Notes under the pieces: generated by a model
Told to the model about the DNA's origin: nothing
Seen by the model: only the letters and a program-made list of their open reading frames with translations
The model's database searches: none
Position numbers and translations under genes: made by a program
Part shown: positions 1 through 64,000 of the stretch, one piece after another
Layout of the letters: every line of letters begins with the position of its first letter
How positions within the stretch are numbered: the first letter of the stretch is position 1
From: Thermodesulfobacteriota bacterium
GTDB lineage: Bacteria > Desulfobacterota > Desulfobacteria > Desulfobacterales > C00003060
Direction of reading: 5' to 3'
Length of the DNA: 64,000 bases
Assembly (NCBI GenBank): GCA_034189385.1
Contig: JAXHVD010000002.1
Location: forward strand, 128,001-192,000

Positions 1-17
1 GTTTTCCAAGTGTAACC

Positions 18-140
18 TTGATGATTTCGTAGAAAGTCTTTTGCAGGCGACATTGAGTATTTTGGGAGAAGAGCACTTGGGATGTTCGGCGTTAAGAAAT
101 GCGAACTGTTTAATCGGCCGGGGCGGAGAGTTTTTGCTAT
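18..140 (+). repeat. Dispersed repeat, family A' (TTGATGA..TCGTA.AAAG terminus), partial
   Basis: Reverse-complement match to part of 63112-63306; shares the gcgacattgagtattt...ggcggagag core with MITE family A. Confidence 0.65.
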
Positions 141-297
141 TTATTGAGCAAAGTCCCGACGCTGTAGGGATCAAAAAGCTCACACCAATCAAGTGAGAAG
201 GGGTTCTGCAAAGGTTTCGTAGTCGCCTCCACAGCAGGTAAACCTGGATACGAAGTGAAGTGATCGGCAAAAACGCTGTGTTGAGTAAGGATTTCTT

Positions 298-1251
298 ATG
301 ACTAAAAAATGGCCTATCTTGGTGCCGCGCCTTCTGGCCGCGGTACTCGGTTTGTTCTTTGTTGCCGCCAGTCTGTCCAAGGCGGTGGATGTGGAACTGT
401 TCGTGCGGCAGATCAAGGCCTACGGTATTATATCTGATACCGTTCTTGTCGCCTTAGCAGCCTGGGGGCTCATTGCCGTTGAATGTGTCCTTGGTGTGGG
501 GCTTATCGTGTTCTATCGCCCCAAATTGTTTCTCGGAATAGCAGCCGGGCTACTGCTCTTCTTTTGGGCTGTCACAAGTTGGGCGTGGTGGACAGGTTCA
601 ACTGAAAACTGTGGCTGTTTTGGCGGCTGGCTGGATCGGACGCCAGGAGAGGAAGCTATTGAAAATGTGGTGCTCCTGTTAGTGACGTTTTTTGCCGCAA
701 GACGGCCTGCGCACCTGAAGTGGCACCCGAGTCGGGCACGGGCGTGGGCTGTCCTGGCTGCTGGCCTTGTAGGATTGGTCTTGCCAGTGGTCTCAGACCT
801 TCCGACCCCAAAGGCAAAGCCATTTGACTCAGAAGTGAAAACCGCAGTCAGCCAATTGGAGCTTCACGGGCCGCAAGTAGTTGACTTGACCCAAGGTACA
901 CACCTTGTTGTTCTCATGAGCACCGATTGTCTCCCCTGCCGGGAGGCCGTCTTCGACCTCAATGAACTGGGATTGATTCCGGACCTCCCCCCCATTGTGG
1001 CTTTGTGTACGAACGCCGAATGCGAATGTGAGATGTTCGTGGAGGAGTTTCAACCCGATTTCCCTATCGGATGTGTGACGGACAAGCTCTTCTTTGAGTT
1101 GCTTGGTGATGGAGACACCCCTCGTATACTCCTCCTCAGCGAAGGACGGGTGGTCCATACTTGGGATCAGGTCGTTCCGGAAGAGGGCATGATAAGGGCC
1201 CGCCTGCCACTTCTGGACGGGGAGGACCACCTGCAGGCGGACTTCTATTAA
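298..1251 (+). CDS. MauE/DoxX-family membrane protein fused to a thioredoxin-like domain
   Basis: N-terminal TM helices with CGCFG motif typical of MauE; C-terminal CxxC (DCLPC) and a TP loop. Confidence 0.75.
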   Translation: MTKKWPILVPRLLAAVLGLFFVAASLSKAVDVELFVRQIKAYGIISDTVLVALAAWGLIAVECVLGVGLIVFYRPKLFLGIAAGLLLFFWAVTSWAWWTGSTENCGCFGGWLDRTPGEEAIENVVLLLVTFFAARRPAHLKWHPSRARAWAVLAAGLVGLVLPVVSDLPTPKAKPFDSEVKTAVSQLELHGPQVVDLTQGTHLVVLMSTDCLPCREAVFDLNELGLIPDLPPIVALCTNAECECEMFVEEFQPDFPIGCVTDKLFFELLGDGDTPRILLLSEGRVVHTWDQVVPEEGMIRARLPLLDGEDHLQADFY

Positions 1252-1379
1252 GTTGCTTTTTCGTCTTTTTGTAAGGCCTTCATCAATCTTCCATGCATGA
1301 TAGGATTTCCTTTGCCCCGGGTAGCCGCTTGCCTTTTGAATTGTCGGCCAGGTGATTGTCTTTTGCCTGCTCTTTGGCC

Positions 1380-1407
1380 TTGACTTGAGACATATCGTTG
1401 TTATTAT
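1380..1407 (+). promoter_or_regulatory. Probable sigma70 promoter for the tRNA locus
   Basis: TTGACT (1380-1385) and extended -10 TGtTATTAT upstream of the tRNA-like sequences. Confidence 0.5.
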
Positions 1408-1420
1408 ACGTCGTCACTGA

Positions 1421-1466
1421 TCCCCAGTAGCTCAGTTGTCAGAGTCCGCCGTAGGCGGATTAACCA
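1421..1466 (+). pseudogene. Truncated tRNA-Asn 5' copy interrupted by a CCGCC/GGCGG palindrome
   Basis: 1418-1438 is identical to 1511-1531; then tcagag, tccgcc-gta-ggcgga, and ttaacca as in the tRNA; no T arm or 3' end. Confidence 0.7.
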
Positions 1467-1513
1467 AGGGGTTTTAGAGGGTTGAAGGTTAGAGTTTCTT
1501 TTTAGGCAAGTGA

Positions 1514-1589
1514 TCCCCAGTAGCTCAGTTGGCAGAGCAGATGGCTGTTAACCATCGGGTCCGCGGTTCGAGTCCGTGCTGGGGAGCCA
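1514..1589 (+). tRNA. tRNA-Asn (GTT)
   Basis: 76-nt cloverleaf: TCCCCAG/CTGGGGA acceptor stem, ctGTTaa anticodon loop, GGTTCGAGTCC T arm, encoded CCA. Confidence 0.97.
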
Positions 1590-1597
1590 AACAACAC

Positions 1598-1621
1598 AGG
1601 GCAGTCCTAAGACTGCCCTTT
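1598..1621 (+). terminator. Intrinsic terminator after the tRNA
   Basis: agggcagtc-ctaa-gactgccct followed by a T-rich run. Confidence 0.75.
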
Positions 1622-1622
1622 C

Positions 1623-1817
1623 TTGTTTGCCGTGAATTACACCTATATTCTTCGATCCGAGACGACCGGTCGTTTCTACATTGGTATAACTGACGATTTA
1701 GAACGCCGCGTCGCTCAACACAACGACCCGAAATACACAGGATCCAAGACGACCAAGCGATTTTCAGGCCCTTGGAAGCTTGTGTACTTCGAGCCCTTCA
1801 CCTCAAAACAGCTTTGA
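1623..1817 (+). pseudogene. GIY-YIG nuclease family protein, C-terminally truncated
   Basis: YTYIL...FYIGITDDLERRVAQHN...GPWKLVYFE motifs; stops before the usual A..RE..IK helix. Confidence 0.75.
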
Positions 1818-1922
1818 GCTGAAATGGGTGATATTCCCCTAGCCTTCTTTGATGGTTGTTTGATGGCAACCTGACCAGCCTCGGGTTGCCAGGCCTACCG
1901 GTCCGTTGGTTTTTTCCCCGTG

Positions 1923-2765
1923 CTAAGATCCTTTCAAGAACGAGGCAATGGACCTGACCGCCTCCCCTCGGGCCGAGGGCGGGGAAAGGAAGTGGTCGGC
2001 CTCCAAGGGGTGGAAGGCGGCCTGTGGGCATAGCCGCCTGATATCATTTCTGTAATTTTGGGCCACGTGGAGGTCGTAGATCTTCAGAATCGAATCTTCC
2101 CGGGCGTGAAGACATAATACAGGCGTCTGGCTCAGGCACACCCCTTCCAGTGGGTTGAGTATGAAAAACTCGGAAAGCGTCTTGAGCAGCCTGGCCCTGC
2201 CCCGTTCCAACAAGCCGAAGTGGTCCCTTCCTTTCATGACCCCTGGGAAAAGGGACTCTGCATAAAGCCTCACTGCTGCCTGCACACCCAAAAGCCCCTT
2301 CTTCGCCAAGAGATTCCGGATGTAGTGGGCCAGGAAAGAACGCATGACGGCCTGGGGGCCGAGCCTGGAAATGGCGTTGATAAGAACCAGCTTTTCCACC
2401 GGTTCTTGGAGGCGGTGAACGGCCTTCAACAGGGGGATGGCCGAATAGCATGAGGCGATGCCGAGAAGTGGCAACTGCTCTTTTTCGCTCAGACGTGAGG
2501 CATGGGCAAGCATGTGGAACGTATCCGTCAGGGTGGCCCCAAGGGAAAAGGTGCCTGATGAGTGTCCATGGCCGGAATAGCTGAAGGAGAGAAGATCATA
2601 CTTCCTTGTTAGCCAACGAAAGGTATGGACCTGTTGGGACAACGCTCCGCCGATGAGGGGTGGGACAAACACAAGGCCTTTTGGGTGGCCGTTTCTTACG
2701 CGAATCCAATCCAGTGTGTTTCCTTTGCCAAGGCCATGGCGTCTTCGTTCAAAAAAGGGGCTCAT
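1923..2765 (-). CDS. Alpha/beta hydrolase fold protein
   Basis: FSYSGHGHSSG motif, nucleophile-elbow-like GIASCYSA, C-terminal ADHF His. Confidence 0.7.
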   Translation of the reverse strand: MSPFFERRRHGLGKGNTLDWIRVRNGHPKGLVFVPPLIGGALSQQVHTFRWLTRKYDLLSFSYSGHGHSSGTFSLGATLTDTFHMLAHASRLSEKEQLPLLGIASCYSAIPLLKAVHRLQEPVEKLVLINAISRLGPQAVMRSFLAHYIRNLLAKKGLLGVQAAVRLYAESLFPGVMKGRDHFGLLERGRARLLKTLSEFFILNPLEGVCLSQTPVLCLHAREDSILKIYDLHVAQNYRNDIRRLCPQAAFHPLEADHFLSPPSARGEAVRSIASFLKGS

Positions 2766-2861
2766 CTCGTCCTTGAAAAAAGGGTAAGGTTGTGCAAAGG
2801 TGCCGCCGCGAAGTCTGGCATCTTACATTTTTTCTGGACACCTGTCCATAGAGAGGTGGAA

Positions 2862-5129
2862 ATGAACGAGGCATATGTTCCCAAAATTGCTGATGAACTC
2901 AGCCTTGGCCCGAACCAGGTGCTGGCCACGATCCAATTGCTGGAAGAAGGGGCCACCGTTCCCTTTATTGCCCGGTACAGAAAAGAGGCCACAGGCTCTT
3001 TGGATGAAGTGGCCATCACAAATATCCGGGACCGGTTTTCACAATTGCAGGAATTGAACAAACGTCGCGATAGCATTCTGAAGTCCCTCCAAGAAAGGGA
3101 GCTGCTCACGGACGAGCTGGAGGAAAAGATTCTCGCCGCCGAGACCCTGACGGGCCTGGAGGACATCTACTTGCCCTATCGGCCCAAGCGCCGCACAAGG
3201 GCCACCATGGCAAAGGAAAAGGGGCTTGAGCCCTTGGCCGAAGCACTTTTTGACCAGGGAGATGGCACTGATCCCATCACCGAGGCCGAGGCATTTGTGG
3301 ACCTGGAGAAGGGGGTTGAATCTGCCGAAGACGCCCTTGCCGGAGCCCGGGACATCATGGCGGAATGGATCAACGAAGATCAGGAGGCCCGGAACAAGAT
3401 GCGGGCTCTCTATACTGAAAAGGGAGTCTTCCGGACAAGGGTGATCCCGGGCAGGGAGCAAGAAGGGGCCAAATACCGGGACTATTTTGAGTGGGAAGAG
3501 CGGGTGGCCACTGCACCGTCTCACCGCATCCTAGCCATGCGCCGTGGCGAAAATGAGGTCTTCTTGAACCTGGAGGTGGCTCCTCCTGAAGACGAGGCCT
3601 TGATCTTACTGGAGGCCCTCTTCGTCAGGGCAGACAACGCGGCCGCTCTCCAGGTCAAGGAAGCGGTTCATGATGCCTACAAGCGTCTTCTGTCGCAGGC
3701 CATGACAACAGAGATTCGTCTTTGCACCAAAGACCGTGCCGACAAAGAGGCGATCAAGGTCTTTGCCGACAACCTCCGCGAACTGCTCCTTGCCCCGCCC
3801 CTTGGTCAAAAGAAGGTCCTTGCCATAGATCCCGGTATCCGCACGGGCTGCAAAGTGGTGTGTCTGGACCGCCAAGGAAAACTGCTTCATGAAGAGACTA
3901 TCTATCCCTTTAGATCGGAAAATGAGAAGGTCCGTGCAGCAGAAACGGTAGCGGCTTTGTGCAGCGCCTATGAGATAGAGGCCATCGCAGTGGGAAACGG
4001 CACAGCAGGCAGGGAAACAGAGGCCATGGTGAAGGACCTAAGAGGCCCATCACTGCCAGACCACATTCCTGTGGTGATGGTGAACGAGAGCGGGGCGTCG
4101 GTCTATTCTGCCTCGCAAGTGGCCAGGGACGAGTTTCCCGATCTGGATGTGACCTATCGCGGGGCCGTGTCTATCGGAAGGCGCCTCGTAGATCCCCTCG
4201 CCGAGCTGGTGAAGATCGACCCCAAATCCATTGGCGTTGGGCAATATCAGCATGACGTAAACCAGCAGGCCCTGAAGACGAGCCTGGATGACGTGGTCAT
4301 GAGCTGTGTCAATGCTGTGGGCGTGGAGGTCAACACGGCCAGTGAGCAGCTCCTGAGCTATGTTTCAGGCTTTGGCCCCCAGCTTGCCAAGAACACGGTG
4401 TCTTATAGAAATGAGAACGGCCCCTTTCTTTCCAGAAAGGGGTTGAAGAAGGTCTCACGACTTGGTCCAAAGGCCTTTGAGCAGGCGGCTGGCTTCCTGC
4501 GGATCAGAGGGGGGGAGGACCCCCTTGACGCCAGCGCCGTGCACCCCGAGTCTTATTCCATTGTCGAGAAAATGGCCAAGGATGCAGGCTGTTCTGTGAA
4601 GGACTTGATGGATGACGAGGGCCTGCGCAAACAGATTGATCTGTCCAACTATGTGACGGACAAGGTGGGAATGCCCACTCTTACCGACATCCTGGCCGAA
4701 TTGGCCAAGCCTGGCCGTGATCCTCGCAAGGAGTTTGAGGGCTTTGCCTTTGCCGACGGGGTGGAGACCATGGAGGACCTGCGTCCAGGCATGAAGCTTC
4801 CTGGGGTCATTACCAATGTTACGGCATTTGGGGCCTTTGTGGACATAGGGGTCCATCAGGACGGTCTGGTGCACATTAGCCAGATGGCAGACCACTTTGT
4901 CAAGGACCCTCACCAGGAGGTCCGGGTCCAACAAAAGGTGAGCGTAACGGTCTTGGACGTTGATTTGGATAGAAACCGCATCGCTCTTTCCCTAAAGGGC
5001 GAAAGTACACCCAAGAAAAAAGGAACAACAAGGAAGGCAAGTCGAAAAAGCAAAGAAGGGAAAACACAAGGAAGGCGAAAGACGGCGGCTCTCAATAACC
5101 CCTTTGTGGAAGCCTTTGGGAAACGCTAG
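2862..5129 (+). CDS. tex: Tex family RNA-binding transcriptional accessory protein
   Basis: TVPFIARYRKEATG, YqgF-like DPGIRTGCK, HhH and C-terminal S1 domain; start placed at ATG 2862 after GAGG. Confidence 0.95.
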   Translation: MNEAYVPKIADELSLGPNQVLATIQLLEEGATVPFIARYRKEATGSLDEVAITNIRDRFSQLQELNKRRDSILKSLQERELLTDELEEKILAAETLTGLEDIYLPYRPKRRTRATMAKEKGLEPLAEALFDQGDGTDPITEAEAFVDLEKGVESAEDALAGARDIMAEWINEDQEARNKMRALYTEKGVFRTRVIPGREQEGAKYRDYFEWEERVATAPSHRILAMRRGENEVFLNLEVAPPEDEALILLEALFVRADNAAALQVKEAVHDAYKRLLSQAMTTEIRLCTKDRADKEAIKVFADNLRELLLAPPLGQKKVLAIDPGIRTGCKVVCLDRQGKLLHEETIYPFRSENEKVRAAETVAALCSAYEIEAIAVGNGTAGRETEAMVKDLRGPSLPDHIPVVMVNESGASVYSASQVARDEFPDLDVTYRGAVSIGRRLVDPLAELVKIDPKSIGVGQYQHDVNQQALKTSLDDVVMSCVNAVGVEVNTASEQLLSYVSGFGPQLAKNTVSYRNENGPFLSRKGLKKVSRLGPKAFEQAAGFLRIRGGEDPLDASAVHPESYSIVEKMAKDAGCSVKDLMDDEGLRKQIDLSNYVTDKVGMPTLTDILAELAKPGRDPRKEFEGFAFADGVETMEDLRPGMKLPGVITNVTAFGAFVDIGVHQDGLVHISQMADHFVKDPHQEVRVQQKVSVTVLDVDLDRNRIALSLKGESTPKKKGTTRKASRKSKEGKTQGRRKTAALNNPFVEAFGKR

Positions 5130-5340
5130 GCCGTGTCTCGGCAGTTCCTCTGGGAAATAGGGTGTCGCCATCAAGCCATATTCCGGGCTCCGTGAGCTTT
5201 TCCGGGACGTCAGCTTCGCTGCGCTGAATCATGAAAACTCTCCGCCGCAGCGGATCAGACAGTTCATGATTCTTAACGCTTTACTCAGCTTCCGTCTTGT
5301 TCCGAAAATGCTCAATGTCGCGCGGAAAAGGCTTTTGGCT
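5126..5340 (-). mobile_element. MITE family A copy (partial), starting at the CTAG that overlaps the tex stop codon
   Basis: Reverse-complement similarity to 54536-54815. Confidence 0.75.
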
Positions 5341-5496
5341 CCTTCATTGTTCGGGCTTTGGGACTGCCTCTTGTGCAGGCTTTTTGACCTTGAAATGGTT
5401 ATCCTTTTTATTGTACAAGCAACGAGCCGGGGGGCGGCAAGACTTTTATTGTGCAAATGGAAAGGGTTGACAAGGCATTCGAACTGATGGGGGGCT

Positions 5497-6861
5497 ATGA
5501 AGGTACTCGTTTACGGATCGGGCGGCCGGGACCACTGTCTGGCCGATAAATATGGGGACAGCCAACACGTAGACAAGGTCTATTTCTCGCCGGGAAATCC
5601 GGGTGTGCTCTACACGCCCAAAGGGCGGAGCGACAGGAAACTGATTGAGACTGTTCGCTTGAAGGATTTCGATACATTGGCCGAGTTCTGCCTGGAGAAA
5701 GGCGTGGACTTGGTGGATGTGGGGTCCGAGAATCCTTTGAGCGAAGGGGTGGTCAATGTGCTCAACGCAAAGGGGATCAGAACGGTTGGGCCCAAACAGG
5801 AATACTGCAAGATTGAAAGCGACCGGGCCTTTACCGATGACATGCTGCAAAGGATCGGGGTCCCAAAACCGGAGTATGGGGTATTTGAGGACCCGGACCA
5901 GGCAAAGGCATACGTGAGAAATATCGGTTATCAGGTGGTGGTCAAGGCCAACGGGCTGGCTGCGGGCAAGGGGGCCATTGTCTGCGAGGACGTGCCTGAT
6001 GCCCTGGCGGCAATCGACCTGATCATGGTGGAGAGGGCCTTTGGGGATTCGGGCCAAAAGGTCGTCATAGAAGAGAGAAAATACGGCACGGAGTTGTCTT
6101 TTTATGCCTACTTGGATGGAAAGCACGTGCTTCCCTTGCGGATGCTGGCCCAGGATTACAAACCCGCCTTTGACCCCGATGATATGGACGCCATCGAGCG
6201 GTTCGGAGGAAATCTCAATACGGGCGGCACAGGCTGCTATTGCCCTCACAAGTTGTTGAGCCCCTGGCTGGTGAACCGGATTATTAAAGAGATCGTTAAT
6301 CCCACAGTCAATGACATCTATAACCGTCTTGGGTGGGACTACCGGGGGGTCCTCTACTTCGGACTCAATCTCGATCCCTATGACAATCTGGACGTTTTTG
6401 AGATCAATGTGAGGCATGGCGATCCGGAGTGGCAGGTCCTGGCACGGAAGCTGAGCTCCGATCTCTTTGAAATCGGTATGGCCGTATGGGAAGGCACCCT
6501 GGACCAGCTAGAACAGGTCTGGAACAAACAGTGCTATGTGGACGTCATAGCCATGGAGGGCCGATCAAAGGCATCAAAAGGCTGGAACAAAGGCTATCCT
6601 GGCCGCTACGGCAAAGGTCACAGGATCACGGGCCTGGACGACATAGAAAGGGGTATTGCCATCTACTTTGCCGGTGTGGATGAGAAAGAGGAAAAGGGCC
6701 TCGTGACCTATGGAGGCAGGGTCCTCCATGTGGTGGCAGGAGATGCCACCCTGGAAGGGGCGCGGGAAAAGGCGTACAGAAATGTCCAGAAGCTCACCTT
6801 TGTGGACCACAACAACAAGGGCGAAAACTGTCTAAGATACCGTCAGACCATAGGTCTATAA
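5497..6861 (+). CDS. purD: Phosphoribosylamine--glycine ligase
   Basis: GSGGRDH, VVKANGLAAGKG, QDYK, NTGG motifs; adjacent to purE. Confidence 0.93.
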   Translation: MKVLVYGSGGRDHCLADKYGDSQHVDKVYFSPGNPGVLYTPKGRSDRKLIETVRLKDFDTLAEFCLEKGVDLVDVGSENPLSEGVVNVLNAKGIRTVGPKQEYCKIESDRAFTDDMLQRIGVPKPEYGVFEDPDQAKAYVRNIGYQVVVKANGLAAGKGAIVCEDVPDALAAIDLIMVERAFGDSGQKVVIEERKYGTELSFYAYLDGKHVLPLRMLAQDYKPAFDPDDMDAIERFGGNLNTGGTGCYCPHKLLSPWLVNRIIKEIVNPTVNDIYNRLGWDYRGVLYFGLNLDPYDNLDVFEINVRHGDPEWQVLARKLSSDLFEIGMAVWEGTLDQLEQVWNKQCYVDVIAMEGRSKASKGWNKGYPGRYGKGHRITGLDDIERGIAIYFAGVDEKEEKGLVTYGGRVLHVVAGDATLEGAREKAYRNVQKLTFVDHNNKGENCLRYRQTIGL

Positions 6862-6875
6862 TAGTGGAGTCGACC

Positions 6876-7397
6876 ATGAGCCAAGGAGAACAAAAGGAAA
6901 GGACCCCAGTTGTTGGGATTTTGATGGGCAGCGATTCAGACTGGGGAACCATGGAAAAGGCAGCTTCCACCTTAAAGGAGCTGGGCATCCCCTTTGAAGC
7001 CACCGTCTCTTCGGCCCACCGGAGCCCGGATATAACGGCCGAATATGCCCGATCGGCCAGAGCCAGGGGGCTCAAGGTCATCATTGCAGGGGCAGGCGCT
7101 GCAGCACATCTGGCCGGATCCATTGCAGCCCATACCACCCTTCCCGTCATTGGCGTGCCCCTTGACGCCACATCTCTTAAGGGCATGGATGCCCTCTTGG
7201 CCACGGTGCAGATGCCCTCTGGTGTGCCTGTGGCCACCATGGCCATAGGGGCGGCTGGGGCAAAGAATGGGGCCATCCTGTCTGCTCAGATTCTGGCCAC
7301 GGCCGACGCAGAGATAGAGGCCAGGCTGGAAGCATTTAAGAAGAAACTGGCCAGCCAGGTGGCAGAAAAGGCAGAAGCTTTGCGCGAACGCCTCTAG
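6876..7397 (+). CDS. purE: N5-carboxyaminoimidazole ribonucleotide mutase
   Basis: MGSDSD, SAHRSP, AGAAAHL, QMPSGVPVAT motifs. Confidence 0.95.
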   Translation: MSQGEQKERTPVVGILMGSDSDWGTMEKAASTLKELGIPFEATVSSAHRSPDITAEYARSARARGLKVIIAGAGAAAHLAGSIAAHTTLPVIGVPLDATSLKGMDALLATVQMPSGVPVATMAIGAAGAKNGAILSAQILATADAEIEARLEAFKKKLASQVAEKAEALRERL

Positions 7398-7417
7398 TCA
7401 AAGCGGCCGGGGACAAA

Positions 7418-8071
7418 ATGCCGATTAAAAGTCCTGAAACTCTTGTTGTGGATCCAAGATCTCCCGACCAGGAGATGGTTAGAAGGGCCGCCACATGGAT
7501 CAACAGGGGCGGCCTTGTAGTATTTCCCACCAGCACGTTTTACGGCATCGGCGCCCAGGCCTTGAATGTCCATGCAGTGGATAGGGTCTTTCAGGTCAAA
7601 GAGCGCCACAAGGGCAACCCTCTCCTCGTTCTCATTGCCTCCCTAGATGACCTTTCGCCTCTGGTGCAATCCATCCCAGAGACTGCCGAAGCCCTAATCA
7701 AGGCCTTCTGGCCTGGGGGGATTACCCTGGTATTTGATGCGGCAGACACAGTGCCCGAAAACCTCACGGGCTACACCGGCAAGATTGGAGTCCGCCTTGC
7801 CAGCCATCCCGTGGCCGGTGCCCTCGTCAAAGTGGTATCAGGCCCTATTACAGGGACAAGCGCCAACCTTTCCGGAGAGGGCGGGTGCACCGCCGTGGCC
7901 GACTTGAGCCGCCGGATCAACGATCAGGTGGATCTGGTCTTGGACGCAGGACAACTGGCGGGCGTTAGGGGCTCCACTGTGGTGGATGTGACAACCAAGT
8001 CTCCTCGCATCCTGCGCGAAGGCGTGATCCGTGCCGACACTATCAGGGCGCTATTTGACGACGCACAGTAG
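7418..8071 (+). CDS. tsaC: L-threonylcarbamoyladenylate synthase (TsaC/Sua5/YrdC)
   Basis: VFPTSTFYGIG, FWPGGITLV, TGTSANLSG, STVVD, ILREG motifs. Confidence 0.9.
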   Translation: MPIKSPETLVVDPRSPDQEMVRRAATWINRGGLVVFPTSTFYGIGAQALNVHAVDRVFQVKERHKGNPLLVLIASLDDLSPLVQSIPETAEALIKAFWPGGITLVFDAADTVPENLTGYTGKIGVRLASHPVAGALVKVVSGPITGTSANLSGEGGCTAVADLSRRINDQVDLVLDAGQLAGVRGSTVVDVTTKSPRILREGVIRADTIRALFDDAQ

Positions 8072-8107
8072 TTCCTGCTCAAGTTTCCCATCCCTCGTTT
8101 CCACTAC

Positions 8108-8375
8108 TAGTAGATCTGTCAGGACTTGTAACCCCCCAAGATTTGGAACAGAGGGAGGGGAAATTCGCTGAAGATCTCTGAAAAGGGGCCTACAGCCATT
8201 GCCACCCACAATCTTCACACAGCTGCTCAAGGCATTGGAGGCCGAAGAGAAGGGGATTTCCCCCTCCCGAGGCCCCGTTGTATCAAAAGAAGCCCAAACC
8301 AGAACCCTGCCGTTTCACAGAACCCTTGGCACGTTCTTGCTTGTCATTTCAAATGGTAGATAACGGCCGGAACTT
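8108..8375 (-). repeat. Repeat family B, diverged internal copy
   Basis: Reverse-complement similarity to about 37190-37430 (e.g. ggcattggaggccgaagagaag). Confidence 0.7.
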
Positions 8376-8381
8376 GAGTTC

Positions 8382-8684
8382 CTATTTTTCCTTTGGCACC
8401 CACATGTCCCGCTCAGGGTCAAAGGTGTGGGTTCTTTGAATTTGCTCTATGCTTTTTGCGTGCATCTCAAGATCGAATAGGAGATCCTGGTAGGGGGCCT
8501 TATACTTATCCATGAAATGATTCTCTCCTTCTTTCAAGAGTGAAAGCACTTCCGCTGCATTTTTGTGAAAGCGGTCCTTGTATTCAGAGAGTTTGTTGTC
8601 CATCTCTTCAATGAGTTTGGCGTCCTCCGTCCCTTCATAGGCATCATAAAGCTCGAAGTACTTTTCCACATCCTGCGCATTCAT
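8382..8684 (-). CDS. Hypothetical protein (100 aa, helical, charged)
   Basis: ATG with AAGGAG RBS; protein-like composition. Confidence 0.7.
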   Translation of the reverse strand: MNAQDVEKYFELYDAYEGTEDAKLIEEMDNKLSEYKDRFHKNAAEVLSLLKEGENHFMDKYKAPYQDLLFDLEMHAKSIEQIQRTHTFDPERDMWVPKEK

Positions 8685-8749
8685 TTTACACTCCTTTGTA
8701 TGTCATCTCTGCAATCTGTCGCCTTTGGCGGAGATTTCGCTACTATAAA

Positions 8750-9009
8750 TAATTGCCATTGGTCACTGTGCAGCCGAAAGGCTTTTACGTGCGACATTGA
8801 GCATTTTCGGAATTAGAGGTCAGCTGAGTCAAGCGTTAAGAATCATAAACTGTTTGATCCGCCCTGGCGGAGAGTTATAGCGCTGACGCTTCACTTCGTG
8901 CATGATTCAGCGCAGCGAAGCTGACGTCCCGGAAATGCTCACGGAGCCCGGAAAATGGCTTGATGGCGGCACTCAACTTTTCAAAGGGACTTCTGAGACA
9001 TAACACTAG
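8750..9009 (+). mobile_element. MITE family A copy (left end degenerate)
   Basis: Near-identical to 54536-54815; ends in ...aacactag. Confidence 0.8.
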
Positions 9010-9027
9010 TCATGTCTCACGGGCTGC

Positions 9028-9804
9028 CTATCTTTCGCTTTGTTCCAAATCCTTTGACCGGTCGCGGCTGAGATCAATCCGGCTAAAATCGCTTTCCCCT
9101 TCAGGTAGAATCATAAAAAAACGGTTGCAGATGTCTATTTCCGCCGTTCCCTTTTCAAGGGTAAACTCAAGGATGTGGCCGCCTGATTTGGCGTCGCCTG
9201 ATATGAAGTGTAAGTGATAGCCAGGCACTCCGATGCCCTTGACGTAAGGTGGAGATCTGAACCCAACAATGGTGCCGGACACGTTGCAAAGGTCAAATAC
9301 CGGCTGATGCTTTGTCACCTCGGTGAGGGGGGGATAGGGCTTGTCTTGAGGGGGAACGCTTCTGGTTTGTAGGGCCGAAAAGGTGCCAGTGACCTTCACG
9401 GCGCAAAAGGCATTCATATTCGGTGCGGCCTCATTCACCATTGTTTCAAGACCGTGATAGTCTATACGACTTTCAATCTCTTTGGTCACATCCGCATCAA
9501 ATGCTACCACCGAGGCAAAGGGGGTGGTGAGATCAAGAGGGGGAGAGCAAACCGTGCCGTCATATCGGACCTGATAGAAGCTGCCCGTTAAGAGGATCAT
9601 CTCTCCGTCAAGGCGGTCAAAGGTTCCAATGCCAAAATCCCCGTATGAGCGCAATTCCTCGCATGTCATCTGGCCGTCGTAAGCCCCGGCCAAAATGGCG
9701 TCTATCGTCGAGAATTGGGTGATCGTATTTGGTTGGGTGGAACAACAACCTGTAATAAACAAGACGAGGCAGATCAGAAATTGCTTCATCATGGTCCTTG
9801 TCAT
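9028..9804 (-). CDS. budA: Acetolactate decarboxylase, with a predicted lipoprotein signal
   Basis: GDFGIGTFDRLDGEM, TPFA, RSVP, GYHLHF...GGH motifs. Confidence 0.9.
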   Translation of the reverse strand: MTRTMMKQFLICLVLFITGCCSTQPNTITQFSTIDAILAGAYDGQMTCEELRSYGDFGIGTFDRLDGEMILLTGSFYQVRYDGTVCSPPLDLTTPFASVVAFDADVTKEIESRIDYHGLETMVNEAAPNMNAFCAVKVTGTFSALQTRSVPPQDKPYPPLTEVTKHQPVFDLCNVSGTIVGFRSPPYVKGIGVPGYHLHFISGDAKSGGHILEFTLEKGTAEIDICNRFFMILPEGESDFSRIDLSRDRSKDLEQSER

Positions 9805-9862
9805 TGTGTCCTTCCCCTTTCTGCTCCGTTCGGTCTTTGAGACACTCTCTTTTCCTTGGCTT

Positions 9863-10390
9863 TCAATGCCATTGACTGAGTCTTGCGGCCAATGATCTGA
9901 AGAATTCCACGGCTTCTATGTCTGCATGTCTTTGGCTCCAGACATGCTCACCCAGTCCTATCTGAGCCAACACATATCCCCCAATGCCCACTTGTCCGAT
10001 GGCTACATAACCTGTGGCGAGCTGCCCCAGACCAAGAAAAGCGCCAATGGCGACTTGCCCCAAGGCTGCCAGTCCTGTTGACGCCTGACCAACTCCAACC
10101 AGCACCCCAAGCCCCAGTTGGCCAATTGCAATAACCCCAAATGACGCATGGCCGATGGCAAGGATTCCCGTAGCGAGCCTTCCCACAGCCACCACCCCTT
10201 TGGCCACAATTCGCTTGCCTGTTTCTGGACAGATGCCACGGGTGTAGTGCACCAGTGGGAGCCCGAAAAAGTGACGATGGGATTTAAACTCCGCAAAATA
10301 CGCCCCCGTGGGATAGAGATAGCGACGCCACACGCCAAGGCGTGATTTTTCAACCCTGTATTCAATGTCGTCCAGCAGGAGATTTCTCAT
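9863..10390 (-). CDS. Hypothetical membrane protein with Gly-rich AIGQ/AxG repeats
   Basis: FFGLPLVH...AKGVVAVG...AIGQ repeats; in a co-oriented gene run. Confidence 0.7.
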   Translation of the reverse strand: MRNLLLDDIEYRVEKSRLGVWRRYLYPTGAYFAEFKSHRHFFGLPLVHYTRGICPETGKRIVAKGVVAVGRLATGILAIGHASFGVIAIGQLGLGVLVGVGQASTGLAALGQVAIGAFLGLGQLATGYVAIGQVGIGGYVLAQIGLGEHVWSQRHADIEAVEFFRSLAARLSQWH

Positions 10391-10422
10391 TAGTCATGAC
10401 CTGCAGCCCCAATGCCGAGAAT

Positions 10423-11178
10423 CTACTGGTCCGTGCGTAAGGGCTTCGTGTGTTTCCCCTTTTTTCGTCCAAAGGGACAGACTTTGATGCAAATTCCGCA
10501 GATCGGTGTACCTATTTCTGGGAGCTTTGCAAATTCCTCCGTGAGCTTCTCTGCACATCGGGAAAAATACATGGCCTCATCTCTACTGCCGTAATGGTTT
10601 GTCGTGTTGACACCCCTTATGGCCCCAACAGGACAGGCATCGCGGCAGAGCGTACACTCGCCGCATCGGTTTTCTAAAGGTTTGTCAGGGAGCAACGGCG
10701 CTTTTGTAAGGACGGTTGCCAGACGTACTCTGGAACCGTGCTGAGGGGTGATGATGAGGAGGTTTTTGCCTTGCCACCCCAATCCGGCCATTCGTGCCAC
10801 TGCCTTATGAGTAATAGCTCCACGCAGCTCTTTCTTATCTACAATCTGTGACGCTGGAATGGGTAGGCTGTAGAAACCACCATCCTGGAGGAGAAGAGCT
10901 GTCCGGAAGGCTATCTCATCAAGAATGCGGTTAGCTGTTTCGTAGACTGATTTGTAAATAGGCGTTGGCCTGTGGGAAATCATTTCAAATACCGAGACAG
11001 GAAGGGCAACAGCCATGGAAACTGCACTGACAAAGGGATCGAGAAGGTCAGGAGGGTAAGTCCTAAGCTCCTTTAGGGGGGTGATGTCTGCAACCCCGAC
11101 CAGAGTAGCCCCCCATTTAATCGCTTGAGCCTTAATCGTATTGGTGTAAGTATCAGACAACGGCTGTCCTTTTGTCAC
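10423..11178 (-). CDS. Epoxyqueuosine reductase-like (QueG/reductive dehalogenase-like) 4Fe-4S protein
   Basis: HKAVARMAGLGWQGKN, GSRVRL, CGECTLCRDACP and CGICIKVCP. Confidence 0.8.
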   Translation of the reverse strand: MTKGQPLSDTYTNTIKAQAIKWGATLVGVADITPLKELRTYPPDLLDPFVSAVSMAVALPVSVFEMISHRPTPIYKSVYETANRILDEIAFRTALLLQDGGFYSLPIPASQIVDKKELRGAITHKAVARMAGLGWQGKNLLIITPQHGSRVRLATVLTKAPLLPDKPLENRCGECTLCRDACPVGAIRGVNTTNHYGSRDEAMYFSRCAEKLTEEFAKLPEIGTPICGICIKVCPFGRKKGKHTKPLRTDQ

Positions 11179-11825
11179 GCCCGTGCCTTGCCACAGACCT
11201 TGTCCAGGAAATCACCTATTCCAAAGCCCTGCTGATTGAGGGTGTCATAGTCTATGGTCACATCAGCATAGTGCTTGTACAATCGCTCGCGGTTGGCCAG
11301 AAGCCTTGGGTAGCATCGTGCCAAAGCAGCCTTGTTGCTTTCCCCCGGCTCCTTGGCGAACAAATCTCGCCAGAGCACCGGCCGACGGCTGGCCAGATAG
11401 ACCCTCAACATGAGCTCCTGAACTTTGGGGGGCGTGGACAAATGGACGACGGTGGAACATTGCCGGAGCCTGGCCAAGATGTCTTCTCCCGTATAAATGG
11501 CACTACCAGTCGTATCAATGACGATCTTTTCCTCACGACGGTGGTCCAGACTCTCAATGTGTTCAAGGATTTCATTCAGCACTTCTATTTCTGAGGCCAG
11601 ATATATTGATTCACGGGCCCTATATTGAGGTTCGTAAGGAAAGCCCATCCAATAACCCAGTTCCATGACCCTTCCGTCTGGTCTCGTGAGTTCAGGAACC
11701 AGTTTGTGAGAAATCATATCGTCACAACAAAAACGCCTGAAACCTTGCTCGGAAAGCTTTATAGACCAAATGGATTTCCCCGAGCCGGACATCCCAATCA
11801 ATGCAAGACATGTCATAGAAGACAA
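11175..11825 (-). CDS. P-loop kinase, shikimate kinase-like
   Basis: GMSGSGKS Walker A, IDTTGS, R-x-x-L-Y near the C-terminus. Confidence 0.7.
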   Translation of the reverse strand: MSSMTCLALIGMSGSGKSIWSIKLSEQGFRRFCCDDMISHKLVPELTRPDGRVMELGYWMGFPYEPQYRARESIYLASEIEVLNEILEHIESLDHRREEKIVIDTTGSAIYTGEDILARLRQCSTVVHLSTPPKVQELMLRVYLASRRPVLWRDLFAKEPGESNKAALARCYPRLLANRERLYKHYADVTIDYDTLNQQGFGIGDFLDKVCGKARA

Positions 11826-11910
11826 ATGGCCCTTTTTCTATTTGGATCATCTCCAAAAGAGTTGGAGTGATCCTGATCCCTTTTTCCCAGCTCAACTGGA
11901 AGAGAGTCCC

Positions 11911-12285
11911 TTAGAAAGTAATGAGGTATGTGACCATGCCCACAATGGACACAAAGCCCAGCAATATAAGGGAGATTAAGTACTCGTCACTTTTTCGGCG
12001 GTGTCTTTTAGTATTTATGACAAAGCCTGCAATACTAATGCAAAGTCCAACTATCATGCAGTAAAAGAAGTACTTCATCAACTCCAGGTCCCACGTGGTA
12101 CGGAGGCCTTCAGCCAACTTGGCAATGTTGCCTTTGTGATCGGGCTTGGCCACCGTAGGAATAAAGAGTGCGCCTGTCATGATAAGCCACCCAATGACCG
12201 CAAGCCATCTGATGGACCTAAACCAGAAATCTGGGCCTTTGCGCCTTCTTTGAGGGGGTGTAGGTCTGAATAGTGTCATGGGCAA
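11911..12285 (-). CDS. Small membrane protein (3 TM), hypothetical
   Basis: RRRKGPD motif followed by hydrophobic helices; GGAGG RBS. Confidence 0.7.
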   Translation of the reverse strand: MPMTLFRPTPPQRRRKGPDFWFRSIRWLAVIGWLIMTGALFIPTVAKPDHKGNIAKLAEGLRTTWDLELMKYFFYCMIVGLCISIAGFVINTKRHRRKSDEYLISLILLGFVSIVGMVTYLITF

Positions 12286-12579
12286 TCCTCCCGAGCTATG
12301 GGCCGAGGATAAGCCTCGAAAACCGGTTTTTGAAAAGCGATCAAAGCACGGACTCCCCTTAAGAGCTTTTCCGGAAATCAGGACTCCGCGCCACCTGTTT
12401 TTCGTGTGCCGAATCCATTGCCCTTCATGGGCGCCGTCACGGTTCCAGCGAGATCACAGTAAAAAAGAGCGTACGGTTTAATATCTTAGCATATCAACAG
12501 GTTTTCGCAACTACCAAAAAATTTTCAGATATGCACTGCTCACCTTTTCCGGTGCATACCCATGGTGCACCCCCCTTCA

Positions 12580-13923
12580 TTACTCCTGGGCCTTTTCGCT
12601 GTGACCTACACGGCAAGGGCCCCGTAGCCTCATCATGCACAGGCCCCACAATATGGCTGGGACCAGGCACAGGCATGCCATCCACCACAGCGTTCCGCCA
12701 AGGCCCACTGCCGGGTAGTCTATGGACCATCCGCCCATGGCAGCGCTGATGGCGCCAGCCAAGGTGAAGAGCGCAAATTCCGTTGCAAAGACCCTGCCCT
12801 GAATGTGGTTCGGCACCAGCTCCATGAGCAGCTGCGTTGAGAACACCCAGATGATGCCGCCGCCAACGCCCCGCAAGAGAATGCCAGTTAAGACGGTTCC
12901 AAAATTAAAAAGAGGCGCTGCAATGGCAACCCCCATGGCTGTCATCAGAAAGGAAAGGGCAATGGCGATTCGCAGAAACCGGTCTCGATCACGAGTGTAG
13001 CGGCGGGCAATGATGGGGCCAATGCCAGTACCAAGGCCCACGACGGCAAACATGAGCCCCATGCTGATAGCCCCTCCTTTGCCGATCACAAAAACCCTTT
13101 TGGCCAAGGCCACTTGGGCCACATGCAAGGCACCGGATGTGGTCAGGGCAAGGGCTGTTTTGTGCAGCACGATGGCAAGGACATCCAAACGATGACGCAA
13201 GTAACTGAGCCCTTCCACATACTGTCCCATAGCGTTGCGGATGCTGGTGTCGGTCCTTTCAGTCACACCGGGAGCGTGGTAGGAGATCCGGGCGATGAAG
13301 AGGGCTGAAAGGAAGAAAGACGAGGCGTCAATCAAGAATGCCGTATATACTCCAAAGGCACCGGCCACAAGCCCCCCAAAGCCGGTGCCAAGAGCCAACA
13401 TGACGGACCAGGTGGCTGAACCAAGGGCATTAGCGGCCCCGAGCTCTTTGGGGCTCACGAGGTTGGGCAAGATGGCATTCCTGGCGGGGAAGAAAAAGCC
13501 GCTCATGGCCAGTTGGACCGCCGTAAGGCCGTACAGCAGCCACACGTCTCTTGCGTCTTGTACAAGGAGAAAGCCAAGGACAACGACGCCCCGCCCTAAA
13601 TCCGTCAGAATCAGGAGCTTTCTGCGATCGTAGCGGTCAGCGGCCACGCCGGCCACGGGGCTTATAAGAAAAGGCGCCAGCCAGCGTACCACAAAGAGCG
13701 CCCCCACAGCCATGCCCGATTCCGTAAGGCTTGACACCAGGGTGGCTGAGGCGATGAGGTTCAGCCAGTCTCCCATGAGACTCACTATCTGGCCAAACCA
13801 GAGGCATCGGAACGGAGCGTTGCCGCGCACCAATTCTATATAGCCGGTTCTGTGGGTCTGAACGCTTGCTCGGTCCAAGACGGTTTGTGTCCCGCCCAAG
13901 TGCTTTTTCCCCAACATGCTCAC
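12580..13923 (-). CDS. MFS transporter
   Basis: GVAADRYDRRK motif A; about 12 TM segments. Confidence 0.9.
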   Translation of the reverse strand: MSMLGKKHLGGTQTVLDRASVQTHRTGYIELVRGNAPFRCLWFGQIVSLMGDWLNLIASATLVSSLTESGMAVGALFVVRWLAPFLISPVAGVAADRYDRRKLLILTDLGRGVVVLGFLLVQDARDVWLLYGLTAVQLAMSGFFFPARNAILPNLVSPKELGAANALGSATWSVMLALGTGFGGLVAGAFGVYTAFLIDASSFFLSALFIARISYHAPGVTERTDTSIRNAMGQYVEGLSYLRHRLDVLAIVLHKTALALTTSGALHVAQVALAKRVFVIGKGGAISMGLMFAVVGLGTGIGPIIARRYTRDRDRFLRIAIALSFLMTAMGVAIAAPLFNFGTVLTGILLRGVGGGIIWVFSTQLLMELVPNHIQGRVFATEFALFTLAGAISAAMGGWSIDYPAVGLGGTLWWMACLCLVPAILWGLCMMRLRGPCRVGHSEKAQE

Positions 13924-14211
13924 GGAGAGAGTAAAATGAATGTTTTACGACTCCAACATGATATGCCGCCACCTGTCTGGAAGGGGAGGACTCAAAAGGA
14001 AAAGAGATTTCTTGGCAGATATGTAGTGGATATATGGAAATCTGTCAAAGCCTTGCCAAGAATCTTCACGGACAAAGGCTAGGGTAGGGCCTATGAGAGA
14101 CTCTTTTCTGCCTTTCTCATGAGCCACCACGTTTACATCTCCCTGGGAGAGGTGATATGAAGACAAGGGTGTGCCCACACACGAGCGCATTCTCAAAAGG
14201 AGGTACAGCAT

Positions 14212-14490
14212 ATGGACTTCAGGGCACTGTTCACGACTTTCGGCATGATATTTCTCGCTGAACTGGGAGACAAGACCCAACTGGCCACATTCGCCCTTGC
14301 CTCTGAAAGCAAATCCCGCCTGGCTATCTTCCTTGGCTCTGCTGGTGCCCTGGTGCTCACCTCCTTGCTGGCCGTTGTCTTTGGATCGGCGGTGAGCAGG
14401 CTGGTCCCGGCAAACTATGTCAAGATAGGCGCTGGGGTTCTCTTTATTTTTCTGGGCTTGTGGATGGTGTTTTTCCAAGGAGGAGAATAG
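14212..14490 (+). CDS. TMEM165/GDT1 (UPF0016) family half-size Ca2+/Mn2+ transporter
   Basis: AELGDKTQ signature; AGGAGG RBS. Confidence 0.9.
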   Translation: MDFRALFTTFGMIFLAELGDKTQLATFALASESKSRLAIFLGSAGALVLTSLLAVVFGSAVSRLVPANYVKIGAGVLFIFLGLWMVFFQGGE

Positions 14491-14970
14491 ATGACAGGCA
14501 CCAAAACTTTTCCTGCGGGCGACCGTTATCTTGGGGGGAAGATGGGATTAAAAAGAGCAATAGGGTTGACAGGATTGTCTCTGTTGAGCCTTTTTTGGCT
14601 CATGGTGGGGTGCAGTGGGATGGCTTTCAGGGGACCGGCCCTTCATATAGAGCTGAGCGACCTAGAGATAGACGAAAAGGCCGTTGAAAAGGCCATGGCC
14701 CACATCGCCGCCATTGAACCCTCTCTACCAGAGGGCCTTCCTGGGGACGTCAAGATCCTGTTCACATTTCTGGGCCATACCGCGCCAGACACCCTGGTAG
14801 AGACAAAACCCCATGCAAATGCTCACTGGCGCCTGGATCGCATCTATCTGCTTGATGACTGTGTAGCCGTGCAGTTTGCAGAAGGCCATTACATGGAAAC
14901 GGTTTTTTTTGTAAGAACTCTTGCCGGTTGGCGCACGGCAGCGAGGATTCAACCTAAAGACCACTTGTAG
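14491..14970 (+). CDS. Hypothetical lipoprotein (true start may be 14542)
   Basis: Hydrophobic stretch ending in LMVGC; coupled to the upstream gene. Confidence 0.6.
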   Translation: MTGTKTFPAGDRYLGGKMGLKRAIGLTGLSLLSLFWLMVGCSGMAFRGPALHIELSDLEIDEKAVEKAMAHIAAIEPSLPEGLPGDVKILFTFLGHTAPDTLVETKPHANAHWRLDRIYLLDDCVAVQFAEGHYMETVFFVRTLAGWRTAARIQPKDHL

Positions 14971-15112
14971 CAGGAGCGAACTCAAGGACGGGGGAGAGGT
15001 TTCTGGTCAGCCAAGGCGACCAGTGGTAACGTCCAAGGGGCCACCACCCCAAAGGCCCTTTGACTTCTGTGAGGTCTAAGACACGGCACCAAGCGTGAAA
15101 GGGCTGTCTCTC

Positions 15113-16447
15113 TTATGGTTCGTAGTAGTAATCCAGCCCCAGGTGGGTGATTTGCTCCTCTCCCATAAGATAACGGAGAGTATTTTTTAGTTTCATGGAT
15201 TGAATAAAGAGATCGTGTTCGGGATAGAGCTCAGGTCCACATTGGGGACTCTTGAAATAGAAAGAGAGCCATTCCTGGATCCCTGTCATGGCCGCCCGCT
15301 GGGCCAGGTCCACAAAAAGTACCAGATCCAGCACGATAGGTGCCGCCAAGATACTGTCTCTACACAGAAAATCGACTTTTATCTGCATAGGATACCCCAG
15401 CCAGCCGAAGATATCGATGCAGTCCCACCCTTCTTTGTTGTCACCCCTGGGAGGATAGTAATTGATGGCTACCTTGTGATAGAAATCCCCGTAAAGGTCC
15501 GGATAGACCTTGGGCTGCAGAATAGTGTCCAGCACGGAGAGTTTACTCTCCTCTTTGGTCTTAAAGGAGTCTTTGTCGTCCAGGACCATGCCATCGCGAT
15601 TTCCCAAGATATTGGTGGAGTACCAACCGCTAAGTCCCAGCATCCTGGCCTTTAGGCCCGGTGCCAGGATGGTCTTCATGAGGGTCTGTCCCGTCTTGAA
15701 ATCCTTGCCTGCAACGGCCACCTCACACTGGTCTGCCAGTTCCACCATGGCAGGGATGTCCACCGTCAGATTGGGTGCCCCGTTGATGTACGGGACCCCG
15801 CTGGTGAGGGCCGCATAGGCATAGAGCATGCTCGGTGAGATCTGGGGGTCATTCTTTTTCAGGCCTTCCTTGAATGCCGACAAGGAGGCGTGCACCGGCC
15901 CGGGTTTCAGATAGGCCTCTGTGCTGGCACACCAGATCATGACGCAACGCGACACCATCTGTTCACGCTTAAAAGCGTCGATATCCGCTCTTAAGGCCTC
16001 AATGAGTTCCAGATGGGAGGCCTGAGGTTTCGCGTGAGTGGCCACGAGGTTTTTCACAAAATGCTGTTTGAAGACACCTGGCCAGGGTTGCAAGGCCTCA
16101 AGAAAGGGACGTACCGGATCGAGGTGTTCGGGTTTAAGGACCCCGGCCTCTTGGGCCGCCTGGTACCCATTAGCCGGTAAGATATCCCATCCGCCAAAGA
16201 CCAGGTCGTCCAGCTTAGCCAGGGGCGCAAAGTCCTTGATGACGGGTGTGCGATATTCAAACCGTTTGCCCAGGCGCACGGTGGCCATCTGGCTCACGGA
16301 CCCGATGGGAAGAGCCAGCCCTTTTCGCAGGGTCTCCACCCCTGCGAGAAAAGTGGTGCTCACCGCCCCTCCTATTCCTGGGATAAGGATGCCCAACTTG
16401 CCTTCTGCCTTTTCAATCTCCTCCTTGCGTTTCAATGCATCTTTCAT
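15113..16447 (-). CDS. ino1: Myo-inositol-1-phosphate synthase
   Basis: GKDFKTGQT, NILGNRDG, GDNKEGWD, CRDSILAAPIVLDL motifs. Confidence 0.92.
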   Translation of the reverse strand: MKDALKRKEEIEKAEGKLGILIPGIGGAVSTTFLAGVETLRKGLALPIGSVSQMATVRLGKRFEYRTPVIKDFAPLAKLDDLVFGGWDILPANGYQAAQEAGVLKPEHLDPVRPFLEALQPWPGVFKQHFVKNLVATHAKPQASHLELIEALRADIDAFKREQMVSRCVMIWCASTEAYLKPGPVHASLSAFKEGLKKNDPQISPSMLYAYAALTSGVPYINGAPNLTVDIPAMVELADQCEVAVAGKDFKTGQTLMKTILAPGLKARMLGLSGWYSTNILGNRDGMVLDDKDSFKTKEESKLSVLDTILQPKVYPDLYGDFYHKVAINYYPPRGDNKEGWDCIDIFGWLGYPMQIKVDFLCRDSILAAPIVLDLVLFVDLAQRAAMTGIQEWLSFYFKSPQCGPELYPEHDLFIQSMKLKNTLRYLMGEEQITHLGLDYYYEP

Positions 16448-16897
16448 GATGGCCTCACATGACGTTGCGTAAATGCTGCTTTTAAGACTGCCAGGCCTTG
16501 TTGGTCTCGATCCTCTCGGCCCCACCCCTTTTCCTGTCAATGGGCCCGGCAAAAACGGGGTGGCCATTGATCAGTATCTAACATGGGAAATCTTTCGGCA
16601 AATGTCAAGGACCGCATGAAGCCCAGGGCCTCTGTTGGCGAAGGACCATAGAGGCAGCTCCGAAGATCCCTTTAACAGGGGGGCGCAAAGGTCTCAGACA
16701 GTCCCCCGACAAAGGGCCGTGGTCTTACTGGGGGCAATGTCTGCTGTGGCGCAGATAACTTAAAACTACAATATGTTGGAAGGCTTTTGCCTTGACAGGC
16801 TCCCCTGTTTTTCCTATCCTCGGCACCACGCAAACCGTAACGTTGGACAGGCCCGCATCCTGCTGGCACCTTACAGCTCCTCGGAAGAAGGTACACC

Positions 16898-18250
16898 ATG
16901 TCGGACGACCGCAGCAGAATCCTCTTAGAGACGATCAAAAGACTCCTCAGGCGAGATGCCGCGGTCCATCTCCACAAGATCGTCAACAAGACCCATGCGG
17001 CAGACCTGGCTGTCATCTTCCAGTTCACGACCCTCCGGGAGCAGGAAACCCTCTTTGACCTCATAGACAGCACTGAGAAAAAGGCCGTGCTCTTCAGTGA
17101 GTTGGAGCAGGAAACCCTTTTGGGCCTCATCGAAGACATGCCGGCCGAAAAGATCGCAGAGATCCTTGAACAGATGCCGACGGACGACGTGGCTGATCTG
17201 CTCGGGAAACTCTCTGACGAGCGGGCCAAGACCCTCCTTGATCTCATGACCAAAGAGGGCTCTGAAGAGGTGGAAGGGCTGCTCGTCTATGATGCCCAAA
17301 CAGCCGGCGGTATCATGCTTCCGGACTTCATTGCCCTAAAAGAGGATTCCACGGCAAGAGAGGCCATTGAGGCCCTGCAAAAAGAGTATGTGGATGTGGA
17401 GATGCCCTTTTATCTCTACGTCATAGACGACCACGACAATCTGGTAGGCGTCATCTCCTTGAGGCAATTGGTGGTCGTGCCTCCTGAAACCAGGCTCAAG
17501 TCCATCATGACCACGGACGTGGTCAGCGTTCAGACCAATATGGACCAGGAAGAGGTGGCCAGAATTGTTGCCCGCTATAATGTCCTAGCCGTTCCCGTGG
17601 TGGACGAAAACAAAAAGTTGGTAGGAATCGTCACGGTAGACGATGTGATCGACATCATCCGAGCAGAGGCCACAGAGGATATCCTGAAAATGGCAGGAGC
17701 CGGTGGGAACCTGGTGGAATCGCAGTCTCTGTTTCGGAGTGCCAGGATCAGACTCCCGTGGCTTCTGGCCAGTTGGATCGGCGGCATCATTGCCTTTTTG
17801 GTTATCAGCCATTTTCAGACCGCGTTGAGTAAACTCGTCTACCTTGCGGCTTTCATACCGATCATCATGGGCATGGGGGGAAACATCGGGACCCAGTCTT
17901 CTACTATTGTGGTTCGCGGGCTGGCCACGGGCCAGCTGGACATAAAGCAGATATGGCAAGTCGTCCTAAAGGAGCTAGCGGTGGGATTCCTTCTCGGCTT
18001 TGTATATGGGGCCCTCGTGGGACTCATCGCCCACATTCGTTACGACCTCTGGCTCCTGGGGGTAACCGTTGGCCTGGCTGTCATCAGTTCCATGACCATT
18101 GCCGCCATGGTGGGGTCCCTGGTACCCATGGTCTTTGCTCGCATTAATATCGATCCGGCTGTTGCTACCGGACCCTTTGTGACCACGTCTATCGACATCC
18201 TGAGCGTATCCTTCTACTTCTGGATCGCAACCTTGCTTCTCCGTATTTGA
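16898..18250 (+). CDS. mgtE: Magnesium transporter MgtE
   Basis: N-domain, CBS pair, RLPWL, GGNIGTQS, DPAVATGPFVTT. Confidence 0.95.
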   Translation: MSDDRSRILLETIKRLLRRDAAVHLHKIVNKTHAADLAVIFQFTTLREQETLFDLIDSTEKKAVLFSELEQETLLGLIEDMPAEKIAEILEQMPTDDVADLLGKLSDERAKTLLDLMTKEGSEEVEGLLVYDAQTAGGIMLPDFIALKEDSTAREAIEALQKEYVDVEMPFYLYVIDDHDNLVGVISLRQLVVVPPETRLKSIMTTDVVSVQTNMDQEEVARIVARYNVLAVPVVDENKKLVGIVTVDDVIDIIRAEATEDILKMAGAGGNLVESQSLFRSARIRLPWLLASWIGGIIAFLVISHFQTALSKLVYLAAFIPIIMGMGGNIGTQSSTIVVRGLATGQLDIKQIWQVVLKELAVGFLLGFVYGALVGLIAHIRYDLWLLGVTVGLAVISSMTIAAMVGSLVPMVFARINIDPAVATGPFVTTSIDILSVSFYFWIATLLLRI

Positions 18251-18255
18251 ACCTC

Positions 18256-19032
18256 ATGTCGCATCTGTCTTCACCTGCCATCATGCTGCGGGCTATTGAG
18301 CATGGTGACTACGACAAGATCATTACCTTCTTTACCCTCAGCAAAGGCAAAATGGCCCTCTTGGCCAAAGGGGCCAAGAAGAGTGTCCGGCGTTTTGCAG
18401 GAATCCTGGAACTCTTTTCCATCCTGAATGTGGTGTGGACCTATGGCCGTGGCAGAGGGCTGCCGATTTTGCAGGAGGCCTCCATGGTCTCTCCTTTTGA
18501 GGACATTCGAACGGACATCGTTAGGACGGCCTATGCTAGTTGCTGGTGCGAGATGGTCTCCCTGTGGATGGAGCAGGGCCAGAGGCAGGTTGCTGTGTAC
18601 AAGCTCCTGGCATACCTCTTGGATCAGCTCAACGCCGGCCTCCTCTCCCCGGAGCCCCTGCACATTGCCTTTCAGCTGCGCTTCATGGCCATAAACGGCT
18701 TTAGGCCGAGCCTCGAACGCTGCAGCATCTGCGCCTCGGCCCTCAACGATTTTCAGCACCCTGCTATTTCATTCGATGTGAAAAGGGGAGGCGTCCTGTG
18801 CGAAAAATGCGGCGCCGGCAGAGCAAGCCGCCTGCATCTTTCCAAAGGAACCATCAAGCTCCTGTCCTGGGTCTTGAAGGCACCACTGGAAAAACTGAAC
18901 CGGGTGCGGTTCTCCAGGCAGGCCGTTGACGAGACGATGCACATGCTGGAGATCTTTGTCCCCTACCATCTTGGAAAGGAGACCAAGAGCCTGAAGTTCC
19001 TGAAACAGCTGGGTCCTGGCCTGCCCAATTGA
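18256..19032 (+). CDS. recO: DNA repair protein RecO
   Basis: DKIITFFT...AKGAKKS..RF; CxxC...CxxC zinc finger; mgtE-recO-glyQS order. Confidence 0.9.
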
Positions 19033-19111
19033 TCCCTTTACAAACCATGGGTTTCAGTGTATCCATGGTGCGAAAGCTGTTGGAATAAATGAACATAAGG
19101 ATAATAAAATC

Positions 19112-19984
19112 ATGATTTTCCAAAAACTGATTCAGACTCTTGAGCGCTTTTGGGCTCGTCACCAATGTATCTTGCAGCAGCCTTATGACCTGGAGGTGGG
19201 GGCTGGTACCTTCCATCCCGACACCCTTTTGAGGGTCCTGGGCCCTGAGCCATGGCGGGTCGCCTATGTGGAACCTTCCCGCCGACCCACGGACGGCCGG
19301 TACGGTGAAAATCCAAACCGGCTTCAACACTACTACCAGTATCAGGTCATCCTCAAGCCGTCGCCCATGAATATCCAAGACATGTACCTGAAGAGTCTCA
19401 GGGCCCTTGGTGTCGACCCCTTGGCCCATGACATCCGCTTTGTGGAAGATGATTGGGAATCGCCGACCCTTGGGGCATCAGGCCTTGGCTGGGAGGTATG
19501 GCTTGACGGCATGGAAATCACTCAGTTTACCTATTTTCAGCAGGCTGCCAGCATTGAACTGGCTCCTGTTTCTGTGGAGATCACCTACGGCCTGGAACGG
19601 ATTGCCATGTATCTTCAGGAGGTGGACAATGTCTACCACTTAAAATGGACCGACTCCATCTCCTACGGGGACCTGCACCACCAGGCAGAGGTGGAGCATT
19701 CTGCCTACAACTTTGAACATGCCGATGTGAACATGCTGCTCCAGCTCTTTGACATGTATGAGGCCGAGTGCCGGCGTGTGGTGGCCCAGTCCCTGATCCT
19801 GCCTGCCTATGAATACTGCCTGAAGTGTTCCCATACCTTCAACCTCCTCGACGCCCGTGGCGCCATCAGCGTCACCGAAAGGACAGGGTATATCGGCCGT
19901 GTCCGAAACCTGGCCCGCGCTTGCGGGGAGGGGTATCTGGAACAGAGAAGGGCCATGGGCTTTCCATTGCTGAACCAGGCATAA
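19112..19984 (+). CDS. glyQ: Glycine--tRNA ligase alpha subunit
   Basis: [37 protein letters not shown]. Confidence 0.97.
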
Positions 19985-20328
19985 GGATCGTGATGGAATA
20001 AAGAGGGCAAAAAGGAATCTGAGGTTGGCAGCAAGGAAAAAGGACGAGTAACGTACAGAAGTTGTGACAGTCTATTTCTGAATAGACATTCCGGATAGGG
20101 CGAATCGCTTCTCTTCGGCCTCCAATGCCTTTAAGTAGCCCCTATTAGCGGTGTGGATGGAAATGGCTGTATGCCTACGTTCAGCGATCCTCCCTATCCT
20201 TTTAGCTGTCTGCTAAGAGGGTTTGCCTCAGCTTTTGAACGTTACCAAAGGATGAAATGGCAAGAAGTCTTTTGTAAATTGGGCTTCTTGCGAAGCCGTC
20301 AACAATACGCACAAAAAGGATACACAGT

Positions 20329-22428
20329 ATGTCCCAAACCCTACTTGTAGAAATTGTGACAGAAGAAATACCTGCCGGATACATTGCACCGGCCCTTCAG
20401 GCCATGTCGGTCCATATGAGCCAGAAACTGTCCCAGGCCCGCATCGATCACGCCGGAGGGACAGAAACCTTCGGTACCCCCAGGCGTCTGGCCGTGATGG
20501 TTCACCAGGTGGCTGAACGGCAGGCCTCGATGACCGAAGAGGTCCTGGGGCCCCCAACGGCCGTTGCCTTTGACGCCAAGGGCCGTCCCACCAAGGCCGC
20601 TGAAGGCTTTGCCAAGAACCAGGGTGTCTCAATAAAGAGCCTGACTGTTAAGACCACAGACAAGGGCGATTACGTCTGTGTCCGCAGGAAAGAGAAAGGG
20701 CAGGCCACCCGACGACTCCTTCAGACCATCATCCCAGAGGTCATCACCGCTATTCCCTTTCCCAAGTCCATGCGGTGGGCAGACCTGGGGCTTGCCTTTG
20801 CCAGACCCATTCACGCCATACTGGCTCTTTTGGGGGGCCAGATCATCCCTTTTGGCCTGGAGAACATCAAGAGCGGCCGACGAACCCTTGGCCATCGTTT
20901 CATGCACCCCAAAACCATGGCTATTCGCCACCCCTCCGTCTATAGGGATGCCCTGAAATCGGCCCACGTCATAGCAGACATTGCAGAACGCAGGCAGATG
21001 ATTCAAGAACGCATCGCCCTGGCCGGCCAGAGGCTGGGCGGAAAAGTGATCTCTGATGATGAGCTCCTGGACACTGTGACCCAGCTGGTGGAGTACTGTG
21101 CCGTGTCTGCCGGGATTTTTGACGGGGCATTTCTGAAACTTCCCCGGGAGGTGCTGATTACTGCCATGCGGGAGCACCAGAAGTACTTTGCCGTGGCCGA
21201 CTCTGACGGCCGGTTGTTGCCCTGTTTTGTTGCAGTGAACAATACCCCTGCAGAAGACATGGCCTTGGTCACGAACGGACATGAGCGGGTATTGAGGGCC
21301 AGATTGGAAGACGCACGCTTTTTCTTTGAAACAGATATGAAGACCCCTTCCCGCGACATGGTGGACAGGCTCAAGGGCGTGCTTTTCCAGGCAAAGCTGG
21401 GCTCCATGTTTGAAAAGACGGGCCGTCTCCAGAAACTTGCCGAGGCACTGGCAGAATGGACGGACCCAGAGATCAAGCCCGTTGCATCGCGGGCGGCTTG
21501 GCTGTGCAAAACAGACCTGACGACCCAGATGGTCAATGAGTTCCCGAAACTCCAGGGGGTCATGGGTCGTGTGTATGCCGGCCTGTCAGGTGAACCGGAA
21601 GCGGCGTCCCGCGCCATTGAGGAACACTACTTGCCGGCCTATGCCGGCGGCCCGCTGCCTGAGACCTCTGCCGGTGCCTTGGTGAGCATCGCAGACAAGA
21701 CAGACACCATTTGCGGCTGTTTTGGAATCGGCCTTGTGCCAAGCGGCACTGCAGATCCCTATGCCCTGAGACGCCAGGCCATGGGCGTTATCCAGATCAT
21801 ATTGGCAAGGGCCCTTCCCCTTTCCTTGAAGGGGCTCATTGAAAAGGGCCTTGCCCTTCTAGGTGACAAGATAGAGGGGGCTCCGGAAGACACGGCCGAC
21901 AAGATTCTGAGCTTTTTTCAGCGTCGCCTGGAATATCTGTTGTCTGAAAAGGGGTACTCCAAGGACGTGATTGCGGCCGTGGTGAGCACCTCCATGGACA
22001 ACCTCCCAGAGGTGTTGCAGCGGACCAAGGCCCTGATGAATCTCAAGGCAAAACCGGATTTCGAGCCCCTGGCCGTTGCCTTCAAGCGCGTGGTGAACAT
22101 TATCAAGAAGGCCAGACAGCAGGGGGCCATGGCCCCAGACCGGCACCAGGCGTGTACGGACCCCAACCTCTTTGAGCAATCTTGCGAGCACGTCCTCTAT
22201 GATGCCTTTCAAAAGGTAAAAGAGGCCCTGTCTAAGGACTTGAAAAGGGGAGACTTTGATCAGGCTTTGCTCACGGTATCCACCTTAAGAGGCCCAGTGG
22301 ATGGCTTTTTTGAGGGGGTCATGGTCTTGACGGAAGACGAGCGGCTGAAGCGAAACCGGTTGGCCCTCCTTGGAGAGATCGCCGATCTTTTCGCCGTCTT
22401 TGCGGATTTTTCAAAGATTTCTACGTGA
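20329..22428 (+). CDS. glyS: Glycine--tRNA ligase beta subunit
   Basis: EIVTEEIP, TPRRL, FPKSMRW, HQKYF, DPYALRR, NRLALL. Confidence 0.96.
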   Translation: MSQTLLVEIVTEEIPAGYIAPALQAMSVHMSQKLSQARIDHAGGTETFGTPRRLAVMVHQVAERQASMTEEVLGPPTAVAFDAKGRPTKAAEGFAKNQGVSIKSLTVKTTDKGDYVCVRRKEKGQATRRLLQTIIPEVITAIPFPKSMRWADLGLAFARPIHAILALLGGQIIPFGLENIKSGRRTLGHRFMHPKTMAIRHPSVYRDALKSAHVIADIAERRQMIQERIALAGQRLGGKVISDDELLDTVTQLVEYCAVSAGIFDGAFLKLPREVLITAMREHQKYFAVADSDGRLLPCFVAVNNTPAEDMALVTNGHERVLRARLEDARFFFETDMKTPSRDMVDRLKGVLFQAKLGSMFEKTGRLQKLAEALAEWTDPEIKPVASRAAWLCKTDLTTQMVNEFPKLQGVMGRVYAGLSGEPEAASRAIEEHYLPAYAGGPLPETSAGALVSIADKTDTICGCFGIGLVPSGTADPYALRRQAMGVIQIILARALPLSLKGLIEKGLALLGDKIEGAPEDTADKILSFFQRRLEYLLSEKGYSKDVIAAVVSTSMDNLPEVLQRTKALMNLKAKPDFEPLAVAFKRVVNIIKKARQQGAMAPDRHQACTDPNLFEQSCEHVLYDAFQKVKEALSKDLKRGDFDQALLTVSTLRGPVDGFFEGVMVLTEDERLKRNRLALLGEIADLFAVFADFSKIST

Positions 22429-22568
22429 TTTCTAGCCTTCCCTGAAAGAGGCAAGAGCTTTGTACCACGAGTTTTGCGCCCGTATTTCTCGTAACTCGTC
22501 CCCCTGTGAAGGATTTCATGTCAAGATCTGACCGCACCGAGGGGTAGGAAATTTCGCTGAACGCAGGC

Positions 22569-23105
22569 CTACGGCTGTCTCCCCTTGCTCAAGGCAATCA
22601 AGAGAAGACCGGAGATCGTCTTTGCGTCTTGTATCTTGCCCTCTTTGATCATCTCTATGGCCCTGTCAAAGGATGTGGGCCGGACTTCCAGGACCTCGTC
22701 ATCATCAAGCCTCTGCTCAGCCGGCGTCAACCCCGTGGCCAGATAGATATGGATACACTCGTCCGTGTACCCCGGGGCGGGCAGGATCTGCGCCACCCTC
22801 ACAAGGTCTCTGGCCTCAAAGCCGATCTCTTCCACCAGTTCTCTTCGCGCACAAGCCTCTGGGCTTTCATTCGGCTCCAGTGTCCCGGCGGGGATCTCCC
22901 ACAGAAAATCTCCCACAGCGTGGCGGTATTGCTTGATAAGGGCCACGTTGCCGTCATCAAATAGGGGCACCATGGCCGCAGCGCCAGGATGGCGGACCAC
23001 TTCCCGGTTTTTTACGACCCCGTTTGGCAACGTCATCTCCTCAAGGGCTACGTTGAAGATTCTGCCCTTGTAGATATTTGTTATCTTTTGCACTTTCAAA
23101 GACAT
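22569..23105 (-). CDS. NUDIX hydrolase (ADP-ribose pyrophosphatase-like)
   Basis: EIPAG...ARRELVEEIG Nudix box; DAKT. Confidence 0.9.
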   Translation of the reverse strand: MSLKVQKITNIYKGRIFNVALEEMTLPNGVVKNREVVRHPGAAAMVPLFDDGNVALIKQYRHAVGDFLWEIPAGTLEPNESPEACARRELVEEIGFEARDLVRVAQILPAPGYTDECIHIYLATGLTPAEQRLDDDEVLEVRPTSFDRAIEMIKEGKIQDAKTISGLLLIALSKGRQP

Positions 23106-23135
23106 GCGTTCCTCCTTTAGTGGTTCAAATAGTTG

Positions 23136-23530
23136 CTAATGAGATCATTGACATTTAGATATAAAGTCACCGCCCGCTCCCCTTCGACATTGCTACATTC
23201 GGCCTGAGCTCATGTCGAAGGCAGAGTCGCTCGAGACGCAAAGGACGCAAAGAACGGCCCTTTTTCGCTTTTCGCTGAGATGCCGAAAAGCAAAAACCAA
23301 CTTGCCCTTCGGGCAGGGCTAATGAACATCAGCGATCTTGCAATCTAACCATCTGCAAATACAACTACAATGTCTTCTCTCGACCCACTTCTGTTCGCCA
23401 TAGGCGATAGCTTTCTTATGTTTTCCGGCGTCTCAGCGGAAAACATAAAGCAAAATAGACTCTGCGCTCTTCGCGTCTTTGCGGTGAACATTTGTTCCTA
23501 CAACTAAGAGACTATGTCTAAATACTCTTT
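23136..23530 (+). repeat. Repeat family C (MITE-like)
   Basis: Near-identical ends to 41118-41425; internal inverted pairs tttagat.ta/ta..tctaaa and caccgc/gcggtg. Confidence 0.75.
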
Positions 23531-23679
23531 GCCGCAAACCTAAAACGGGTTATCTCGCCCCCAGAACACTCACATAGTGAGCAAAGGTGCCTTTTTGCGA
23601 TTTCATCAACTTTGCAGTTGCAGGAGACATGTCTGTGGTGTTAACAGGTCCCCATCCACGAAAGCCCAAAGAGACTACC

Positions 23680-24117
23680 ATGAAGATCGTCATGAAGCCC
23701 ATAGGTTTTGTTAAAACAGATGTGGCCAAGGTCCCTCGGCACTGGAGCCTTTCAGATGCAGAAGGAACCTTGGTGATAGATAAAAGATACCTTCAAGGAC
23801 TTGAAGACATCAGAGTCGGGCAGCGGATCGTGGTGATCTTTCATTTCCATCGAAGCCACGGCTTTTCGCCTCAGTTCCTTCGCCAGACGCCTCCCCACCG
23901 TGCAGAGCCATTGGGCGTCTTTAGCATCTGTTCGCCTATCCGACCCAATCCCATCGGGATGTCCGTTTTAAGAGTTCTTGGAATCAAAGAAAATGTTATT
24001 CACATTAAGGGGCTGGACATGATAGATGGGACACCGGTCTTGGATATCAAGCCTTTTGTTGTAGACAAAGAGAGTTGTCCTAGTTTTGAGGGGCAAGGCC
24101 GTCGTCCTACGTCTTGA
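23680..24117 (+). CDS. tsaA: TsaA/TrmO (YaeB) family SAM-binding protein
   Basis: GVFSICSPIRPNPIG, GLDMIDGTPVLDIKP. Confidence 0.88.
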   Translation: MKIVMKPIGFVKTDVAKVPRHWSLSDAEGTLVIDKRYLQGLEDIRVGQRIVVIFHFHRSHGFSPQFLRQTPPHRAEPLGVFSICSPIRPNPIGMSVLRVLGIKENVIHIKGLDMIDGTPVLDIKPFVVDKESCPSFEGQGRRPTS

Positions 24118-24143
24118 CCGGCTGTTGCCCAAACGAAGGTTCT

Positions 24144-24380
24144 TTAGTGTCATGAACCAGAGGTGTCATTAGTCACTGTGCAGTCGAAAGCCTTTTACGT
24201 GCGACATTGAACATTTTCGGAATAAGAGGTTAGCTGAGTGAAGCGCTAAGAATCATAAACTGTTTGATCCGCCGCAGCAGAGGGAATAAGCTCTTATTAA
24301 TGCGGCAAGAGCGCAGAGTCTATTTTTCTTTATGTTTTGAGCTGTTAACGGGCTATTAAGCTAATGAGCTAATAAGCTAC
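24144..24380. repeat. Composite remnant: 5' part of MITE family A joined to an inverted fragment of family C
   Basis: 24144-24280 matches the left part of 54536-54815; 24308-24378 is the reverse complement of about 41238-41311. Confidence 0.7.
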
Positions 24381-24512
24381 TCAGCCTTGCGTAAGTGCCA
24401 ACCCTGTGATAGTTTCTGCTGAAATTCCAGCACGATACATTGGCACATCTGGAGGCGGCAGAGATGGTAGATTCAGGGACCCCCGAAAATAAACCTACAC
24501 TGGAGGCAAGAC

Positions 24513-25022
24513 ATGGAATGGGTAAATGCGGTGGTGATCATAGCGGTGCTTCTGATGGCACTGCATCAGAAAAAGCGGGTAGCGGCCCTGGAGAAGACCC
24601 TTGCCGTGCAGAAGGAGCAGTTGGCTTCCCAGGCAACTATGATGGCTGCGCACAAAGACATGCTGGCATCCCAGAAGGAGGCCTTGGCCACGTACAGAGA
24701 TCTGATGCATGATACAAGGCCTCCGATCGATCGAGACATCCAGGAAGCACCTGCAGATGGGCCCAGAACCACGGGAGAAGAGACCAGGATTAGGAAGCGG
24801 CAGGAGATGGCAGAAGAAAAGTCCAAGTTTGAAAGGGAGGTCCAGGAGAGGACAAAAACCATGGACTGGTATGAAAAGGAGTTCTCTGTCGGGCTGGCTG
24901 CCCTGCTGGAGCTCCTTCTTCACGTCCCCATTGCGGTGCGAGAGTCCATCATCGGCAAAATGCCCAATAGTGTCATCAAAAAGGGCTTTAAGAGGCTATC
25001 GGACACAGAATTTCGGGCATAA
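24513..25022 (+). CDS. Hypothetical membrane-anchored coiled-coil protein
   Basis: N-terminal TM followed by a heptad-rich helix; GGAGG RBS. Confidence 0.7.
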   Translation: MEWVNAVVIIAVLLMALHQKKRVAALEKTLAVQKEQLASQATMMAAHKDMLASQKEALATYRDLMHDTRPPIDRDIQEAPADGPRTTGEETRIRKRQEMAEEKSKFEREVQERTKTMDWYEKEFSVGLAALLELLLHVPIAVRESIIGKMPNSVIKKGFKRLSDTEFRA

Positions 25023-25121
25023 GCGCCTTTGACTTCATACCCCCCTTTTAGTTGAGTCGCTTTTGCCGGGCTCACAGGAGCCTCGGAATGGTCAAGAATG
25101 CAAATCTGTCGGAGGGCAACA

Positions 25122-26474
25122 ATGACAAGTAAAGCAAGCATAATCTGGCTGCCCCTAGGGTGGCTATTCCTCTTTGTTGGGGCCGTGATGATGCCAGGTG
25201 CCGCGGCACTGGCCGAGAAGACTCGAGACGACGCATCCATGTTGAGTCTCGAACAAAGCATTGACATCGCCCTGGAGCGCAACCTGGATATCAAGGTGGC
25301 GCTGGAGGAGGTCCTGGCTGCCAAGGAACGAAAAAAGGAGACCACCACCGCCTTTCTGCCGTCACTCAGGGCCGAGTACACCTATCGTCGTCCCAGTGAG
25401 GTCCCCTATATTGTCATTCAGGACAGGAGGATCGATATTGCCGATGAGGATCAGTACGGGTTTACCGGCACCATTGAACAGCCTCTGTTTACGGGCTTTG
25501 CCAATCTTTCCAATTACCAGTTGGCCAAGCTGGGTCTGGATGTGGCAGAGATCCAACTCACCCAAGCCCGCTTTGACCTCATCCTTGATGTAAAGGTGGC
25601 CTACTTTAAGGTCTTAACGGCAGAAAGGATCAAGGAGGTGGCTGAACAGTCGGTGGAGCAGCTGCAGGCAGAGCTGAAGACGGCTCAAAACTTCTACGAT
25701 GTTGGCATGAGCCCCAAGATAGACGTCCTGGACGCCGAGGTCAGGTTGGCCGAGGCAGAACAGCAGCTCATACGGACGGAAAATGCCCTCAGGATTGCTG
25801 AGGCCACCTTCAACACCATCCTGAGGCGGCCGATTGACCAGGAACTGGCCGTGGAGGACATCCTTTCCTACCAGCCCTACGATAGGCCCTACGAGTCTTG
25901 TTTGGGGGTGGCATTGAAGCATCGCCCGGAGCTGATGGAAGCAGAAAAGAACGTAGCCAGTGCCGAGAAGGAGATCACCCTGGCGAAAAGCGCCTATTAT
26001 CCCTACGTGAGTCTTTCGAGCAATTACTATCGGGCAGGCGAGGACCCAAATGTCGATGGCAGCGAGTTCGTGGACCGGGAGAACTGGGATATCATGGCCG
26101 TCGCCAGCATCACCTTTTTTGAGTGGGGGAAAACGCGCTTTGCCGCCAACGAGAAAAGGGCGCGCCTCCGACAGGCCCAAGATGCCCTGGAGCAGATCAA
26201 AGATGCCGTGCGTCTGGATGTGAAGACAAGCTATCTGAATCTTCAGGCCTCAGAGGAGAACATCTCAGTGGCCCAAAAAAGCGTTGGGTCCGCAGAGGAG
26301 AATTTCCGCATTAGCAAAGAGCGTTACCGGGAGCAGGTAGCCACGGCCACAGAGGTCCTGGACGCCCAGACCCGGCTCACGGAGGCCAAGACCAACTACA
26401 CCAGGGCCCTGGCGGAGTTCAACGTGGCCAAGGCACGGCTGATTCGGGCCATGGGTATTGAAGATAGATCGTAA
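25122..26474 (+). CDS. TolC family outer-membrane efflux protein
   Basis: Signal peptide, LSLEQSIDIALERN, two OEP repeats. Confidence 0.9.
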   Translation: MTSKASIIWLPLGWLFLFVGAVMMPGAAALAEKTRDDASMLSLEQSIDIALERNLDIKVALEEVLAAKERKKETTTAFLPSLRAEYTYRRPSEVPYIVIQDRRIDIADEDQYGFTGTIEQPLFTGFANLSNYQLAKLGLDVAEIQLTQARFDLILDVKVAYFKVLTAERIKEVAEQSVEQLQAELKTAQNFYDVGMSPKIDVLDAEVRLAEAEQQLIRTENALRIAEATFNTILRRPIDQELAVEDILSYQPYDRPYESCLGVALKHRPELMEAEKNVASAEKEITLAKSAYYPYVSLSSNYYRAGEDPNVDGSEFVDRENWDIMAVASITFFEWGKTRFAANEKRARLRQAQDALEQIKDAVRLDVKTSYLNLQASEENISVAQKSVGSAEENFRISKERYREQVATATEVLDAQTRLTEAKTNYTRALAEFNVAKARLIRAMGIEDRS

Positions 26475-26983
26475 GGTCTCTTGGTCACGCCTTAAAGGTT
26501 CTTGGCGGAAAAGCGAAGGGACCGTCACACCCTTTAGGGGGCTCCATGATGGCCCCCTTTCCAGAAGCCTGCCTTGCCGGAAAAGTGCCGTACCCGCCCA
26601 GTGCGCGACGCCCCTTGAAAGGAACCGTCCATCCCCTAAAGTTGCAATTGCGAAAGCAAAAACTACCTAGCCCTTGTGCAAAAACTACGCAGTTTTTGCT
26701 CCAAAGAGGCATTCTCCGTCTTCCTGGGCCATTTTAGTTGACATTTTGTTGATTTTGTAGGAAAATCCATGACTTTGAAAAACATTCCGCAATCCCTTGG
26801 CCTCACCAGCGACAGGGGATGAGGCCCGGGATAGCAGGGTCGGGTCCGCCTGCATTCATCATATGCAAACGAGAGTCTAACCAAAACCTAACAAGGGGTC
26901 TCCAAAATAATAGGATTTGCCTTAAGAAAGGATCATTTCCCATTGCTCAAACCCCTTGGATCAACACATGGGGAGAAGAATCC

Positions 26984-27121
26984 ATGAAGAAAATAGCAGC
27001 GTCTTTGGTGTTATTCACCCTGTTGGTCGTGGCCCATACTTCAGCCCTGGCCCAGGCAGAGGTCTATAAGATAGGCCCTGGCAATGTCCTCGAGATTTCT
27101 GTGTGGAAAGATGAGGCCCTG
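26984..27121 (+). pseudogene. Polysaccharide export protein (Wza/EpsE-like), 5' fragment
   Basis: Signal peptide then YKIGPGNVLEISVWKDEAL; homology ends before the expected V.PDG.I..P. Confidence 0.75.
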
Positions 27122-27338
27122 TTTTCTAAGAAGTTTCTCTCGGATTCCCGGAGAGACTGTGATTTCACATTGAAGTGCTTTGCCTTGCCCCACTCCGATA
27201 CCCTCTTGCCGCGCATTTTTTAGTATCTTAGAGTATCTGACAGTATCTGTGAAGATGCCAAACGGTGGCCGAGCACAAAGGATCACGAACGCCGGTATTG
27301 CATCCCTAGCACTTAAAACCTAATACAAGGTGGACAAG

Positions 27339-28430
27339 ATGAAAGTATTCCTTGTAGCTGGAGCCCGGCCCAATTTCATGAAGATCGCTCCCGTGTATCG
27401 GGAAGCCATGAAGCATGATCAGGTGGAGTGCAAGATCGTGCACACGGGCCAGCACTACGATTATGAAATGTCTGAGGCCTTTTTCAAGGACCTTGAGATC
27501 CCTAAACCCGACTTTTTCTTGAACGCCGGCTCGGGCTCCCATGCTGTTCAGACGGCCAAGGTCATGGTAGCTTTCGAAGAGCTCTGCGAGAAAGAAAGGC
27601 CCGATGTGGTCATTGTAGTGGGAGACGTGAACTCTACATTGGCGTGCAGTGTGGTGGCCAAGAAGTCGCTCATTAAAGTGGCTCACGTAGAGGCAGGCTT
27701 AAGAAGCTTTGATCTGACCATGCCGGAAGAGATCAATCGCATGGTGACGGATTGCCTATCGGATTATTTCTTTGTTACCGAAGAGAGCGGGAGAGAGAAT
27801 CTTGTCAAAGAGGGCAAGGAAAAAGAAAGCATCCATTTTGTCGGCCATGTGATGATCGACAATCTACTCTATCAGACCAATCGGCTTGATGAAAAAACCA
27901 TGAAAGGCTTTTCCACGTACAAGCTCAAGAAAGAAAAGGGAGGCTATGCTTTTCTGACCTTGCACCGCCCTTCAAACGTGGACACGAGGGAGGCCTTTTC
28001 CGAGATTGCAGGGGCCTTAAATGCCATCGCTGAAGAAAGACCCATCTTTTTTCCGGTCCATCCAAGGACGGAGAAGATGATGAAGGAATTTGAGCTGAAG
28101 CTTTCGGAAAAGATCGTCCCCCTTTCTCCCCTGGGCTTTAAGGAATCGCTCTTCCTATGGAAAGATGCGGCCGTGGTCCTCACAGACAGCGGCGGACTGC
28201 AGGAGGAAACCACAGCCCTGGGCGTGCCCTGCGTGACGCTCAGGGAGAATACGGAAAGGCCCATTACCATTGAGATGGGCAGTAATGTCTTGGGGGGAAC
28301 AAAGAAGGACACTATTGTCAATGCCTACAGAGAGGCCATGGCAAGGGATAGAAAAACGTATGCTGTGCCGCCCAAGTGGGACGGTCGGGCTTCGGAGCGC
28401 ATATGGAAGGTCTTGTTGGATGGAGATTAG
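27339..28430 (+). CDS. wecB: UDP-N-acetylglucosamine 2-epimerase (non-hydrolysing)
   Basis: GARPNFMK, HTGQHYD, HVEAGLRS, TDSGGLQEE, TERP. Confidence 0.95.
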   Translation: MKVFLVAGARPNFMKIAPVYREAMKHDQVECKIVHTGQHYDYEMSEAFFKDLEIPKPDFFLNAGSGSHAVQTAKVMVAFEELCEKERPDVVIVVGDVNSTLACSVVAKKSLIKVAHVEAGLRSFDLTMPEEINRMVTDCLSDYFFVTEESGRENLVKEGKEKESIHFVGHVMIDNLLYQTNRLDEKTMKGFSTYKLKKEKGGYAFLTLHRPSNVDTREAFSEIAGALNAIAEERPIFFPVHPRTEKMMKEFELKLSEKIVPLSPLGFKESLFLWKDAAVVLTDSGGLQEETTALGVPCVTLRENTERPITIEMGSNVLGGTKKDTIVNAYREAMARDRKTYAVPPKWDGRASERIWKVLLDGD

Positions 28431-28547
28431 GATGAACCGCAGACGGCCGCAGACAACCGCAGACCTTTTGTTCGGTCGACATTGCCCGAACAAAACCCGT
28501 CATCGCTTCGCGCATCCAACGAGAGGAAGAAAGGCCCTTGCTTGTCG

Positions 28548-28811
28548 TCAGTCTCTGCCAAGTTGGGCCTTTTCTTGTGAGACTCTCTCGTGCAGCCAGA
28601 CCTTGATCAAGGCCCCGCGGTCAACGCCAATTCTTGTCCTTATGCGGTCAATCTCTTTGACAAGCTCTTCTGCTACGTCAAGGGTAATGCGGACCTTCTT
28701 TCCATGCCGCACGACTTTAGCTTTGGAGAGGTCCATCAGGTCGTGGATGTCCTCGCCATTGTCGAACCGACGATCAAATTCCTGAGTATTCTTAGCTAGT
28801 TCCTTTTTGGC
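28548..28811 (-). CDS. BrnA/CopG-type RHH antitoxin
   Basis: EFDRRFDNGEDI..LMDLSKA and C-terminal RHH; overlaps the brnT gene. Confidence 0.8.
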   Translation of the reverse strand, partial: AKKELAKNTQEFDRRFDNGEDIHDLMDLSKAKVVRHGKKVRITLDVAEELVKEIDRIRTRIGVDRGALIKVWLHERVSQEKAQLGRD

Positions 28812-29067
28812 CATAGAGCTCCCCTTCACGTTTTCTGGCGCGTCTTACAGATATGATACGGGTAGTTTCTCCGCGCATGGTGAAAATGGCTGTCCACAAC
28901 TTTTTGCCGATTTCTCCTATCATGATCCCCCTGTCTTCAAGGGGATGAGAAGCATGCAGCTCAACCCTGTTGCCGTCGTTCCACAAATCCGTAGCTGTCT
29001 CGAAATCGATTCCATGCTTTCTCTTGTTACGGAGGCTTTTGGTCTCATTCCACTCAAATTTCATCAA
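28792..29067 (-). CDS. brnT: BrnT family toxin
   Basis: FEWNETKS..N..KHGIDF...RIISVRRAR. Confidence 0.9.
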   Translation of the reverse strand: MMKFEWNETKSLRNKRKHGIDFETATDLWNDGNRVELHASHPLEDRGIMIGEIGKKLWTAIFTMRGETTRIISVRRARKREGELYGQKGTS

Positions 29068-29137
29068 TGAATTGTACAGATGTTTTACAAAATTGCAACA
29101 AAAAACAGGGGGAAATTCGCTTCACAGAAAGGTTGTA

Positions 29138-29225
29138 TTCAACCATTTGACCCACATGCTACTTGACCAATGAACCAATCCGTCAATCCCGATTTAACCA
29201 TTTGACGATTCAACCACTTAACCGA
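29138..29225. repeat. Degenerate short tandem repeats (TT(C/G)AACCA-like)
   Basis: ttcaacca / tttgaccc / ttgaccaa / tgaaccaa / ttaacca / ttcaacca / ttaacc. Confidence 0.55.
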
Positions 29226-29314
29226 AATACCCATGCTCCAATCCCGATCTAACGAATTCACTACTTGACTAAGCGTCAGCGCATGTCTGAGGCCAATCAT
29301 AGGGGAGAAGGATA

Positions 29315-30580
29315 TTGAAGGCATTATCAGCCATAAAGCCTGTCAGTTGGATGAAGGTAGCACTCTACGGGCTTTTGCTTAGGGGTGGTTATCATTCCAC
29401 GCTTACATACCTCATTCGACACTGGTCGAGAGACGATTTTACTTACTGCCCTGGACGGGGCTCTTATGCTTTTCCTTGGGCATTGCCTTTTTCTGGCTGG
29501 GAGAGCTTGGCGGGGAGTATTTAACCCTCTACCTGTCTGTGTGGCTGGTCCTGGTGGGCCTTTGCTGGTTTCACCTGGGGTGGCAGAAGCTTAAAATCAT
29601 TGCCTTTCCTCTGGTCATGGCCTTGGCCATGTTCCCTTTGCCCGGCTTTCTTTACGGGAAGATCTCCGTGCAGTTGAAACTGATCTCCTCACACCTTGGC
29701 GTAGCCATGATGCAGCTGTCCGGCATGTCCGCCTACCGGGAAGGAAATGTCATTGACCTTGGATTTACGCAACTCCAGGTCGTGGATGCCTGTAGCGGGC
29801 TCAGATATCTGATTCCCTTGATCGTCCTTGGCGTCCTTCTGCCTACATGTTCAAGGCGGTCCTCTGAAAAAGGGCGGTGGTGGTCCTTTCCACGGTGCCC
29901 CTTTCCATCATTACGAACAGCCTGCGCATTGCCTTGACGGGCATTCTGTACGAAGTAGCAGGACCAAGGGTGGCGGAGGGCTTCTTCCACGGATTTTCGG
30001 GGTGGTTTATCTTTATGTTTTCTCTGGCAGTACTGCTTGCGGAGATGAAGGTTCTGGGGTTTCAGTTCAAAACAGAGGGCAGAGGGCAGACGGCAGAGGA
30101 CAGTGACGAGGAACAGGAGGCTCAAGGCTCAAGGCAAGAGGAAGCTGAAGGCTCAAAGCTGAAGGCTGAAAGCAATAAACGTGACGGAAACAGTCCGCAG
30201 GGCCGTTCTAGTCCTTTGAGCTTTCAACTTTCAGCTTTCAGCTCCTTTTTTTCTCCTCCTCAGTTCATGGTGGCAGTCATTCTTCTGGGGCTAACCTTTG
30301 GCCTTTCACAAGGCGTGGAATTTCGTGAGAAAATTCCCATCAGCAAGTCATTTGACTACTTTCCAATGGAGGTGGGGGCGTGGTCTGGAAAGGCTCAGAC
30401 CATGGAACAGCGGTTTGTCGATACCCTGGACCTGAGCGACTATGTGCTTATTGACTACAAGGATCGCGGGGGCCGCATTGTGAACTTTTATGTGGCCTAT
30501 TATGAGAGCCAGAGAAAGGGAGAGTCCATCCACTCGCCGGCCACGTGTCTGCCCGGTGGCGGATGGCTGTTCAAAGAGGC
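29315..30580 (+). pseudogene. Exosortase (EpsH)-EpsI fusion gene, with internal deletion, frameshifts and truncation
   Basis: REGNVI...QVVDACSGLR and NSLRI...FHGFSGW exosortase motifs spread over different frames; EpsI HSPATCLPGGGW then an abrupt switch. Confidence 0.85.
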
Positions 30581-31602
30581 TGTCTTTGTTATCTATGTGG
30601 TCCAGACTCTATTGGTCACCTCGGCGTTTCTCTTCAGGTTCTATTCGGAATGGTTTCTCTTGATGGCATATGTGTTCTTTTCAGTCACCATCCTTGCAGC
30701 CTTTTTTTGTGCAGAGAAGTCAGGATGGAAACTCCACCGTTACGACTTGCTGGATGTCGTTATCAAAGGAAAGCTGAGGGTCCTCAAGGAGAAGAGGTAT
30801 CTTATTAGAGTTTCCTATAAGATGGTAAAAATAGGGCTGCCTGTACTGCTCCTTTTCTCCTGTTTTCTTCCGGCAACCATGCCTAGAAATGTGGGTTTAT
30901 TGGCACCAGTACTAGTGTCATTACTAACTGTGCAGCGGAAAGCCTTTTACGTGCGACATTGAGTATTTTCGGAATCAGAGGTCAGCTGAGTGAAGCGCTA
31001 AGAATCATAAACTGTTTGAGGACGTTAGCCCGAGTTTTTATGATTCAGCGCAGCGAAGCTGACGTCCCGGAAATGCTCACGGAGCCCGGAAAATGGCTTG
31101 AAGGCGGCACTCTACTTCTTAAAGGGACTTCTGAGACGCGACACTAGGTTTTCTGGGTCTTATCGGCACGGTGTTGCTCGTGAAAAGGGAATGGGCTGGA
31201 GGGGCGTGTCGTCTGAGTGTATATCTCCTGGTCCCGTTTTTGATCTACTTGGACGAACGGTACGCTGCGGCCTGGATGGGTGCCCAGGCAACAATGGCCT
31301 ACAATCTTTCTTTTGGGGCCTTGGTTTTATTCGTGATCGTAACACTGAAGTACACAAGCCGAAAAAAGGGGTTCAAGACCACGCCAATGGACTTCCTGAT
31401 CCTGGCCATCGTGCTCATCGTTCCGAATTTGCCTGATCCTCAGATTCAAGCCTACGGCATGGGCCTGGTGGCCGCCAAGATTGTGGTGATCTTTTTCAGT
31501 TATGAGGTCCTCATGGGCGAGCTTCGGGGAGCATATGGGTCACTTAGCCTGACAACTCTGGCCTTCTTGGGAATAACAGGAGTAAGGGGTCTTATAGGTT
31601 GA
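30580..31602 (+). pseudogene. 3' portion of a WecA/MraY-like membrane glycosyltransferase, fused by deletion to epsI and interrupted by a MITE
   Basis: EAVFVIYVVQ...FKTTPMDFLIL...YEVL hydrophobic protein; removing the MITE restores one frame (APVL-GFLGLIGTVLLVK). The family call is by recognition only. Confidence 0.65.
30912..31147 (+). mobile_element. MITE family A inserted inside a CDS with a CTAG duplication
   Basis: CTAGTGTC...GACACTAG termini; precise excision restores the reading frame. Confidence 0.9.
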
Positions 31603-31840
31603 CGGCTCAAATTGGTTCCGCTAAGGTCATGATTTGACGGGCTCTTGGCTCAATGGCTTTTCGCTTATAAGGCGTTTCAGTTTGGCAAAGAGCCCGTTCA
31701 GAGCCTCAAGAGCGTTCCGACAGGGGCCGTCCCACGGTCTCCGTGGGCAAGAGGCGTGATGGGCTGCCCACGATGCCCACAATAAAAGATCAAGGAAGGG
31801 ATGTAAAGATCTCAACATGAGTCAAGAGATAGGGGGAAAA

Positions 31841-34240
31841 ATGAAGCTAGACTTTAAAAGATGTATTCGAATGATCTGTGTGGGGATTACTGCCATGGCC
31901 CTAGTGTCCTGCGGGGGGGCCGAGGAGAAAAGGGCCAAGTTTTACGAGAAAGGAAAGGTCCTGTATGAAAAGGGCGAGTATACCAAGGCGGGCCTTGAGT
32001 TCAAGAACGCCCTTCAGATCGATCCCAAGTTTGCAGAGGGCTATTACATGCTCGGCATGGTGGAACTTCAGGCCAAGGAGCTGAAGAAGGCCTTTGGGGC
32101 CTTGTCCAAGGCCGTAGAACTGGACCCGGACCTCCTGGATGCCCATGTGCAGCTTGGCAGGATTTTTCTTGTGGCCCAAGACAGGGATAAGGCCTTGGAG
32201 AAGGCGACGCTTGTCCTGTCCAAAGACCCGGAGCATGAAGATGGCCTGCTCTTAAAGGCAGCATGGTTGGCGGCAGACCAAAAAGGGGAAGAAGCAATAC
32301 CTATCTTGGAATCCGTCATTGAGAAGAATCCGAAAAAGGCCGATTCCTACCTCTTGCTCTCAAGGATCAGGCTGGGGAAAGACGATCTGGACGGGGCAGT
32401 TGAGACGTTGAAGGATCTTCTGAACTACGATGACAGGCATACGGCTGCGCGCCTGATCCTCGTAGACATTTTAGAGAAAAAGAGGAATTTCATAGAGGCG
32501 GAAAGAGAGTACAAGACCCTCATTGATCAGAATCCAGACAACGATAGTCTAAAACTGCTCCTGGCAAACTTTTATGATCGTACGGACAGAAGCATGGAGG
32601 CAGAGGGGATCCTAAAGGACTTCATCTCTGCTGACCCTGAAGACCAAAACCTTCGTCTGGGCCTGGCCCGTTTCTACGCCAAGAAGGAACGCCACGATGC
32701 TATGGTCGAGGTGCTCAAGCAAGCGGTGAAGGACCTTCCAGAGCAATATGGAGCCTATGAAGTGCTGGCCGGATACTACTTGGGGCAGAAAGAGACCGAC
32801 AAGGCCACGAGCCTGCTGGACCAATTCATGGAACGGGTGGGGGAAGGTCCGAATTATCTGAAGGCCAAGCTTTTCAAGGCAACGGTTTGCTTTCGGCAGG
32901 AAGAGACGGCAGAGGGGCTCCGTTTGGTGGACGAGATATTAGAGGACAATCCCAAGGACGTGAGGGCCCATGCCTTAAAGGGAGACATACTGGCCACGCA
33001 AAAAGACTTTGACGGCGCTATTGCTGAATACAGGGCCGTTCTTCACGAGGAGCCGGAAAATACGGCAGTATTGCTGAGCCTTGCAAAGGCCCATCTTTTT
33101 AACAATGAACCGGCCCTTGCAGAAGACAGCTACAAGAAGATCGTGGAGATAGACCCCAATATGATAGGGGCCCGATTCCGTTTGGCAGAGATCTATAAAC
33201 GAAAGGGCAATGTGGACGCTGCAAAGGAAGAGATGAATAAGGTCTTGGATGTTGCGCCAGACAATAGAGAGGCCTTGTCGTCTCTCGGAGATATTGCCCT
33301 TTTCGGCAAGGATCACGATGGCGCAAAGAAGTATTTCGGCCGCCTCCTGGAACTTGAACCGGCCGCTCCCCTGGTCCTTCATAGAAATGGTCTTGTAAAA
33401 TTGATGGAGAACAATGCCAAAGAAGCCTCTTCGCTCTTTGAAAGGGCCCTGGCAATAGATCCTGATTTCGTGCCTGCCTTAAACGATTTGTTGGGCCTCC
33501 TTGTGCGGGAGAAGAACCTGGAAGGGGCTATTGAAAGGTGCCGGGAGCAAATTCAAAAGAGCCCGCAAAATGCCCAGTACTACATTTCCTTGGGCAGACT
33601 CCATGCGACAGCCAAGGATGTTGATGGGGCCCGGCGGGATTTTGAGAAGGCCCTTGAGGTGAATCCCGACAGCCAAGAGGCCTTGTTCCACTTGGCCAGA
33701 CTGGAGCAATCTGTTGGTTCCGTTGACGAGGCCCTCAAGAAATATCAGGAGATTAGGGAGAAAAGGCCCGACAATCTGGGCATTGCCGTGCTCATCGCAA
33801 CGCTGTTGGATCAACAGGGGAAATACGGACAAGCCAGGGCCATCTATGAAGAGGTGCTGGAGAAAAGGCCCGATCTGTCAGTAGCGGCAAACAACCTGGC
33901 CTTTTCCTACGCAGAGTATGATCCAACGGAAGAAAACCTTGCCAAGGCAGAGAAACTCATCGCACCTTTGGTCCAAGAGGACAAGGATGCCCATAATGTG
34001 GTGGACACGGCGGCCTGGGTCTACTTTCGTCAGGGCAAACTTGAAAAGGCAAGGGATCTGCTCCTTGGGGTAGAGGAAAAGGCCAGGAGCGTTCCTGTGA
34101 TCAGCTATCACTTGGGCATGATCTATCATGGCCTGGGAGAAGATGGAAAGGCCCGTGAATACCTGCAATTGGCCCTGGACAGCGAGGAGGAATTTCTGGG
34201 CAGGGCCGTGGCGGAGAAGACGCTCAAAGAGTTGAAGTAG
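31841..34240 (+). CDS. TPR-repeat lipoprotein (PEP-CTERM/exosortase system PrsT-like)
   Basis: LVSC lipobox, EFKNALQIDP, many TPRs, AANNLA...DTAAWVY...YHLGM. Confidence 0.85.
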   Translation: MKLDFKRCIRMICVGITAMALVSCGGAEEKRAKFYEKGKVLYEKGEYTKAGLEFKNALQIDPKFAEGYYMLGMVELQAKELKKAFGALSKAVELDPDLLDAHVQLGRIFLVAQDRDKALEKATLVLSKDPEHEDGLLLKAAWLAADQKGEEAIPILESVIEKNPKKADSYLLLSRIRLGKDDLDGAVETLKDLLNYDDRHTAARLILVDILEKKRNFIEAEREYKTLIDQNPDNDSLKLLLANFYDRTDRSMEAEGILKDFISADPEDQNLRLGLARFYAKKERHDAMVEVLKQAVKDLPEQYGAYEVLAGYYLGQKETDKATSLLDQFMERVGEGPNYLKAKLFKATVCFRQEETAEGLRLVDEILEDNPKDVRAHALKGDILATQKDFDGAIAEYRAVLHEEPENTAVLLSLAKAHLFNNEPALAEDSYKKIVEIDPNMIGARFRLAEIYKRKGNVDAAKEEMNKVLDVAPDNREALSSLGDIALFGKDHDGAKKYFGRLLELEPAAPLVLHRNGLVKLMENNAKEASSLFERALAIDPDFVPALNDLLGLLVREKNLEGAIERCREQIQKSPQNAQYYISLGRLHATAKDVDGARRDFEKALEVNPDSQEALFHLARLEQSVGSVDEALKKYQEIREKRPDNLGIAVLIATLLDQQGKYGQARAIYEEVLEKRPDLSVAANNLAFSYAEYDPTEENLAKAEKLIAPLVQEDKDAHNVVDTAAWVYFRQGKLEKARDLLLGVEEKARSVPVISYHLGMIYHGLGEDGKAREYLQLALDSEEEFLGRAVAEKTLKELK

Positions 34241-34294
34241 GGATTGGGAAAAACCATAGATACCTGTCCCTAGCAACGACAGGGTGACAACAAG

Positions 34295-34324
34295 AAGCCT
34301 CCATCTGTGATGGGGGCTTTTTTT
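34295..34324 (+). terminator. Intrinsic terminator
   Basis: aagcctccatc-tgt-gatgggggctt followed by TTTTT. Confidence 0.8.
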
Positions 34325-34533
34325 GTGCCACCGTTCATGGCTGTCCAAGTGCAGCCGCCGTCAGTTTAGACGTAAGTTTCTGATAAAATTATATTTTCGT
34401 CTCATTAAAGGCTGACGTGCTTCTTAGATGGATGGTGTGCAAGCGTCTTTCAGAAACAGGTGACGCTGTTATCCTCAGGATCATCGCAACGCTTTCGGAG
34501 ATGACCTCTCACAGGAACACGTTGCCTAAAAAG

Positions 34534-35856
34534 CTACCGTCCCACAAGGGCCTGTGAGATAAGTCCGCTGGCGTCAAAAATAGACCTGCAGGCCGTGCCC
34601 GTGCTGTTGAAGAAGAAGGCATCGTCTTGCGTGTGCATGCCTACAAGGTTTGTGCGTCCAAAGACGTTGTCAGAGGCCACCTTGCCTTTCAGATCATATC
34701 CGTGATGGGCCAGCACGATGACGTCCGGGCCCAGTGCCTTATGGGGCCCGCTGTAAAGCTCTTCTTTAAAGTATATCTTCTGGGCCACCTTGTTACCGTC
34801 ATCAAAGGTCAGCTCTTCGAGGCCTTCCTTTAACTCTTTACACACCCGCTCAGCGTCGGAGGCCTCTACGGTCCCCAAGGGATATTTCCCTTTCAGATTC
34901 ACGTAAATCCGGGAAGGGTCCATGGCAAAGGCCGTTGATCCGGGGCCGATATCCATGACAGTCTGGGGTTGTTCTTTTGCGAACTTCAGGTATCCGTTTT
35001 CCTCGAGCCAGCGATTCAGATAGACCTCGGTCTTGATCTTTGTAAACCCGTGGTCCGATAGCATGTAGAACTGGTTTCTTCCGTCCTTTGAACCCTCCAA
35101 CCCCAGGAACTGATCGTAGACGCGGCCCACAAAGGCATCCACCTTGTTATAATAATCCAAAAACGCTTGATGGTAGGGATGGCCTTCTTTTTCAAAGGCA
35201 TCCCAGAGAAAATGCATCAAACGGTCGGTGCCGGTGACTACGACAATAAAGAGATCCCAGTCGATCTCGTCCCAGAGAAAGTCGGTGGCCCGTTGGCGGC
35301 TTTCAAGGGTTGCGTCCAGGTCACGGATCAAGAAGTCATGGTCTTGGCGGGCCCGCGTGGTGTCCACGTCAATGCGATAATCCCTTTCATTTAAGGCAGG
35401 AATAAGGGACGGCGGATACACGGCCTTGTTGATGTCAATGGCCACAAAACCTGATATGAGCGCGCCATTGATCTCACGGGCAGGGTAGGTGGCCGGCATA
35501 TTGATCACCACGCTTTTCATGCCCCGGGTACCTAGCTCCTCCCACAGGGGAGGGGCCTTGAGATGCATGTAATTGGGGAAATACATCTTATAGGTTCCGG
35601 GTTGGAAGTCCATAAACCCGAAGATCCCGTGCTCGCCGGACTGGGTGCCGGTCATAAAGGACGACCAGGATACTGACGAGATCTCTGGGATGCACACACT
35701 CATTTGGCCAAAGTAGCCTGTCTCAAAGATCGCTGCCATGTTGGGAATGTGGCCTCCACGCTTCAACGCTTCCAACAGGGTGTACGGGACGCCATCTAGG
35801 CCCACGACAACCACTCGTGGTCTTTCTCTTTTTCCGAATTTGTCCAACAAACCCAT
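34534..35856 (-). CDS. Type I phosphodiesterase/nucleotide pyrophosphatase (AlkP superfamily)
   Basis: GLDGVP, SSVSWSSFMTG, HGIFGF, DRLMH, SDHGF, GMH. Confidence 0.88.
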   Translation of the reverse strand: MGLLDKFGKRERPRVVVVGLDGVPYTLLEALKRGGHIPNMAAIFETGYFGQMSVCIPEISSVSWSSFMTGTQSGEHGIFGFMDFQPGTYKMYFPNYMHLKAPPLWEELGTRGMKSVVINMPATYPAREINGALISGFVAIDINKAVYPPSLIPALNERDYRIDVDTTRARQDHDFLIRDLDATLESRQRATDFLWDEIDWDLFIVVVTGTDRLMHFLWDAFEKEGHPYHQAFLDYYNKVDAFVGRVYDQFLGLEGSKDGRNQFYMLSDHGFTKIKTEVYLNRWLEENGYLKFAKEQPQTVMDIGPGSTAFAMDPSRIYVNLKGKYPLGTVEASDAERVCKELKEGLEELTFDDGNKVAQKIYFKEELYSGPHKALGPDVIVLAHHGYDLKGKVASDNVFGRTNLVGMHTQDDAFFFNSTGTACRSIFDASGLISQALVGR

Positions 35857-35910
35857 GTCTCACTCCTTTATATGAATATGAAAAATCTGATCCTTATCCT
35901 CTCTGGGGCT

Positions 35911-36735
35911 TCACATGTAGCCCAAGGTGCGCAACTGTGCCATGATCTCTTCCTTTTCCTGACCACGGCCGGCACGTTCAGGGGTATTGTCCAGGTCTTG
36001 CTCCCAAGCCGGGATATCTGACGTCTTTATGGTGGAACCCTTGGCACCCAGTGATCGATAACCCTGGTAATAGAGTGAACAGAAGGGGATGTGATATTGG
36101 TGAATAGTATCCCAAATATCGCGCTCCCTAAAATGCAGGATCGGTTGCACCCTCATATGGTCCGGATTGGATCTTGGGCTGAAATAGTCTTCCGTCACCC
36201 TGGCTTCCTGTTCGTCCCAGCGGATGGCCGTGGAAAGGGCCTTGATCCCGGTTTTTTCCATGAACACGTTCATGGCCACCGTTTTCATCAGGTGATTTCC
36301 AATATAGGATTCAGGCTCAAAGGGGAACGACTCTTCAGTAACCCCCAGGGTTGCAATCTCCTGTCGGTTTCTTTCATTCAGATCGGCCACTCGAATGAGG
36401 TCGCCCACCTGCTGGGCCTTTTCGCTGACATCGGTGTTCTTGACAACGGCCACCTCCACGTTCCATTCGGTTTTTACGCGGTCCACCAACTCAAGTATCT
36501 CCTCGAACACCTGTCCCTCGTCGATAAACATGGCCTTTGGCATGGGCTGCCCCATATCCTTGCAAGCTTCCCGGTAAAGCCACTGCATGGTCGTACTGTC
36601 TTTGCCTCCCGTCCAGGCCGTAAAGAGCCCGTCACCGGGGAATCTCTTCAGGGCTTCTTTTATGATTTCCTTTGATTGTTCTATCTTCTCTTCCAGTGTG
36701 AGGTTCATCAATCGTTCCTGGTCTTGTTGATCCAT
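35911..36735 (-). CDS. PAPS reductase/CysD family adenine nucleotide alpha-hydrolase
   Basis: TGGKDS PP-loop, IRWDE, PILHF, GYRSLG, ERAGR; AAGGAGG RBS before 36735. Confidence 0.85.
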   Translation of the reverse strand: MDQQDQERLMNLTLEEKIEQSKEIIKEALKRFPGDGLFTAWTGGKDSTTMQWLYREACKDMGQPMPKAMFIDEGQVFEEILELVDRVKTEWNVEVAVVKNTDVSEKAQQVGDLIRVADLNERNRQEIATLGVTEESFPFEPESYIGNHLMKTVAMNVFMEKTGIKALSTAIRWDEQEARVTEDYFSPRSNPDHMRVQPILHFRERDIWDTIHQYHIPFCSLYYQGYRSLGAKGSTIKTSDIPAWEQDLDNTPERAGRGQEKEEIMAQLRTLGYM

Positions 36736-37027
36736 AAGTCCTCCTTTAATGTCCTGGCTGGAACCGGCATCTGGACGAAACTGCAAGGGCATTATTGTTG
36801 GTCCAGAGCCACAGTCTCCCCATATGACAGTGTGGCGGTCTGTTGGGGCTGTCACGATTCCTTTTAGAGGGGTGACAGGTCGTTTTATATCAACGGACCG
36901 CAAAGAGGTCAATAAGGCGGTCGAGATCTAAAGAAACAATCCATAGGGGCTTGAAAGGCCCTTCATGATCGCCCTTTCCAAGGACCATTCTCCTTTATTT
37001 TTCTGAATCATCAAGGGCTTACTTTCA

Positions 37028-37480
37028 CAAGTTAGCGTCTCACGGCTTGAACCGAATAAGCGAGCGCATTCTCCACAGGAGAGCTACCGCAGCCCCCGTA
37101 GGTTCTGCCTAACGGCAGTGGTTCTTCCCGTTGGCAGTGCTGGCGCGGCGCAGGTCACGGGGAGGGTTCAAAAGAGGAGCACCCTTATCAACCGTTAGAA
37201 ATAACAGCTAAAAGTGTGCTGAGGTTGCTAGAAAACGGAAGAACCCTGGTTTGAACCTTTCTGATGCAAGGGAGCCTCGGGAGTAGGAAATCCTCTTCTC
37301 TTCGGCCTCCAATGCCTTTAGTAGCTGTGCGAAGATTCTGGGTTGCAATGGCTGTAGGCCTTCGTTCAGCGAATTTCCCACCCCCTCTCTTGCCAAATCC
37401 GGGGGGTACAAGTCTTGACAGACCTACTCTTAGTGGAAGCGGGGGGTGCACCTCTTCTCAAGCCGTGAGGCGCCAACTTG
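37028..37480. mobile_element. MITE family B, complete copy with 23-bp terminal inverted repeats
   Basis: caagttagcgtctcacggcttga (37028-37050) versus tcaagccgtgaggcgccaacttg (37458-37480), 2 mismatches; second copy at 62921. Confidence 0.8.
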
Positions 37481-37560
37481 AGTTCCTTTCAAAGCAAACG
37501 CCACGGAAAAGTCGATTTTTGGACCATGTTTCAATATACATGGATAATGAGCCGGTCTGT

Positions 37561-37590
37561 TTGACAAATGTGGGTGGGGCAGAGTATAAT
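37561..37590 (+). promoter_or_regulatory. Consensus sigma70 promoter upstream of the first sensor kinase
   Basis: TTGACA-N18-TATAAT. Confidence 0.7.
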
Positions 37591-37784
37591 TTTGGTCAAC
37601 CAACGTATACTCAAGGGCGCCTGGACTGTGGGATGGGACCAGGGCCCTTTGCCAACTTTGGCATGTGTCATGGAGGGGGACGAAGCCCACCAGAATCTGC
37701 CCTCCGCAGCCATAAATTTCGTATGAATGTAAGTGGGTTGTCACCTTATCAGAGAGACTTTTTTCATGAACGAGGGACCCTCCC

Positions 37785-40307
37785 ATGAAGAAAGAATCAG
37801 GCTATGAGGCGCTGAAAGGCAGGAACGGGACGCCGCAAAGGGGTGCCCTTGAGGGCAAGAAGGGGCCAGAAGCCATGATTAGGCAGGACGTTGTGCTGGA
37901 AATATTGAAGGCACTGCCAGGCACACTCAATGCCGTGGACAAAGATTATAATATTCTTATGGTCGGAGGTGAGATCGCACGTACATTTCAAGGAATAGAC
38001 CAGGTCATCGGGAAGAAATGCTACTCCGTTTTCCAGAACGCAGAGAGTCCCTGTCCTTGGTGCAAGATTGACAAAGTGCTCCAAGAAGGTGCCATCATAA
38101 ATGAAATAACGACTCCTGATGACCCCAGGGAAGTATTGATAAAAGCGCCGTTGCATATTTGCCTACGCCCCCTGAAGGATAGGGATGGCAATATCATAGG
38201 AGCCTTAGAGCTTGGTACGGACATTACCGAGATAAGAGAAGCCAATAAAAAGTACCAGCGTCTCCAGGATAAGCTCAAGAAAAGTGTGGAGAGGTATCGC
38301 CGAATGTTCGAGAACATACAAGATGTGTATTACGAAGTGACCATGGATGGCACCATTTTGGAGCTCAGTCCCTCCATTGAGGACGTGCTCCAATACAAGA
38401 GAGAAGAGCTGATTGGCAAATCAACATACGATACCTACGCAGATCCGAGAGAGAGAGACGAATTGGTAAATGCCCTTAGAAAGAGTGGCACGCTCAGGGA
38501 CTACGAGATTGTTCTTAAGAATAGAGACGGCTCCCAGGTGTCTTGTTCGGTCTCCGTGCAGTTAGTCACCGATGACGAAGACCATTCGGAAAAGATCGTG
38601 GGTTCGTTGCGCAATGTGACGCAACGCAAGAGGGTGGAAGGGGAGCTATCGGATATTGCGGTCAAACAAGCGGCTATCATGGCCTCCTTTCCAGGGGTCG
38701 TAGACGTGGTCGATAGGGAGCTGAACGTCTTATGGGCAAACGAGACTGCGAGGGAGTTTGCACAAGGGGACCCCTTGGGGGAGAAATGCTATAAGGTATA
38801 TAGAGGAAGAGATAAACCCTGCGAGGACTGTCAGATTCTTGAGACATTCAAAACAGGGAAGCCAGCCCAGAGGGAGCAGAAAATAAGGCTTGCCAATGGG
38901 ACAACAGAATATTTTGATATCAAGACCAGTGTAGTGAAAAGTGATAAAGACGGCAATCCGACTCAGGTCCTGGAATGTGCTACCAACATTACTGAGCGCA
39001 AGCGAGCAGAAAAGGCGCTGCAGAAGGCTCACGAAGAGTTGGAAAGGCAGGTGGAGAGAAGGACGGCGGAACTGGTCAAAGCCAACAAAAAATTGAAGCA
39101 TGAGATAGAGGCGGGGCAGCGGCGAGATGCGGCGTTGCGGGAGAGTACTCACCGGTTGCAACTTGTTTATGAGCAATCCCTTGCCTATGCACAAGAGCTC
39201 AGGCAAGGAATCGTTGACCGTGAGAGGGTAGAGAAAGCGCTGCGGGAGTCTGAAGCAAGATTGCAGTTAATACTCCAGACCATACCAACTGGTTTGTTTA
39301 TGGTCGATTTAGATAGACAGATCACTTACTGGAACAAAGAAGCGGAGAAGATTACGGGACTGCGGGCGGAAGATGCCGTTGGAAAGCAGTGCCTTGAAGC
39401 CTTTGATTGTGCGGACTGTAGGCAAGGATGCCCTCTTTTTGATGCCGAAGCGGGCGAGCCATTGCAGGAAGAGTCTACGATCTATGTGGGCGGCAAGAAA
39501 ATCCTAATTTCGAGATATGGACACCTTCTCAAGAATGTGTCAGGGCGCGCCGTTGGTGGTGTGCAAACTTTCATTGAGATCACCGAGCGCAAGCGCGCTG
39601 AGCAGGCCCTTGTTACCTCCCATGACAAACTCCAGTCTCTGGCATCGGAATTGTCCCTGGCCGAAGAGCGGGAACGGCGCCGTGTTGCCAGCGAAGTGCA
39701 CGACTGTTGTAGTCAGAACTTGGCTTTTGTCAAGTTAAGATTGGGAGCCTTGAGAGCATCGACTGCCTCCAGTGATCTTGCCGCAGCCTTGGAAGAAATC
39801 CTGGAACTGGTTGATGAGAGCATCGAAAACACACGATCCTTGATTTCTGAACTTGGTTCTCCAATTCTCTACGAATTGGGATTTGTGCCAGCAGTGGAAT
39901 GGCTCTGCCAACAGACTCAGAAGCGGCACGGCATCGTGGTAGACTTTGAGGATGACGGCCAGGCCAAGCCGCTAAGTGATGATGTCCGAGTGCTCTTATT
40001 TCAGGCCGTGCGCGAGGTGTTGATCAACATTGTCAAGCACGCCGAAACGCAGATTGCTAGGGTGTCTATTGCCAGAGTTGACGATCAGGTGCGAGTTGAA
40101 GTGCAAGATGATGGGGTTGGATTCGAGAGCACTGAAATTGGCCCCAGTCTGGACACAACAGGGAGGTTTGGTCTATTCAGCATCCGGATGCGATTGGAGC
40201 CACTGGGCGGACAGATGGTGGTGGATTCTAAACCTGACCGCGGCACTCAGGTCACTTTAAGGGCTCCGCTGGAGCACGTCGGGGGCAAGGAGGGAAGGGT
40301 GCCATGA
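37785..40307 (+). CDS. Cytoplasmic multi-PAS sensor histidine kinase (HisKA_3, NarX/NreB-like)
   Basis: Four PAS/PAC domains, ERERRRVASEVHD H-box, NIVKHA, DDGVGF, FGL..I..R; no TM. Confidence 0.9.
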   Translation: MKKESGYEALKGRNGTPQRGALEGKKGPEAMIRQDVVLEILKALPGTLNAVDKDYNILMVGGEIARTFQGIDQVIGKKCYSVFQNAESPCPWCKIDKVLQEGAIINEITTPDDPREVLIKAPLHICLRPLKDRDGNIIGALELGTDITEIREANKKYQRLQDKLKKSVERYRRMFENIQDVYYEVTMDGTILELSPSIEDVLQYKREELIGKSTYDTYADPRERDELVNALRKSGTLRDYEIVLKNRDGSQVSCSVSVQLVTDDEDHSEKIVGSLRNVTQRKRVEGELSDIAVKQAAIMASFPGVVDVVDRELNVLWANETAREFAQGDPLGEKCYKVYRGRDKPCEDCQILETFKTGKPAQREQKIRLANGTTEYFDIKTSVVKSDKDGNPTQVLECATNITERKRAEKALQKAHEELERQVERRTAELVKANKKLKHEIEAGQRRDAALRESTHRLQLVYEQSLAYAQELRQGIVDRERVEKALRESEARLQLILQTIPTGLFMVDLDRQITYWNKEAEKITGLRAEDAVGKQCLEAFDCADCRQGCPLFDAEAGEPLQEESTIYVGGKKILISRYGHLLKNVSGRAVGGVQTFIEITERKRAEQALVTSHDKLQSLASELSLAEERERRRVASEVHDCCSQNLAFVKLRLGALRASTASSDLAAALEEILELVDESIENTRSLISELGSPILYELGFVPAVEWLCQQTQKRHGIVVDFEDDGQAKPLSDDVRVLLFQAVREVLINIVKHAETQIARVSIARVDDQVRVEVQDDGVGFESTEIGPSLDTTGRFGLFSIRMRLEPLGGQMVVDSKPDRGTQVTLRAPLEHVGGKEGRVP

Positions 40308-40957
40308 GCATAAGAGTTCTGCTAGCCGACGACCACAGGATCATGCGGTCAGGCCTCCGCTCCTTGCTTGAAAAGGAGTCCGACATGGAAGTTGTTGGAG
40401 AGGCAGACAACGGCCGAAGGACGGTGCAATTGGCCCGGGAGCTCTCTCCGGACGTGGTGATCATGGATATCAGTATGCCCGATTTGAACGGCATTGAGGC
40501 AAGTCGTCAGATTGTTTCCGAAGTGCCTGACGTGAAGGTGGTGGCCCTGTCCATGCATTCGGACGAGCAATTTGTTGGGCAAATGCTCGATAGCGGTGCA
40601 ACTGGCTATCTGCTGAAGGACTGTGCCCTTGAGGAATTGTGTCGCGCCATCCGCGTGGTGGTTGCGAACAAGAGCTATCTGAGCCCCGGGATAGCAGATA
40701 TCGTGGTGAAGACCTACCGGCGTGAATTGTCAAGAGCCGAGCCTGCAGGTCCCCGGGAGCTGACGCCTAGGGAACGGGAGGTCCTTCAGCTTGTGGCCGA
40801 AGGCAATAGCTCCAAGAAGATCGCCTCCCGTCTCCATGTGAGCATGAAGACGGTAGAGGCCCATCGCCACCAGATTATGGATAAGTTGGATATTCGCAGT
40901 GTAGCCGAGCTTACCAAGTATGCCATTCGCAAAGGAATCACCTCCCTGGAAACGTGA
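40304..40957 (+). CDS. NarL/FixJ family response regulator (copy 1)
   Basis: LADDH, MDISMP, LuxR HTH LTPREREVLQL. Confidence 0.95.
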   Translation: MSIRVLLADDHRIMRSGLRSLLEKESDMEVVGEADNGRRTVQLARELSPDVVIMDISMPDLNGIEASRQIVSEVPDVKVVALSMHSDEQFVGQMLDSGATGYLLKDCALEELCRAIRVVVANKSYLSPGIADIVVKTYRRELSRAEPAGPRELTPREREVLQLVAEGNSSKKIASRLHVSMKTVEAHRHQIMDKLDIRSVAELTKYAIRKGITSLET

Positions 40958-41117
40958 CCATAGAGTAGCGAACATAGAAAAATAAGGGATGCCGGTGAAA
41001 AGTGGAACCGAACCCGAACCGATATTCAAAGATTCGCTGGACAGTAGAAACCTCCTTGATCGTTCAGGCAATATTTTGACCAGATCATCAACGTCCCGTT
41101 CTTACCCTTTCTACATA

Positions 41118-41425
41118 CTAATGAGATCATTGACATTTAGACATAAGGTCACCGCCCGCTCCCCTTCGACATTGCTACATTCGGCCTGAGCTCATGTCGA
41201 AGGCAGAGTCGCTTGAGACGGAAAGGACACAAGGTTGATTAGCTCATTAGCTCACCAGCTTAATAGCCTGTTAACAGCGGAAAACATAAAGAAAAATAGA
41301 CTCTGCGCTCTTGGCCTTTCGGCTCTGAGCGGCTCGACTTGAGCTCGCCGACAAGTCTCAAGGCCGAGGGGCGCCTTTGCGGTGAATCTTTGTTTCTAAA
41401 ACTAAGAGGCTATATCTAAATACTT
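41118..41425 (+). repeat. Repeat family C (MITE-like)
   Basis: First about 100 nt near-identical to 23136-23240. Confidence 0.75.
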
Positions 41426-41596
41426 TTTTCCGCATTCGTAAGATGAAGAGAGAGTCAAGAGACGCATCCAGGTGCAGCTCGGGGCCTGTGTCACCAATTG
41501 CAGGTCCAGAATGCTGGGCGTCTGAGGGTATATTGACGTGAGAATGCGAAGGGTTCCAGGCAGGGCGCTGGCAGCTCTTTTCCTTCACCAAAGGGG

Positions 41597-43909
41597 GTGT
41601 CACAGGTGAGCGAGCATATAAAATGTTGGGAATTTTTCGAATGTCAGCAGATCGATTGCCCTGTTTATAAGGCAAAGGAGGAGAAGTGTTGGCTCGTCTC
41701 AGGGACGTGTTGTCGAAATGAGAACCAGGGAAAATTCCTGGAAAAGATAGAGCTGTGCCTGGACTGTGAGCCCTTTAAGAGAAATGTCGATCTTGAGTCG
41801 CTGGAAGAGACACTTCAGTCGGTCAATGAGCAGTTCACCGAGTTCAGGGCCATGGTTGACGAGCGAGACAGGGAGTTGGAAGAGACAAGTATGGAGTTGG
41901 CCTTGGGCCTGTCAGAGGTCTTCGAGGCACTGAAAAACATTGCCTCAGGAAACCCTGCAGTCAGACTTTCTGAGGGCTCGCAACTGCCGTTGCTTGAAAA
42001 GCTGAAGGAGCTGGTCAACGAGACAGCGAGCAATCTCGGGGAAATCGTTGATCTTTCCCACGAGTTTGCCATGGGCCTCGCCGAGCACTTCGACGCATTG
42101 CACCGGGTCTCAACGGGTGATTTAGACGCGCGGGTGAAAGGAACCTCTCAGGTAGAGCTATTGGAAAGGTTGAAAGAAGTAACGAATGACATGATCCAAA
42201 GTGTGTCAAGAGAGATTTCCAACCGTAAACGGGCAGAGGAGGAACTGCAGAAGGCTCACGACCAATTAGAAAGACGGGTGAAGGAACGGACGATCGACCT
42301 GGTCAAAGCAAACGAAGAATTGAAGCGAGAAGTAGAAAGACGTAAGCGGCGAGATAAGGCACTGAAGATAAGCAATCAACGGTTGCAGGTTGCTTATCAG
42401 CAATCCATCGCCTACGCGTCGAGGCTCACCGAGCAGATTGCTGAACGCAGGAAGGCAGAGGAGGCGCTACGGGAGTCTGAGTCAACATTGCAGTTAATAT
42501 TCAGGACCATACCAACTGGTTTGTTCATGGTCGATTTGGACAAAAAGATCACATACTGGAACAAAGAGGCGGAGAGGATTACGGGGCTGAAGGCAGAGGA
42601 CATTGTAGGCAAGGACTGTATCCTGGCCTTTCAATGTAAGGAATGTAGTTATGATTGTGCCCTTCTCGATGAAACGAAACCAATGCACCAGAAGGAGTCT
42701 ACGATAAATCTTGGTGACAGGGAAATAGTGATTCAGAAGTATGGAGATGTTATTACAGATGCCAAAGGGAAAAAGATTGGTGGTGTGAGAGCCTTCATTG
42801 ACATTACTGAGCGCAAGCGGGCAGAAGCGGCGGTGCGGGAGTCGGAACAGAAGTACATTAGCTTGGTTGAAAATTCGCTAACTGGTATCTACATTGACCA
42901 AGATGGAAGGATTGTATTTGCCAATAACAAATTTGCCGAGATTTACGGCTACCAGAAAAGGGAGTTGATCGGCATAGAGTCCTGGAAGCTGGTGCATCCT
43001 GAGGACCGGGGCTTAACGGCCGAGATGAGGCAAAAGAGGCTAATGGGAAAAGGGGTCCCAGAAGAGTACGACGCCAAGGGTTTGACAAAAGATGGGGAGA
43101 CCATATGGCTTACCAGGAGAAACATCAGAATAGAGTATAAAGGAAGGCCGGCAGTATTGGGTAACGTGGTGGTCATTACCGAGCGCAAGGAGGCAGAAGG
43201 AAAGCTTCTTAGCTATCACGAAAGACTTCGGTCTCTGGCTTCGGAATTGTCCTTGGCCGAGGAGCGCGAGCGGCGCCGTGTCGCAAATGAAGTGCATGAC
43301 CGTATTAGTCAGAACCTGGCTTTTGTAAAGATGAGGTTGGGAACTCTACAGTCATCGACTGCCAGCGGCGGTCTCAAGGAATCAGTGGACGAAATGCTCG
43401 AGCTAATGGATGAGACCATCCAAAACACACGATCCCTTATTTCTGAACTGGGTTCGCCGATTCTCTATGAGCTCGGATTTGTGCCTGCAGTGGAGTGGCT
43501 CACCCAACAAACCCAGAGACAGCATGGCATCGTGGTAGCCTTTCAGGATGACGATAAGCTCAAGCCCCTAAGAGATGATGTCGCTGTCCTCTTATTTCAG
43601 GCAGCGCGCGAGTTGCTGGTCAACATTGTCAAGCACGCCCAAGCGCGCCATGCAAAGGTATCCATTACGAGAGAAAATGATAAGGTGCAAGTGGACGTGG
43701 AAGATGACGGCGTTGGATTCGACTGTGTCGAAATTGGCTCCAGTGTATGCACAAGCGGTGAATTTGGCTTGTTCAGTATCCAGGAGCGATTGTATCCTCT
43801 TGGCGGGCGCATGGACATGGAATCCAAACGCGGTGAAGGGACCCGGGTATCCCTGGTGGCCCCGCTGGAACGTGAGGAAGGACAGAGAGAGGAGAAAGTG
43901 GTGTTATGA
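41597..43909 (+). CDS. Sensor histidine kinase with Cys-rich two-CW N-terminal domain, HAMP-like region, PAS domains and HisKA_3
   Basis: CWEFFEC...CP...CWLVSGTCC...CLDC; ERERRRVANEVHD; DDGVGF. Confidence 0.9.
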   Translation: MSQVSEHIKCWEFFECQQIDCPVYKAKEEKCWLVSGTCCRNENQGKFLEKIELCLDCEPFKRNVDLESLEETLQSVNEQFTEFRAMVDERDRELEETSMELALGLSEVFEALKNIASGNPAVRLSEGSQLPLLEKLKELVNETASNLGEIVDLSHEFAMGLAEHFDALHRVSTGDLDARVKGTSQVELLERLKEVTNDMIQSVSREISNRKRAEEELQKAHDQLERRVKERTIDLVKANEELKREVERRKRRDKALKISNQRLQVAYQQSIAYASRLTEQIAERRKAEEALRESESTLQLIFRTIPTGLFMVDLDKKITYWNKEAERITGLKAEDIVGKDCILAFQCKECSYDCALLDETKPMHQKESTINLGDREIVIQKYGDVITDAKGKKIGGVRAFIDITERKRAEAAVRESEQKYISLVENSLTGIYIDQDGRIVFANNKFAEIYGYQKRELIGIESWKLVHPEDRGLTAEMRQKRLMGKGVPEEYDAKGLTKDGETIWLTRRNIRIEYKGRPAVLGNVVVITERKEAEGKLLSYHERLRSLASELSLAEERERRRVANEVHDRISQNLAFVKMRLGTLQSSTASGGLKESVDEMLELMDETIQNTRSLISELGSPILYELGFVPAVEWLTQQTQRQHGIVVAFQDDDKLKPLRDDVAVLLFQAARELLVNIVKHAQARHAKVSITRENDKVQVDVEDDGVGFDCVEIGSSVCTSGEFGLFSIQERLYPLGGRMDMESKRGEGTRVSLVAPLEREEGQREEKVVL

Positions 43910-44562
43910 GCATAAGGGTTCTGCTAGCCGACGACCACACGATCATGCGGTCAGGCCTTCGCTCCTTGCTTGAAAAGGAGTCCGACATGGAAGTTGTTGG
44001 AGAGGCAGACAACGGCCGAAGGACAGTGCAATTGGCCCGGGAGCTCTCTCCGGACGTGGTGATCATGGATATCAGTATGCCCGATTTGAACGGCATCGAG
44101 GCAAGTCGCCAGATTGTTTCCGACGTGCCTGACGTGAAGGTGGTGGCCCTGTCCATGCATTCGGACGAGCAATTTGTTGCGCAAATGCTCGATAGCGGTG
44201 CAACTGGCTATCTGCTGAAGGACTGTGCCCTTGAGGAATTGTGTCGCGCCATCCGCGTCGTGGTTGCGAACAAGAGCTATCTGAGCCCCGGGATAGCAGG
44301 TGTCGTTGTTGAAACCTACCGGCGGCGTGAACGGGCAAGGGGCGAACCTCGCCGTTTCCGCGAGCTGACGCCCAGGGAACGGGAGGTCCTTCAGCTTGTG
44401 GCCGAAGGCAAGAGTTCCAAGGAGATCGCCTCCCTTCTCCATGTGAGCATAAAGACGGTAGAGGCCCATCGCCACCAAATGATGGATAAATTGAATATTC
44501 GCAGTGTAGCCGAGCTCACCAAGTATGCGATTCGCAAAGGAATAACCTCTCTCGATACCTGA
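43906..44562 (+). CDS. NarL/FixJ family response regulator (copy 2)
   Basis: Near-identical to 40304-40957. Confidence 0.95.
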   Translation: MSIRVLLADDHTIMRSGLRSLLEKESDMEVVGEADNGRRTVQLARELSPDVVIMDISMPDLNGIEASRQIVSDVPDVKVVALSMHSDEQFVAQMLDSGATGYLLKDCALEELCRAIRVVVANKSYLSPGIAGVVVETYRRRERARGEPRRFRELTPREREVLQLVAEGKSSKEIASLLHVSIKTVEAHRHQMMDKLNIRSVAELTKYAIRKGITSLDT

Positions 44563-44607
44563 CCACTCAGTAGCAGGTCAAAGGCAGTCTCAGCTGCTCC
44601 CCTCAAG

Positions 44608-44698
44608 ATCAGTAGTTTCCCCGGCTCGAAATGGGGGTATTTCCAGCCCCAAAATCCGTGATTTCCACAATTGCGCCCTGGTACAATGGGTGTATAAA
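44608..44698 (+). promoter_or_regulatory. Triple-repeat operator plus promoter (island motif copy 1)
   Basis: atcAGTAGTTTCC..aaatgGGGGTATTTCC..aaatcCGTGATTTCC.caaTTGCGC-N16-TATAAA. Confidence 0.6.
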
Positions 44699-44969
44699 AA
44701 GGTAAAGCACGGAAAGGCCAAGGATAATGCCCTAAACCTTGGCAATGATATCTATTTAAATAGGGGGCTTGTCTCAAAAATTCCGTCGCAGCCGATGAAG
44801 AAAGTGCTGTCTAAAGAGGTTGCCCTGAGGGATTGGCTATGGGCTGCAGAGCATGGAATCATCAGCGGAGCGCGGGCAGAAGAAGGGCTTCTCACTTGTG
44901 ATGAAAAACGCCCGTCACGTTGATGGCGGCCCTGAAATACAAGAGGAGAAAGAGGGAGGAAAAGGTGCC

Positions 44970-45623
44970 ATGAGCATAAAGATATTGCTGGCAGACGATC
45001 ATAAGATCATGCGATCAGGCCTCCGCTCCTTGGTTGAAAGAGAACCCGACATGGAAGTGGTAGGCGAGGCAGAGAACGGACGGATGACCGTGCAGTTGGC
45101 CCGAAGACACTCTCCGGACGTGGTCATTATGGATATCGCTATGCCCGATCTAAACGGCATTGAGGCAAGTCGTCAGATTGTCTCCGAAGTGCCTGACGTG
45201 AAGGTGGTGGCCCTATCCATGCATGCAGGGGAGCATTTCGTTTCCGGAATGCTGGGTGCTGGAGCGTCGGGCTACCTTCTGAAGGACTGTGCCCTTGAGG
45301 AATTATGTCTGGCCATCCGCGCCGTGGTTTCGAACCAGAGTTATCTGAGCCCCAAGATTGCAGGGATCGTGGTCAAAGGCTACCGGCGTGAGCTGGAAAG
45401 GGCCGAGCCCTCTAGTCCCTCGGCACTGACATCGAGGGAACGGGAGGTCCTTCAGCTTGTGGCTGAAGGCAAGAGCTCCAAGAAGATCGCCTCCCGCCTC
45501 CACGTGAGCGTGAAGACCATAGAGGCGCACCGCCACCAAATCATGAGTAAGTTGAATCTTCACACTGTGGCTGAGCTTACGAAATATGCCATTGTCCAAG
45601 GGATACTGTGCCTCGAGGCGTGA
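44970..45623 (+). CDS. NarL/FixJ family response regulator (copy 3, no adjacent kinase)
   Basis: MSIKILLADDH; paralog of the two upstream regulators; GGAGG RBS. Confidence 0.95.
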   Translation: MSIKILLADDHKIMRSGLRSLVEREPDMEVVGEAENGRMTVQLARRHSPDVVIMDIAMPDLNGIEASRQIVSEVPDVKVVALSMHAGEHFVSGMLGAGASGYLLKDCALEELCLAIRAVVSNQSYLSPKIAGIVVKGYRRELERAEPSSPSALTSREREVLQLVAEGKSSKKIASRLHVSVKTIEAHRHQIMSKLNLHTVAELTKYAIVQGILCLEA

Positions 45624-45663
45624 CCCCATGGCCACGGGCAGGGTTTACTTGAAGTCTGTGTAG

Positions 45664-45754
45664 ATCAGGCGCTTTCCACTGAGAAAATCAGGTCCTTTAC
45701 GACGAGAAATTGGTAATTCCCATAATTGCATCCTTTTAAAAACCGCGGTAAGCA
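45664..45754 (+). promoter_or_regulatory. Triple-repeat operator plus promoter (island motif copy 2)
   Basis: atcAGGCGCTTTCC..aaatcAGGTCCTTT..aaattGGTAATTCC.taaTTGCAT-N17-TAAGCA. Confidence 0.55.
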
Positions 45755-45862
45755 AAAAAAGAGCCTGGTGCATGTATCTTGTCAAGTCGTTGAAAGGGAC
45801 CTCCACCTCATCTTGGGATCTATCGTTCGGACAGAGGGGACAACAAGGGGCGAGGCTTCACA

Positions 45863-46057
45863 GTGGTAAATACCATCTTAAAGATTCAACATCGTTTTAA
45901 CCCGCTTCACGTATATTGCCGGTTGGTAGAAAGGGGGCTGAATAAGGACTTATCGATATCAATATGTAAGTATTACAGTATCTTCATCTACAGTTGGCTT
46001 GCTTACCTCACTGTCGTGGGGGTAGAGGTTTGCAAGCTTATGAAGCGAGTGAGTTGA
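45863..46057 (+). CDS. Small hypothetical protein (QH.FNPLHVYCRL motif)
   Basis: GTG start after GAGG; lies downstream of the island promoter motif. Confidence 0.6.
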   Translation: MVNTILKIQHRFNPLHVYCRLVERGLNKDLSISICKYYSIFIYSWLAYLTVVGVEVCKLMKRVS

Positions 46058-46229
46058 CCGCCGCCTTGGTCTTGGTCGGCTTTAACATGTGTTCTCTTTG
46101 AAGGCCATTACAGGCCATGCGCGGGAGATTTTCCTTTTTTTTGTGTTTTTTCTATCAAATCATCGTCATCCTCTCTGATCACCTCGCGGCCTATCCTTCA
46201 TACTCGAACACGAACGCCTGCTCCGTGGT

Positions 46230-46280
46230 CTACTATATTTAGTGCCTGCTAACACAGCAAACTACAGTATATAGTTGACA
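46230..46280 (+). promoter_or_regulatory. Tandem NrdR-box-like palindromes overlapping a TTGACA
   Basis: ctaCTATATTTAGtgc (46230) and ctaCAGTATATAGttg (46262), 32 bp apart. Confidence 0.45.
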
Positions 46281-46417
46281 TTGCCTCCTATAGGTGGTAA
46301 CAGGGCCCCAAAAGGGGCCCTTGTGCATAGAAGGCACTTGTCTATGATGGTCAGAGGGCCCCTTTCCCCGCCGATCCAGAGATTTCAGGTCCATGTGAAC
46401 ATTATGAAAATTGAGGG

Positions 46418-46810
46418 ATGGACTACATGATCAAGAGGAAAGAGAGCGTTGAACGAAGGAAAGACAAACGGTTTGAGGTCCAGGAGGGAACCTTTGCGGT
46501 GTTCACACCCCATTTCAGCAATTGGGGGCAAGTGATAGATATAAGCAGGCATGGACTTGCCTTTCGCTATACGGGTAAGGGCCTGCCGAAAAACATGCCA
46601 TCTCAGCTAGGCATATCCATAGCCGATATTGGCTTTTATCTGGGCCGGATGCCATTCAAGGTCATTTCGGATTTTGAAATAGCGAGCGCGGGCTCTCACC
46701 GCTTGTCAATGGCAAGGCAATGTGGGGTGGAATTTGGCGAGCTGACTCCTGGTCAGATATCGCAGTTGGAATTTATTATCTCGAACTACACTCAAACTCA
46801 GGGCTATTGA
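46418..46810 (+). CDS. PilZ domain protein
   Basis: ERRKDKRF (RxxxR), DISRHG (DxSxxG), CGVEF. Confidence 0.85.
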   Translation: MDYMIKRKESVERRKDKRFEVQEGTFAVFTPHFSNWGQVIDISRHGLAFRYTGKGLPKNMPSQLGISIADIGFYLGRMPFKVISDFEIASAGSHRLSMARQCGVEFGELTPGQISQLEFIISNYTQTQGY

Positions 46811-47252
46811 TCTTTTCCATGATCAGCTTGATCACTTCCGGTATTTTGCTTTCGATTTCAGGGCTTAACTCCATCGCTGGGGTGCGAACATCCTTGGGCA
46901 CAACGCCGATAAACAAGGTTTCCGGACACTTGCCACTGGCCTTAATGTCGTCCAGCGTTTCAATGAGATGATATTTGCCTACGTCGGTCACTCCATTGAC
47001 AGTTAATGGAACCTCCCCGGGGCTCAGGCACACAATGGTGCCAGGTTCGGCATCTATTTGAAATACATCGACGACGATCATTCTATCCATGCCGTCAATG
47101 ACGTGTGGAAACTCTGAGGCGGACTCGCCCACTTCTAGACATTCCACGTTTTCAGGAAGATCCATTTGCTCCAAGGCCTTGGACACGTGATAGCCGAACC
47201 CTGTGTCGCAAGTATAGGGATAGCCGGTGCACAAAATCAAAGCACGTTTCAT
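46776..47252 (-). CDS. Divergent hydrogenase maturation protease-like protein
   Basis: HybD/HycI fold pattern (D.G.G..V, IVVD, EPGTI, IGVVP, ELSPEI) with an altered N-terminal motif. Confidence 0.75.
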   Translation of the reverse strand: MKRALILCTGYPYTCDTGFGYHVSKALEQMDLPENVECLEVGESASEFPHVIDGMDRMIVVDVFQIDAEPGTIVCLSPGEVPLTVNGVTDVGKYHLIETLDDIKASGKCPETLFIGVVPKDVRTPAMELSPEIESKIPEVIKLIMEKINSPEFECSSR

Positions 47253-47458
47253 TAATTCCTTCCATCCTTGTGTTGTTCGGTGTAAAAATGGTAGTAGAGC
47301 ATGGGCCAGACATTCCTGTCAACGACTTAGAAGGCTTCACGTAACATGAGATTTGCTGGTTGTCAAGGAAACCGGGCGGTGACAGGCTCAAGGTGTCAAC
47401 ATGAACAAAATCGGCGAGAATACGAAATTTTGAAAACACTTTTTAAGAGGACCTAGAC

Positions 47459-48469
47459 ATGGGAATAGATAAGATTCTTCTGGATCACGGAAGTGGAGGA
47501 AAAGCATCTCATAGCCTGATTGCTGAACTCTTGATCCCCCAGTTCGAAAACCCGATCCTTGCCGCACTGAACGACGGCGCCATCTTTGACATTGAAGCAA
47601 AGCGGCTTGCCTTTTCCACCGATACCTATGTGGTCGATCCGCTATTCTTTCCTGGTGGAAACATTGGAGACCTTGCCGTTAACGGCACCGTCAATGATCT
47701 TGCCATGTGCGGGGCAACCCCCCTTTATCTGAGTGTGGGTCTGATCATTGAAGAGGGCTTTTCCACGACGGACCTGAAAAAGATACTCGAAACAATGAAA
47801 CAAGCGGCAGCCAAGGCCCATGTCCTGATTGTCACCGGCGATACAAAGGTGGTGCCGAGGGGGGTAGCAGACAAGATATTCATTAACACCTCGGGAGTTG
47901 GAGTGATCCCAGAGGAGACAACGATTTCCGGGCACAACGCCCGTCCTGGGGATAAGGTTATCATCAGCGGTACTATTGCGGACCATGGTATTACCGTCCT
48001 GACCCAAAGAGAAGGGATGGCCTTTGAGTCCCCGATCCAAAGCGATACTGCGCCTCTAAACCACCTGGTACGGGAAATGATGGCTTCAAGTGACCAGATT
48101 CACGCCTTAAGAGATCCGACCAGAGGGGGGGTCGGAACCTCGCTGAACGAGATTGCCATCCAGTCCAAGGTGGGAATAGAGATCTACGAGGAAGCCGTCC
48201 CCATGCGAGAAGAGGTTTCAGGAGTATGCGAACTTCTGGGCTTCGATCCCCTCTATATTGCCAATGAAGGAAAACTCCTGTGCTTTGTGGCACCGGACGA
48301 CGCTGAAAAGGTGTTGGCAACGATGAGAGCCAACGAATTCGGAAAAGAAGCCAGTATCATCGGCAGGGTCGTTGCCGATTCTCCGGCCAAGGTCTCTATG
48401 AAAACCCCTATTGGGGGGATCCGAATTGTGGACATGCTTGCGGGAGAACAACTCCCCCGTATTTGCTGA
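47459..48469 (+). CDS. hypE: Hydrogenase maturation protein HypE
   Basis: HGSGG, GTVNDLAM, GDTKVV, RDPTRGG, C-terminal LPRIC. Confidence 0.97.
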   Translation: MGIDKILLDHGSGGKASHSLIAELLIPQFENPILAALNDGAIFDIEAKRLAFSTDTYVVDPLFFPGGNIGDLAVNGTVNDLAMCGATPLYLSVGLIIEEGFSTTDLKKILETMKQAAAKAHVLIVTGDTKVVPRGVADKIFINTSGVGVIPEETTISGHNARPGDKVIISGTIADHGITVLTQREGMAFESPIQSDTAPLNHLVREMMASSDQIHALRDPTRGGVGTSLNEIAIQSKVGIEIYEEAVPMREEVSGVCELLGFDPLYIANEGKLLCFVAPDDAEKVLATMRANEFGKEASIIGRVVADSPAKVSMKTPIGGIRIVDMLAGEQLPRIC

Positions 48470-48699
48470 GTCTTGATGGCATCTTATTCTTCTCCAATCG
48501 GAAAAAATACGCATTATCTGTCCTAAACATGACCAAGTTTGCCGGACAGAGGGATTAGATCCATGGTTTTCCGATGAATAAACCAGTAGTCTTCAGCGCA
48601 AAAATCAGTAATTCTCACAATTGCGCTGGCAGACAGTGAAGCTATGATGAGAGAAGAAAGTAGAGAAATCTTCACATCAGCCATTGACAGACACCATTT

Positions 48700-49041
48700 A
48701 TGCACGAGTTATCGATTACGCAGGGTGTATTGCAAATAGTCCTTGACGAGGCCACCAAGCATTCGATTTCTAAAGTGAGCCTGGTGAAATTGAAGATAGG
48801 AGAGCTCTCGGGCATCGAGACGTCCTCTCTTACCTTCTGCTTTGAACTTCTGACTAAAGATACTCTGGTAGAGGGGGCAGATCTTGAAATAGATGTGGTC
48901 CCTATCAAACGAAAATGCCCCAACTGTCATGAGGTTTTTGAGTGTGATCATTTTTCATTTGTTTGCCCAGCCTGTTCAAGTGTCAACACAGAGCTGATCA
49001 CTGGCAGAGAGCTTTATGTGGAACACATTGAAGGCGAGTAA
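48700..49041 (+). CDS. hypA: Hydrogenase nickel incorporation protein HypA
   Basis: MHE N-terminus, CPNC...CPAC, GREL. Confidence 0.95.
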   Translation: MHELSITQGVLQIVLDEATKHSISKVSLVKLKIGELSGIETSSLTFCFELLTKDTLVEGADLEIDVVPIKRKCPNCHEVFECDHFSFVCPACSSVNTELITGRELYVEHIEGE

Positions 49042-49046
49042 AGAAT

Positions 49047-49292
49047 CCTGGCCCGAAGGACCAGGCTTTGATTTGCCCCTGAAAGGGGCTGTTTTCTGAA
49101 TACTGGACAAGTTCAAAGTGCCTGAAGTGAGCTAAAGTGCCTAAAGTGATGGAAGTCGCTTCGCTCCATTCTTTTATATAATTGGCACAATTCCTTAACT
49201 TTAGCGCACGTTAGTGCACTTAAAACTTTAGGCACTCTTAACGATATTTGGCAAAGCCAGTTTACTCTGACCTGGCCCAAAGGACCAGGTTT
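49047..49292. repeat. Intergenic element: inverted 9-mer arrays flanked by direct-repeat hairpins
   Basis: cctggccc.aaggaccagg at 49047 and 49271; aaagtgcct units versus actttaggc units. Confidence 0.6.
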
Positions 49293-49325
49293 TCTGGGAC
49301 GGAATAAAGAATAGGAGGTCACTGT

Positions 49326-49997
49326 ATGAAGATACCGGTGATAAGAAAAATCTTGGAGGCGAATGATCATATAGCGGAAGAAAACCGAAAGATATTCGCT
49401 GAAAACGGGATTTTCGTTTTGAATCTCATGAGTTCGCCGGGAGCAGGTAAAACATCGCTTCTTGAAAGGACGATAGACGCCCTTCATAAGGATTTGCGAA
49501 TAGGGGTGATAGAGGGAGACGTCCAGACCAGCATTGATGCAAAGAAGATTTCAAAAAAGGGTGTTCCTACGGTCCAGATCAACACCGATGAGGCCTGTCA
49601 TTTAGATGGAAATATGATTAGGGCCACCTTGGATTCCTTTGATCTTAAATCCCTTGATCTTTTGATCATAGAAAATGTTGGCAATTTGGTCTGTCCTGCT
49701 GAATTTGATACAGGAGAAAACCATAAGGTCGTGGTCCTGAGTATCCCCGAGGGAGATGACAAGCCAGCGAAGTACCCTCTCATGTTTCATGAATCAAAGG
49801 TCCTACTGATCAACAAGATAGATCTGGTGCCTTATGTCGACTGTAGCATCAATAAGATTAAGAAATCTGCCCTGAAGATCAATCCTGACCTTGAAATATT
49901 TGAAGTCTCCTGTAAGACTCAGGAAGGCCTTTCCCAATGGTATGAGTGGATAAAGAAAAAGGTTCATGCATACACTCGAAGAAAGTCCAAGAGGTAG
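49326..49997 (+). CDS. hypB: Hydrogenase nickel incorporation GTPase HypB
   Basis: SSPGAGKT, IEGD, CHLD, ENVGNLVCPA, EGDDKP. Confidence 0.97.
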   Translation: MKIPVIRKILEANDHIAEENRKIFAENGIFVLNLMSSPGAGKTSLLERTIDALHKDLRIGVIEGDVQTSIDAKKISKKGVPTVQINTDEACHLDGNMIRATLDSFDLKSLDLLIIENVGNLVCPAEFDTGENHKVVVLSIPEGDDKPAKYPLMFHESKVLLINKIDLVPYVDCSINKIKKSALKINPDLEIFEVSCKTQEGLSQWYEWIKKKVHAYTRRKSKR

Positions 49998-52290
49998 AGC
50001 CAAGGCCACGATTCAAGGCATTGTGCAGGGTGTGGGCTTTAGGCCATTCGTATACCAACTTGCCCAGGAAAGACAATTCAAAGGGTACGTAGCCAACACG
50101 GCTTTTGGCGTCGATCTTGAGGTCGAAGGGAATCTGGCGGCTATTGAAGATTTTCTTCGAGACATTGAGGCGAAGAAGCCACCTCTGGCAGAGATTACCC
50201 TGTTTGAAACTGTTTTCCTTCCTTTGAAATCCTACCAAGAGTTTACCATTGAAGAGAGTAGATCTGATACAGAGCGTTCGGTCTTGATATCACCTGATAC
50301 AAGCATTTGTGACGACTGCCTCAGTGAATTGCTCGATCCGTCAGATAGGCGCTACAGATATCCTTTTATCAACTGCACGAACTGTGGACCCAGGTATACC
50401 ATCATTAAAGACATTCCCTATGACAGGGATAAGACCACCATGAAAGTCTTTAAGATGTGCAAGGCCTGCAATAAAGAGTACCGTGATCCCTTGAACCGAA
50501 GATTCCATGCCCAACCCAATGCATGCTGGGATTGTGGCCCCAGGGTCCGTTTATACGATCACAAGAGAGACGTCATCCCTTGCGATGACCCTATTAAGGA
50601 GACCGTCAGACTGCTCAAAGAGGGTCATATACTGGCCATCAAAGGGTTAGGCGGATTTCACCTTGCAGTGGATGCGACCCGTGACGAGGCAGTAGCGCGC
50701 TTGCGGCGAAGGAAGCATAGGGAAGAGAAACCCTTTGCCGTCATGTCTAGAGACATGGAGTCCGTTAGAAGATATGCCCATGTGACCAGGGACGAAGAGG
50801 AACTCCTCACATCGTCAAGAAGGCCTATTGTATTGTTGAGGAAAAAAGAGGGCCACGAACTCTCTCAAGGGGTATCACCGAGAAACAAGAACGTTGGGGT
50901 GATGCTTCCCTATACGCCCCTTCACTATCTGATCTTTGAGGGGGATTTTCTGGCATTGGTGATGACAAGCGGCAACATGACCGAGGAGCCCATTGTCATC
51001 GACAATGACGATGCCTTTGACAGGCTTTCATCCATTGCAGACTATGTGCTCGTACACAACAGAGACATATGTTTGAGGAGTGACGACTCTGTTTTAAGGG
51101 TTGTCGACGGTGTGGCCAGACAGATGAGGAGGTCCCGCGGTTATGTGCCTGTCCCTGTATTTCTGAAATGGGAGGCAGAGCCTGTCTTGGCTTGTGGGGC
51201 AGATCTAAAAAACACCATATGCCTCACCAAGGGGAATTGTGCCTTTTTAAGCCAACACGTAGGCGACGTGGAAAACCTGGAGACCTTAGATTTCCTAAAA
51301 TTGACTGTAGGCCATCTCAAGCGGATTCTAGAGATTGATCCTAGGATCATTGCCTATGATCTCCATCCGGGGTACCACAGTACCCATTTTGCCCTGGAGC
51401 AAAAGGATATCCAGCTCATCGGGGTTCAACATCATCATGCCCACATTGCGAGCTGCATGGCGGAAAATGGCGTGGATGAAACGGTGATAGGACTGTCCCT
51501 AGACGGCACCGGCTATGGTCTGGATGGCAGGATTTGGGGCGGAGAGGTGTTGCTGTGTAATCTGCGTGACTTCGAGAGGGTGTGCCACTTTGATGATGTC
51601 CCCATGCCCGGAGGCACCGCTGCCATCAAGGAGCCGTGGCGCATGGCGATCAGTTATCTTTATCATGCCTATGACGGGCAATTCATGGATCTTGAACTGG
51701 ATTTCTTGAAGTCATTGGATGAAAAGGAGGTCAAGGTCATTCTGAAGATGATAGAACACGGGATTAACTCTCCCTTCACATCGAGCCTGGGCAGGCTTTT
51801 TGATGGCATTGCCGCACTGATTGGTCTGAGACAGAGGGTCAAGTATGAAGGACAGGCTGCTATGGAATTGGAGATGGCGATTGAGGAGAACAGAGATTCT
51901 CTCTACCCTTACGAAATCAGCGGCCAAGACCCGAGTATGATCTTCAGGCATGAACCGATCATCAAGGGGGTGGTAAGAGATCTCCAAAGAGGATTGTCTC
52001 AGGGTAGCATCAGCGCCAAGTTTCACTATACCTTATTAGAGATGTTAAGTGAGATATGTATCAGAATCAGAGAAAAGAGGAGTCTGAACGCCGTTGCCTT
52101 AAGCGGCGGGGTCTTTCAAAATGCCTTTCTCCTCGAGGGTCTGACCAAGAGGCTCCACGATAAAGGTTTTGAAGTCTATACCCATTCTAAGGTGCCCACG
52201 AACGACGGCGGAATCTCCTTGGGCCAGGCCGTGATTGCCGATGCCCTGTCTAAAGGGGAGCCCATCTCTTCTGAAAAACTGGGTTCATGA
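49966..52290 (+). CDS. hypF: Carbamoyltransferase HypF
   Basis: GIVQGVGFRP, CTNCGPRY zinc fingers, KGLGGFHL, QHHHAH, NDGGISLGQ. Confidence 0.97.
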   Translation: MHTLEESPRGRAKATIQGIVQGVGFRPFVYQLAQERQFKGYVANTAFGVDLEVEGNLAAIEDFLRDIEAKKPPLAEITLFETVFLPLKSYQEFTIEESRSDTERSVLISPDTSICDDCLSELLDPSDRRYRYPFINCTNCGPRYTIIKDIPYDRDKTTMKVFKMCKACNKEYRDPLNRRFHAQPNACWDCGPRVRLYDHKRDVIPCDDPIKETVRLLKEGHILAIKGLGGFHLAVDATRDEAVARLRRRKHREEKPFAVMSRDMESVRRYAHVTRDEEELLTSSRRPIVLLRKKEGHELSQGVSPRNKNVGVMLPYTPLHYLIFEGDFLALVMTSGNMTEEPIVIDNDDAFDRLSSIADYVLVHNRDICLRSDDSVLRVVDGVARQMRRSRGYVPVPVFLKWEAEPVLACGADLKNTICLTKGNCAFLSQHVGDVENLETLDFLKLTVGHLKRILEIDPRIIAYDLHPGYHSTHFALEQKDIQLIGVQHHHAHIASCMAENGVDETVIGLSLDGTGYGLDGRIWGGEVLLCNLRDFERVCHFDDVPMPGGTAAIKEPWRMAISYLYHAYDGQFMDLELDFLKSLDEKEVKVILKMIEHGINSPFTSSLGRLFDGIAALIGLRQRVKYEGQAAMELEMAIEENRDSLYPYEISGQDPSMIFRHEPIIKGVVRDLQRGLSQGSISAKFHYTLLEMLSEICIRIREKRSLNAVALSGGVFQNAFLLEGLTKRLHDKGFEVYTHSKVPTNDGGISLGQAVIADALSKGEPISSEKLGS

Positions 52291-52327
52291 AGAGGTCACT
52301 CTCCAGCCTTCTTCAAGAACCCAGGTC

Positions 52328-53608
52328 TTACTCACTCCTCTGCAGGGTCAGGCCATACTCCTTTTCTACACTGGCTGCCATCACCACGGCCTTGTCTATT
52401 TCATCATAGGCAAAGGTGTCGTTTTTCAATACCAGGTGGGGTGCTTTGTCGTCGAACTGCAAGCCAAACTTGTCGGCCTTTGAGTAAAGCTCGGTCCCTG
52501 GGAGGACATGGAGAATACTAAAGACGATCGTTGTGGGTTTGAGTTCCATCATGGCCTTGACGGACCTGCAAAACCTGAAGAAATTGTCCCCTGGAAGCCC
52601 GATAATGAGATCGGTCAATACCTCAATGCCGGCATCAAGTAAGAGTGTGATACCCCGGTTGAACTTTTCCTTTCGGTAGTAACGATTCACATTGTTTAGG
52701 GTGGTGGCGTTCACCGTTTGCGGGCCCGTTTCCACGCTCAAGACATTTGCCTCTTTCAATAGCTGAATCGTTTCTTCATCAATCAGCTCAGTCATGACCT
52801 CCACCGTGCGCAAGCCGGCACCAAAGCTATTGGCATGAGAAAACATCTGGGCCAACCTCCTGAGCCTATTCTTCTTCAGGTTAAACACCGAATCGACGAC
52901 GTGGAAACTGCGGATGTGAGGGTTGCTCATGATCAATTCGATTTCTTGCTTTACCCGTTCCTCAGGGAAAAACCTGAGCCTTGGAAAGTTCTTTCCTTCA
53001 AAGCAAAAGGCGCACTGATAAGGGCATCCGCGGAATGTCTCAAGATAGGTCACCTCATCTGTGGGTGTGAGAATTCCAGTCAAGTAAGGTGATGGGATAT
53101 CCCCCAGATCGTCTATAAGGGGCCTGTCTTCGGTGCTCACGACCCGGCCGTTTTTCCGATAGGTAATCCCCTTAATAGATGCCAGTGAATCGCCCCCGCC
53201 CACGTATGACCGCACCAACTCCTGAAAGGTAACCTCCCCTTCTCCGCGGACAATGACGTCCACTGCTGGATGCCCCATCATGTATTTCTCTGCTGCCGGT
53301 CCAACCTCAGGTCCACCGAAAATGATCTTCATTTCCGGATAGAGCTGCTTCAATAATCTGGAAAGATCCAGAATCTTATCCATATTCCAGCAATAACAGG
53401 AAAACCCCACGACATCGGGCTTTTCTTTGGAAAGATAGCAAAGGGCCTGTCGCACGTCGTGGATCTCTGCGTCAAAATCCACGATCTGAATGAGGGCGCC
53501 ACGGCGAATCAAGGGATCTTTTTCTGCGTACGCTTTCAGATATCCGGCCGCCAGAGAAAAATGATTGGACCAGTTGAATCCCATTAAGGTGACCTTAACC
53601 TTGTCCAT
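52328..53608 (-). CDS. B12-binding radical SAM protein (class B methyltransferase-like)
   Basis: N-terminal cobalamin domain (VGFSCYCWN, GGPEV, GEGE); RGCPYQCAFC; LIIGLPGD. Confidence 0.9.
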   Translation of the reverse strand: MDKVKVTLMGFNWSNHFSLAAGYLKAYAEKDPLIRRGALIQIVDFDAEIHDVRQALCYLSKEKPDVVGFSCYCWNMDKILDLSRLLKQLYPEMKIIFGGPEVGPAAEKYMMGHPAVDVIVRGEGEVTFQELVRSYVGGGDSLASIKGITYRKNGRVVSTEDRPLIDDLGDIPSPYLTGILTPTDEVTYLETFRGCPYQCAFCFEGKNFPRLRFFPEERVKQEIELIMSNPHIRSFHVVDSVFNLKKNRLRRLAQMFSHANSFGAGLRTVEVMTELIDEETIQLLKEANVLSVETGPQTVNATTLNNVNRYYRKEKFNRGITLLLDAGIEVLTDLIIGLPGDNFFRFCRSVKAMMELKPTTIVFSILHVLPGTELYSKADKFGLQFDDKAPHLVLKNDTFAYDEIDKAVVMAASVEKEYGLTLQRSE

Positions 53609-54488
53609 TGCCCCCTGTCCCACCCTCATTTAGCTCCATGAGGATCCTCATATCCTCTATATGCCTGCTCTTTGGAACGGGCATGAGGTGATCGTGTCCA
53701 AAGTGATCCAAATAGCCCCTGTCCATGCCCGGACAGACGTCGTCATAGACGCATCTCTTACAATCTTCGGATTTCTTGTACGCGCCGTAAGGCGTGCCAT
53801 ATATTTCTGACACGTGGTGTTCCATGCCTGTCATGGCGCAGAGAGGAATTCCTCTTGTCACGATCCATACCCTGTTCAAGATAGCCCCGCTGATGGCATT
53901 CTGAATGTAGGGCAGTGCCTTGGACATCTCCAGCCCACTATCGTCATAGGAGAGGATGATACGATCCACTTGATAGGGAATGAAGCTCAAGGCGATGGGG
54001 CCAACATCTTCATAATTGTGCCTTGATATGGGTATTCTCAAGCTGATGAAGGCGCTGAAAGGGGCTTGATCAAGGGTGGTGATGGTGCGCAGGTTGATGA
54101 CCCCCTGCACGGTTTCTTGCAGACTCCCACTCACCTGAGTCACATCATCGTGGATATCGGGCCGATAGTGATGGACCTTTATTTCAAAGAAGTAACATCC
54201 AGACTCTACGGTTTTGACGGCAGTATGGCCATCGGCAAAGGCCCTGGCGTTGGTCAGAAGCTTGATCCTTTTAAAACCCTGATCACGAGCAGTATCCAAG
54301 ATACTGAAAAAATCTCTCCTAAGAGTGGGCTCTCCCCCGCAGAGTTCTAAGCTGTCCACGCCGTCGTTTCGGGTCAACTGGGCCGCTATTTCCGAAAGCT
54401 CAGGATCATCGGGCCTGTTGCTCTTGCGACAGTAAAGGCAGCTATTGTTACACTGACTGCCCACATAGACCCTTTTGTATATCAGCAC
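53595..54488 (-). CDS. Radical SAM protein (HxsC-like, with C-terminal Cys cluster)
   Basis: CNNSCLYC, GGEPT, TNAR, IPLC, CKRCVYDDVCPG. Confidence 0.85.
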   Translation of the reverse strand: MLIYKRVYVGSQCNNSCLYCRKSNRPDDPELSEIAAQLTRNDGVDSLELCGGEPTLRRDFFSILDTARDQGFKRIKLLTNARAFADGHTAVKTVESGCYFFEIKVHHYRPDIHDDVTQVSGSLQETVQGVINLRTITTLDQAPFSAFISLRIPISRHNYEDVGPIALSFIPYQVDRIILSYDDSGLEMSKALPYIQNAISGAILNRVWIVTRGIPLCAMTGMEHHVSEIYGTPYGAYKKSEDCKRCVYDDVCPGMDRGYLDHFGHDHLMPVPKSRHIEDMRILMELNEGGTGGNGQG

Positions 54489-54535
54489 TTGAAACTCCCA
54501 TATGTGGAGAAATCAGCCCCTTTTCCTGGCCACAC

Positions 54536-54815
54536 CTAGTGTCATGAACCAGAAATAACTGTCATTAGTCACTGTGCCGCCGAAAGCCTTTTACGTGCGA
54601 CATTGAGTATTTTCGGAATCAGAGGTCAGCTGAGTGAAGCGTTAGGAATCATAAACTGTTTGATCCGCCGCGGCGGAGAGTTATAGCGCTGACGCTTCAC
54701 TTCGTGCATGATTCAGCGCAGCGAAGCTGACTTCCCGGAAATGCTCACGGAGCCCGGAAAATGGCTTTATGGCGGCAGTCTATTTCTTAAAGGGACTTCT
54801 GAGACACGACACTAG
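54536..54815 (+). mobile_element. MITE family A, complete copy
   Basis: CTAGTGTC...GACACTAG; the right CTAG contains the stop codon of 54812-55153. Confidence 0.85.
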
Positions 54816-55153
54816 TGGTCCTCCGTTGGTTCTTCTTCTGCATCTAATATTTCTTTCTCATAAACCTCTAAGCCCTTCACAACGTCATGGAGGCTGCTAT
54901 CTTCAGGAAGTCTTTCCGACAAACTCTTGATCTTGCCCCTGATGCATGCTTCGCAGGCCACCAGAAGCTCTTCCTCAAGTGCAGGTGCAGGGAGCATAGA
55001 ACAGGCCGGGCAGATAGCAATACGATCAGGGCCCAGCCAGATCTCGTCTGGGTATCCTTTTGCCACGTGCTCACAGGCCAACCACATCACCTGCTCTCCA
55101 TGTCTTGGGCACTCGCCCATCTTCTTGTCGAAGTCTTCCGCCTTAAACGTCAT
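54812..55153 (-). CDS. Small Cys-rich hypothetical protein (possible metal binding)
   Basis: CPRHG, ACEH, CPAC, CEAC; GGAGG RBS. Confidence 0.75.
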   Translation of the reverse strand: MTFKAEDFDKKMGECPRHGEQVMWLACEHVAKGYPDEIWLGPDRIAICPACSMLPAPALEEELLVACEACIRGKIKSLSERLPEDSSLHDVVKGLEVYEKEILDAEEEPTEDH

Positions 55154-55230
55154 GCTTTCCCTCCCTTGTTAATAGCCTGCCCATTCAACGTTTGATGTTG
55201 GACGTTCGATGTTCAAGGTTCATCTTCATG

Positions 55231-55527
55231 TTACTTATCTTTCGCCTTACACGGGACTCGATACATCACCCAGGCGTCGCCCGTTTCTATGTCCCACGTT
55301 TCGTAACGCTCAATCGTTGCCCCCTCTAGGAGCGGCTCTGAGCCCTTTTCCTCCATTTCTGCTACGAGTTCGCCTATCTCTTTTTCAAAATCAACGTCCC
55401 CATCTTCGCTAAATAGGTGCTTGGGAATCTTGAAGGCCTTGCCGCGATAGACCGTCGGATCCCCTGTCTGTTGCTCTGTGACGCCCTTTTGAGTAGGATA
55501 GTAAGCGACTGTGACTTTGTGCCCCAT
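55231..55527 (-). CDS. Small acidic hypothetical protein
   Basis: AAGGAGG RBS; co-oriented between hypD and the radical SAM genes. Confidence 0.75.
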   Translation of the reverse strand: MGHKVTVAYYPTQKGVTEQQTGDPTVYRGKAFKIPKHLFSEDGDVDFEKEIGELVAEMEEKGSEPLLEGATIERYETWDIETGDAWVMYRVPCKAKDK

Positions 55528-55603
55528 GATGCCCTCCTTTTCTTCACGTTTTCACCGATACCACCAAAGAAGGGATGCTACGAAAGGTGGCTGGCGCCTT
55601 TAT

Positions 55604-55906
55604 CTAGTGTCGTGTCTTAGAAGTGCTTTTAAGAAGTAGAGTGCCGCCTTCAAGCCATTTTCCGGGCTCCGTGAGCATTTCCGGGACGTCAGCTTCGCTT
55701 CGCTGAATCATGCACGAAGTGGCTCTTTTCAAGCCATGAGGCGCAACCGTCAGCGCTATAACTCTCCGCCAGGGCGGATCAAACAGTTTATGATTCTTAG
55801 CGCTTCACTCAGCTGACCTCTGATTCCGAAAATGCTCAATGTCGCACGTAAAAGGCTTTCGGCTACACAGTGACTAATGACACTTATTTCTGGTTCATGC
55901 TACTAG
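55604..55906 (-). mobile_element. MITE family A, complete copy
   Basis: Bounded by CTAG at both ends; reverse complement of 54536-54815. Confidence 0.85.
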
Positions 55907-55915
55907 GATCACGAT

Positions 55916-57004
55916 TTAGAACTGGCTGTACTTGTAATAGGCAGCACAGGTCCCCTCACTGGATACCATGCAGGGACCTACGGGATTTTCAGGCGTGCAA
56001 ACAGTTTGGAAGAGCTTGCATTCCTTGGGTGTCTTAACACCACGGAGGATGTCGCCGCATTTGCACCCGGGCGGCTCAGGGCAGTCCGGAACCTCCAGGT
56101 CGAACAGGGCATCTGCATCAAAGCTCCTATAGGCCTCTCGCAGGGCAAGTCCACTCTTCGGAATGACTCCAAGACCTCGCCACGGTGCGTCACAAGGCTC
56201 AAAGACCCGGAACAGGGTTTTCATGGCATTCACATTGCCCTCAGGTGCTACTGCCCGTCGGTATTGAATTTCCACTCGGGCTTCGCCCGCTTCTATTTGG
56301 CTTACCAGCATAGAGATTCCCTGCAAGATGTCCAGAGGTTCAAAGCCCACAACAACACAGGGGGTATGATAGTTGGCGGCCACCAGCTCATAGGAGGCCG
56401 TTCCAATAACCGTAGTCACATGCCCGGGGCAGATAAACCCGCTGACATCCAGCTCCCCTCCCGAAAGGAGGGCATCCATGGCCGGCGGAAGGAGTTTGTG
56501 AGACGAGAGGACCGAAAAGTTCTTGATCCCTTCCACTTCGGCCGCCACTACAGCAGCAGCAATGGTGGGAGCCGTTGTCTCAAATCCCACTCCGAGAAAT
56601 ACCACTTTTTTTTCGGGGTGTTGCCGGGCAATCTCCAGGGCATCCATCGTCGAATAGACCATGCGCACGTCAGCACCCAAACTCTTTTCATGTTGCAATG
56701 ACGACTTAGACCCAGGCACCCGGATCATGTCCCCGAAGGTCGTCACAATCACACCCGGTATCTGCGCGAGTTTGAGCGCTTTATCGATGTCGCGGGCAGC
56801 GGTGACGCACACCGGACAACCAGGGCCTGAGATCAGAGCCACGTGTTCAGGCAGGACCTCACGGATACCGTATTTGAAGATGGCCACCGTGTGCGTGCCG
56901 CAAACTTCCATGAACCGGGCCGGCTTTTGGGACGTGGCCTTAATACGGTCCGCCATCTTGAGGGCCACAGAGGCATCCCGGTATTCACTCAGGTATTTCA
57001 TCAA
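55916..57004 (-). CDS. hypD: Hydrogenase maturation protein HypD
   Basis: EVCGTH, GPGCPVC, GFETT, PGHV, GPCMVSSEGTC. Confidence 0.97.
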   Translation of the reverse strand: MMKYLSEYRDASVALKMADRIKATSQKPARFMEVCGTHTVAIFKYGIREVLPEHVALISGPGCPVCVTAARDIDKALKLAQIPGVIVTTFGDMIRVPGSKSSLQHEKSLGADVRMVYSTMDALEIARQHPEKKVVFLGVGFETTAPTIAAAVVAAEVEGIKNFSVLSSHKLLPPAMDALLSGGELDVSGFICPGHVTTVIGTASYELVAANYHTPCVVVGFEPLDILQGISMLVSQIEAGEARVEIQYRRAVAPEGNVNAMKTLFRVFEPCDAPWRGLGVIPKSGLALREAYRSFDADALFDLEVPDCPEPPGCKCGDILRGVKTPKECKLFQTVCTPENPVGPCMVSSEGTCAAYYKYSQF

Positions 57005-57218
57005 TCACCCCCATCTCTTTCCAAAGCTCCAGGGTGATTCGAGCTTCCTCGGGATCAATCCTATGAAGAGCAAAACCAGCATGAATGATCACATAGTCTC
57101 CAACCTCGGGCCTTTCATCCACAATGTCCAGACGGGCATCTTTCGTGACACCAGCCAGTTCGGCGCGGATGGTGTCCCCCTCCACTTCAATCACTTTCAT
57201 CGGTGCTGCCACGCACAT
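56985..57218 (-). CDS. hypC: Hydrogenase chaperone HypC
   Basis: MCVAAP N-terminus; GDYVIIHAGFA. Confidence 0.95.
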   Translation of the reverse strand: MCVAAPMKVIEVEGDTIRAELAGVTKDARLDIVDERPEVGDYVIIHAGFALHRIDPEEARITLELWKEMGVIDEIPE

Positions 57219-57328
57219 GAGATCATCCCTCCTACCTTATTTGCGAGAGTTTTGCATCACTCTTCCGGAACCTGTTATTATTGTACGACGCACCAGAGCA
57301 AGTGTCAAATGAGTTTATGCACCCAGAT

Positions 57329-57549
57329 CTAGCGTCGTGTTAAAAAGTAGAGTGCCCGCCTTCAAGCCATTTTCCGGGCTCCGTGAGCCTTTCCAGCACG
57401 TCAGCTTCGCTCCGCTGAATCATGCACGAAGTGGCTCTTTTCAAGTCGTCAGGCGCAACCGTTAGCGCTATAACTCGGGCCTACGGCCTCAAATCCCGAC
57501 GTGTCGGGACTGCACAGTGACTAATGACACTTCTGGTTCATGACACTAG
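57329..57549 (-). mobile_element. MITE family A, internally deleted copy
   Basis: CTAG...GACACTAG ends; matches the other copies. Confidence 0.8.
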
Positions 57550-57600
57550 CGGCCGCTGACAATGGGTTAGGGGAAGCCGCCCCGAGGACTTGCCCCGCCC

Positions 57601-57689
57601 AGTAGTTATCCGGTGGTAAAATCAGGCCTTTTAGGGCGCAAAACCGGGACAACTCCCTATTGTATCATCGTTTAGTATTCGCTAATAAT
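57601..57689 (+). promoter_or_regulatory. Triple-repeat operator plus promoter (island motif copy 3), upstream of the hydrogenase genes
   Basis: AGTAGTTATCC..aaatcAGGCCTTTT..aaaccGGGACAACTCCctaTTGTAT-N17-TAATAA. Confidence 0.55.
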
Positions 57690-58367
57690 CGGTCATGCTC
57701 TGAACCCTAGGTTGTATCGTGTGATCTTCGGTCATGATCCGAACGTATCTTGAGCTCTTTGAACCAACTCTGCCGACCCGTTTACAGGAGTTCTGGGGTG
57801 TCTTGTATGGCATCAGGCAATACCAGGGAGTACGTATTTCAAATTGAAAACATACCTAGAGAAGCAAAAAAGTTTTGGTAAGACAGGTTGCAACAGGAGT
57901 CATGTAGGATGAGGGAATGGGAAATTGTACAAAATAACGCACTGTTATCAATAGAAAAATCATGGCGGGCCCCGGGCTCGCGGCACGTCCCGGTGTGGGG
58001 TTGCTATTCTGTGTTCTTTGAGATTAGGATCAAATTTGATTGGAAATAGAATCGGTGCGAATCCATTTTGCTCACTCCGTGAGCATGTTAGCAGCGTCTG
58101 CTTAACTCTGGTAGGTCACGAAAAGTCCGGCCTCGTGGCCCTACAAAAGTCAGCGACTCGCAACGCTTCAGTCGAGCAGGCGTCTTAGTCTTAAAAGGGT
58201 AGCATGTTTTTCGCAATTGGCCGTGGCTTTTGTGCTGTTGCTATTTTCTTAATGAAAGGGGGTGAAACACCAAGAGATGGAAAGAGCCTTTCCTGTGTGC
58301 CCTTGTGCACAAAGGAAGGACCCTTGTAACCTTTAGACATAGTTTGACAAAGGGGGGAGACACAACA

Positions 58368-59603
58368 ATGAATATTACCAGAAGGCAATTTTTGCACTAC
58401 TGCACTGCCTCTGCCGCCGCCCTGGGCCTCAGCCAGATGGATCTCTTGAAGCTGGAAAAGGCCTTGGCGACACCGCAGACAGGCTGCGGCAGCCCGACAC
58501 CTTCGGTGATCTGGATGACTGGCCAGGCATGCTCCGGATGCCAGACATCGCTGCTGAACCGGGTGGTGGATACTGGTGGCACGGGCTACTATGATGCAGA
58601 TTTGTTGAATGCCCTTACCGGCGGCGCATTTCCTCAAGGGGTCCCCAGCGATCCTATTCCGGAATTGAACGTGGTAAACGACGTGGCGGATCTGCTGGTG
58701 GGCGATGCCGTTGGCACCCTGGTGCCGGCCATCACCCCAAGGGGCCTCACGTGGGCGCCATTTTCGAATGGTTACGTCACGCTGGAGTGGCTGACCACGG
58801 TGAACGCCGGCGCCGGCGACATTAATGTCCAGCACATCAAGAACATCGTCAATACCGGCGGTTTTTTTCTGTTGCTGGACGGCTCGATTCCTGTGTTAGA
58901 TGAGAATTTCTGTCTCGTCTTTGATAACGAGGTGAATGACGGTGTGGGAGGGACCAAGATCATTTCCAGCCTTCCGCTCGGGCCGATTACCCTGTCTGAT
59001 GCCCTCAGGTGGATGATACCACAGGCAGCTGCCTGCATCAGCGTGGGCACATGTTCTGCCTTTGGAGGCATCCCGTCCGGCAAGAAGAACAAGACGGGCG
59101 CCATAGGGCTTCAGCAATTCATGAGCGATAATTCGCTTTCCAAGCCGTTGATCAATGTGCCCGGCTGTCCGCCTCATCCGGACTGGATCGTCTATCCGGT
59201 GGCACAGATCCTGATTCACGGCCTGCCGTCCGTACTGGCTCCAGGTTGGCTGGACGCCTGGGGCAGGCCAGCAGCGACTTTCGGCAATCAGCCCTTCTGC
59301 TCAGCGGCAGGTTCTTCCTGTGCGAACCACCCGTCCATGGGTGCGGGCTTTGCCCAACACCTGGGTGACGACGGTTGCCAGGGGAACATGGGCTGTAAGG
59401 GGCCCATCACCTTTGGGGATTGCCCTTCCCGTCAGAAGAACGTGTTCGACGACGGCACAGTGAACAACTGGTGTTCTGCCGGCTCCCGAGGGCCCAATAT
59501 CGCCCAGGCCCGGCACGTTTGCCAGAGTTGTATTCAACCGGACTTTCCGGATCCACCAACATCCCCATTCTACGAGCCGGCATCCGGCGCTAGCCCGGTT
59601 TAA
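58368..59603 (+). CDS. [NiFe(Se)] hydrogenase small subunit, Tat-exported
   Basis: TRRQFL Tat motif; CSGC, GTC, PGCPPHP; GCKGP...DC...NWC...CQSC..PDFPD; GGGGGAG RBS before ATG 58368. Confidence 0.93.
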   Translation: MNITRRQFLHYCTASAAALGLSQMDLLKLEKALATPQTGCGSPTPSVIWMTGQACSGCQTSLLNRVVDTGGTGYYDADLLNALTGGAFPQGVPSDPIPELNVVNDVADLLVGDAVGTLVPAITPRGLTWAPFSNGYVTLEWLTTVNAGAGDINVQHIKNIVNTGGFFLLLDGSIPVLDENFCLVFDNEVNDGVGGTKIISSLPLGPITLSDALRWMIPQAAACISVGTCSAFGGIPSGKKNKTGAIGLQQFMSDNSLSKPLINVPGCPPHPDWIVYPVAQILIHGLPSVLAPGWLDAWGRPAATFGNQPFCSAAGSSCANHPSMGAGFAQHLGDDGCQGNMGCKGPITFGDCPSRQKNVFDDGTVNNWCSAGSRGPNIAQARHVCQSCIQPDFPDPPTSPFYEPASGASPV

Positions 59604-59618
59604 AGGAGGTGAAATAGC

Positions 59619-61958
59619 ATGGCAACACTAAGAATAGCACCTGTTAATAGAATCGAAGGACATATGGATGTCTCGGCCACGACCGATGTGAACAAGGTCG
59701 TCACTCACGTAGACAACGAGGTAGTCATGTTCCGCGGCCTTGAAAATGTCATGGTCAAGCGGGACCCGCGGGACGCACCCATTATCACGCCACGTACCTG
59801 AGGCGTCTGACCGATTACACATGGCTCGGCGAGCCATAAAGCGGTTGGAGAGGCCTATGGGTTCAAGGTGGACTACTCTCACTCAAACACTGGTGGCTAT
59901 CCAGGCGGACCTGCCGATTTTTGGGCAAACAACGCCAGCGGAACGCCCACCATCAACAAACTGTATGAGGATGTTCCGGCCAATGGCGTATTGCTCAGAA
60001 ACCTGGCCATGGCGTCCAACTACCTCATGTCCCACATTCTGCATTTCTACCATCTGGTAGCCTTGGATTATGTGGATGTAAACGGCACGGGGCTGATCCC
60101 GAAAGGGTTCCTCTGCCCGAACTATGACAGTAACTACTACGCCAGGGGGATCGACCCTGTCTTGCAGACAGGCGGTCTCGGAGCGCCGGCGTACACGGTC
60201 AACAATGCCCCTGTGGCGAACCCAAACGTTCCCGCAGGCGTTGCCGGCGATCTCACCCCCTACCTTGCAGGACAGTATGTGCGCGCCTTAAAGGCGCGCC
60301 GGATGGCCCATCAGCTCGGCGCCATCTTTGCGGGCAAGATGCCCCATGCCTCCTGTTTCACACCGGGGTGCGTAACGACTAAGTCGTACGATCCCACGCC
60401 GGGCGGCTCTGACGCTGCCGTGGTGAACAAGGTTCACGAGCTACTCTACGGTGGGCCCGGATTTGACGCGACCGCCCCGGGTGCACTCACCATGTCCAAC
60501 CCCCATCCGGAAAGCCTCATGGGCTTTATCGGAAAGCCCAGCGATTTCTGGAATTGGGCTGCGGACGCCAGTGGATCCACAGGCGGTTTGGGCTTTGGCT
60601 TTGCGCCCGAGTTTCTCCCGCCATGGGCAGCCGCTGGTGCGGCAACCGCAGGACCACTGGCCGGCCTCCTTGGGTCAGGGCCGTGGACACACGGCGGCAC
60701 CTTCATGTTTGATACGGTGGCCGCTGCCCACTGCTTCCCCGAGTACTTCTGGATCGGTTCCGGCTACGGCCGTTACCTGGCCTGGGGGATCTTTGAGGGG
60801 GCAGCCCCAGGGCACCCGGACGAAAGGCTCCTGACCAGGGGTCGGGTCCACACGCCGCTGGCGCCCAATCCTCCGGGGACACCCTACGCATATGACTACA
60901 AGCATCATGGTGCGGACCACTTGAAGGCCAAGGAGTTTACCACAAACTCCTGGTACTATGATCCCGCGGGGATCGACTACGGGCGGCACATGTGGAAGGG
61001 CAAGACCAAGCCGAGGTCCCGTGCGACCAAGCCCAGTGCCTACACCTTTGCCAAGACCCCGCGCTACAAAAACAATGCGAGCACGGCTGCCTGGGAGATT
61101 GCCGATCATCCCAACGCCGCCTATCTTCCCTACGAGGTGGGACCGCTTGCCAGGATGATATCCAATGCCTCTCTGCTGACCACACCGGGCGGCCCAGCCA
61201 CAGCAGGCGAAGTGGTTGCCGTGGACAGCGGGGCCTTTGGGTGTTACTACCCGGGTATCCTCGCAGATGTGGATGCCGTTCTGGCTCCCGCAGGTGTCGG
61301 AGGACCATCGCCCATTGGCGTGTTCCCGGGCAGGGGAGTCAACATGACAGCGCACATCACCTTTCTGGCCGGTGCGGGCGTTTTCTACCTGCCGCCAAAC
61401 GCCTTCTCACCACAGGTATTGGGGAACGGTTTCCACAGCGACTACATGGGCGGTGCCACGCTGGACAGGATCGCGGCCAGGACCCTGGAGACGTACTACG
61501 TGGGGGCGCAGATGCTCAACTGGTTTAACGCCCTTAACCCAGCCGCCCAGTCCAACAAGACCCTGTTCTTTGACTATAGCGGCTTCACGAACAAGACAGC
61601 GCCCAAGAAGGCGAAAGGCGCAGGCCTGACTGAGGCCCCAAGGGGCGCTCTCGGGCACTGGATCAAGATCGGCAAGCCTGACGGGACTTGGAAGGGCAAG
61701 ACGGAAAGGTACCAGATCATCACGCCCACGGCCTGGAACATCAGCCCCAAGGATGCCGTTAATGCGACAGAGAAGACCCTGGGTCTGATGGGTCCCATTG
61801 AAAGGTGCATCTGGGGTACCCCTGTGGTGGCCGAATCAGAGCCGATCGAGGTGTTGAGGATTATCCATTCCTTTGACCCGTGCTGTGCCTGTACGGTCCA
61901 TCTGATGAACCCGAAAAAGGAGAAGGTGGCCGAGGTCACACTCGAAGCCCTCATGTAG
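59619..61958 (+). CDS. [NiFeSe]-type hydrogenase large subunit with two in-frame UGA (predicted Sec) in the N-terminal motif; 779 aa
   Basis: RIEGH, FRGLE, RDPRDA, then R-T-TGA-G-V-TGA-P-I-T-H; frame runs on into the 59868 ORF; EAPRGALGHW, DPCCACTVH and a C-terminal extension; AAGGAGG RBS. Confidence 0.9.
59802..59855 (+). promoter_or_regulatory. Putative bacterial SECIS element
   Basis: Perfect ATGGCTC-ggc-GAGCCAT stem starting 10 nt after the second UGA, with lower stems ccgat/gttgg and ggcgtct/agaggcc. Confidence 0.75.
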
Positions 61959-62001
61959 GAATCCATTCCAACTGGAAGGGAGTTCCTTATAACCTTAAAA
62001 G

Positions 62002-62030
62002 AAAAGGGGCCATTTTATGGCCCCTTTTCT
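62002..62030. terminator. Intrinsic (bidirectional) terminator after the large subunit
   Basis: aaaaggggccat-ttt-atggcccctttt. Confidence 0.85.
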
Positions 62031-62164
62031 ATTTGATCTCACAAAGCTGGCGCGACCCGCCCGTTGAGTCCTCGCAAGCCATATCGCCATACCCATTGGA
62101 GACAGCCTGGTGTCCCAAGGAATGACTTACATAATTGGCGAGGTCGCCAAGAACGCCGGGGGGG

Positions 62165-62312
62165 AATATCGTAAATCCGAAATTCGAAAATCGAAGCACG
62201 AAACAAATTCGAATGACCAGAATTCCAATGAACGAAAAACTTCACAAACGTTTGAGGACATGATAATATTTAAATTTCTGTCATTGTTTCGGATTTCGTG
62301 CTTCGAGTTTAA
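62165..62312. repeat. Inverted heptamer arrays (AAT.CGA / TCG.ATT type)
   Basis: aaatccgaaattcgaaaatcgaagcacgaaac ... gtttcggatttcgtgcttcgagttt. Confidence 0.6.
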
Positions 62313-62447
62313 TGTCTTGATGACTCTCCGCAGATCATGGATTACTTCCACGATACTGTTATGACGATGCGTGCGTTTTGGCGGGGAAACTGGTATACTA
62401 TTAATTTTATACTTGGAACGAATCCCCGATGAACAAGGAGGCAATGA

Positions 62448-62918
62448 GTGGAGAGTGATAAGCCTATACTGGTTTTGGGCGTGGGCAACCTGCTGCTGAA
62501 AGACGAAGGGGTGGGCGTCCACGTGGCCCGAAAACTCATGGAGATGGACCTGCCGTCCCATGTGGAGGTCCTGGATGGCGGCACAGGCGGCTTTGATCTG
62601 CTGGATGAGCTCGAAGGGCGCAAAAAGGTGATCGTTGTGGATACGGCGCAGGCGGGAAAGCCTGCCGGGACCATGTATCGCATGACCACAGAGGACATTG
62701 AAAAGACGGAAAAGGCCCGCATCTCTCTCCATGAGATTGACATGACCGATCTGTTGAAGCTGGCCGACCTGTTCAAGATTGAAAAGCCAGAGATCGTGAT
62801 CATCGGCATTGAACCCAAGGACATGGAGAGCGCCAGCACGGAGCTTTCTCCGGAGATCGAGGCCCTCATTCCCAAGGTGATCGACGTTGTGCTCAAGGAA
62901 ATAGGGGTAGATGAGTAG
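62448..62918 (+). CDS. Hydrogenase maturation endopeptidase (HybD/HyaD family), canonical
   Basis: GVGNLLLKDEGVG, DGGT, IVVD, SLHE; AAGGAGG RBS. Confidence 0.93.
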   Translation: MESDKPILVLGVGNLLLKDEGVGVHVARKLMEMDLPSHVEVLDGGTGGFDLLDELEGRKKVIVVDTAQAGKPAGTMYRMTTEDIEKTEKARISLHEIDMTDLLKLADLFKIEKPEIVIIGIEPKDMESASTELSPEIEALIPKVIDVVLKEIGVDE

Positions 62919-62920
62919 CA

Positions 62921-63425
62921 CAAGTTAGCGCCTCACGGGTTGAAAAGAGGCGCGCCCCCTTATCAACCGTTAGAAATAACACCTAAAAGTGTGCTGGGGT
63001 TGCTAGAAAACGGAAGAACCCTGGTTTGAACCTTTCTGATGCAATGGGAGCCTCGGGAGTATGAAATCCGCTTCTCTTCGGCCTCCAATGCCTTTAGTAG
63101 CTGTGCGAAAATCGATGAGATCGCAAAAAGCACATTTTGCTCGCTCCGTGAGCCTTTTGGGCGCACCCGTAATGTTCGGCTAAAATGCTAAAACTCTCCG
63201 CCGCGGCGGATCAAACAGTTAGCATTTCTTAACGCCAAACATCCCAAGTGCTCTTCTCCCAAAATGCTCAATGTCGTTCGCAAAAGACTTTTTACGAGTT
63301 CATCAAAGATTGGAGGTAGGAATGGCTGTAGGCCTTCGTTCAGCGAATTTCCCCATCCCTCTTTTGCCAAATCCGGGGGGTACAAGTGTTGACAGACCTA
63401 CTATGAGTGGAAACGGGGGGTGGGA
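62921..63425. mobile_element. MITE family B copy, interrupted by a nested family A' element
   Basis: Left TIR caagttagcgcctcacgggttga; body matches about 37170-37446. Confidence 0.8.
63112..63306 (-). mobile_element. Family A' element nested in family B
   Basis: Termini tcgatgagatcgcaaaaag / ctttttacgagttcatcaa; absent from the 37 kb family B copy. Confidence 0.75.
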
Positions 63426-63435
63426 CAGGTGAGTA

Positions 63436-63527
63436 AGTAGTTTTCCCGCCCAGAAACCGGGTATTTTCTGGGCCAGGATAGGTGATTTCCGCAATTGCGT
63501 CCTCGTACGGTTCTATGGTTCTATAAT
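63436..63527 (+). promoter_or_regulatory. Triple-repeat operator plus promoter (island motif copy 4)
   Basis: AGTAGTTTTCC..aaaccGGGTATTTTC..gatAGGTGATTTCC.caaTTGCGT...TATAAT. Confidence 0.6.
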
Positions 63528-63580
63528 GATGGGACAGGGGCGCGAAGCGGGGCCGAGTTCGGTTATCAAAGGAGAAGCCA

Positions 63581-64000
63581 ATGATTTTGTTGAGGCGCAT
63601 CTTCAGTAATAGGGGAATCATCAGGTCAAAATTGGCCTGGTTGCTTGTGGTGTTGTGTGTGGTGACCGTTCTTGTTCTTGTGAGATGGCCCAAGGAAACA
63701 AGAAAGGAATCCATAAAAACTGCATCAGTTGAAGAAGCCCAAGAAGAGGTTGTTGCTAAAGTCGCTGTGGAGGAACAAGAAACACTGCGAGAGGATCCGT
63801 TACCTGAGAAGTGGCCACAGAAAGAACCCGAAGAAGTAGAAATGGATGTGGTAATGACTTTACAAGGAGTTGTAACAAACAGTGATCCTTGCATTCAGCT
63901 CCTTACTGTGGAGGGCTTTGATTTTGATACGGGACCTCTTGACGTGAGCGGTATTCGGGCCGGCGATGTCGTGAAAGCCCACTATGTTGAGAAAAGGCTA
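63581..64000 (+). CDS. Membrane-anchored hypothetical protein (runs off the window)
   Basis: AAGGAG RBS, ATG 63581, open to the window end: MILLRRIF...LAWLLVVLCVVTVLVLV (TM), acidic linker, then a beta-rich domain. Confidence 0.7.
   Translation, partial: MILLRRIFSNRGIIRSKLAWLLVVLCVVTVLVLVRWPKETRKESIKTASVEEAQEEVVAKVAVEEQETLREDPLPEKWPQKEPEEVEMDVVMTLQGVVTNSDPCIQLLTVEGFDFDTGPLDVSGIRAGDVVKAHYVEKRL

Follow-up and report, generated by a model that had tools for sequence, protein, structure and literature searches.

In-frame UGA codons at both N-terminal nickel-ligand positions of a predicted periplasmic Group-1 hydrogenase from an uncultured Desulfobacterales bacterium

Organisation of the hydrogenase locus

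Analysis of a 64-kb window, the whole stretch of DNA studied here, identified adjoining genes for the small and large subunits of a hydrogenase, the large-subunit frame containing two in-frame UGA codons, together with genes for hydrogenase maturation on either side. The features of the locus are given below.

47459-48469, + strand: hypE (family match)
48700-49041, + strand: hypA (family match)
49326-49997, + strand: hypB (family match)
49966-52290, + strand: hypF (family match)
55916-57004, − strand: hypD, divergent from the hydrogenase genes (family match)
56985-57218, − strand: hypC, divergent from the hydrogenase genes (family match)
58368-59603, + strand: hydrogenase small subunit (Pfam Oxidored_q6 5.5e-14, NiFe_hyd_SSU_C 3.8e-06)
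59619-61958, + strand: hydrogenase large subunit, a 779-codon frame that includes two UGA (translation; Pfam NiFeSe_Hases, PF00374, 1.2e-83)
59799-59801, + strand: first UGA, codon 61, at the terminal Ni-ligand Cys position of L1 (frame, PDB alignments)
59808-59810, + strand: second UGA, codon 64, at the Ni-Fe bridging Cys position of L1 (frame, PDB alignments)
59801-59856, + strand: SECIS-type structure (folding, codon invariance)
61875-61901, + strand: L2 motif DPCCACTVH, all Cys (translation, PDB alignment)
61902-61955, + strand: C-terminal extension, 18 residues past the motif His (translation; PDB chains stop at the aligned His)
62000-62030, + strand: terminator-like hairpin of 14 pairs with a T-rich tail, 42 bases past the large-subunit stop
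62448-62918, + strand: HycI/HybD-type hydrogenase maturation endopeptidase (106.6 bits; 1.1e-30)

The full hyp set reported in the preliminary description of this DNA (hypABCDEF) was recovered within the window. A maturation endopeptidase gene also lies downstream of the large subunit in four of the other loci collected (L045, L047, L048 and L053). The antisense ORF at 62127-62921 (− strand) has no family match and was dismissed as an artefact lying over the + strand protease gene. No membrane-complex genes were found beside the hydrogenase genes, and a neighbouring multihaem cytochrome may act as the electron acceptor of the enzyme.

The small subunit is likely to start at ATG 58368, which is M22 of a GTG-started ORF (58305-59603), and carries an N-terminal twin-arginine export signal, MNITRRQFLHYC (MNITRRQFL). 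Among PDB chains it matched a [NiFeSe] small subunit best (2wpn_A, 3.5e-50), the alignment taking in both signal peptides, and standard [NiFe] small subunits gave 2.1e-24 at best; it scored 198.3 bits against the NCBIfam model for NiFeSe small subunits (NF045520, cut-off 470).

The large-subunit frame (59619-61958) is preceded by a Shine-Dalgarno sequence, AAAGGAGGTG, and terminates with TAG after 779 codons. Re-reading of this frame confirmed the original observation that ORFs of 60 aa (59619-59801) and 696 aa (59868-61958) share one frame, their starts lying 249 (83 × 3) bases apart, and that TGA 59799-59801 (codon 61) and TGA 59808-59810 (codon 64) are its only internal stops. Standard gene callers divide the large subunit into these two ORFs, and re-initiation at 59868 would remove the entire L1 motif. 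Translation around both UGA codons reads ...RDPRDAPIITPRT-U-GV-U-PITHGS..., giving an L1 motif of R59-T-U61-G-V-U64-P-I-T-H68 as aligned to 3myr_B. PDB alignments to solved Group-1 large subunits agreed with the earlier placement of the two TGA codons, which coincide exactly with the two Cys of RxCGxC, and L1 conforms to RxCGxCxxxH provided that UGA is decoded as Sec or Cys. The L2 motif, D753-P-C-C-A-C-T-V-H761 in alignment with that of 3myr_B, is all Cys as originally described; the canonical [NiFeSe] Sec position, the first Cys of this C-terminal motif, is encoded by TGC, with no Sec. The 18-residue extension that follows is of the kind cut off by a maturation protease and is probably processed in this way. 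TGA is otherwise an ordinary stop codon in the window, again in keeping with the preliminary description, terminating hypE, hypF, hypC and a response regulator and ending 10 of the 30 ORFs of ≥ 250 aa.

Among Pfam families the large subunit matched only PF00374. In the PDB it matched Group 1 large subunits best (6e-48); of the chains listed, the top 55 belong to Group 1 or 2a, Group 3 chains align with residues 1-85 only, and no Group 4 chain was present among the best 60 of 64 matches (E ≤ 1e-5). The N-terminal 260 aa were closest to the D. vulgaris [NiFeSe] enzyme (6rtp_B, 2.6e-30; standard [NiFe] 1e-22), and the L1, L2, RIEGH and PRGALGHW motifs align to solved Group-1 enzymes. An Asp-to-Ser change in the active-site canopy is described as a mark of [NiFeSe] enzymes (PMC8020662). 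S138, in 'MSHILHFYH', is aligned with Ser in the D. vulgaris [NiFeSe] sequence 'QSHILHFYH' and with Asp in that of A. vinosum, and by our own reading of the alignment this would be the canopy position in question. The best NCBIfam model, NF033181, gave 323 bits, below its cut-off of 600, and the HysA model NF045518 gave 235.9 bits, below its cut-off of 780. On sequence comparison we place the enzyme among the Tat-exported hydrogenases of Group 1. The periplasmic [NiFeSe] Hys enzymes are its nearest relatives, although it scores under their family cut-offs, and it appears to represent a divergent, oversized branch adjoining them. A predicted structure of the read-through protein, based on an alignment of eight rows, was unusable (mean pLDDT 34.6, pTM 0.41).

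A Logan contig from the probable source run covers 58818-59860 with 0 differences at a depth of 42, and no differences at 59799-59810 were seen among the matches listed from an independent DNA run and two RNA runs, all of these being contigs rather than raw reads; at that level the assembly error considered in the preliminary description is not apparent at either codon. Contigs of 88-99 % identity from RNA libraries cover parts of the gene and are heaped on the bin containing L1 and the hairpin, and may derive from DNA carry-over or from relatives.

Conservation of the double UGA and the adjacent hairpin

Of 37 species genomes from the same Desulfobacterales genus, 8 were found to hold an intact orthologue, with ORFs of 660-857 aa and 40-70 % protein identity. 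All eight carry exactly two TGA codons, at both L1 Cys positions, with no further stops or frameshifts, and the same TGA/TGA pattern is present in three additional metagenome contigs of the lineage. The double TGA is beyond chance, since it is retained in all eight orthologues despite synonymous change in the flanking codons (CGT/CGC/CGG/CGA, GGC/GGT, CCG/CCT), and this bears out the earlier judgement that two chance nonsense mutations were unlikely. The first TGA is conserved as strictly as the second, in all 17 UxxU sequences found. Selection on the large subunit is not relaxed, as dN/dS was 0.136-0.207 in nine orthologue pairs (dS 0.6-1.8).

Beyond these orthologues, UxxU was also seen in relatives from Nitrospirota and, among metagenome sequences, in a classical Group-1 lineage, an A. 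vinosum-like uptake enzyme; six of the eight UxxU loci from genome contigs were sequences already collected by the genome search and were counted once. N-terminal CxxU is found in seven genomes of the same order (RSCGV-U-TY[TI]H) and in one Thermodesulfovibrionales genome (L054), so that the loci collected include eight CxxU and no UxxC. The paralogues L046, L051 and L052 carry TGY at both L1 positions, and in some genomes such a Cys/Cys paralogue accompanies a UxxU copy (L046 with L014; L052 with L057). Sequences of the Sec type and of the Cys type were placed in a quick LG+G4 tree, drawn with a midpoint root from a sample picked by similarity to the query large subunit, in which long branches meet where the two Desulfobacterales clades are joined; we therefore make no claim on the direction or number of Sec gains from it.

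Directly 3′ of the second TGA lies a SECIS-type structure, a feature absent from the preliminary description. Its apical hairpin consists of stems 59821-59827 and 59831-59837 around a GGC loop (59828-59830), and an internal loop and lower stems extend back to the UGA codons. The whole fold has a minimum free energy of -25.4 kcal/mol (z -3.16; none of 200 shuffles equalled it), and the apical hairpin folded alone gave z -3.76. A G at position 1 or 2 of the apical loop is the criterion for bacterial SECIS elements as given in PMC13582414, and here the loop starts with GG. The longest codon-invariant run in the gene, seven codons in five species (ACA CAT GGC TCG GCG AGC CAT), coincides with this hairpin; the next longest is three, and in these five species 79 of 366 amino-acid-invariant degenerate columns are codon-invariant. 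An identical stretch of 18 bases recurs in three metagenome relatives. Counted from the U of each UGA, the distance to the loop is 21-22 nt for the second codon and 30-31 nt for the first. Two other UxxU/CxxU lineages have a hairpin at the same place, with compensatory changes in four of six pairs and 95.2 % of cells paired (0 of 500 shuffles as high), and no significant fold was found in the Cys paralogues L046 and L052 (z -0.15 and -1.20).

In the second Desulfobacterales clade (clade B, L018-L020) the corresponding 62-nt segment does not fold better than its shuffled versions (z -0.05), the three sequences being identical there. A hand-drawn hairpin (UUGGC-GGCC-GCCAA) is not the minimum-energy fold of this region and was rejected. 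The minimum-energy fold contains an alternative hairpin (CUAGUC / loop AGCCAUG / GAUUGG) at a distance that suits the first UGA. Folding of these three identical sequences suggests that clade B might use two mutually exclusive hairpins in turn.

Decoding of the two UGA codons

The Sec machinery, whose presence the preliminary description had left for confirmation, is complete in the source genome, which contains selA (612 bits), selB (370 bits), a Sec-type selD with its own in-frame TGA (389 bits) and one canonical tRNA-Sec (selC; 98 nt, UCA, discriminator G). The sole tRNA-Cys of this genome is an ordinary one of 75 nt. No tRNA-ReC-like gene, with the long Cys-type tRNA and discriminator U expected of it, was found in the source genome or in four UxxU-bearing congeners. 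In each of these genomes there is one tRNA-Sec with discriminator G. The second-best Rfam tRNA-Sec matches in the congeners proved to be ordinary tRNA-Trp, and those inspected below tRNA-Trp were Ser or Leu tRNAs. A 94-97-nt tRNA-Cys(GCA) with discriminator U is present beside a canonical tRNA-Sec in two of three Nitrospirota genomes with UxxU or CxxU, and no tRNA-ReC-like gene was found at E ≤ 1e-6 in a complete Thermodesulfovibrionales chromosome with a UxxU copy (L057). As completeness of the source genome is 90 % and its assembly yielded only 42 tRNA genes, a tRNA-ReC could be absent from the assembly only.

We propose, with a probability of about 80 %, that the gene pair at 58368-61958 specifies a Group-1 [NiFe] hydrogenase that is functional, is exported by Tat to the periplasm and has both L1 Cys codons as UGA read as Sec. 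The source organism is an uncultured marine relative of sulfate reducers, whose enzyme most likely contains two selenium ligands. SelD would form selenophosphate and SelA would convert Ser-tRNA(Sec), after which SelB would carry Sec-tRNA(Sec) to the hairpin 3′ of the UGA codons. Given the distances of its loop from the second UGA (21-22 nt) and the first (30-31 nt), a single SECIS most likely serves both codons in succession. Sec rather than Cys would be inserted at both positions, and by homology to solved Group-1 enzymes the predicted active site is Ni(Se-Sec61)(mu-Se-Sec64)(S-Cys755)(mu-S-Cys758)Fe, in which one selenolate is terminal and the other bridging. The earlier proposal that both L1 ligands are Sec is supported by the TGA/TGA pair in 8/8 orthologues, the hairpin, selABCD and dN/dS. 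Sec in L1 is feasible, given the activity of the engineered Hyd-1 variants C76U and C79U (PMC8020662), although these variants fall below native Hyd-1 in activity and O2 tolerance as reported there, a point against the proposal as regards selective advantage.

An alternative is that two nonsense changes mark a decaying gene, or that they are assembly or sequencing errors, as the separate 60-aa and 696-aa ORFs produced by gene callers might suggest. The same two TGA, however, recur in eight independent species genomes and three metagenome contigs of the lineage, other stops and frameshifts are absent, dN/dS of 0.14-0.21 shows none of the relaxation that the preliminary description had named as a sign against the gene, the source-run contig is identical at depth 42 and a restart at 59868 loses the whole of L1. 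We regard this explanation as extremely unlikely and, as far as sequence data allow, refuted. It is unlikely, too, that only the second UGA is efficiently read as Sec, the first being suppressed by another tRNA or frequently causing termination, so that a mixed or low-yield product results and the double UGA acts partly as a selenium-dependent expression gate. CxxU is commoner than UxxC both in Group 4 (27 vs 4; PMC13582414) and among the loci collected here (8 vs 0). The keeping of Cys/Cys paralogues beside UxxU copies (L046/L014, L052/L057) is likewise expected of selenium-dependent isoenzymes. UGA-to-hairpin spacing in E. coli is tight, and the loop at +21/22 from the second UGA, close to the geometry of E. 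coli fdhF, is 9 nt further from the first; we know of no experimental demonstration that one SECIS can efficiently decode two UGA codons separated by 9 nt. Nevertheless the first TGA is equally conserved (17/17 UxxU sequences), it falls on an essential Ni ligand at which a residue besides Cys or Sec should inactivate the enzyme, and +30/31 lies inside the 16-37 nt range used by bacterial SECIS predictors.

The preliminary description had also raised the decoding of UGA as Cys by a specialised tRNA, and a Sec-like tRNA-Cys (tRNA-ReC/SelC*) acting through SelB at the same hairpin could read one or both codons in this way, leaving an ordinary all-Cys or single-Sec [NiFe] enzyme. The tRNA-ReC is reported to be enriched in genomes with UxxU-type Group 4 hydrogenases, occurring in about 56 % of them, and is named in that report as a limit of sequence-based Sec calls (PMC13582414). 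The tRNA-ReC-like genes of two of the three Nitrospirota genomes with UxxU or CxxU relatives, and the 90 % completeness of the source genome, also favour such a reading. Against it stand the search of the source genome and four congeners, which returned no such gene and, in the source, only the ordinary 75-nt tRNA-Cys, and the same result at E ≤ 1e-6 for the complete L057 chromosome; moreover Cys decoding offers no reason to keep TGA over TGY across dS > 1 and eight species while a TGY paralogue (L046) exists. We consider Cys insertion quite unlikely.

Returning to Sec at both codons, we find the following broader reading fairly probable from the sequences collected. The enzyme would have a natural di-selenolate Ni site in a soluble, two-subunit periplasmic hydrogenase, with a terminal and a bridging Sec both in L1, so that in this branch beside the classical [NiFeSe] enzymes the ligand pair holding selenium has in effect become the N-terminal instead of the C-terminal one. 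The two UGA codons, 9 nt apart, would be decoded in succession through one SECIS hairpin, and the arrangement would have arisen in or spread to at least three Group-1 lineages (the oversized Desulfobacterales enzymes, the Nitrospirota relatives and the classical A. vinosum-like uptake enzyme), with Cys/Cys paralogues as selenium-independent back-ups.

Significance and comparison with known hydrogenases

[NiFeSe] hydrogenases are among the best biological H2-producing catalysts, and hydrogenases of the periplasmic heterodimer type have been purified, crystallised and examined on electrodes many times over. How the chalcogen acts at each Ni ligand position is a mechanistic question so far approached only by engineered single substitutions (PMC8020662). 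If true, a natural enzyme whose two L1 ligands are both Sec, with one in the Ni-Fe bridge, would offer a new active-site chemistry, of relevance to redox tuning, O2 reactions and proton transfer. Because its heterodimeric type has already been purified and crystallised many times, the enzyme would also be a more tractable test case than the membrane complexes of the Group 4 UxxU type (PMC13582414). For translation, the locus raises the question of how one bacterial SECIS might serve two UGA codons three codons apart. Since gene callers split such genes, here into 60-aa and 696-aa ORFs, surveys of hydrogenase diversity undercount them; within the genus examined, 8 of 37 species genomes have one.

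The Hys [NiFeSe] enzymes of D. vulgaris Hildenborough and Desulfomicrobium baculatum (Group 1a; PDB 2wpn, 6rtp, 1cc1, 4kl8) are likewise Tat-exported heterodimers in which Sec is a Ni ligand, as predicted for the window's enzyme, and the best NCBIfam models are of this enzyme type, with scores far below the cut-offs. Hys has a single Sec, at the first Cys of the C-terminal DPUxxC, whereas the window's enzyme has DPCCAC there and both N-terminal ligands are UGA-encoded. With several insertions in each, its large subunit has 779 aa against about 485-507 in Hys and its small subunit about 411 aa against 283-317.

According to PMC13582414, Sec in Groups 1 and 3 is C-terminal except in three CxxU sequences, two of these in Group 1 and the third in Group 3 (Baltazar et al. 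2011 as cited in PMC13582414). In Group 1 these variants place Sec at the Ni-Fe bridging L1 position, as would the window's enzyme, but it is their only Sec and the terminal L1 ligand is still Cys, whereas here both are UGA-encoded. The engineered C76U and C79U variants of E. coli Hyd-1 (Group 1d, made by UAG suppression; Evans et al., PNAS 2021, PMC8020662) are reported to assemble and to retain 3 % and 13 % of native activity, their apparent KM for H2 being lowered, to show almost no activity at 10 % O2 and to tolerate O2 less well than the native enzyme. The variants described are single Sec substitutions with no double variant among them, unlike the two L1 UGA codons found here.

The closest parallel is with the UxxU-type Group 4 [NiFeSe] hydrogenases predicted from sequences only in September 2026 (Takano, Inoue, Aono, Ochi, Mihara, Front Microbiol; PMC13582414). 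The preliminary description knew of no natural enzyme with such a di-Sec L1. For the motif as such that no longer stands, UxxU being described in silico for Group 4 in that report. For Group 1 our literature search, with the supplements of PMC13582414 lying outside it, found no published report of UxxU; its occurrence in Group 1 would be what is new here. As presented in PMC13582414, the Group 4 enzymes resemble the window's enzyme in having UGA at both N-terminal Cys and Cys in the C-terminal motif, one downstream SECIS-like hairpin whose loop has G as its first or second base, and a genome with selABCD; sequence is the source of all that is known of either, and in both families Sec-type and Cys-type relatives are intermixed in the tree. 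tRNA-ReC is frequent in the Group 4 UxxU genomes of that report, in contrast to the source genome and four congeners, in which it was not found. The Group 4 enzymes are described there as membrane-bound, multi-subunit and energy-converting (PMC13582414), whereas the window's enzyme is predicted to be a periplasmic, two-subunit hydrogenase of Group 1.

Reading frame, gene neighbourhood and enzyme identity

The hydrogenase large-subunit gene (59619-61958, + strand) translates as one frame of 779 codons followed by a TAG stop, its only internal stops being TGA at 59799-59801 and TGA at 59808-59810, and an ORF finder reports it split into ORFs of 60 and 696 aa. The residues around the two codons read RDPRDAPIITPRT-U-GV-U-PITHGS. 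Alignment to solved Group-1 large subunits places the two TGA exactly on both Cys of the N-terminal RxCGxC motif (L1) and matches the C-terminal DPCCACTVH (L2) to their DPCxxCxxH. TGA is an ordinary stop in the window, closing hypE, hypF, hypC and one response regulator and ending 10 of the 30 ORFs of at least 250 aa. Sequencing runs were compared as assembled contigs. The contig of the probable source run (spanning 58818-59860, depth 42) has 0 differences to the window, and among the rows listed one independent DNA run and two RNA-library runs show no difference at the two codons. The preliminary description had put the sole stops on both L1 Cys beside an all-Cys L2, with TGA a normal stop elsewhere and a full hyp set nearby; translation, alignment and gene content bear this out, and the run comparison speaks against an assembly error. 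The neighbouring genes are as follows.

46776-47252, - strand: second HycI-type protease, adjoining hypE (65 bits)
47459-52290: hypE, hypA, hypB and hypF
52328-54488, - strand: two radical-SAM genes, one with a B12-binding domain, between hypF and hypD
55916-57218: hypD and hypC
58368-59603, + strand: small-subunit gene upstream of the large subunit, with a twin-arginine signal (MNITRRQFL...) and a Group-1 C-terminal Fe-S domain
62448-62918: HycI-type maturation protease
G000:C12:192810-201921 of the window's own genome (L135:2810-9987; window-scale 72514-73921), beyond the window end: multihaem and Tat-related gene stretch

The large subunit carries a C-terminal extension of 18 residues after the motif His, and a terminator-like hairpin follows its stop codon. 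No family match was found for the small ORFs after the radical-SAM genes. A second hydrogenase, encoded elsewhere in the genome (G000:C56:167534-168474), has a protease of its own and an all-Cys large subunit of 521 aa. Just past the window, one gene encodes a protein of 976 aa with 13 CxxCH motifs and another a protein of 792 aa with 7; the same stretch also encodes TatA, a SurA-like peptidyl-prolyl isomerase and a protein sharing 29% identity with an ORF at the edge of the homologous locus L043, our guess for this last protein being TatC. Six other Desulfobacterales loci with TGA at both L1 positions (UxxU) come with flanks. In five of them (L043, L044, L045, L047 and L053) the gene immediately upstream of the small subunit encodes a homologue of the 792-aa cytochrome, and in the sixth such a gene is nearby; the Cys/Cys (CxxC) paralogue L046 has none beside it. 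Because of this association in all six, the 792-aa cytochrome is a candidate electron acceptor.

The closest solved relative of the small subunit is that of the D. vulgaris [NiFeSe] enzyme (3.5e-50, signal peptides aligned), against 2.1e-24 for the best standard [NiFe] small subunit. The whole large subunit is about equally close to Group-1 enzymes of several subgroups (about 1e-47 to 1e-48), and its first 260 residues are clearly nearest [NiFeSe] enzymes (2.6e-30 versus 1e-22). Group 3 enzymes align with the first 85 residues only, and no Group 4 chain is among the PDB matches listed. Like the [NiFeSe] enzymes it has Ser in SHILHFYH, a position occupied by Asp in A. vinosum; all 8 rows of the alignment keep this residue, S138. 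Since NCBIfam scores are all well below cut-offs (323 against 600, 236 against 780, 198 against 470) and insertions make both subunits oversized, the enzyme is placed by sequence, at group level, as a divergent Group-1 branch beside Group 1a.

Conservation of the two TGA codons and a predicted SECIS-type hairpin

The read-through protein was searched against the window's own genome and those of 60 relatives (61 in all); homologues with two TGA, 40-75% identical, came from 8 genomes belonging to the same genus. The same 8 are found among 37 species genomes of the genus, and among those at least 90% complete the UxxU gene is present in 6 of 15. Each of the 8 genes has a Shine-Dalgarno sequence and is a single intact frame of 660-857 codons; it contains exactly two TGA, one for each L1 Cys, and its L2 is all Cys. 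The sequences fall into two clades.

Clade A: RT-U-GV-U-PITH, 5 species, 66-70% identical to the window
Clade B: RI-U-GV-U-LVSH, 3 species, 40-41% identical to the window

Codons adjoining the TGA vary synonymously among species while the TGA themselves are constant, and pairwise dN/dS is 0.136-0.207 (dS 0.6-1.8), as expected of a gene under selection. Conservation of both TGA in 8 intact genes therefore rules out, as far as sequence data reach, a sequence error or a dead gene, and the two-TGA feature itself is real.

Directly after the second TGA the predicted mRNA fold contains the following element.

59821-59837, + strand: 7-bp apical hairpin (AUGGCUC, loop GGC, GAGCCAU)

Beneath it come an internal loop and lower stems that reach as far as the UGA codons. 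For the 62-nt fold z is -3.16 and for the hairpin alone -3.76, with 0 of 200 shuffles as good for either; counted from the U of each UGA, the loop GG is at 21-22 nt for the second codon and at 30-31 nt for the first. Across the five clade A species the codon is unchanged at 79 of 366 (21.6%) amino-acid-invariant degenerate columns; the seven hairpin codons ACA CAT GGC TCG GCG AGC CAT are the longest unchanged run of the entire gene (next 3), and the same 18 bases recur in three metagenome relatives. This codon alignment is evidence for the predicted hairpin that is independent of the fold. Two other UxxU or CxxU lineages (CxxU having Sec at the second position only) have a 6-bp hairpin at a similar distance, the second UGA and the loop G being about 28 nt apart. 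Both partners have changed in 4 of its 6 pairs, 95.2% of cells are paired, and the covariation score is 0.683; 0 of 500 shuffles reach these values and slid controls are 36-48% paired. No significant fold was found at the same place in the Cys/Cys paralogues (L046, z -0.15; L052, z -1.20).

Clade B is the weak point of the hairpin case. Shuffled sequences fold as well as its 62 nt do (z -0.05), and the 9 codons following the second TGA do not differ among its three members, which indicates constraint and leaves no covariation to count. In the 62 nt from the first UGA of these orthologues (L018-L020), the minimum-energy fold has a hairpin with its loop about 20 nt from the first UGA, which overlaps and excludes a hairpin suiting the second. 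Such folds would be compatible with two hairpins used in turn.

Decoding of the UGA codons

The genome (4.13 Mb, 64 contigs, 90% complete) contains selA (612 bits), selB (370 bits) and selD (389 bits), all above curated cut-offs, selD having its own in-frame TGA, together with one tRNA-Sec (98 nt, anticodon UCA, discriminator G). We consider it probable, at roughly four chances in five, that SelB- and SECIS-directed insertion would place Sec at both UGA, a single hairpin serving the two, and that the resulting Ni site would have one terminal and one bridging selenolate. As far as sequence reaches, the proposal of the preliminary description that both L1 ligands are Sec is supported.

The main rivals concern how UGA is read. 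An undetected tRNA-ReC, a Sec-like tRNA-Cys, might insert Cys, as the preliminary description had suggested in its alternative. PMC13582414 recognises such tRNAs (tRNA-ReC/SelC*) by discriminator U, an anticodon of UCA or GCA and a length of 80 nt or more. None was found in this 90% complete genome, whose sole tRNA-Cys is an ordinary 75-nt one, or in four congeners with the UxxU gene among Rfam tRNA-Sec matches at E <= 0.01; each congener has one canonical tRNA-Sec, the next-best matches to that model being tRNA-Trp. Of three Nitrospirota genomes holding UxxU or CxxU relatives, two encode a 94-97-nt Sec-like tRNA-Cys(GCA) with discriminator U (L222, L223) beside a canonical tRNA-Sec; a Cys reading of UGA is a live possibility there. 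The other main rival to Sec at both codons is that the first UGA, the farther from the hairpin loop, is decoded inefficiently or mixed.

Wider distribution and comparison with known enzymes

UxxU accounts for eight of 80 loci from species genomes: the six Desulfobacterales already counted and two from Nitrospirota (L056, and L057, which lies on a complete Thermodesulfovibrionales chromosome). One Thermodesulfovibrionales locus (L054) is CxxU, and three Desulfofervidaceae loci have the canonical C-terminal DP-U. The latter (L065, L070 and L072, from Candidatus Desulfofervidaceae MAGs) read DP-U-IACSVH, as canonical [NiFeSe] large subunits do; with 704 bits against a HysA cut-off of 780 L065 falls short of that model, and with 666 bits it passes the 600 required by NF033181. 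Seven of 80 metagenome loci are UxxU, three of the window's lineage and four of another enzyme (L149, L162, L166 and L201; RDAW..QRI-U-GV-U-TTVH ... DPCMACAVH, 569-598 aa). This third UxxU lineage is a classical Group-1 enzyme: its nearest match is 3myr_B, the uptake hydrogenase of A. vinosum (E 3.5e-216). It has a small subunit with a Tat signal upstream and a downstream hairpin with compensatory changes.

In a quick tree of 91 large subunits, a Desulfobacterales clade (8 UxxU, 1 CxxC) and a Nitrospirota clade (2 UxxU, 1 CxxU, 2 CxxC) are united with an SH-aLRT of 96; the node uniting the two Desulfobacterales clades carries a long-branch warning. UxxU, CxxU and CxxC are mixed in one tight Nitrospirota/Thermodesulfovibrionales clade (L056, L057, L054, L052, L051). 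UxxU and CxxC copies occur together in two genomes (L014 with L046; L057 with L052, the latter pair on one complete chromosome), which by analogy recalls selenium-dependent isoenzyme pairs.

In L023, L025, L028, L030, L032, L033 and L034, ordinary Group-1-type large subunits of ~550 aa from same-order genomes (G037, G046, G047, G054, G059, G040, G039), L2 is all Cys and one in-frame TGA replaces the second, bridging Cys of L1 (RSCGV-U-TY[TI]H), a form credited in print to only two Group 1 sequences. They make up 7 of the 22 non-UxxU loci fetched in the 61-genome search; of six in the tree, five cluster together and the other is paired with a CxxC sequence.

Takano et al. (Front Microbiol, September 2026; PMC13582414) describe, from sequence analysis alone, N-terminal Sec in 47 Group 4 sequences, of the UxxU type in 16, and give Sec variants as otherwise known only in Groups 1 and 3, in the C-terminal motif, the exceptions being N-terminal CxxU in two Group 1 and one Group 3 sequence (Baltazar et al. 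2011, as cited there). A 2026 review of prokaryotic selenoproteins mentions, in its available portion, hydrogenase subunits with UxxC or CxxU motifs only. Our full-text literature search, outside which the supplements of PMC13582414 lie, found no report of UxxU in a Group-1 enzyme. According to Evans et al. 2021 (PMC8020662), a single Sec at either L1 position of E. coli Hyd-1 leaves an active enzyme (3% and 13% of native) with lower apparent KM(H2) and almost no activity at 10% O2. Here UxxU occurs in a tractable periplasmic Group-1 enzyme, one that combines the [NiFeSe] principle with the UxxU motif predicted for Group 4 in PMC13582414.

Follow-up and report, generated by a model that had tools for sequence, protein, structure and literature searches.

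Can a single bacterial SECIS element direct the insertion of selenocysteine (Sec) at two UGA codons? Bacterial Sec insertion is understood from one UGA codon followed by one hairpin at a near-fixed distance. The locus described here, a hydrogenase gene on a 64,000-nucleotide stretch of DNA from a Thermodesulfobacteriota bacterium (hereafter the window), presents two in-frame UGA codons three codons apart, followed by one SECIS-like hairpin within range of both. The features of the locus are collected in Table 1.

Table 1 Features of the hydrogenase locus in the window.
Feature	Position	Strand	Description
Large subunit of [NiFe]-hydrogenase	59619..61958	+	779 aa with TGA read through
UGA1	59799..59801	+	codon 61; first of the Ni ligands in the N-terminal motif, at the terminal position; predicted Sec
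UGA2	59808..59810	+	codon 64; second of these Ni ligands, at the position bridging Ni and Fe; predicted Sec
GTC (Val63)	59805..59807	+	codon preceding UGA2
Predicted SECIS core	59821..59837	+	7-bp stem, GGC triloop, within codons His68-His73
Possible loose lower helix around the core	59802..59855	+	variable register and no covariation; not an established part of the element
C-terminal Ni motif C755-C-A-C758	61881..61892	+	Cys throughout; the additional Cys756 is typical of UxxU genes in lineage A
Small subunit	58368..59603	+	411 aa; twin-arginine-type leader RRQFL; PF01058 and PF14720
Hydrogenase maturation protease	62448..62918	+	HMM
Maturation cluster	46776..57218	.	two radical SAM genes (HMM) between hyp groups
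Second protease	46776-47252	-	HMM
hypE, hypA, hypB, hypF	47459-52290	+	sequence motifs
hypD and hypC	55916-57218	-	sequence motifs

A predicted exported hydrogenase close to group 1

The large-subunit frame contains exactly two TGA codons, both in frame with the 779-residue product and both replacing Cys of the N-terminal R-x-C-G-x-C motif; the N-terminal Ni motif thus reads U-G-V-U. The protein carries the motifs RIEGH, RTUGVU, EAPRG and DPCCACTVH together with an 18-residue C-terminal extension, which we take to represent the Ni motifs, the catalytic Glu and Arg and a cleavable C-terminal extension. It matches PF00374 with 282 bits and its predicted structure has a pLDDT of 88.4. In a fold search the top 12 matches, with an identity of about 23%, were the periplasmic [NiFeSe] enzymes from Desulfomicrobium and Desulfovibrio, and sequence matches in the PDB ran from 1e-48 to 1e-32 for group 1 against 1e-16 or weaker for group 3. 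The tree and the fold matches place the large subunit nearer group 1 than groups 3 and 4, the base of the tree being weakly supported. With the NCBIfam model for HysA (NF045518) the protein scores 236 of 780 bits, far below the cut-off, and in the tree it branches apart from HysA; the four HysA-type references also scored below the cut-off (699-757 bits). As its HysA score lies below the cut-off and its top matches are to [NiFeSe] enzymes, we regard it as a group 1, HysA-like enzyme that is not HysA.

The best family of the small subunit is likewise the NiFeSe small subunit, below the cut-off (199 of 470), and the protein has F-C-x-x-C where HysB has H-x-x-C. Its RRQFL leader was judged by eye. 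The sequence thus points to what defines group 1, an exported small subunit with three Fe-S clusters encoded upstream. No membrane antiporter-like subunit genes were found beside the hydrogenase operon and the large subunit lies far from E. coli HycE in the tree. From the Tat-type small subunit and the group 1 kinship, the most likely role is periplasmic H2 uptake. The names of the presumed hypE, hypA, hypB, hypF, hypD and hypC genes rest on sequence motifs.

A hairpin in range of both UGA codons

The stem pairs ATGGCTC (59821-59827) with GAGCCAT (59831-59837) around the loop GGC (59828-59830). It starts 10 nt from UGA2 and 19 nt from UGA1, and the loop lies 17 nt and 26 nt from them; in these respects the preliminary description proved exact. 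The upper-stem pairs have probabilities of 0.87-1.0. The 101-nt segment 59780-59880 folds with -36.6 kcal/mol (z -2.64), a value equalled in 1 of 200 shuffles, and the 17-mer alone with -8.5 kcal/mol. When the 20 codons after UGA2 were recoded synonymously, a hairpin of this kind was retained in 37 of 20000 recodings, which indicates that it is not a by-product of the encoded amino acids. We scored hairpins by a strict rule, set after seeing the data, that asks for at least 7 bp, a loop of 3-4 nt starting with G and a position in range of both codons. Elsewhere in the gene, 8 of 725 in-frame positions satisfied it as well. No other G-loop hairpin was found within 8-44 nt of either UGA.

The hairpin also agrees with the bacterial SECIS consensus given in the accessible part of PMC13188914, applied here through our own implementation rather than bSECISearch. 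Its 3-nt loop on a 7-bp stem falls within the 3-9 nt and 4-16 bp of the consensus, a G occupies the first two loop positions (GGC in all 22 genes of lineage A, defined below), both loop distances fall within the 16-37 nt allowed from UGA to loop, and the energy of the 17-mer lies below the limit of -7.5 kcal/mol. An Rfam scan of 57200-62500 gave 6 matches up to E 5, none of them on the hairpin and none at gathering score.

The preliminary description had extended the hairpin downwards by two lower stems, CCGAT/GTTGG and GGCGTCT/AGAGGCC, and this extension could not be upheld as part of a conserved element. In the window CCGAT/GTTGG has a pair probability of 0.20 and an alternative register, GACCG/CGGTT, reaches 0.72-0.80, while GGCGTCT/AGAGGCC contains a G.G mismatch at 59805/59852. 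Across 18 distinct lineage-A rows, pairing was preserved in 80.6% of cases for the 12 lower pairs, none of which had changed on both sides, and wobble positions break lower-stem pairs in 7, 8, 20 and 12 of the 22 genes. The whole extended structure did no better than shuffles in lineage A (500 of 500 at least as high). The lower stems were consequently rejected on their broken pairs, low probability and zero covariation.

The hairpin is kept in UxxU genes and missing from Cys genes

To compare homologs we drew on the best 80 of 405 metagenome matches, eight genomes of the genus and reference enzymes. Parsing yielded 117 genes, 107 of them distinct, with 39 UxxU, 67 CxxC and 1 CxxU motifs; ten of the 80 metagenome loci were left unparsed, seven lacking the motif region and the others being L034 (UxxU with the same hairpin), L094 (CxxC) and L051 (RxxU). 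All 39 UxxU genes have TGA at the place of UGA1 and a C directly after UGA2, and in 38 of them the codon before UGA2 is GTC, against 35 of 67 CxxC genes. The same two TGAs thus recur in 39 distinct genes down to about 31% identity. These genes form four lineages, A (22 genes including that of the window), B (4), C (12) and D (L078), of which A, B and C each have an SH-aLRT of 100 and together 98, with L078 on a long branch just outside. The trees were built by quick searches under LG+G4, leaving out the motif and hairpin columns, and carry a long-branch warning. Since kin are not independent, gene counts overstate the number of events.

Had the hairpin been unconserved in TGA-bearing homologs, or as common in Cys homologs, the preliminary description would have given up the SECIS; the comparison came out the other way. 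The strict rule was satisfied by 35 of 39 UxxU genes, none of 67 CxxC genes and the one CxxU gene. A looser rule taken from the published consensus gave 33 of 39 UxxU genes, 5 of 67 CxxC genes and 34 of 725 background positions. All 22 UxxU genes of lineage A have exactly the same 17-mer, at protein identities of 53-94%. Each of the six stem codons is represented by a single codon, compared with 6 of 160 invariant degenerate columns elsewhere and 1 of 90 for four- to six-fold residues. Alignment A4 holds 21 of 22 genes, L130 being left out. The flanking Pro, Ile, Ala and Gly codons vary, unlike the stem codons.

The other lineages carry hairpins of their own. That of lineage C is a different 7-bp hairpin with the loop GTC at 23 and 32 nt, 6 nt further out than in lineage A; all 132 cells are paired, two pairs have changed on both sides (A-U/U-A and U-A/G-C), and none of 500 shuffles scored as high, a figure inflated by relatedness. 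Directly after UGA2, and 9 nt downstream of UGA1, lineage C has in addition a second frozen hairpin, with a stem of 5 bp and a G as the second base of the loop; this hairpin may act as an element of its own. Because of these two frozen tandem hairpins, a single element may not hold for the whole family. In lineage B a hairpin of 5-6 bp has the loop GGCC at 20 and 29 nt; all four genes fail the strict rule, and their sequences hold two mutually exclusive short hairpins. The single gene of lineage D has a 7-bp hairpin with the loop GTG at 24 and 33 nt. The covariation that the preliminary description had suggested looking for was therefore found in the lineage C hairpin; it was absent from the lower stems and from the lineage A core, whose stem never varies.

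The suggestion that unusual residues are imposed here by the RNA was borne out. Ser70 and His73 are present in 22 of 22 lineage-A UxxU genes and in none of six Cys relatives, and none of the 67 CxxC genes has His at the place of His73. Similarly, Ser(+9) and Cys(+14) occur in 12 of 12 UxxU genes of lineage C and in none of 11 Cys relatives. The extra Cys756 of the C-terminal motif was also considered as a requirement of UxxU enzymes and was rejected, as L042 and lineages B, C and D do without it.

Selenium machinery and single-Sec sites

The genome of the window encodes selA, one selB, selD with its own in-frame TGA and a tRNA-Sec with G73. A SelB match above the cut-off (two of them shortened) and a tRNA-Sec were found in all eight UxxU-bearing genomes. 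By its position, fold, conservation, frozen wobble positions and absence from Cys genes, together with this machinery, the hairpin, which the preliminary description had called SECIS-like, is in our assessment an in-frame bacterial SECIS of an exported group 1 hydrogenase, and SelB is predicted to bind it.

We then compared spacings with the predicted single-Sec sites of the same genome (SelD, MvhD, Fdh and Hdr), setting aside the HdrA TGA on C16 as a probable gene end. Eight of nine sites have a G-loop hairpin 16-27 nt after the UGA, at distances of 16, 18-19, 20, 22, 23, 23, 23 and 27 nt; the MvhD site on C28 has none under the rule used, and we count it against the one-hairpin reading. HdrA on C4, with its stem at 19 nt and its loop at 27 nt, has nearly the geometry of UGA1, and Fdh on C23 (stem at 11 nt, loop at 18 nt) nearly that of UGA2. 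As the single-Sec sites, themselves predictions, span both distances, the same SelB probably handles both.

Distribution of Sec and Cys forms

Cys forms are interleaved with UxxU forms on the tree, with at least 8 state changes, and a constraint holding the C-lineage UxxU genes together was rejected (p-AU 1.6e-6). UxxU genes separated by Cys branches share the frozen hairpin, so repeated loss would be likelier than repeated gain, the count of changes itself being undirected. Among the 44 family genes read from DNA (39 UxxU, 4 CxxC and 1 RxxU) we found neither CxxU nor UxxC. Thirteen further Cys forms come from protein databases, where no form with one Sec could be represented in full; for two of the Cys forms from databases, TGY codons were identified in DNA (P0084, which is L076, and L043). 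The RxxU gene, L051 of lineage B, reads AGA at the codon of the first ligand and TGA at that of the second, and is counted against the one-hairpin reading. It is probably a damaged copy or an error, AGA being one base from TGA and leaving no ligand at the first place. One genome, G028, holds UxxU and CxxC paralogs, and L017 is identical to the G028 gene.

Among the genomes searched, the family was found only in the genus of the window, in 8 of 37 genomes, with no member in 386 genomes of the class outside the genus. A lineage-C query against 400 genomes of the phylum returned no family member and one Cys-type group 1 match. Few further full-length members, and no DNA, came from searching 50% representatives with a profile. 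The N-terminal motif is missing from 57 of the 63 closest database proteins, which implies that most annotations miss the site. None of the 9 RNA runs listed contained half of the query words. Four assembled RNA runs gave short pieces of relatives, mostly below 95% identity across the operon, which show neither expression of the window gene nor its habitat.

Weighing the readings of the double UGA

Very probably both UGA1 and UGA2 yield Sec, by whatever element. That one hairpin directs Sec at both is our best reading and probably correct, being the most economical in lineage A. It has to be set against the possibility that the hairpin is the SECIS of UGA2 only and that UGA1 obtains its Sec through a second signal, whether the region folds differently, the loose lower helix acts, or UGA1 has another hairpin, as may be so in lineage C. 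The E. coli fdhF upper stem is placed 11 nt from the UGA in the accessible part of PMC8659212; this geometry resembles the 10 nt of UGA2 and fits UGA2 only, which we count against the one-element reading. The tandem frozen hairpins of lineage C, the mutually exclusive ones of lineage B and the frozen GTC before UGA2 point the same way. In lineage A, however, there is free variation in the codons that separate UGA2 from the stem (Pro as CCG, CCT or CCA, Ile as ATT or ATC), no second G-loop hairpin was found, the lower helix shows no covariation, and a single-Sec gene elsewhere in this genome has a geometry of 19 and 26-27 nt. We therefore consider a second signal for UGA1 unlikely. Less likely still is Cys decoding of either UGA, or of both, by a SECIS-dependent tRNA-ReC (selC*) with SelB*, which would leave an ordinary or mono-Sec site. 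Such decoding was raised for the group 4 UXXU genes, about 56% of whose genomes had tRNA-ReC (PMC13582414), and a 92-nt GCA tRNA with U73 lies beside a second SelB in G011, a genome of the same genus with a UxxU gene, and in G024. Against this, the window genome (90% complete) has one SelB, the only match there to the SelB* of G011 (37%); its only GCA tRNA is the canonical 75-nt one; neither blastn nor nhmmer matched the G011 tRNA in it, the RNA search having scored 150 of 450 candidates; and a second SelB occurs in one of the eight UxxU-bearing genomes. ARAGORN at a lowered threshold gave noise only, and a second CysS match was rejected as CysRS*, its 791-aa frame being a fusion of cysteine synthase with CysS.

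The double UGA might also be kept chiefly as a gate through which expression responds to selenium, Sec being tolerated at the Ni site but not required, a view compatible with the one-hairpin reading. The interleaving of Cys forms and the two paralogs of G028 would suit it. Yet in every lineage the UGAs coincide exactly with two metal ligands and occur at no other place in the protein, and a mere gate would allow the CxxU or UxxC forms that the 44 family genes lack, so that we hold such a gate to be very improbable. For a pseudogene or assembly error with a hairpin arisen by chance, nothing speaks beyond the two stops themselves, and the recurrence of both TGAs across four lineages, the intact frame, operon and fold and the frozen wobble positions leave it next to no probability.

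Proposed mechanism

In the favoured reading, in which one hairpin serves both codons, the stem would start 19 nt downstream when UGA1 is in the A site, and SelB-GTP-Sec-tRNA bound to the G-first loop would deliver Sec61. The hairpin would remain folded while three codons pass. At UGA2, with the stem 10 nt downstream and still outside the ribosome, a reloaded SelB complex would deliver Sec64, after which the ribosome would melt the hairpin and read H-G-S-A-S-H, residues chosen by the RNA. Ni would then be held by two N-terminal selenolates, one terminal and one bridging to Fe, and by two C-terminal thiolates, the reverse of HysA; the terminal and bridging roles of the ligands are taken from PMC13582414. 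Failure at either UGA would leave a fragment of 60 or 63 residues, so that synthesis would depend on selenium twice. According to PMC8020662, E. coli Hyd-1 keeps 3% and 13% of its native activity when Sec is engineered into one or the other of the N-terminal ligand positions, and a single Sec lowers its apparent KM for H2 from 36.8 to 21.9 and 5.3 uM. The lowered KM makes high-affinity uptake a testable guess for the present enzyme.

It is quite possible, though we hold this tentatively, that this periplasmic group 1 branch had an ancestral two-selenium Ni site, with terminal and bridging Sec functioning only as a pair. One 17-nt hairpin would load SelB twice, three codons apart, loss would always take both UGAs, and the SECIS would have been moved or rebuilt at least 3 times (loops at 17/26, 20/29 and 23/32, with an outlier at 24/33). 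The first frozen hairpin of lineage C would then be either a second SECIS or a fold that puts away 15 nt and brings the far hairpin within reach of UGA1.

Comparison with known systems

If one hairpin does serve two UGAs at a distance of 9 nt from each other, SelB accommodates a shift of that length and is reloaded within three elongation cycles, a capacity that would matter for making multi-Sec proteins in bacteria. The family offers clean test material, with a frozen element, four spacings, a sister form with two hairpins and Cys paralogs, and its spacing series is a natural set for studying how the bacterial ribosome inserts two Sec in quick succession. To our knowledge, in the natural [NiFeSe] enzymes studied so far the C-terminal motif provides a single Se, as a terminal ligand. 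A soluble enzyme of two subunits whose N-terminal motif supplied both a terminal and a bridging Se would make a simpler subject of study than the membrane-bound complexes predicted for group 4.

The hairpin resembles the bacterial SECIS consensus and the SECIS of E. coli fdhF in being in-frame, with a 3-nt G-first loop, a 7-bp stem and a matching spacing, and differs in having two UGAs in range. Compared with the fdhF element as given in the accessible part of PMC8659212, it lacks the bulged U and the GU in the loop. The enzyme in turn resembles HysAB (Desulfomicrobium baculatum, 1cc1; Desulfovibrio vulgaris Hildenborough, 5jsh), which supplies its top fold matches, the best specific NCBIfam models of both subunits and the two-gene operon without cytochrome b. 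HysA, however, has a single Sec in its C-terminal motif (DPULGC in L141-L143), where the window enzyme has Cys (DPCCAC) and Sec is predicted twice at the N-terminus; the large subunit here is also about 280 aa longer, with about 23% identity and a separate branch.

Group 1 hydrogenases with an N-terminal CXXU motif were reportedly described by Baltazar et al. in 2011. One example, L157, likewise has Sec at the bridging ligand, with an 8-bp hairpin whose loop, GGT, lies 23 nt after the UGA. It has a single UGA and groups in the tree with other periplasmic [NiFe] enzymes, far from the window family. Other predicted bacterial UxxU selenoproteins, namely a Prx-like family, the NF041115 metal-binding family and the FmdB family, appear in the accessible part of PMC13188914, a 2026 review, which names no UxxU hydrogenase among them. 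As given there, they share two Sec three residues apart and hence the same decoding problem, and are small redox or metal-binding proteins, not hydrogenases.

The closest precedent is the report by Takano et al. (Front Microbiol 2026, September 2026; PMC13582414), which rests on prediction only and describes UXXU-type group 4b [NiFeSe] hydrogenases. It counts 16 UXXU and 27 CXXU sequences over group 4, groups 1-3 being excluded from its survey, names only CXXU as N-terminal exceptions in group 1, and considers that both UGAs are possibly decoded under one downstream SECIS, with tRNA-ReC raised as well. In the literature searched, which took in few subscription journals, this was the only work on point for one bacterial SECIS serving two UGAs, and we found none on a group 1 UxxU enzyme. 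The one-SECIS idea is thus already in print for group 4b, and the group 1 UxxU variant is undescribed in that literature. The two systems are alike in having UGA at both N-terminal ligands, a G-first apical loop and a Sec/Cys mosaic. They differ in that the window enzyme resembles group 1, has a small subunit of Tat type and lacks a membrane arm; that CXXU stands beside UXXU in group 4b and single-Sec forms are missing from the 44 family genes here; and that tRNA-ReC, present in about 56% of the group 4 UXXU genomes, accompanies a second SelB in one of eight UxxU-bearing genomes in the present family.

Hairpins and motif variants among related genes

In lineage C, a group of 12 genes with the predicted Sec motif UxxU, a 5-bp hairpin lies directly 3' of the second UGA and is followed by the covarying, more distant hairpin. 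The 5-bp hairpin is invariant, being unchanged in L052 (3708-3722) and in 11 other genes. In the Cys gene L076 this 5-bp stem is still present, but the more distant hairpin is gone. In L051 (1116-1127), a lineage B gene, the first TGA is replaced by AGA and the hairpin region is unbroken. A group 1 hydrogenase with an N-terminal CxxU motif (L157), which belongs to an already known kind, served as a control and carries an 8-bp hairpin with a GGT loop at 23 nt. UxxU and CxxC family members occur together in one genome, G028 (loci G028:C96, L128, and G028:C1, L135), and form a possible selenium-dependent pair.

Translation genes in the compared genomes

A tRNA-ReC-like gene (92-93 nt, GCA) directly precedes a second selB in G011 and G024, and a second selB is likewise present in G004 and G010. 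Two distinct tRNA-Sec genes were found in G032, an assembly with 5% contamination (C438:154-248 and C325:20898-20995). The genome of the window encodes a fusion of cysteine synthase with cysteinyl-tRNA synthetase (G000:C14:40621-41985) as well as a stand-alone cysS elsewhere.

Other features of the window

The intergenic repeats, whose best pairs are 91-93% alike, are situated between hyp and hydrogenase genes and look like small non-autonomous mobile elements. The two radical SAM genes score under every family cut-off. The tandem pairs of PAS histidine kinase and response regulator are recent duplicates.

Location of additional features
Feature	Location	Remark
Additional Cys of C-terminal Ni motif (C-C-A-C)	window 61884-61886; L017, L028-L040, L129-L131	
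F-C-x-x-C-like segment, small subunit residues 311-318	window 59298-59322	
tRNA-ReC-like gene and second selB	G011:C4:42125-44172 (L201); G024:C246 (L202)	
Intergenic repeat family	window 54535-54815, 55604-55907, 57356-57476, 58060-58103, 63129-63291; 37170-37448 with 62945-63422	both orientations
Two radical SAM genes, one HxsC-like, one B12-binding	window 52328-54488	within hyp cluster, minus strand
PAS histidine kinase/response regulator pairs, two in tandem, and third regulator	window 37785-45623	

Cysteine motifs of the hydrogenase subunits

The additional Cys of the C-terminal Ni motif, which might form a pair with a chalcogen of the active site, is found in 14 of the 15 lineage A UxxU genes that have a C-terminus and in 50 of 57 N-truncated database proteins; none of the five Cys relatives has it, nor do lineages B, C and D. 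The F-C-x-x-C-like segment of the small subunit is common to lineages A, B and C, in both Sec and Cys forms. HysB carries H-x-x-C at the same place, and the segment suggests that the distal Fe-S cluster of these small subunits is all-Cys.
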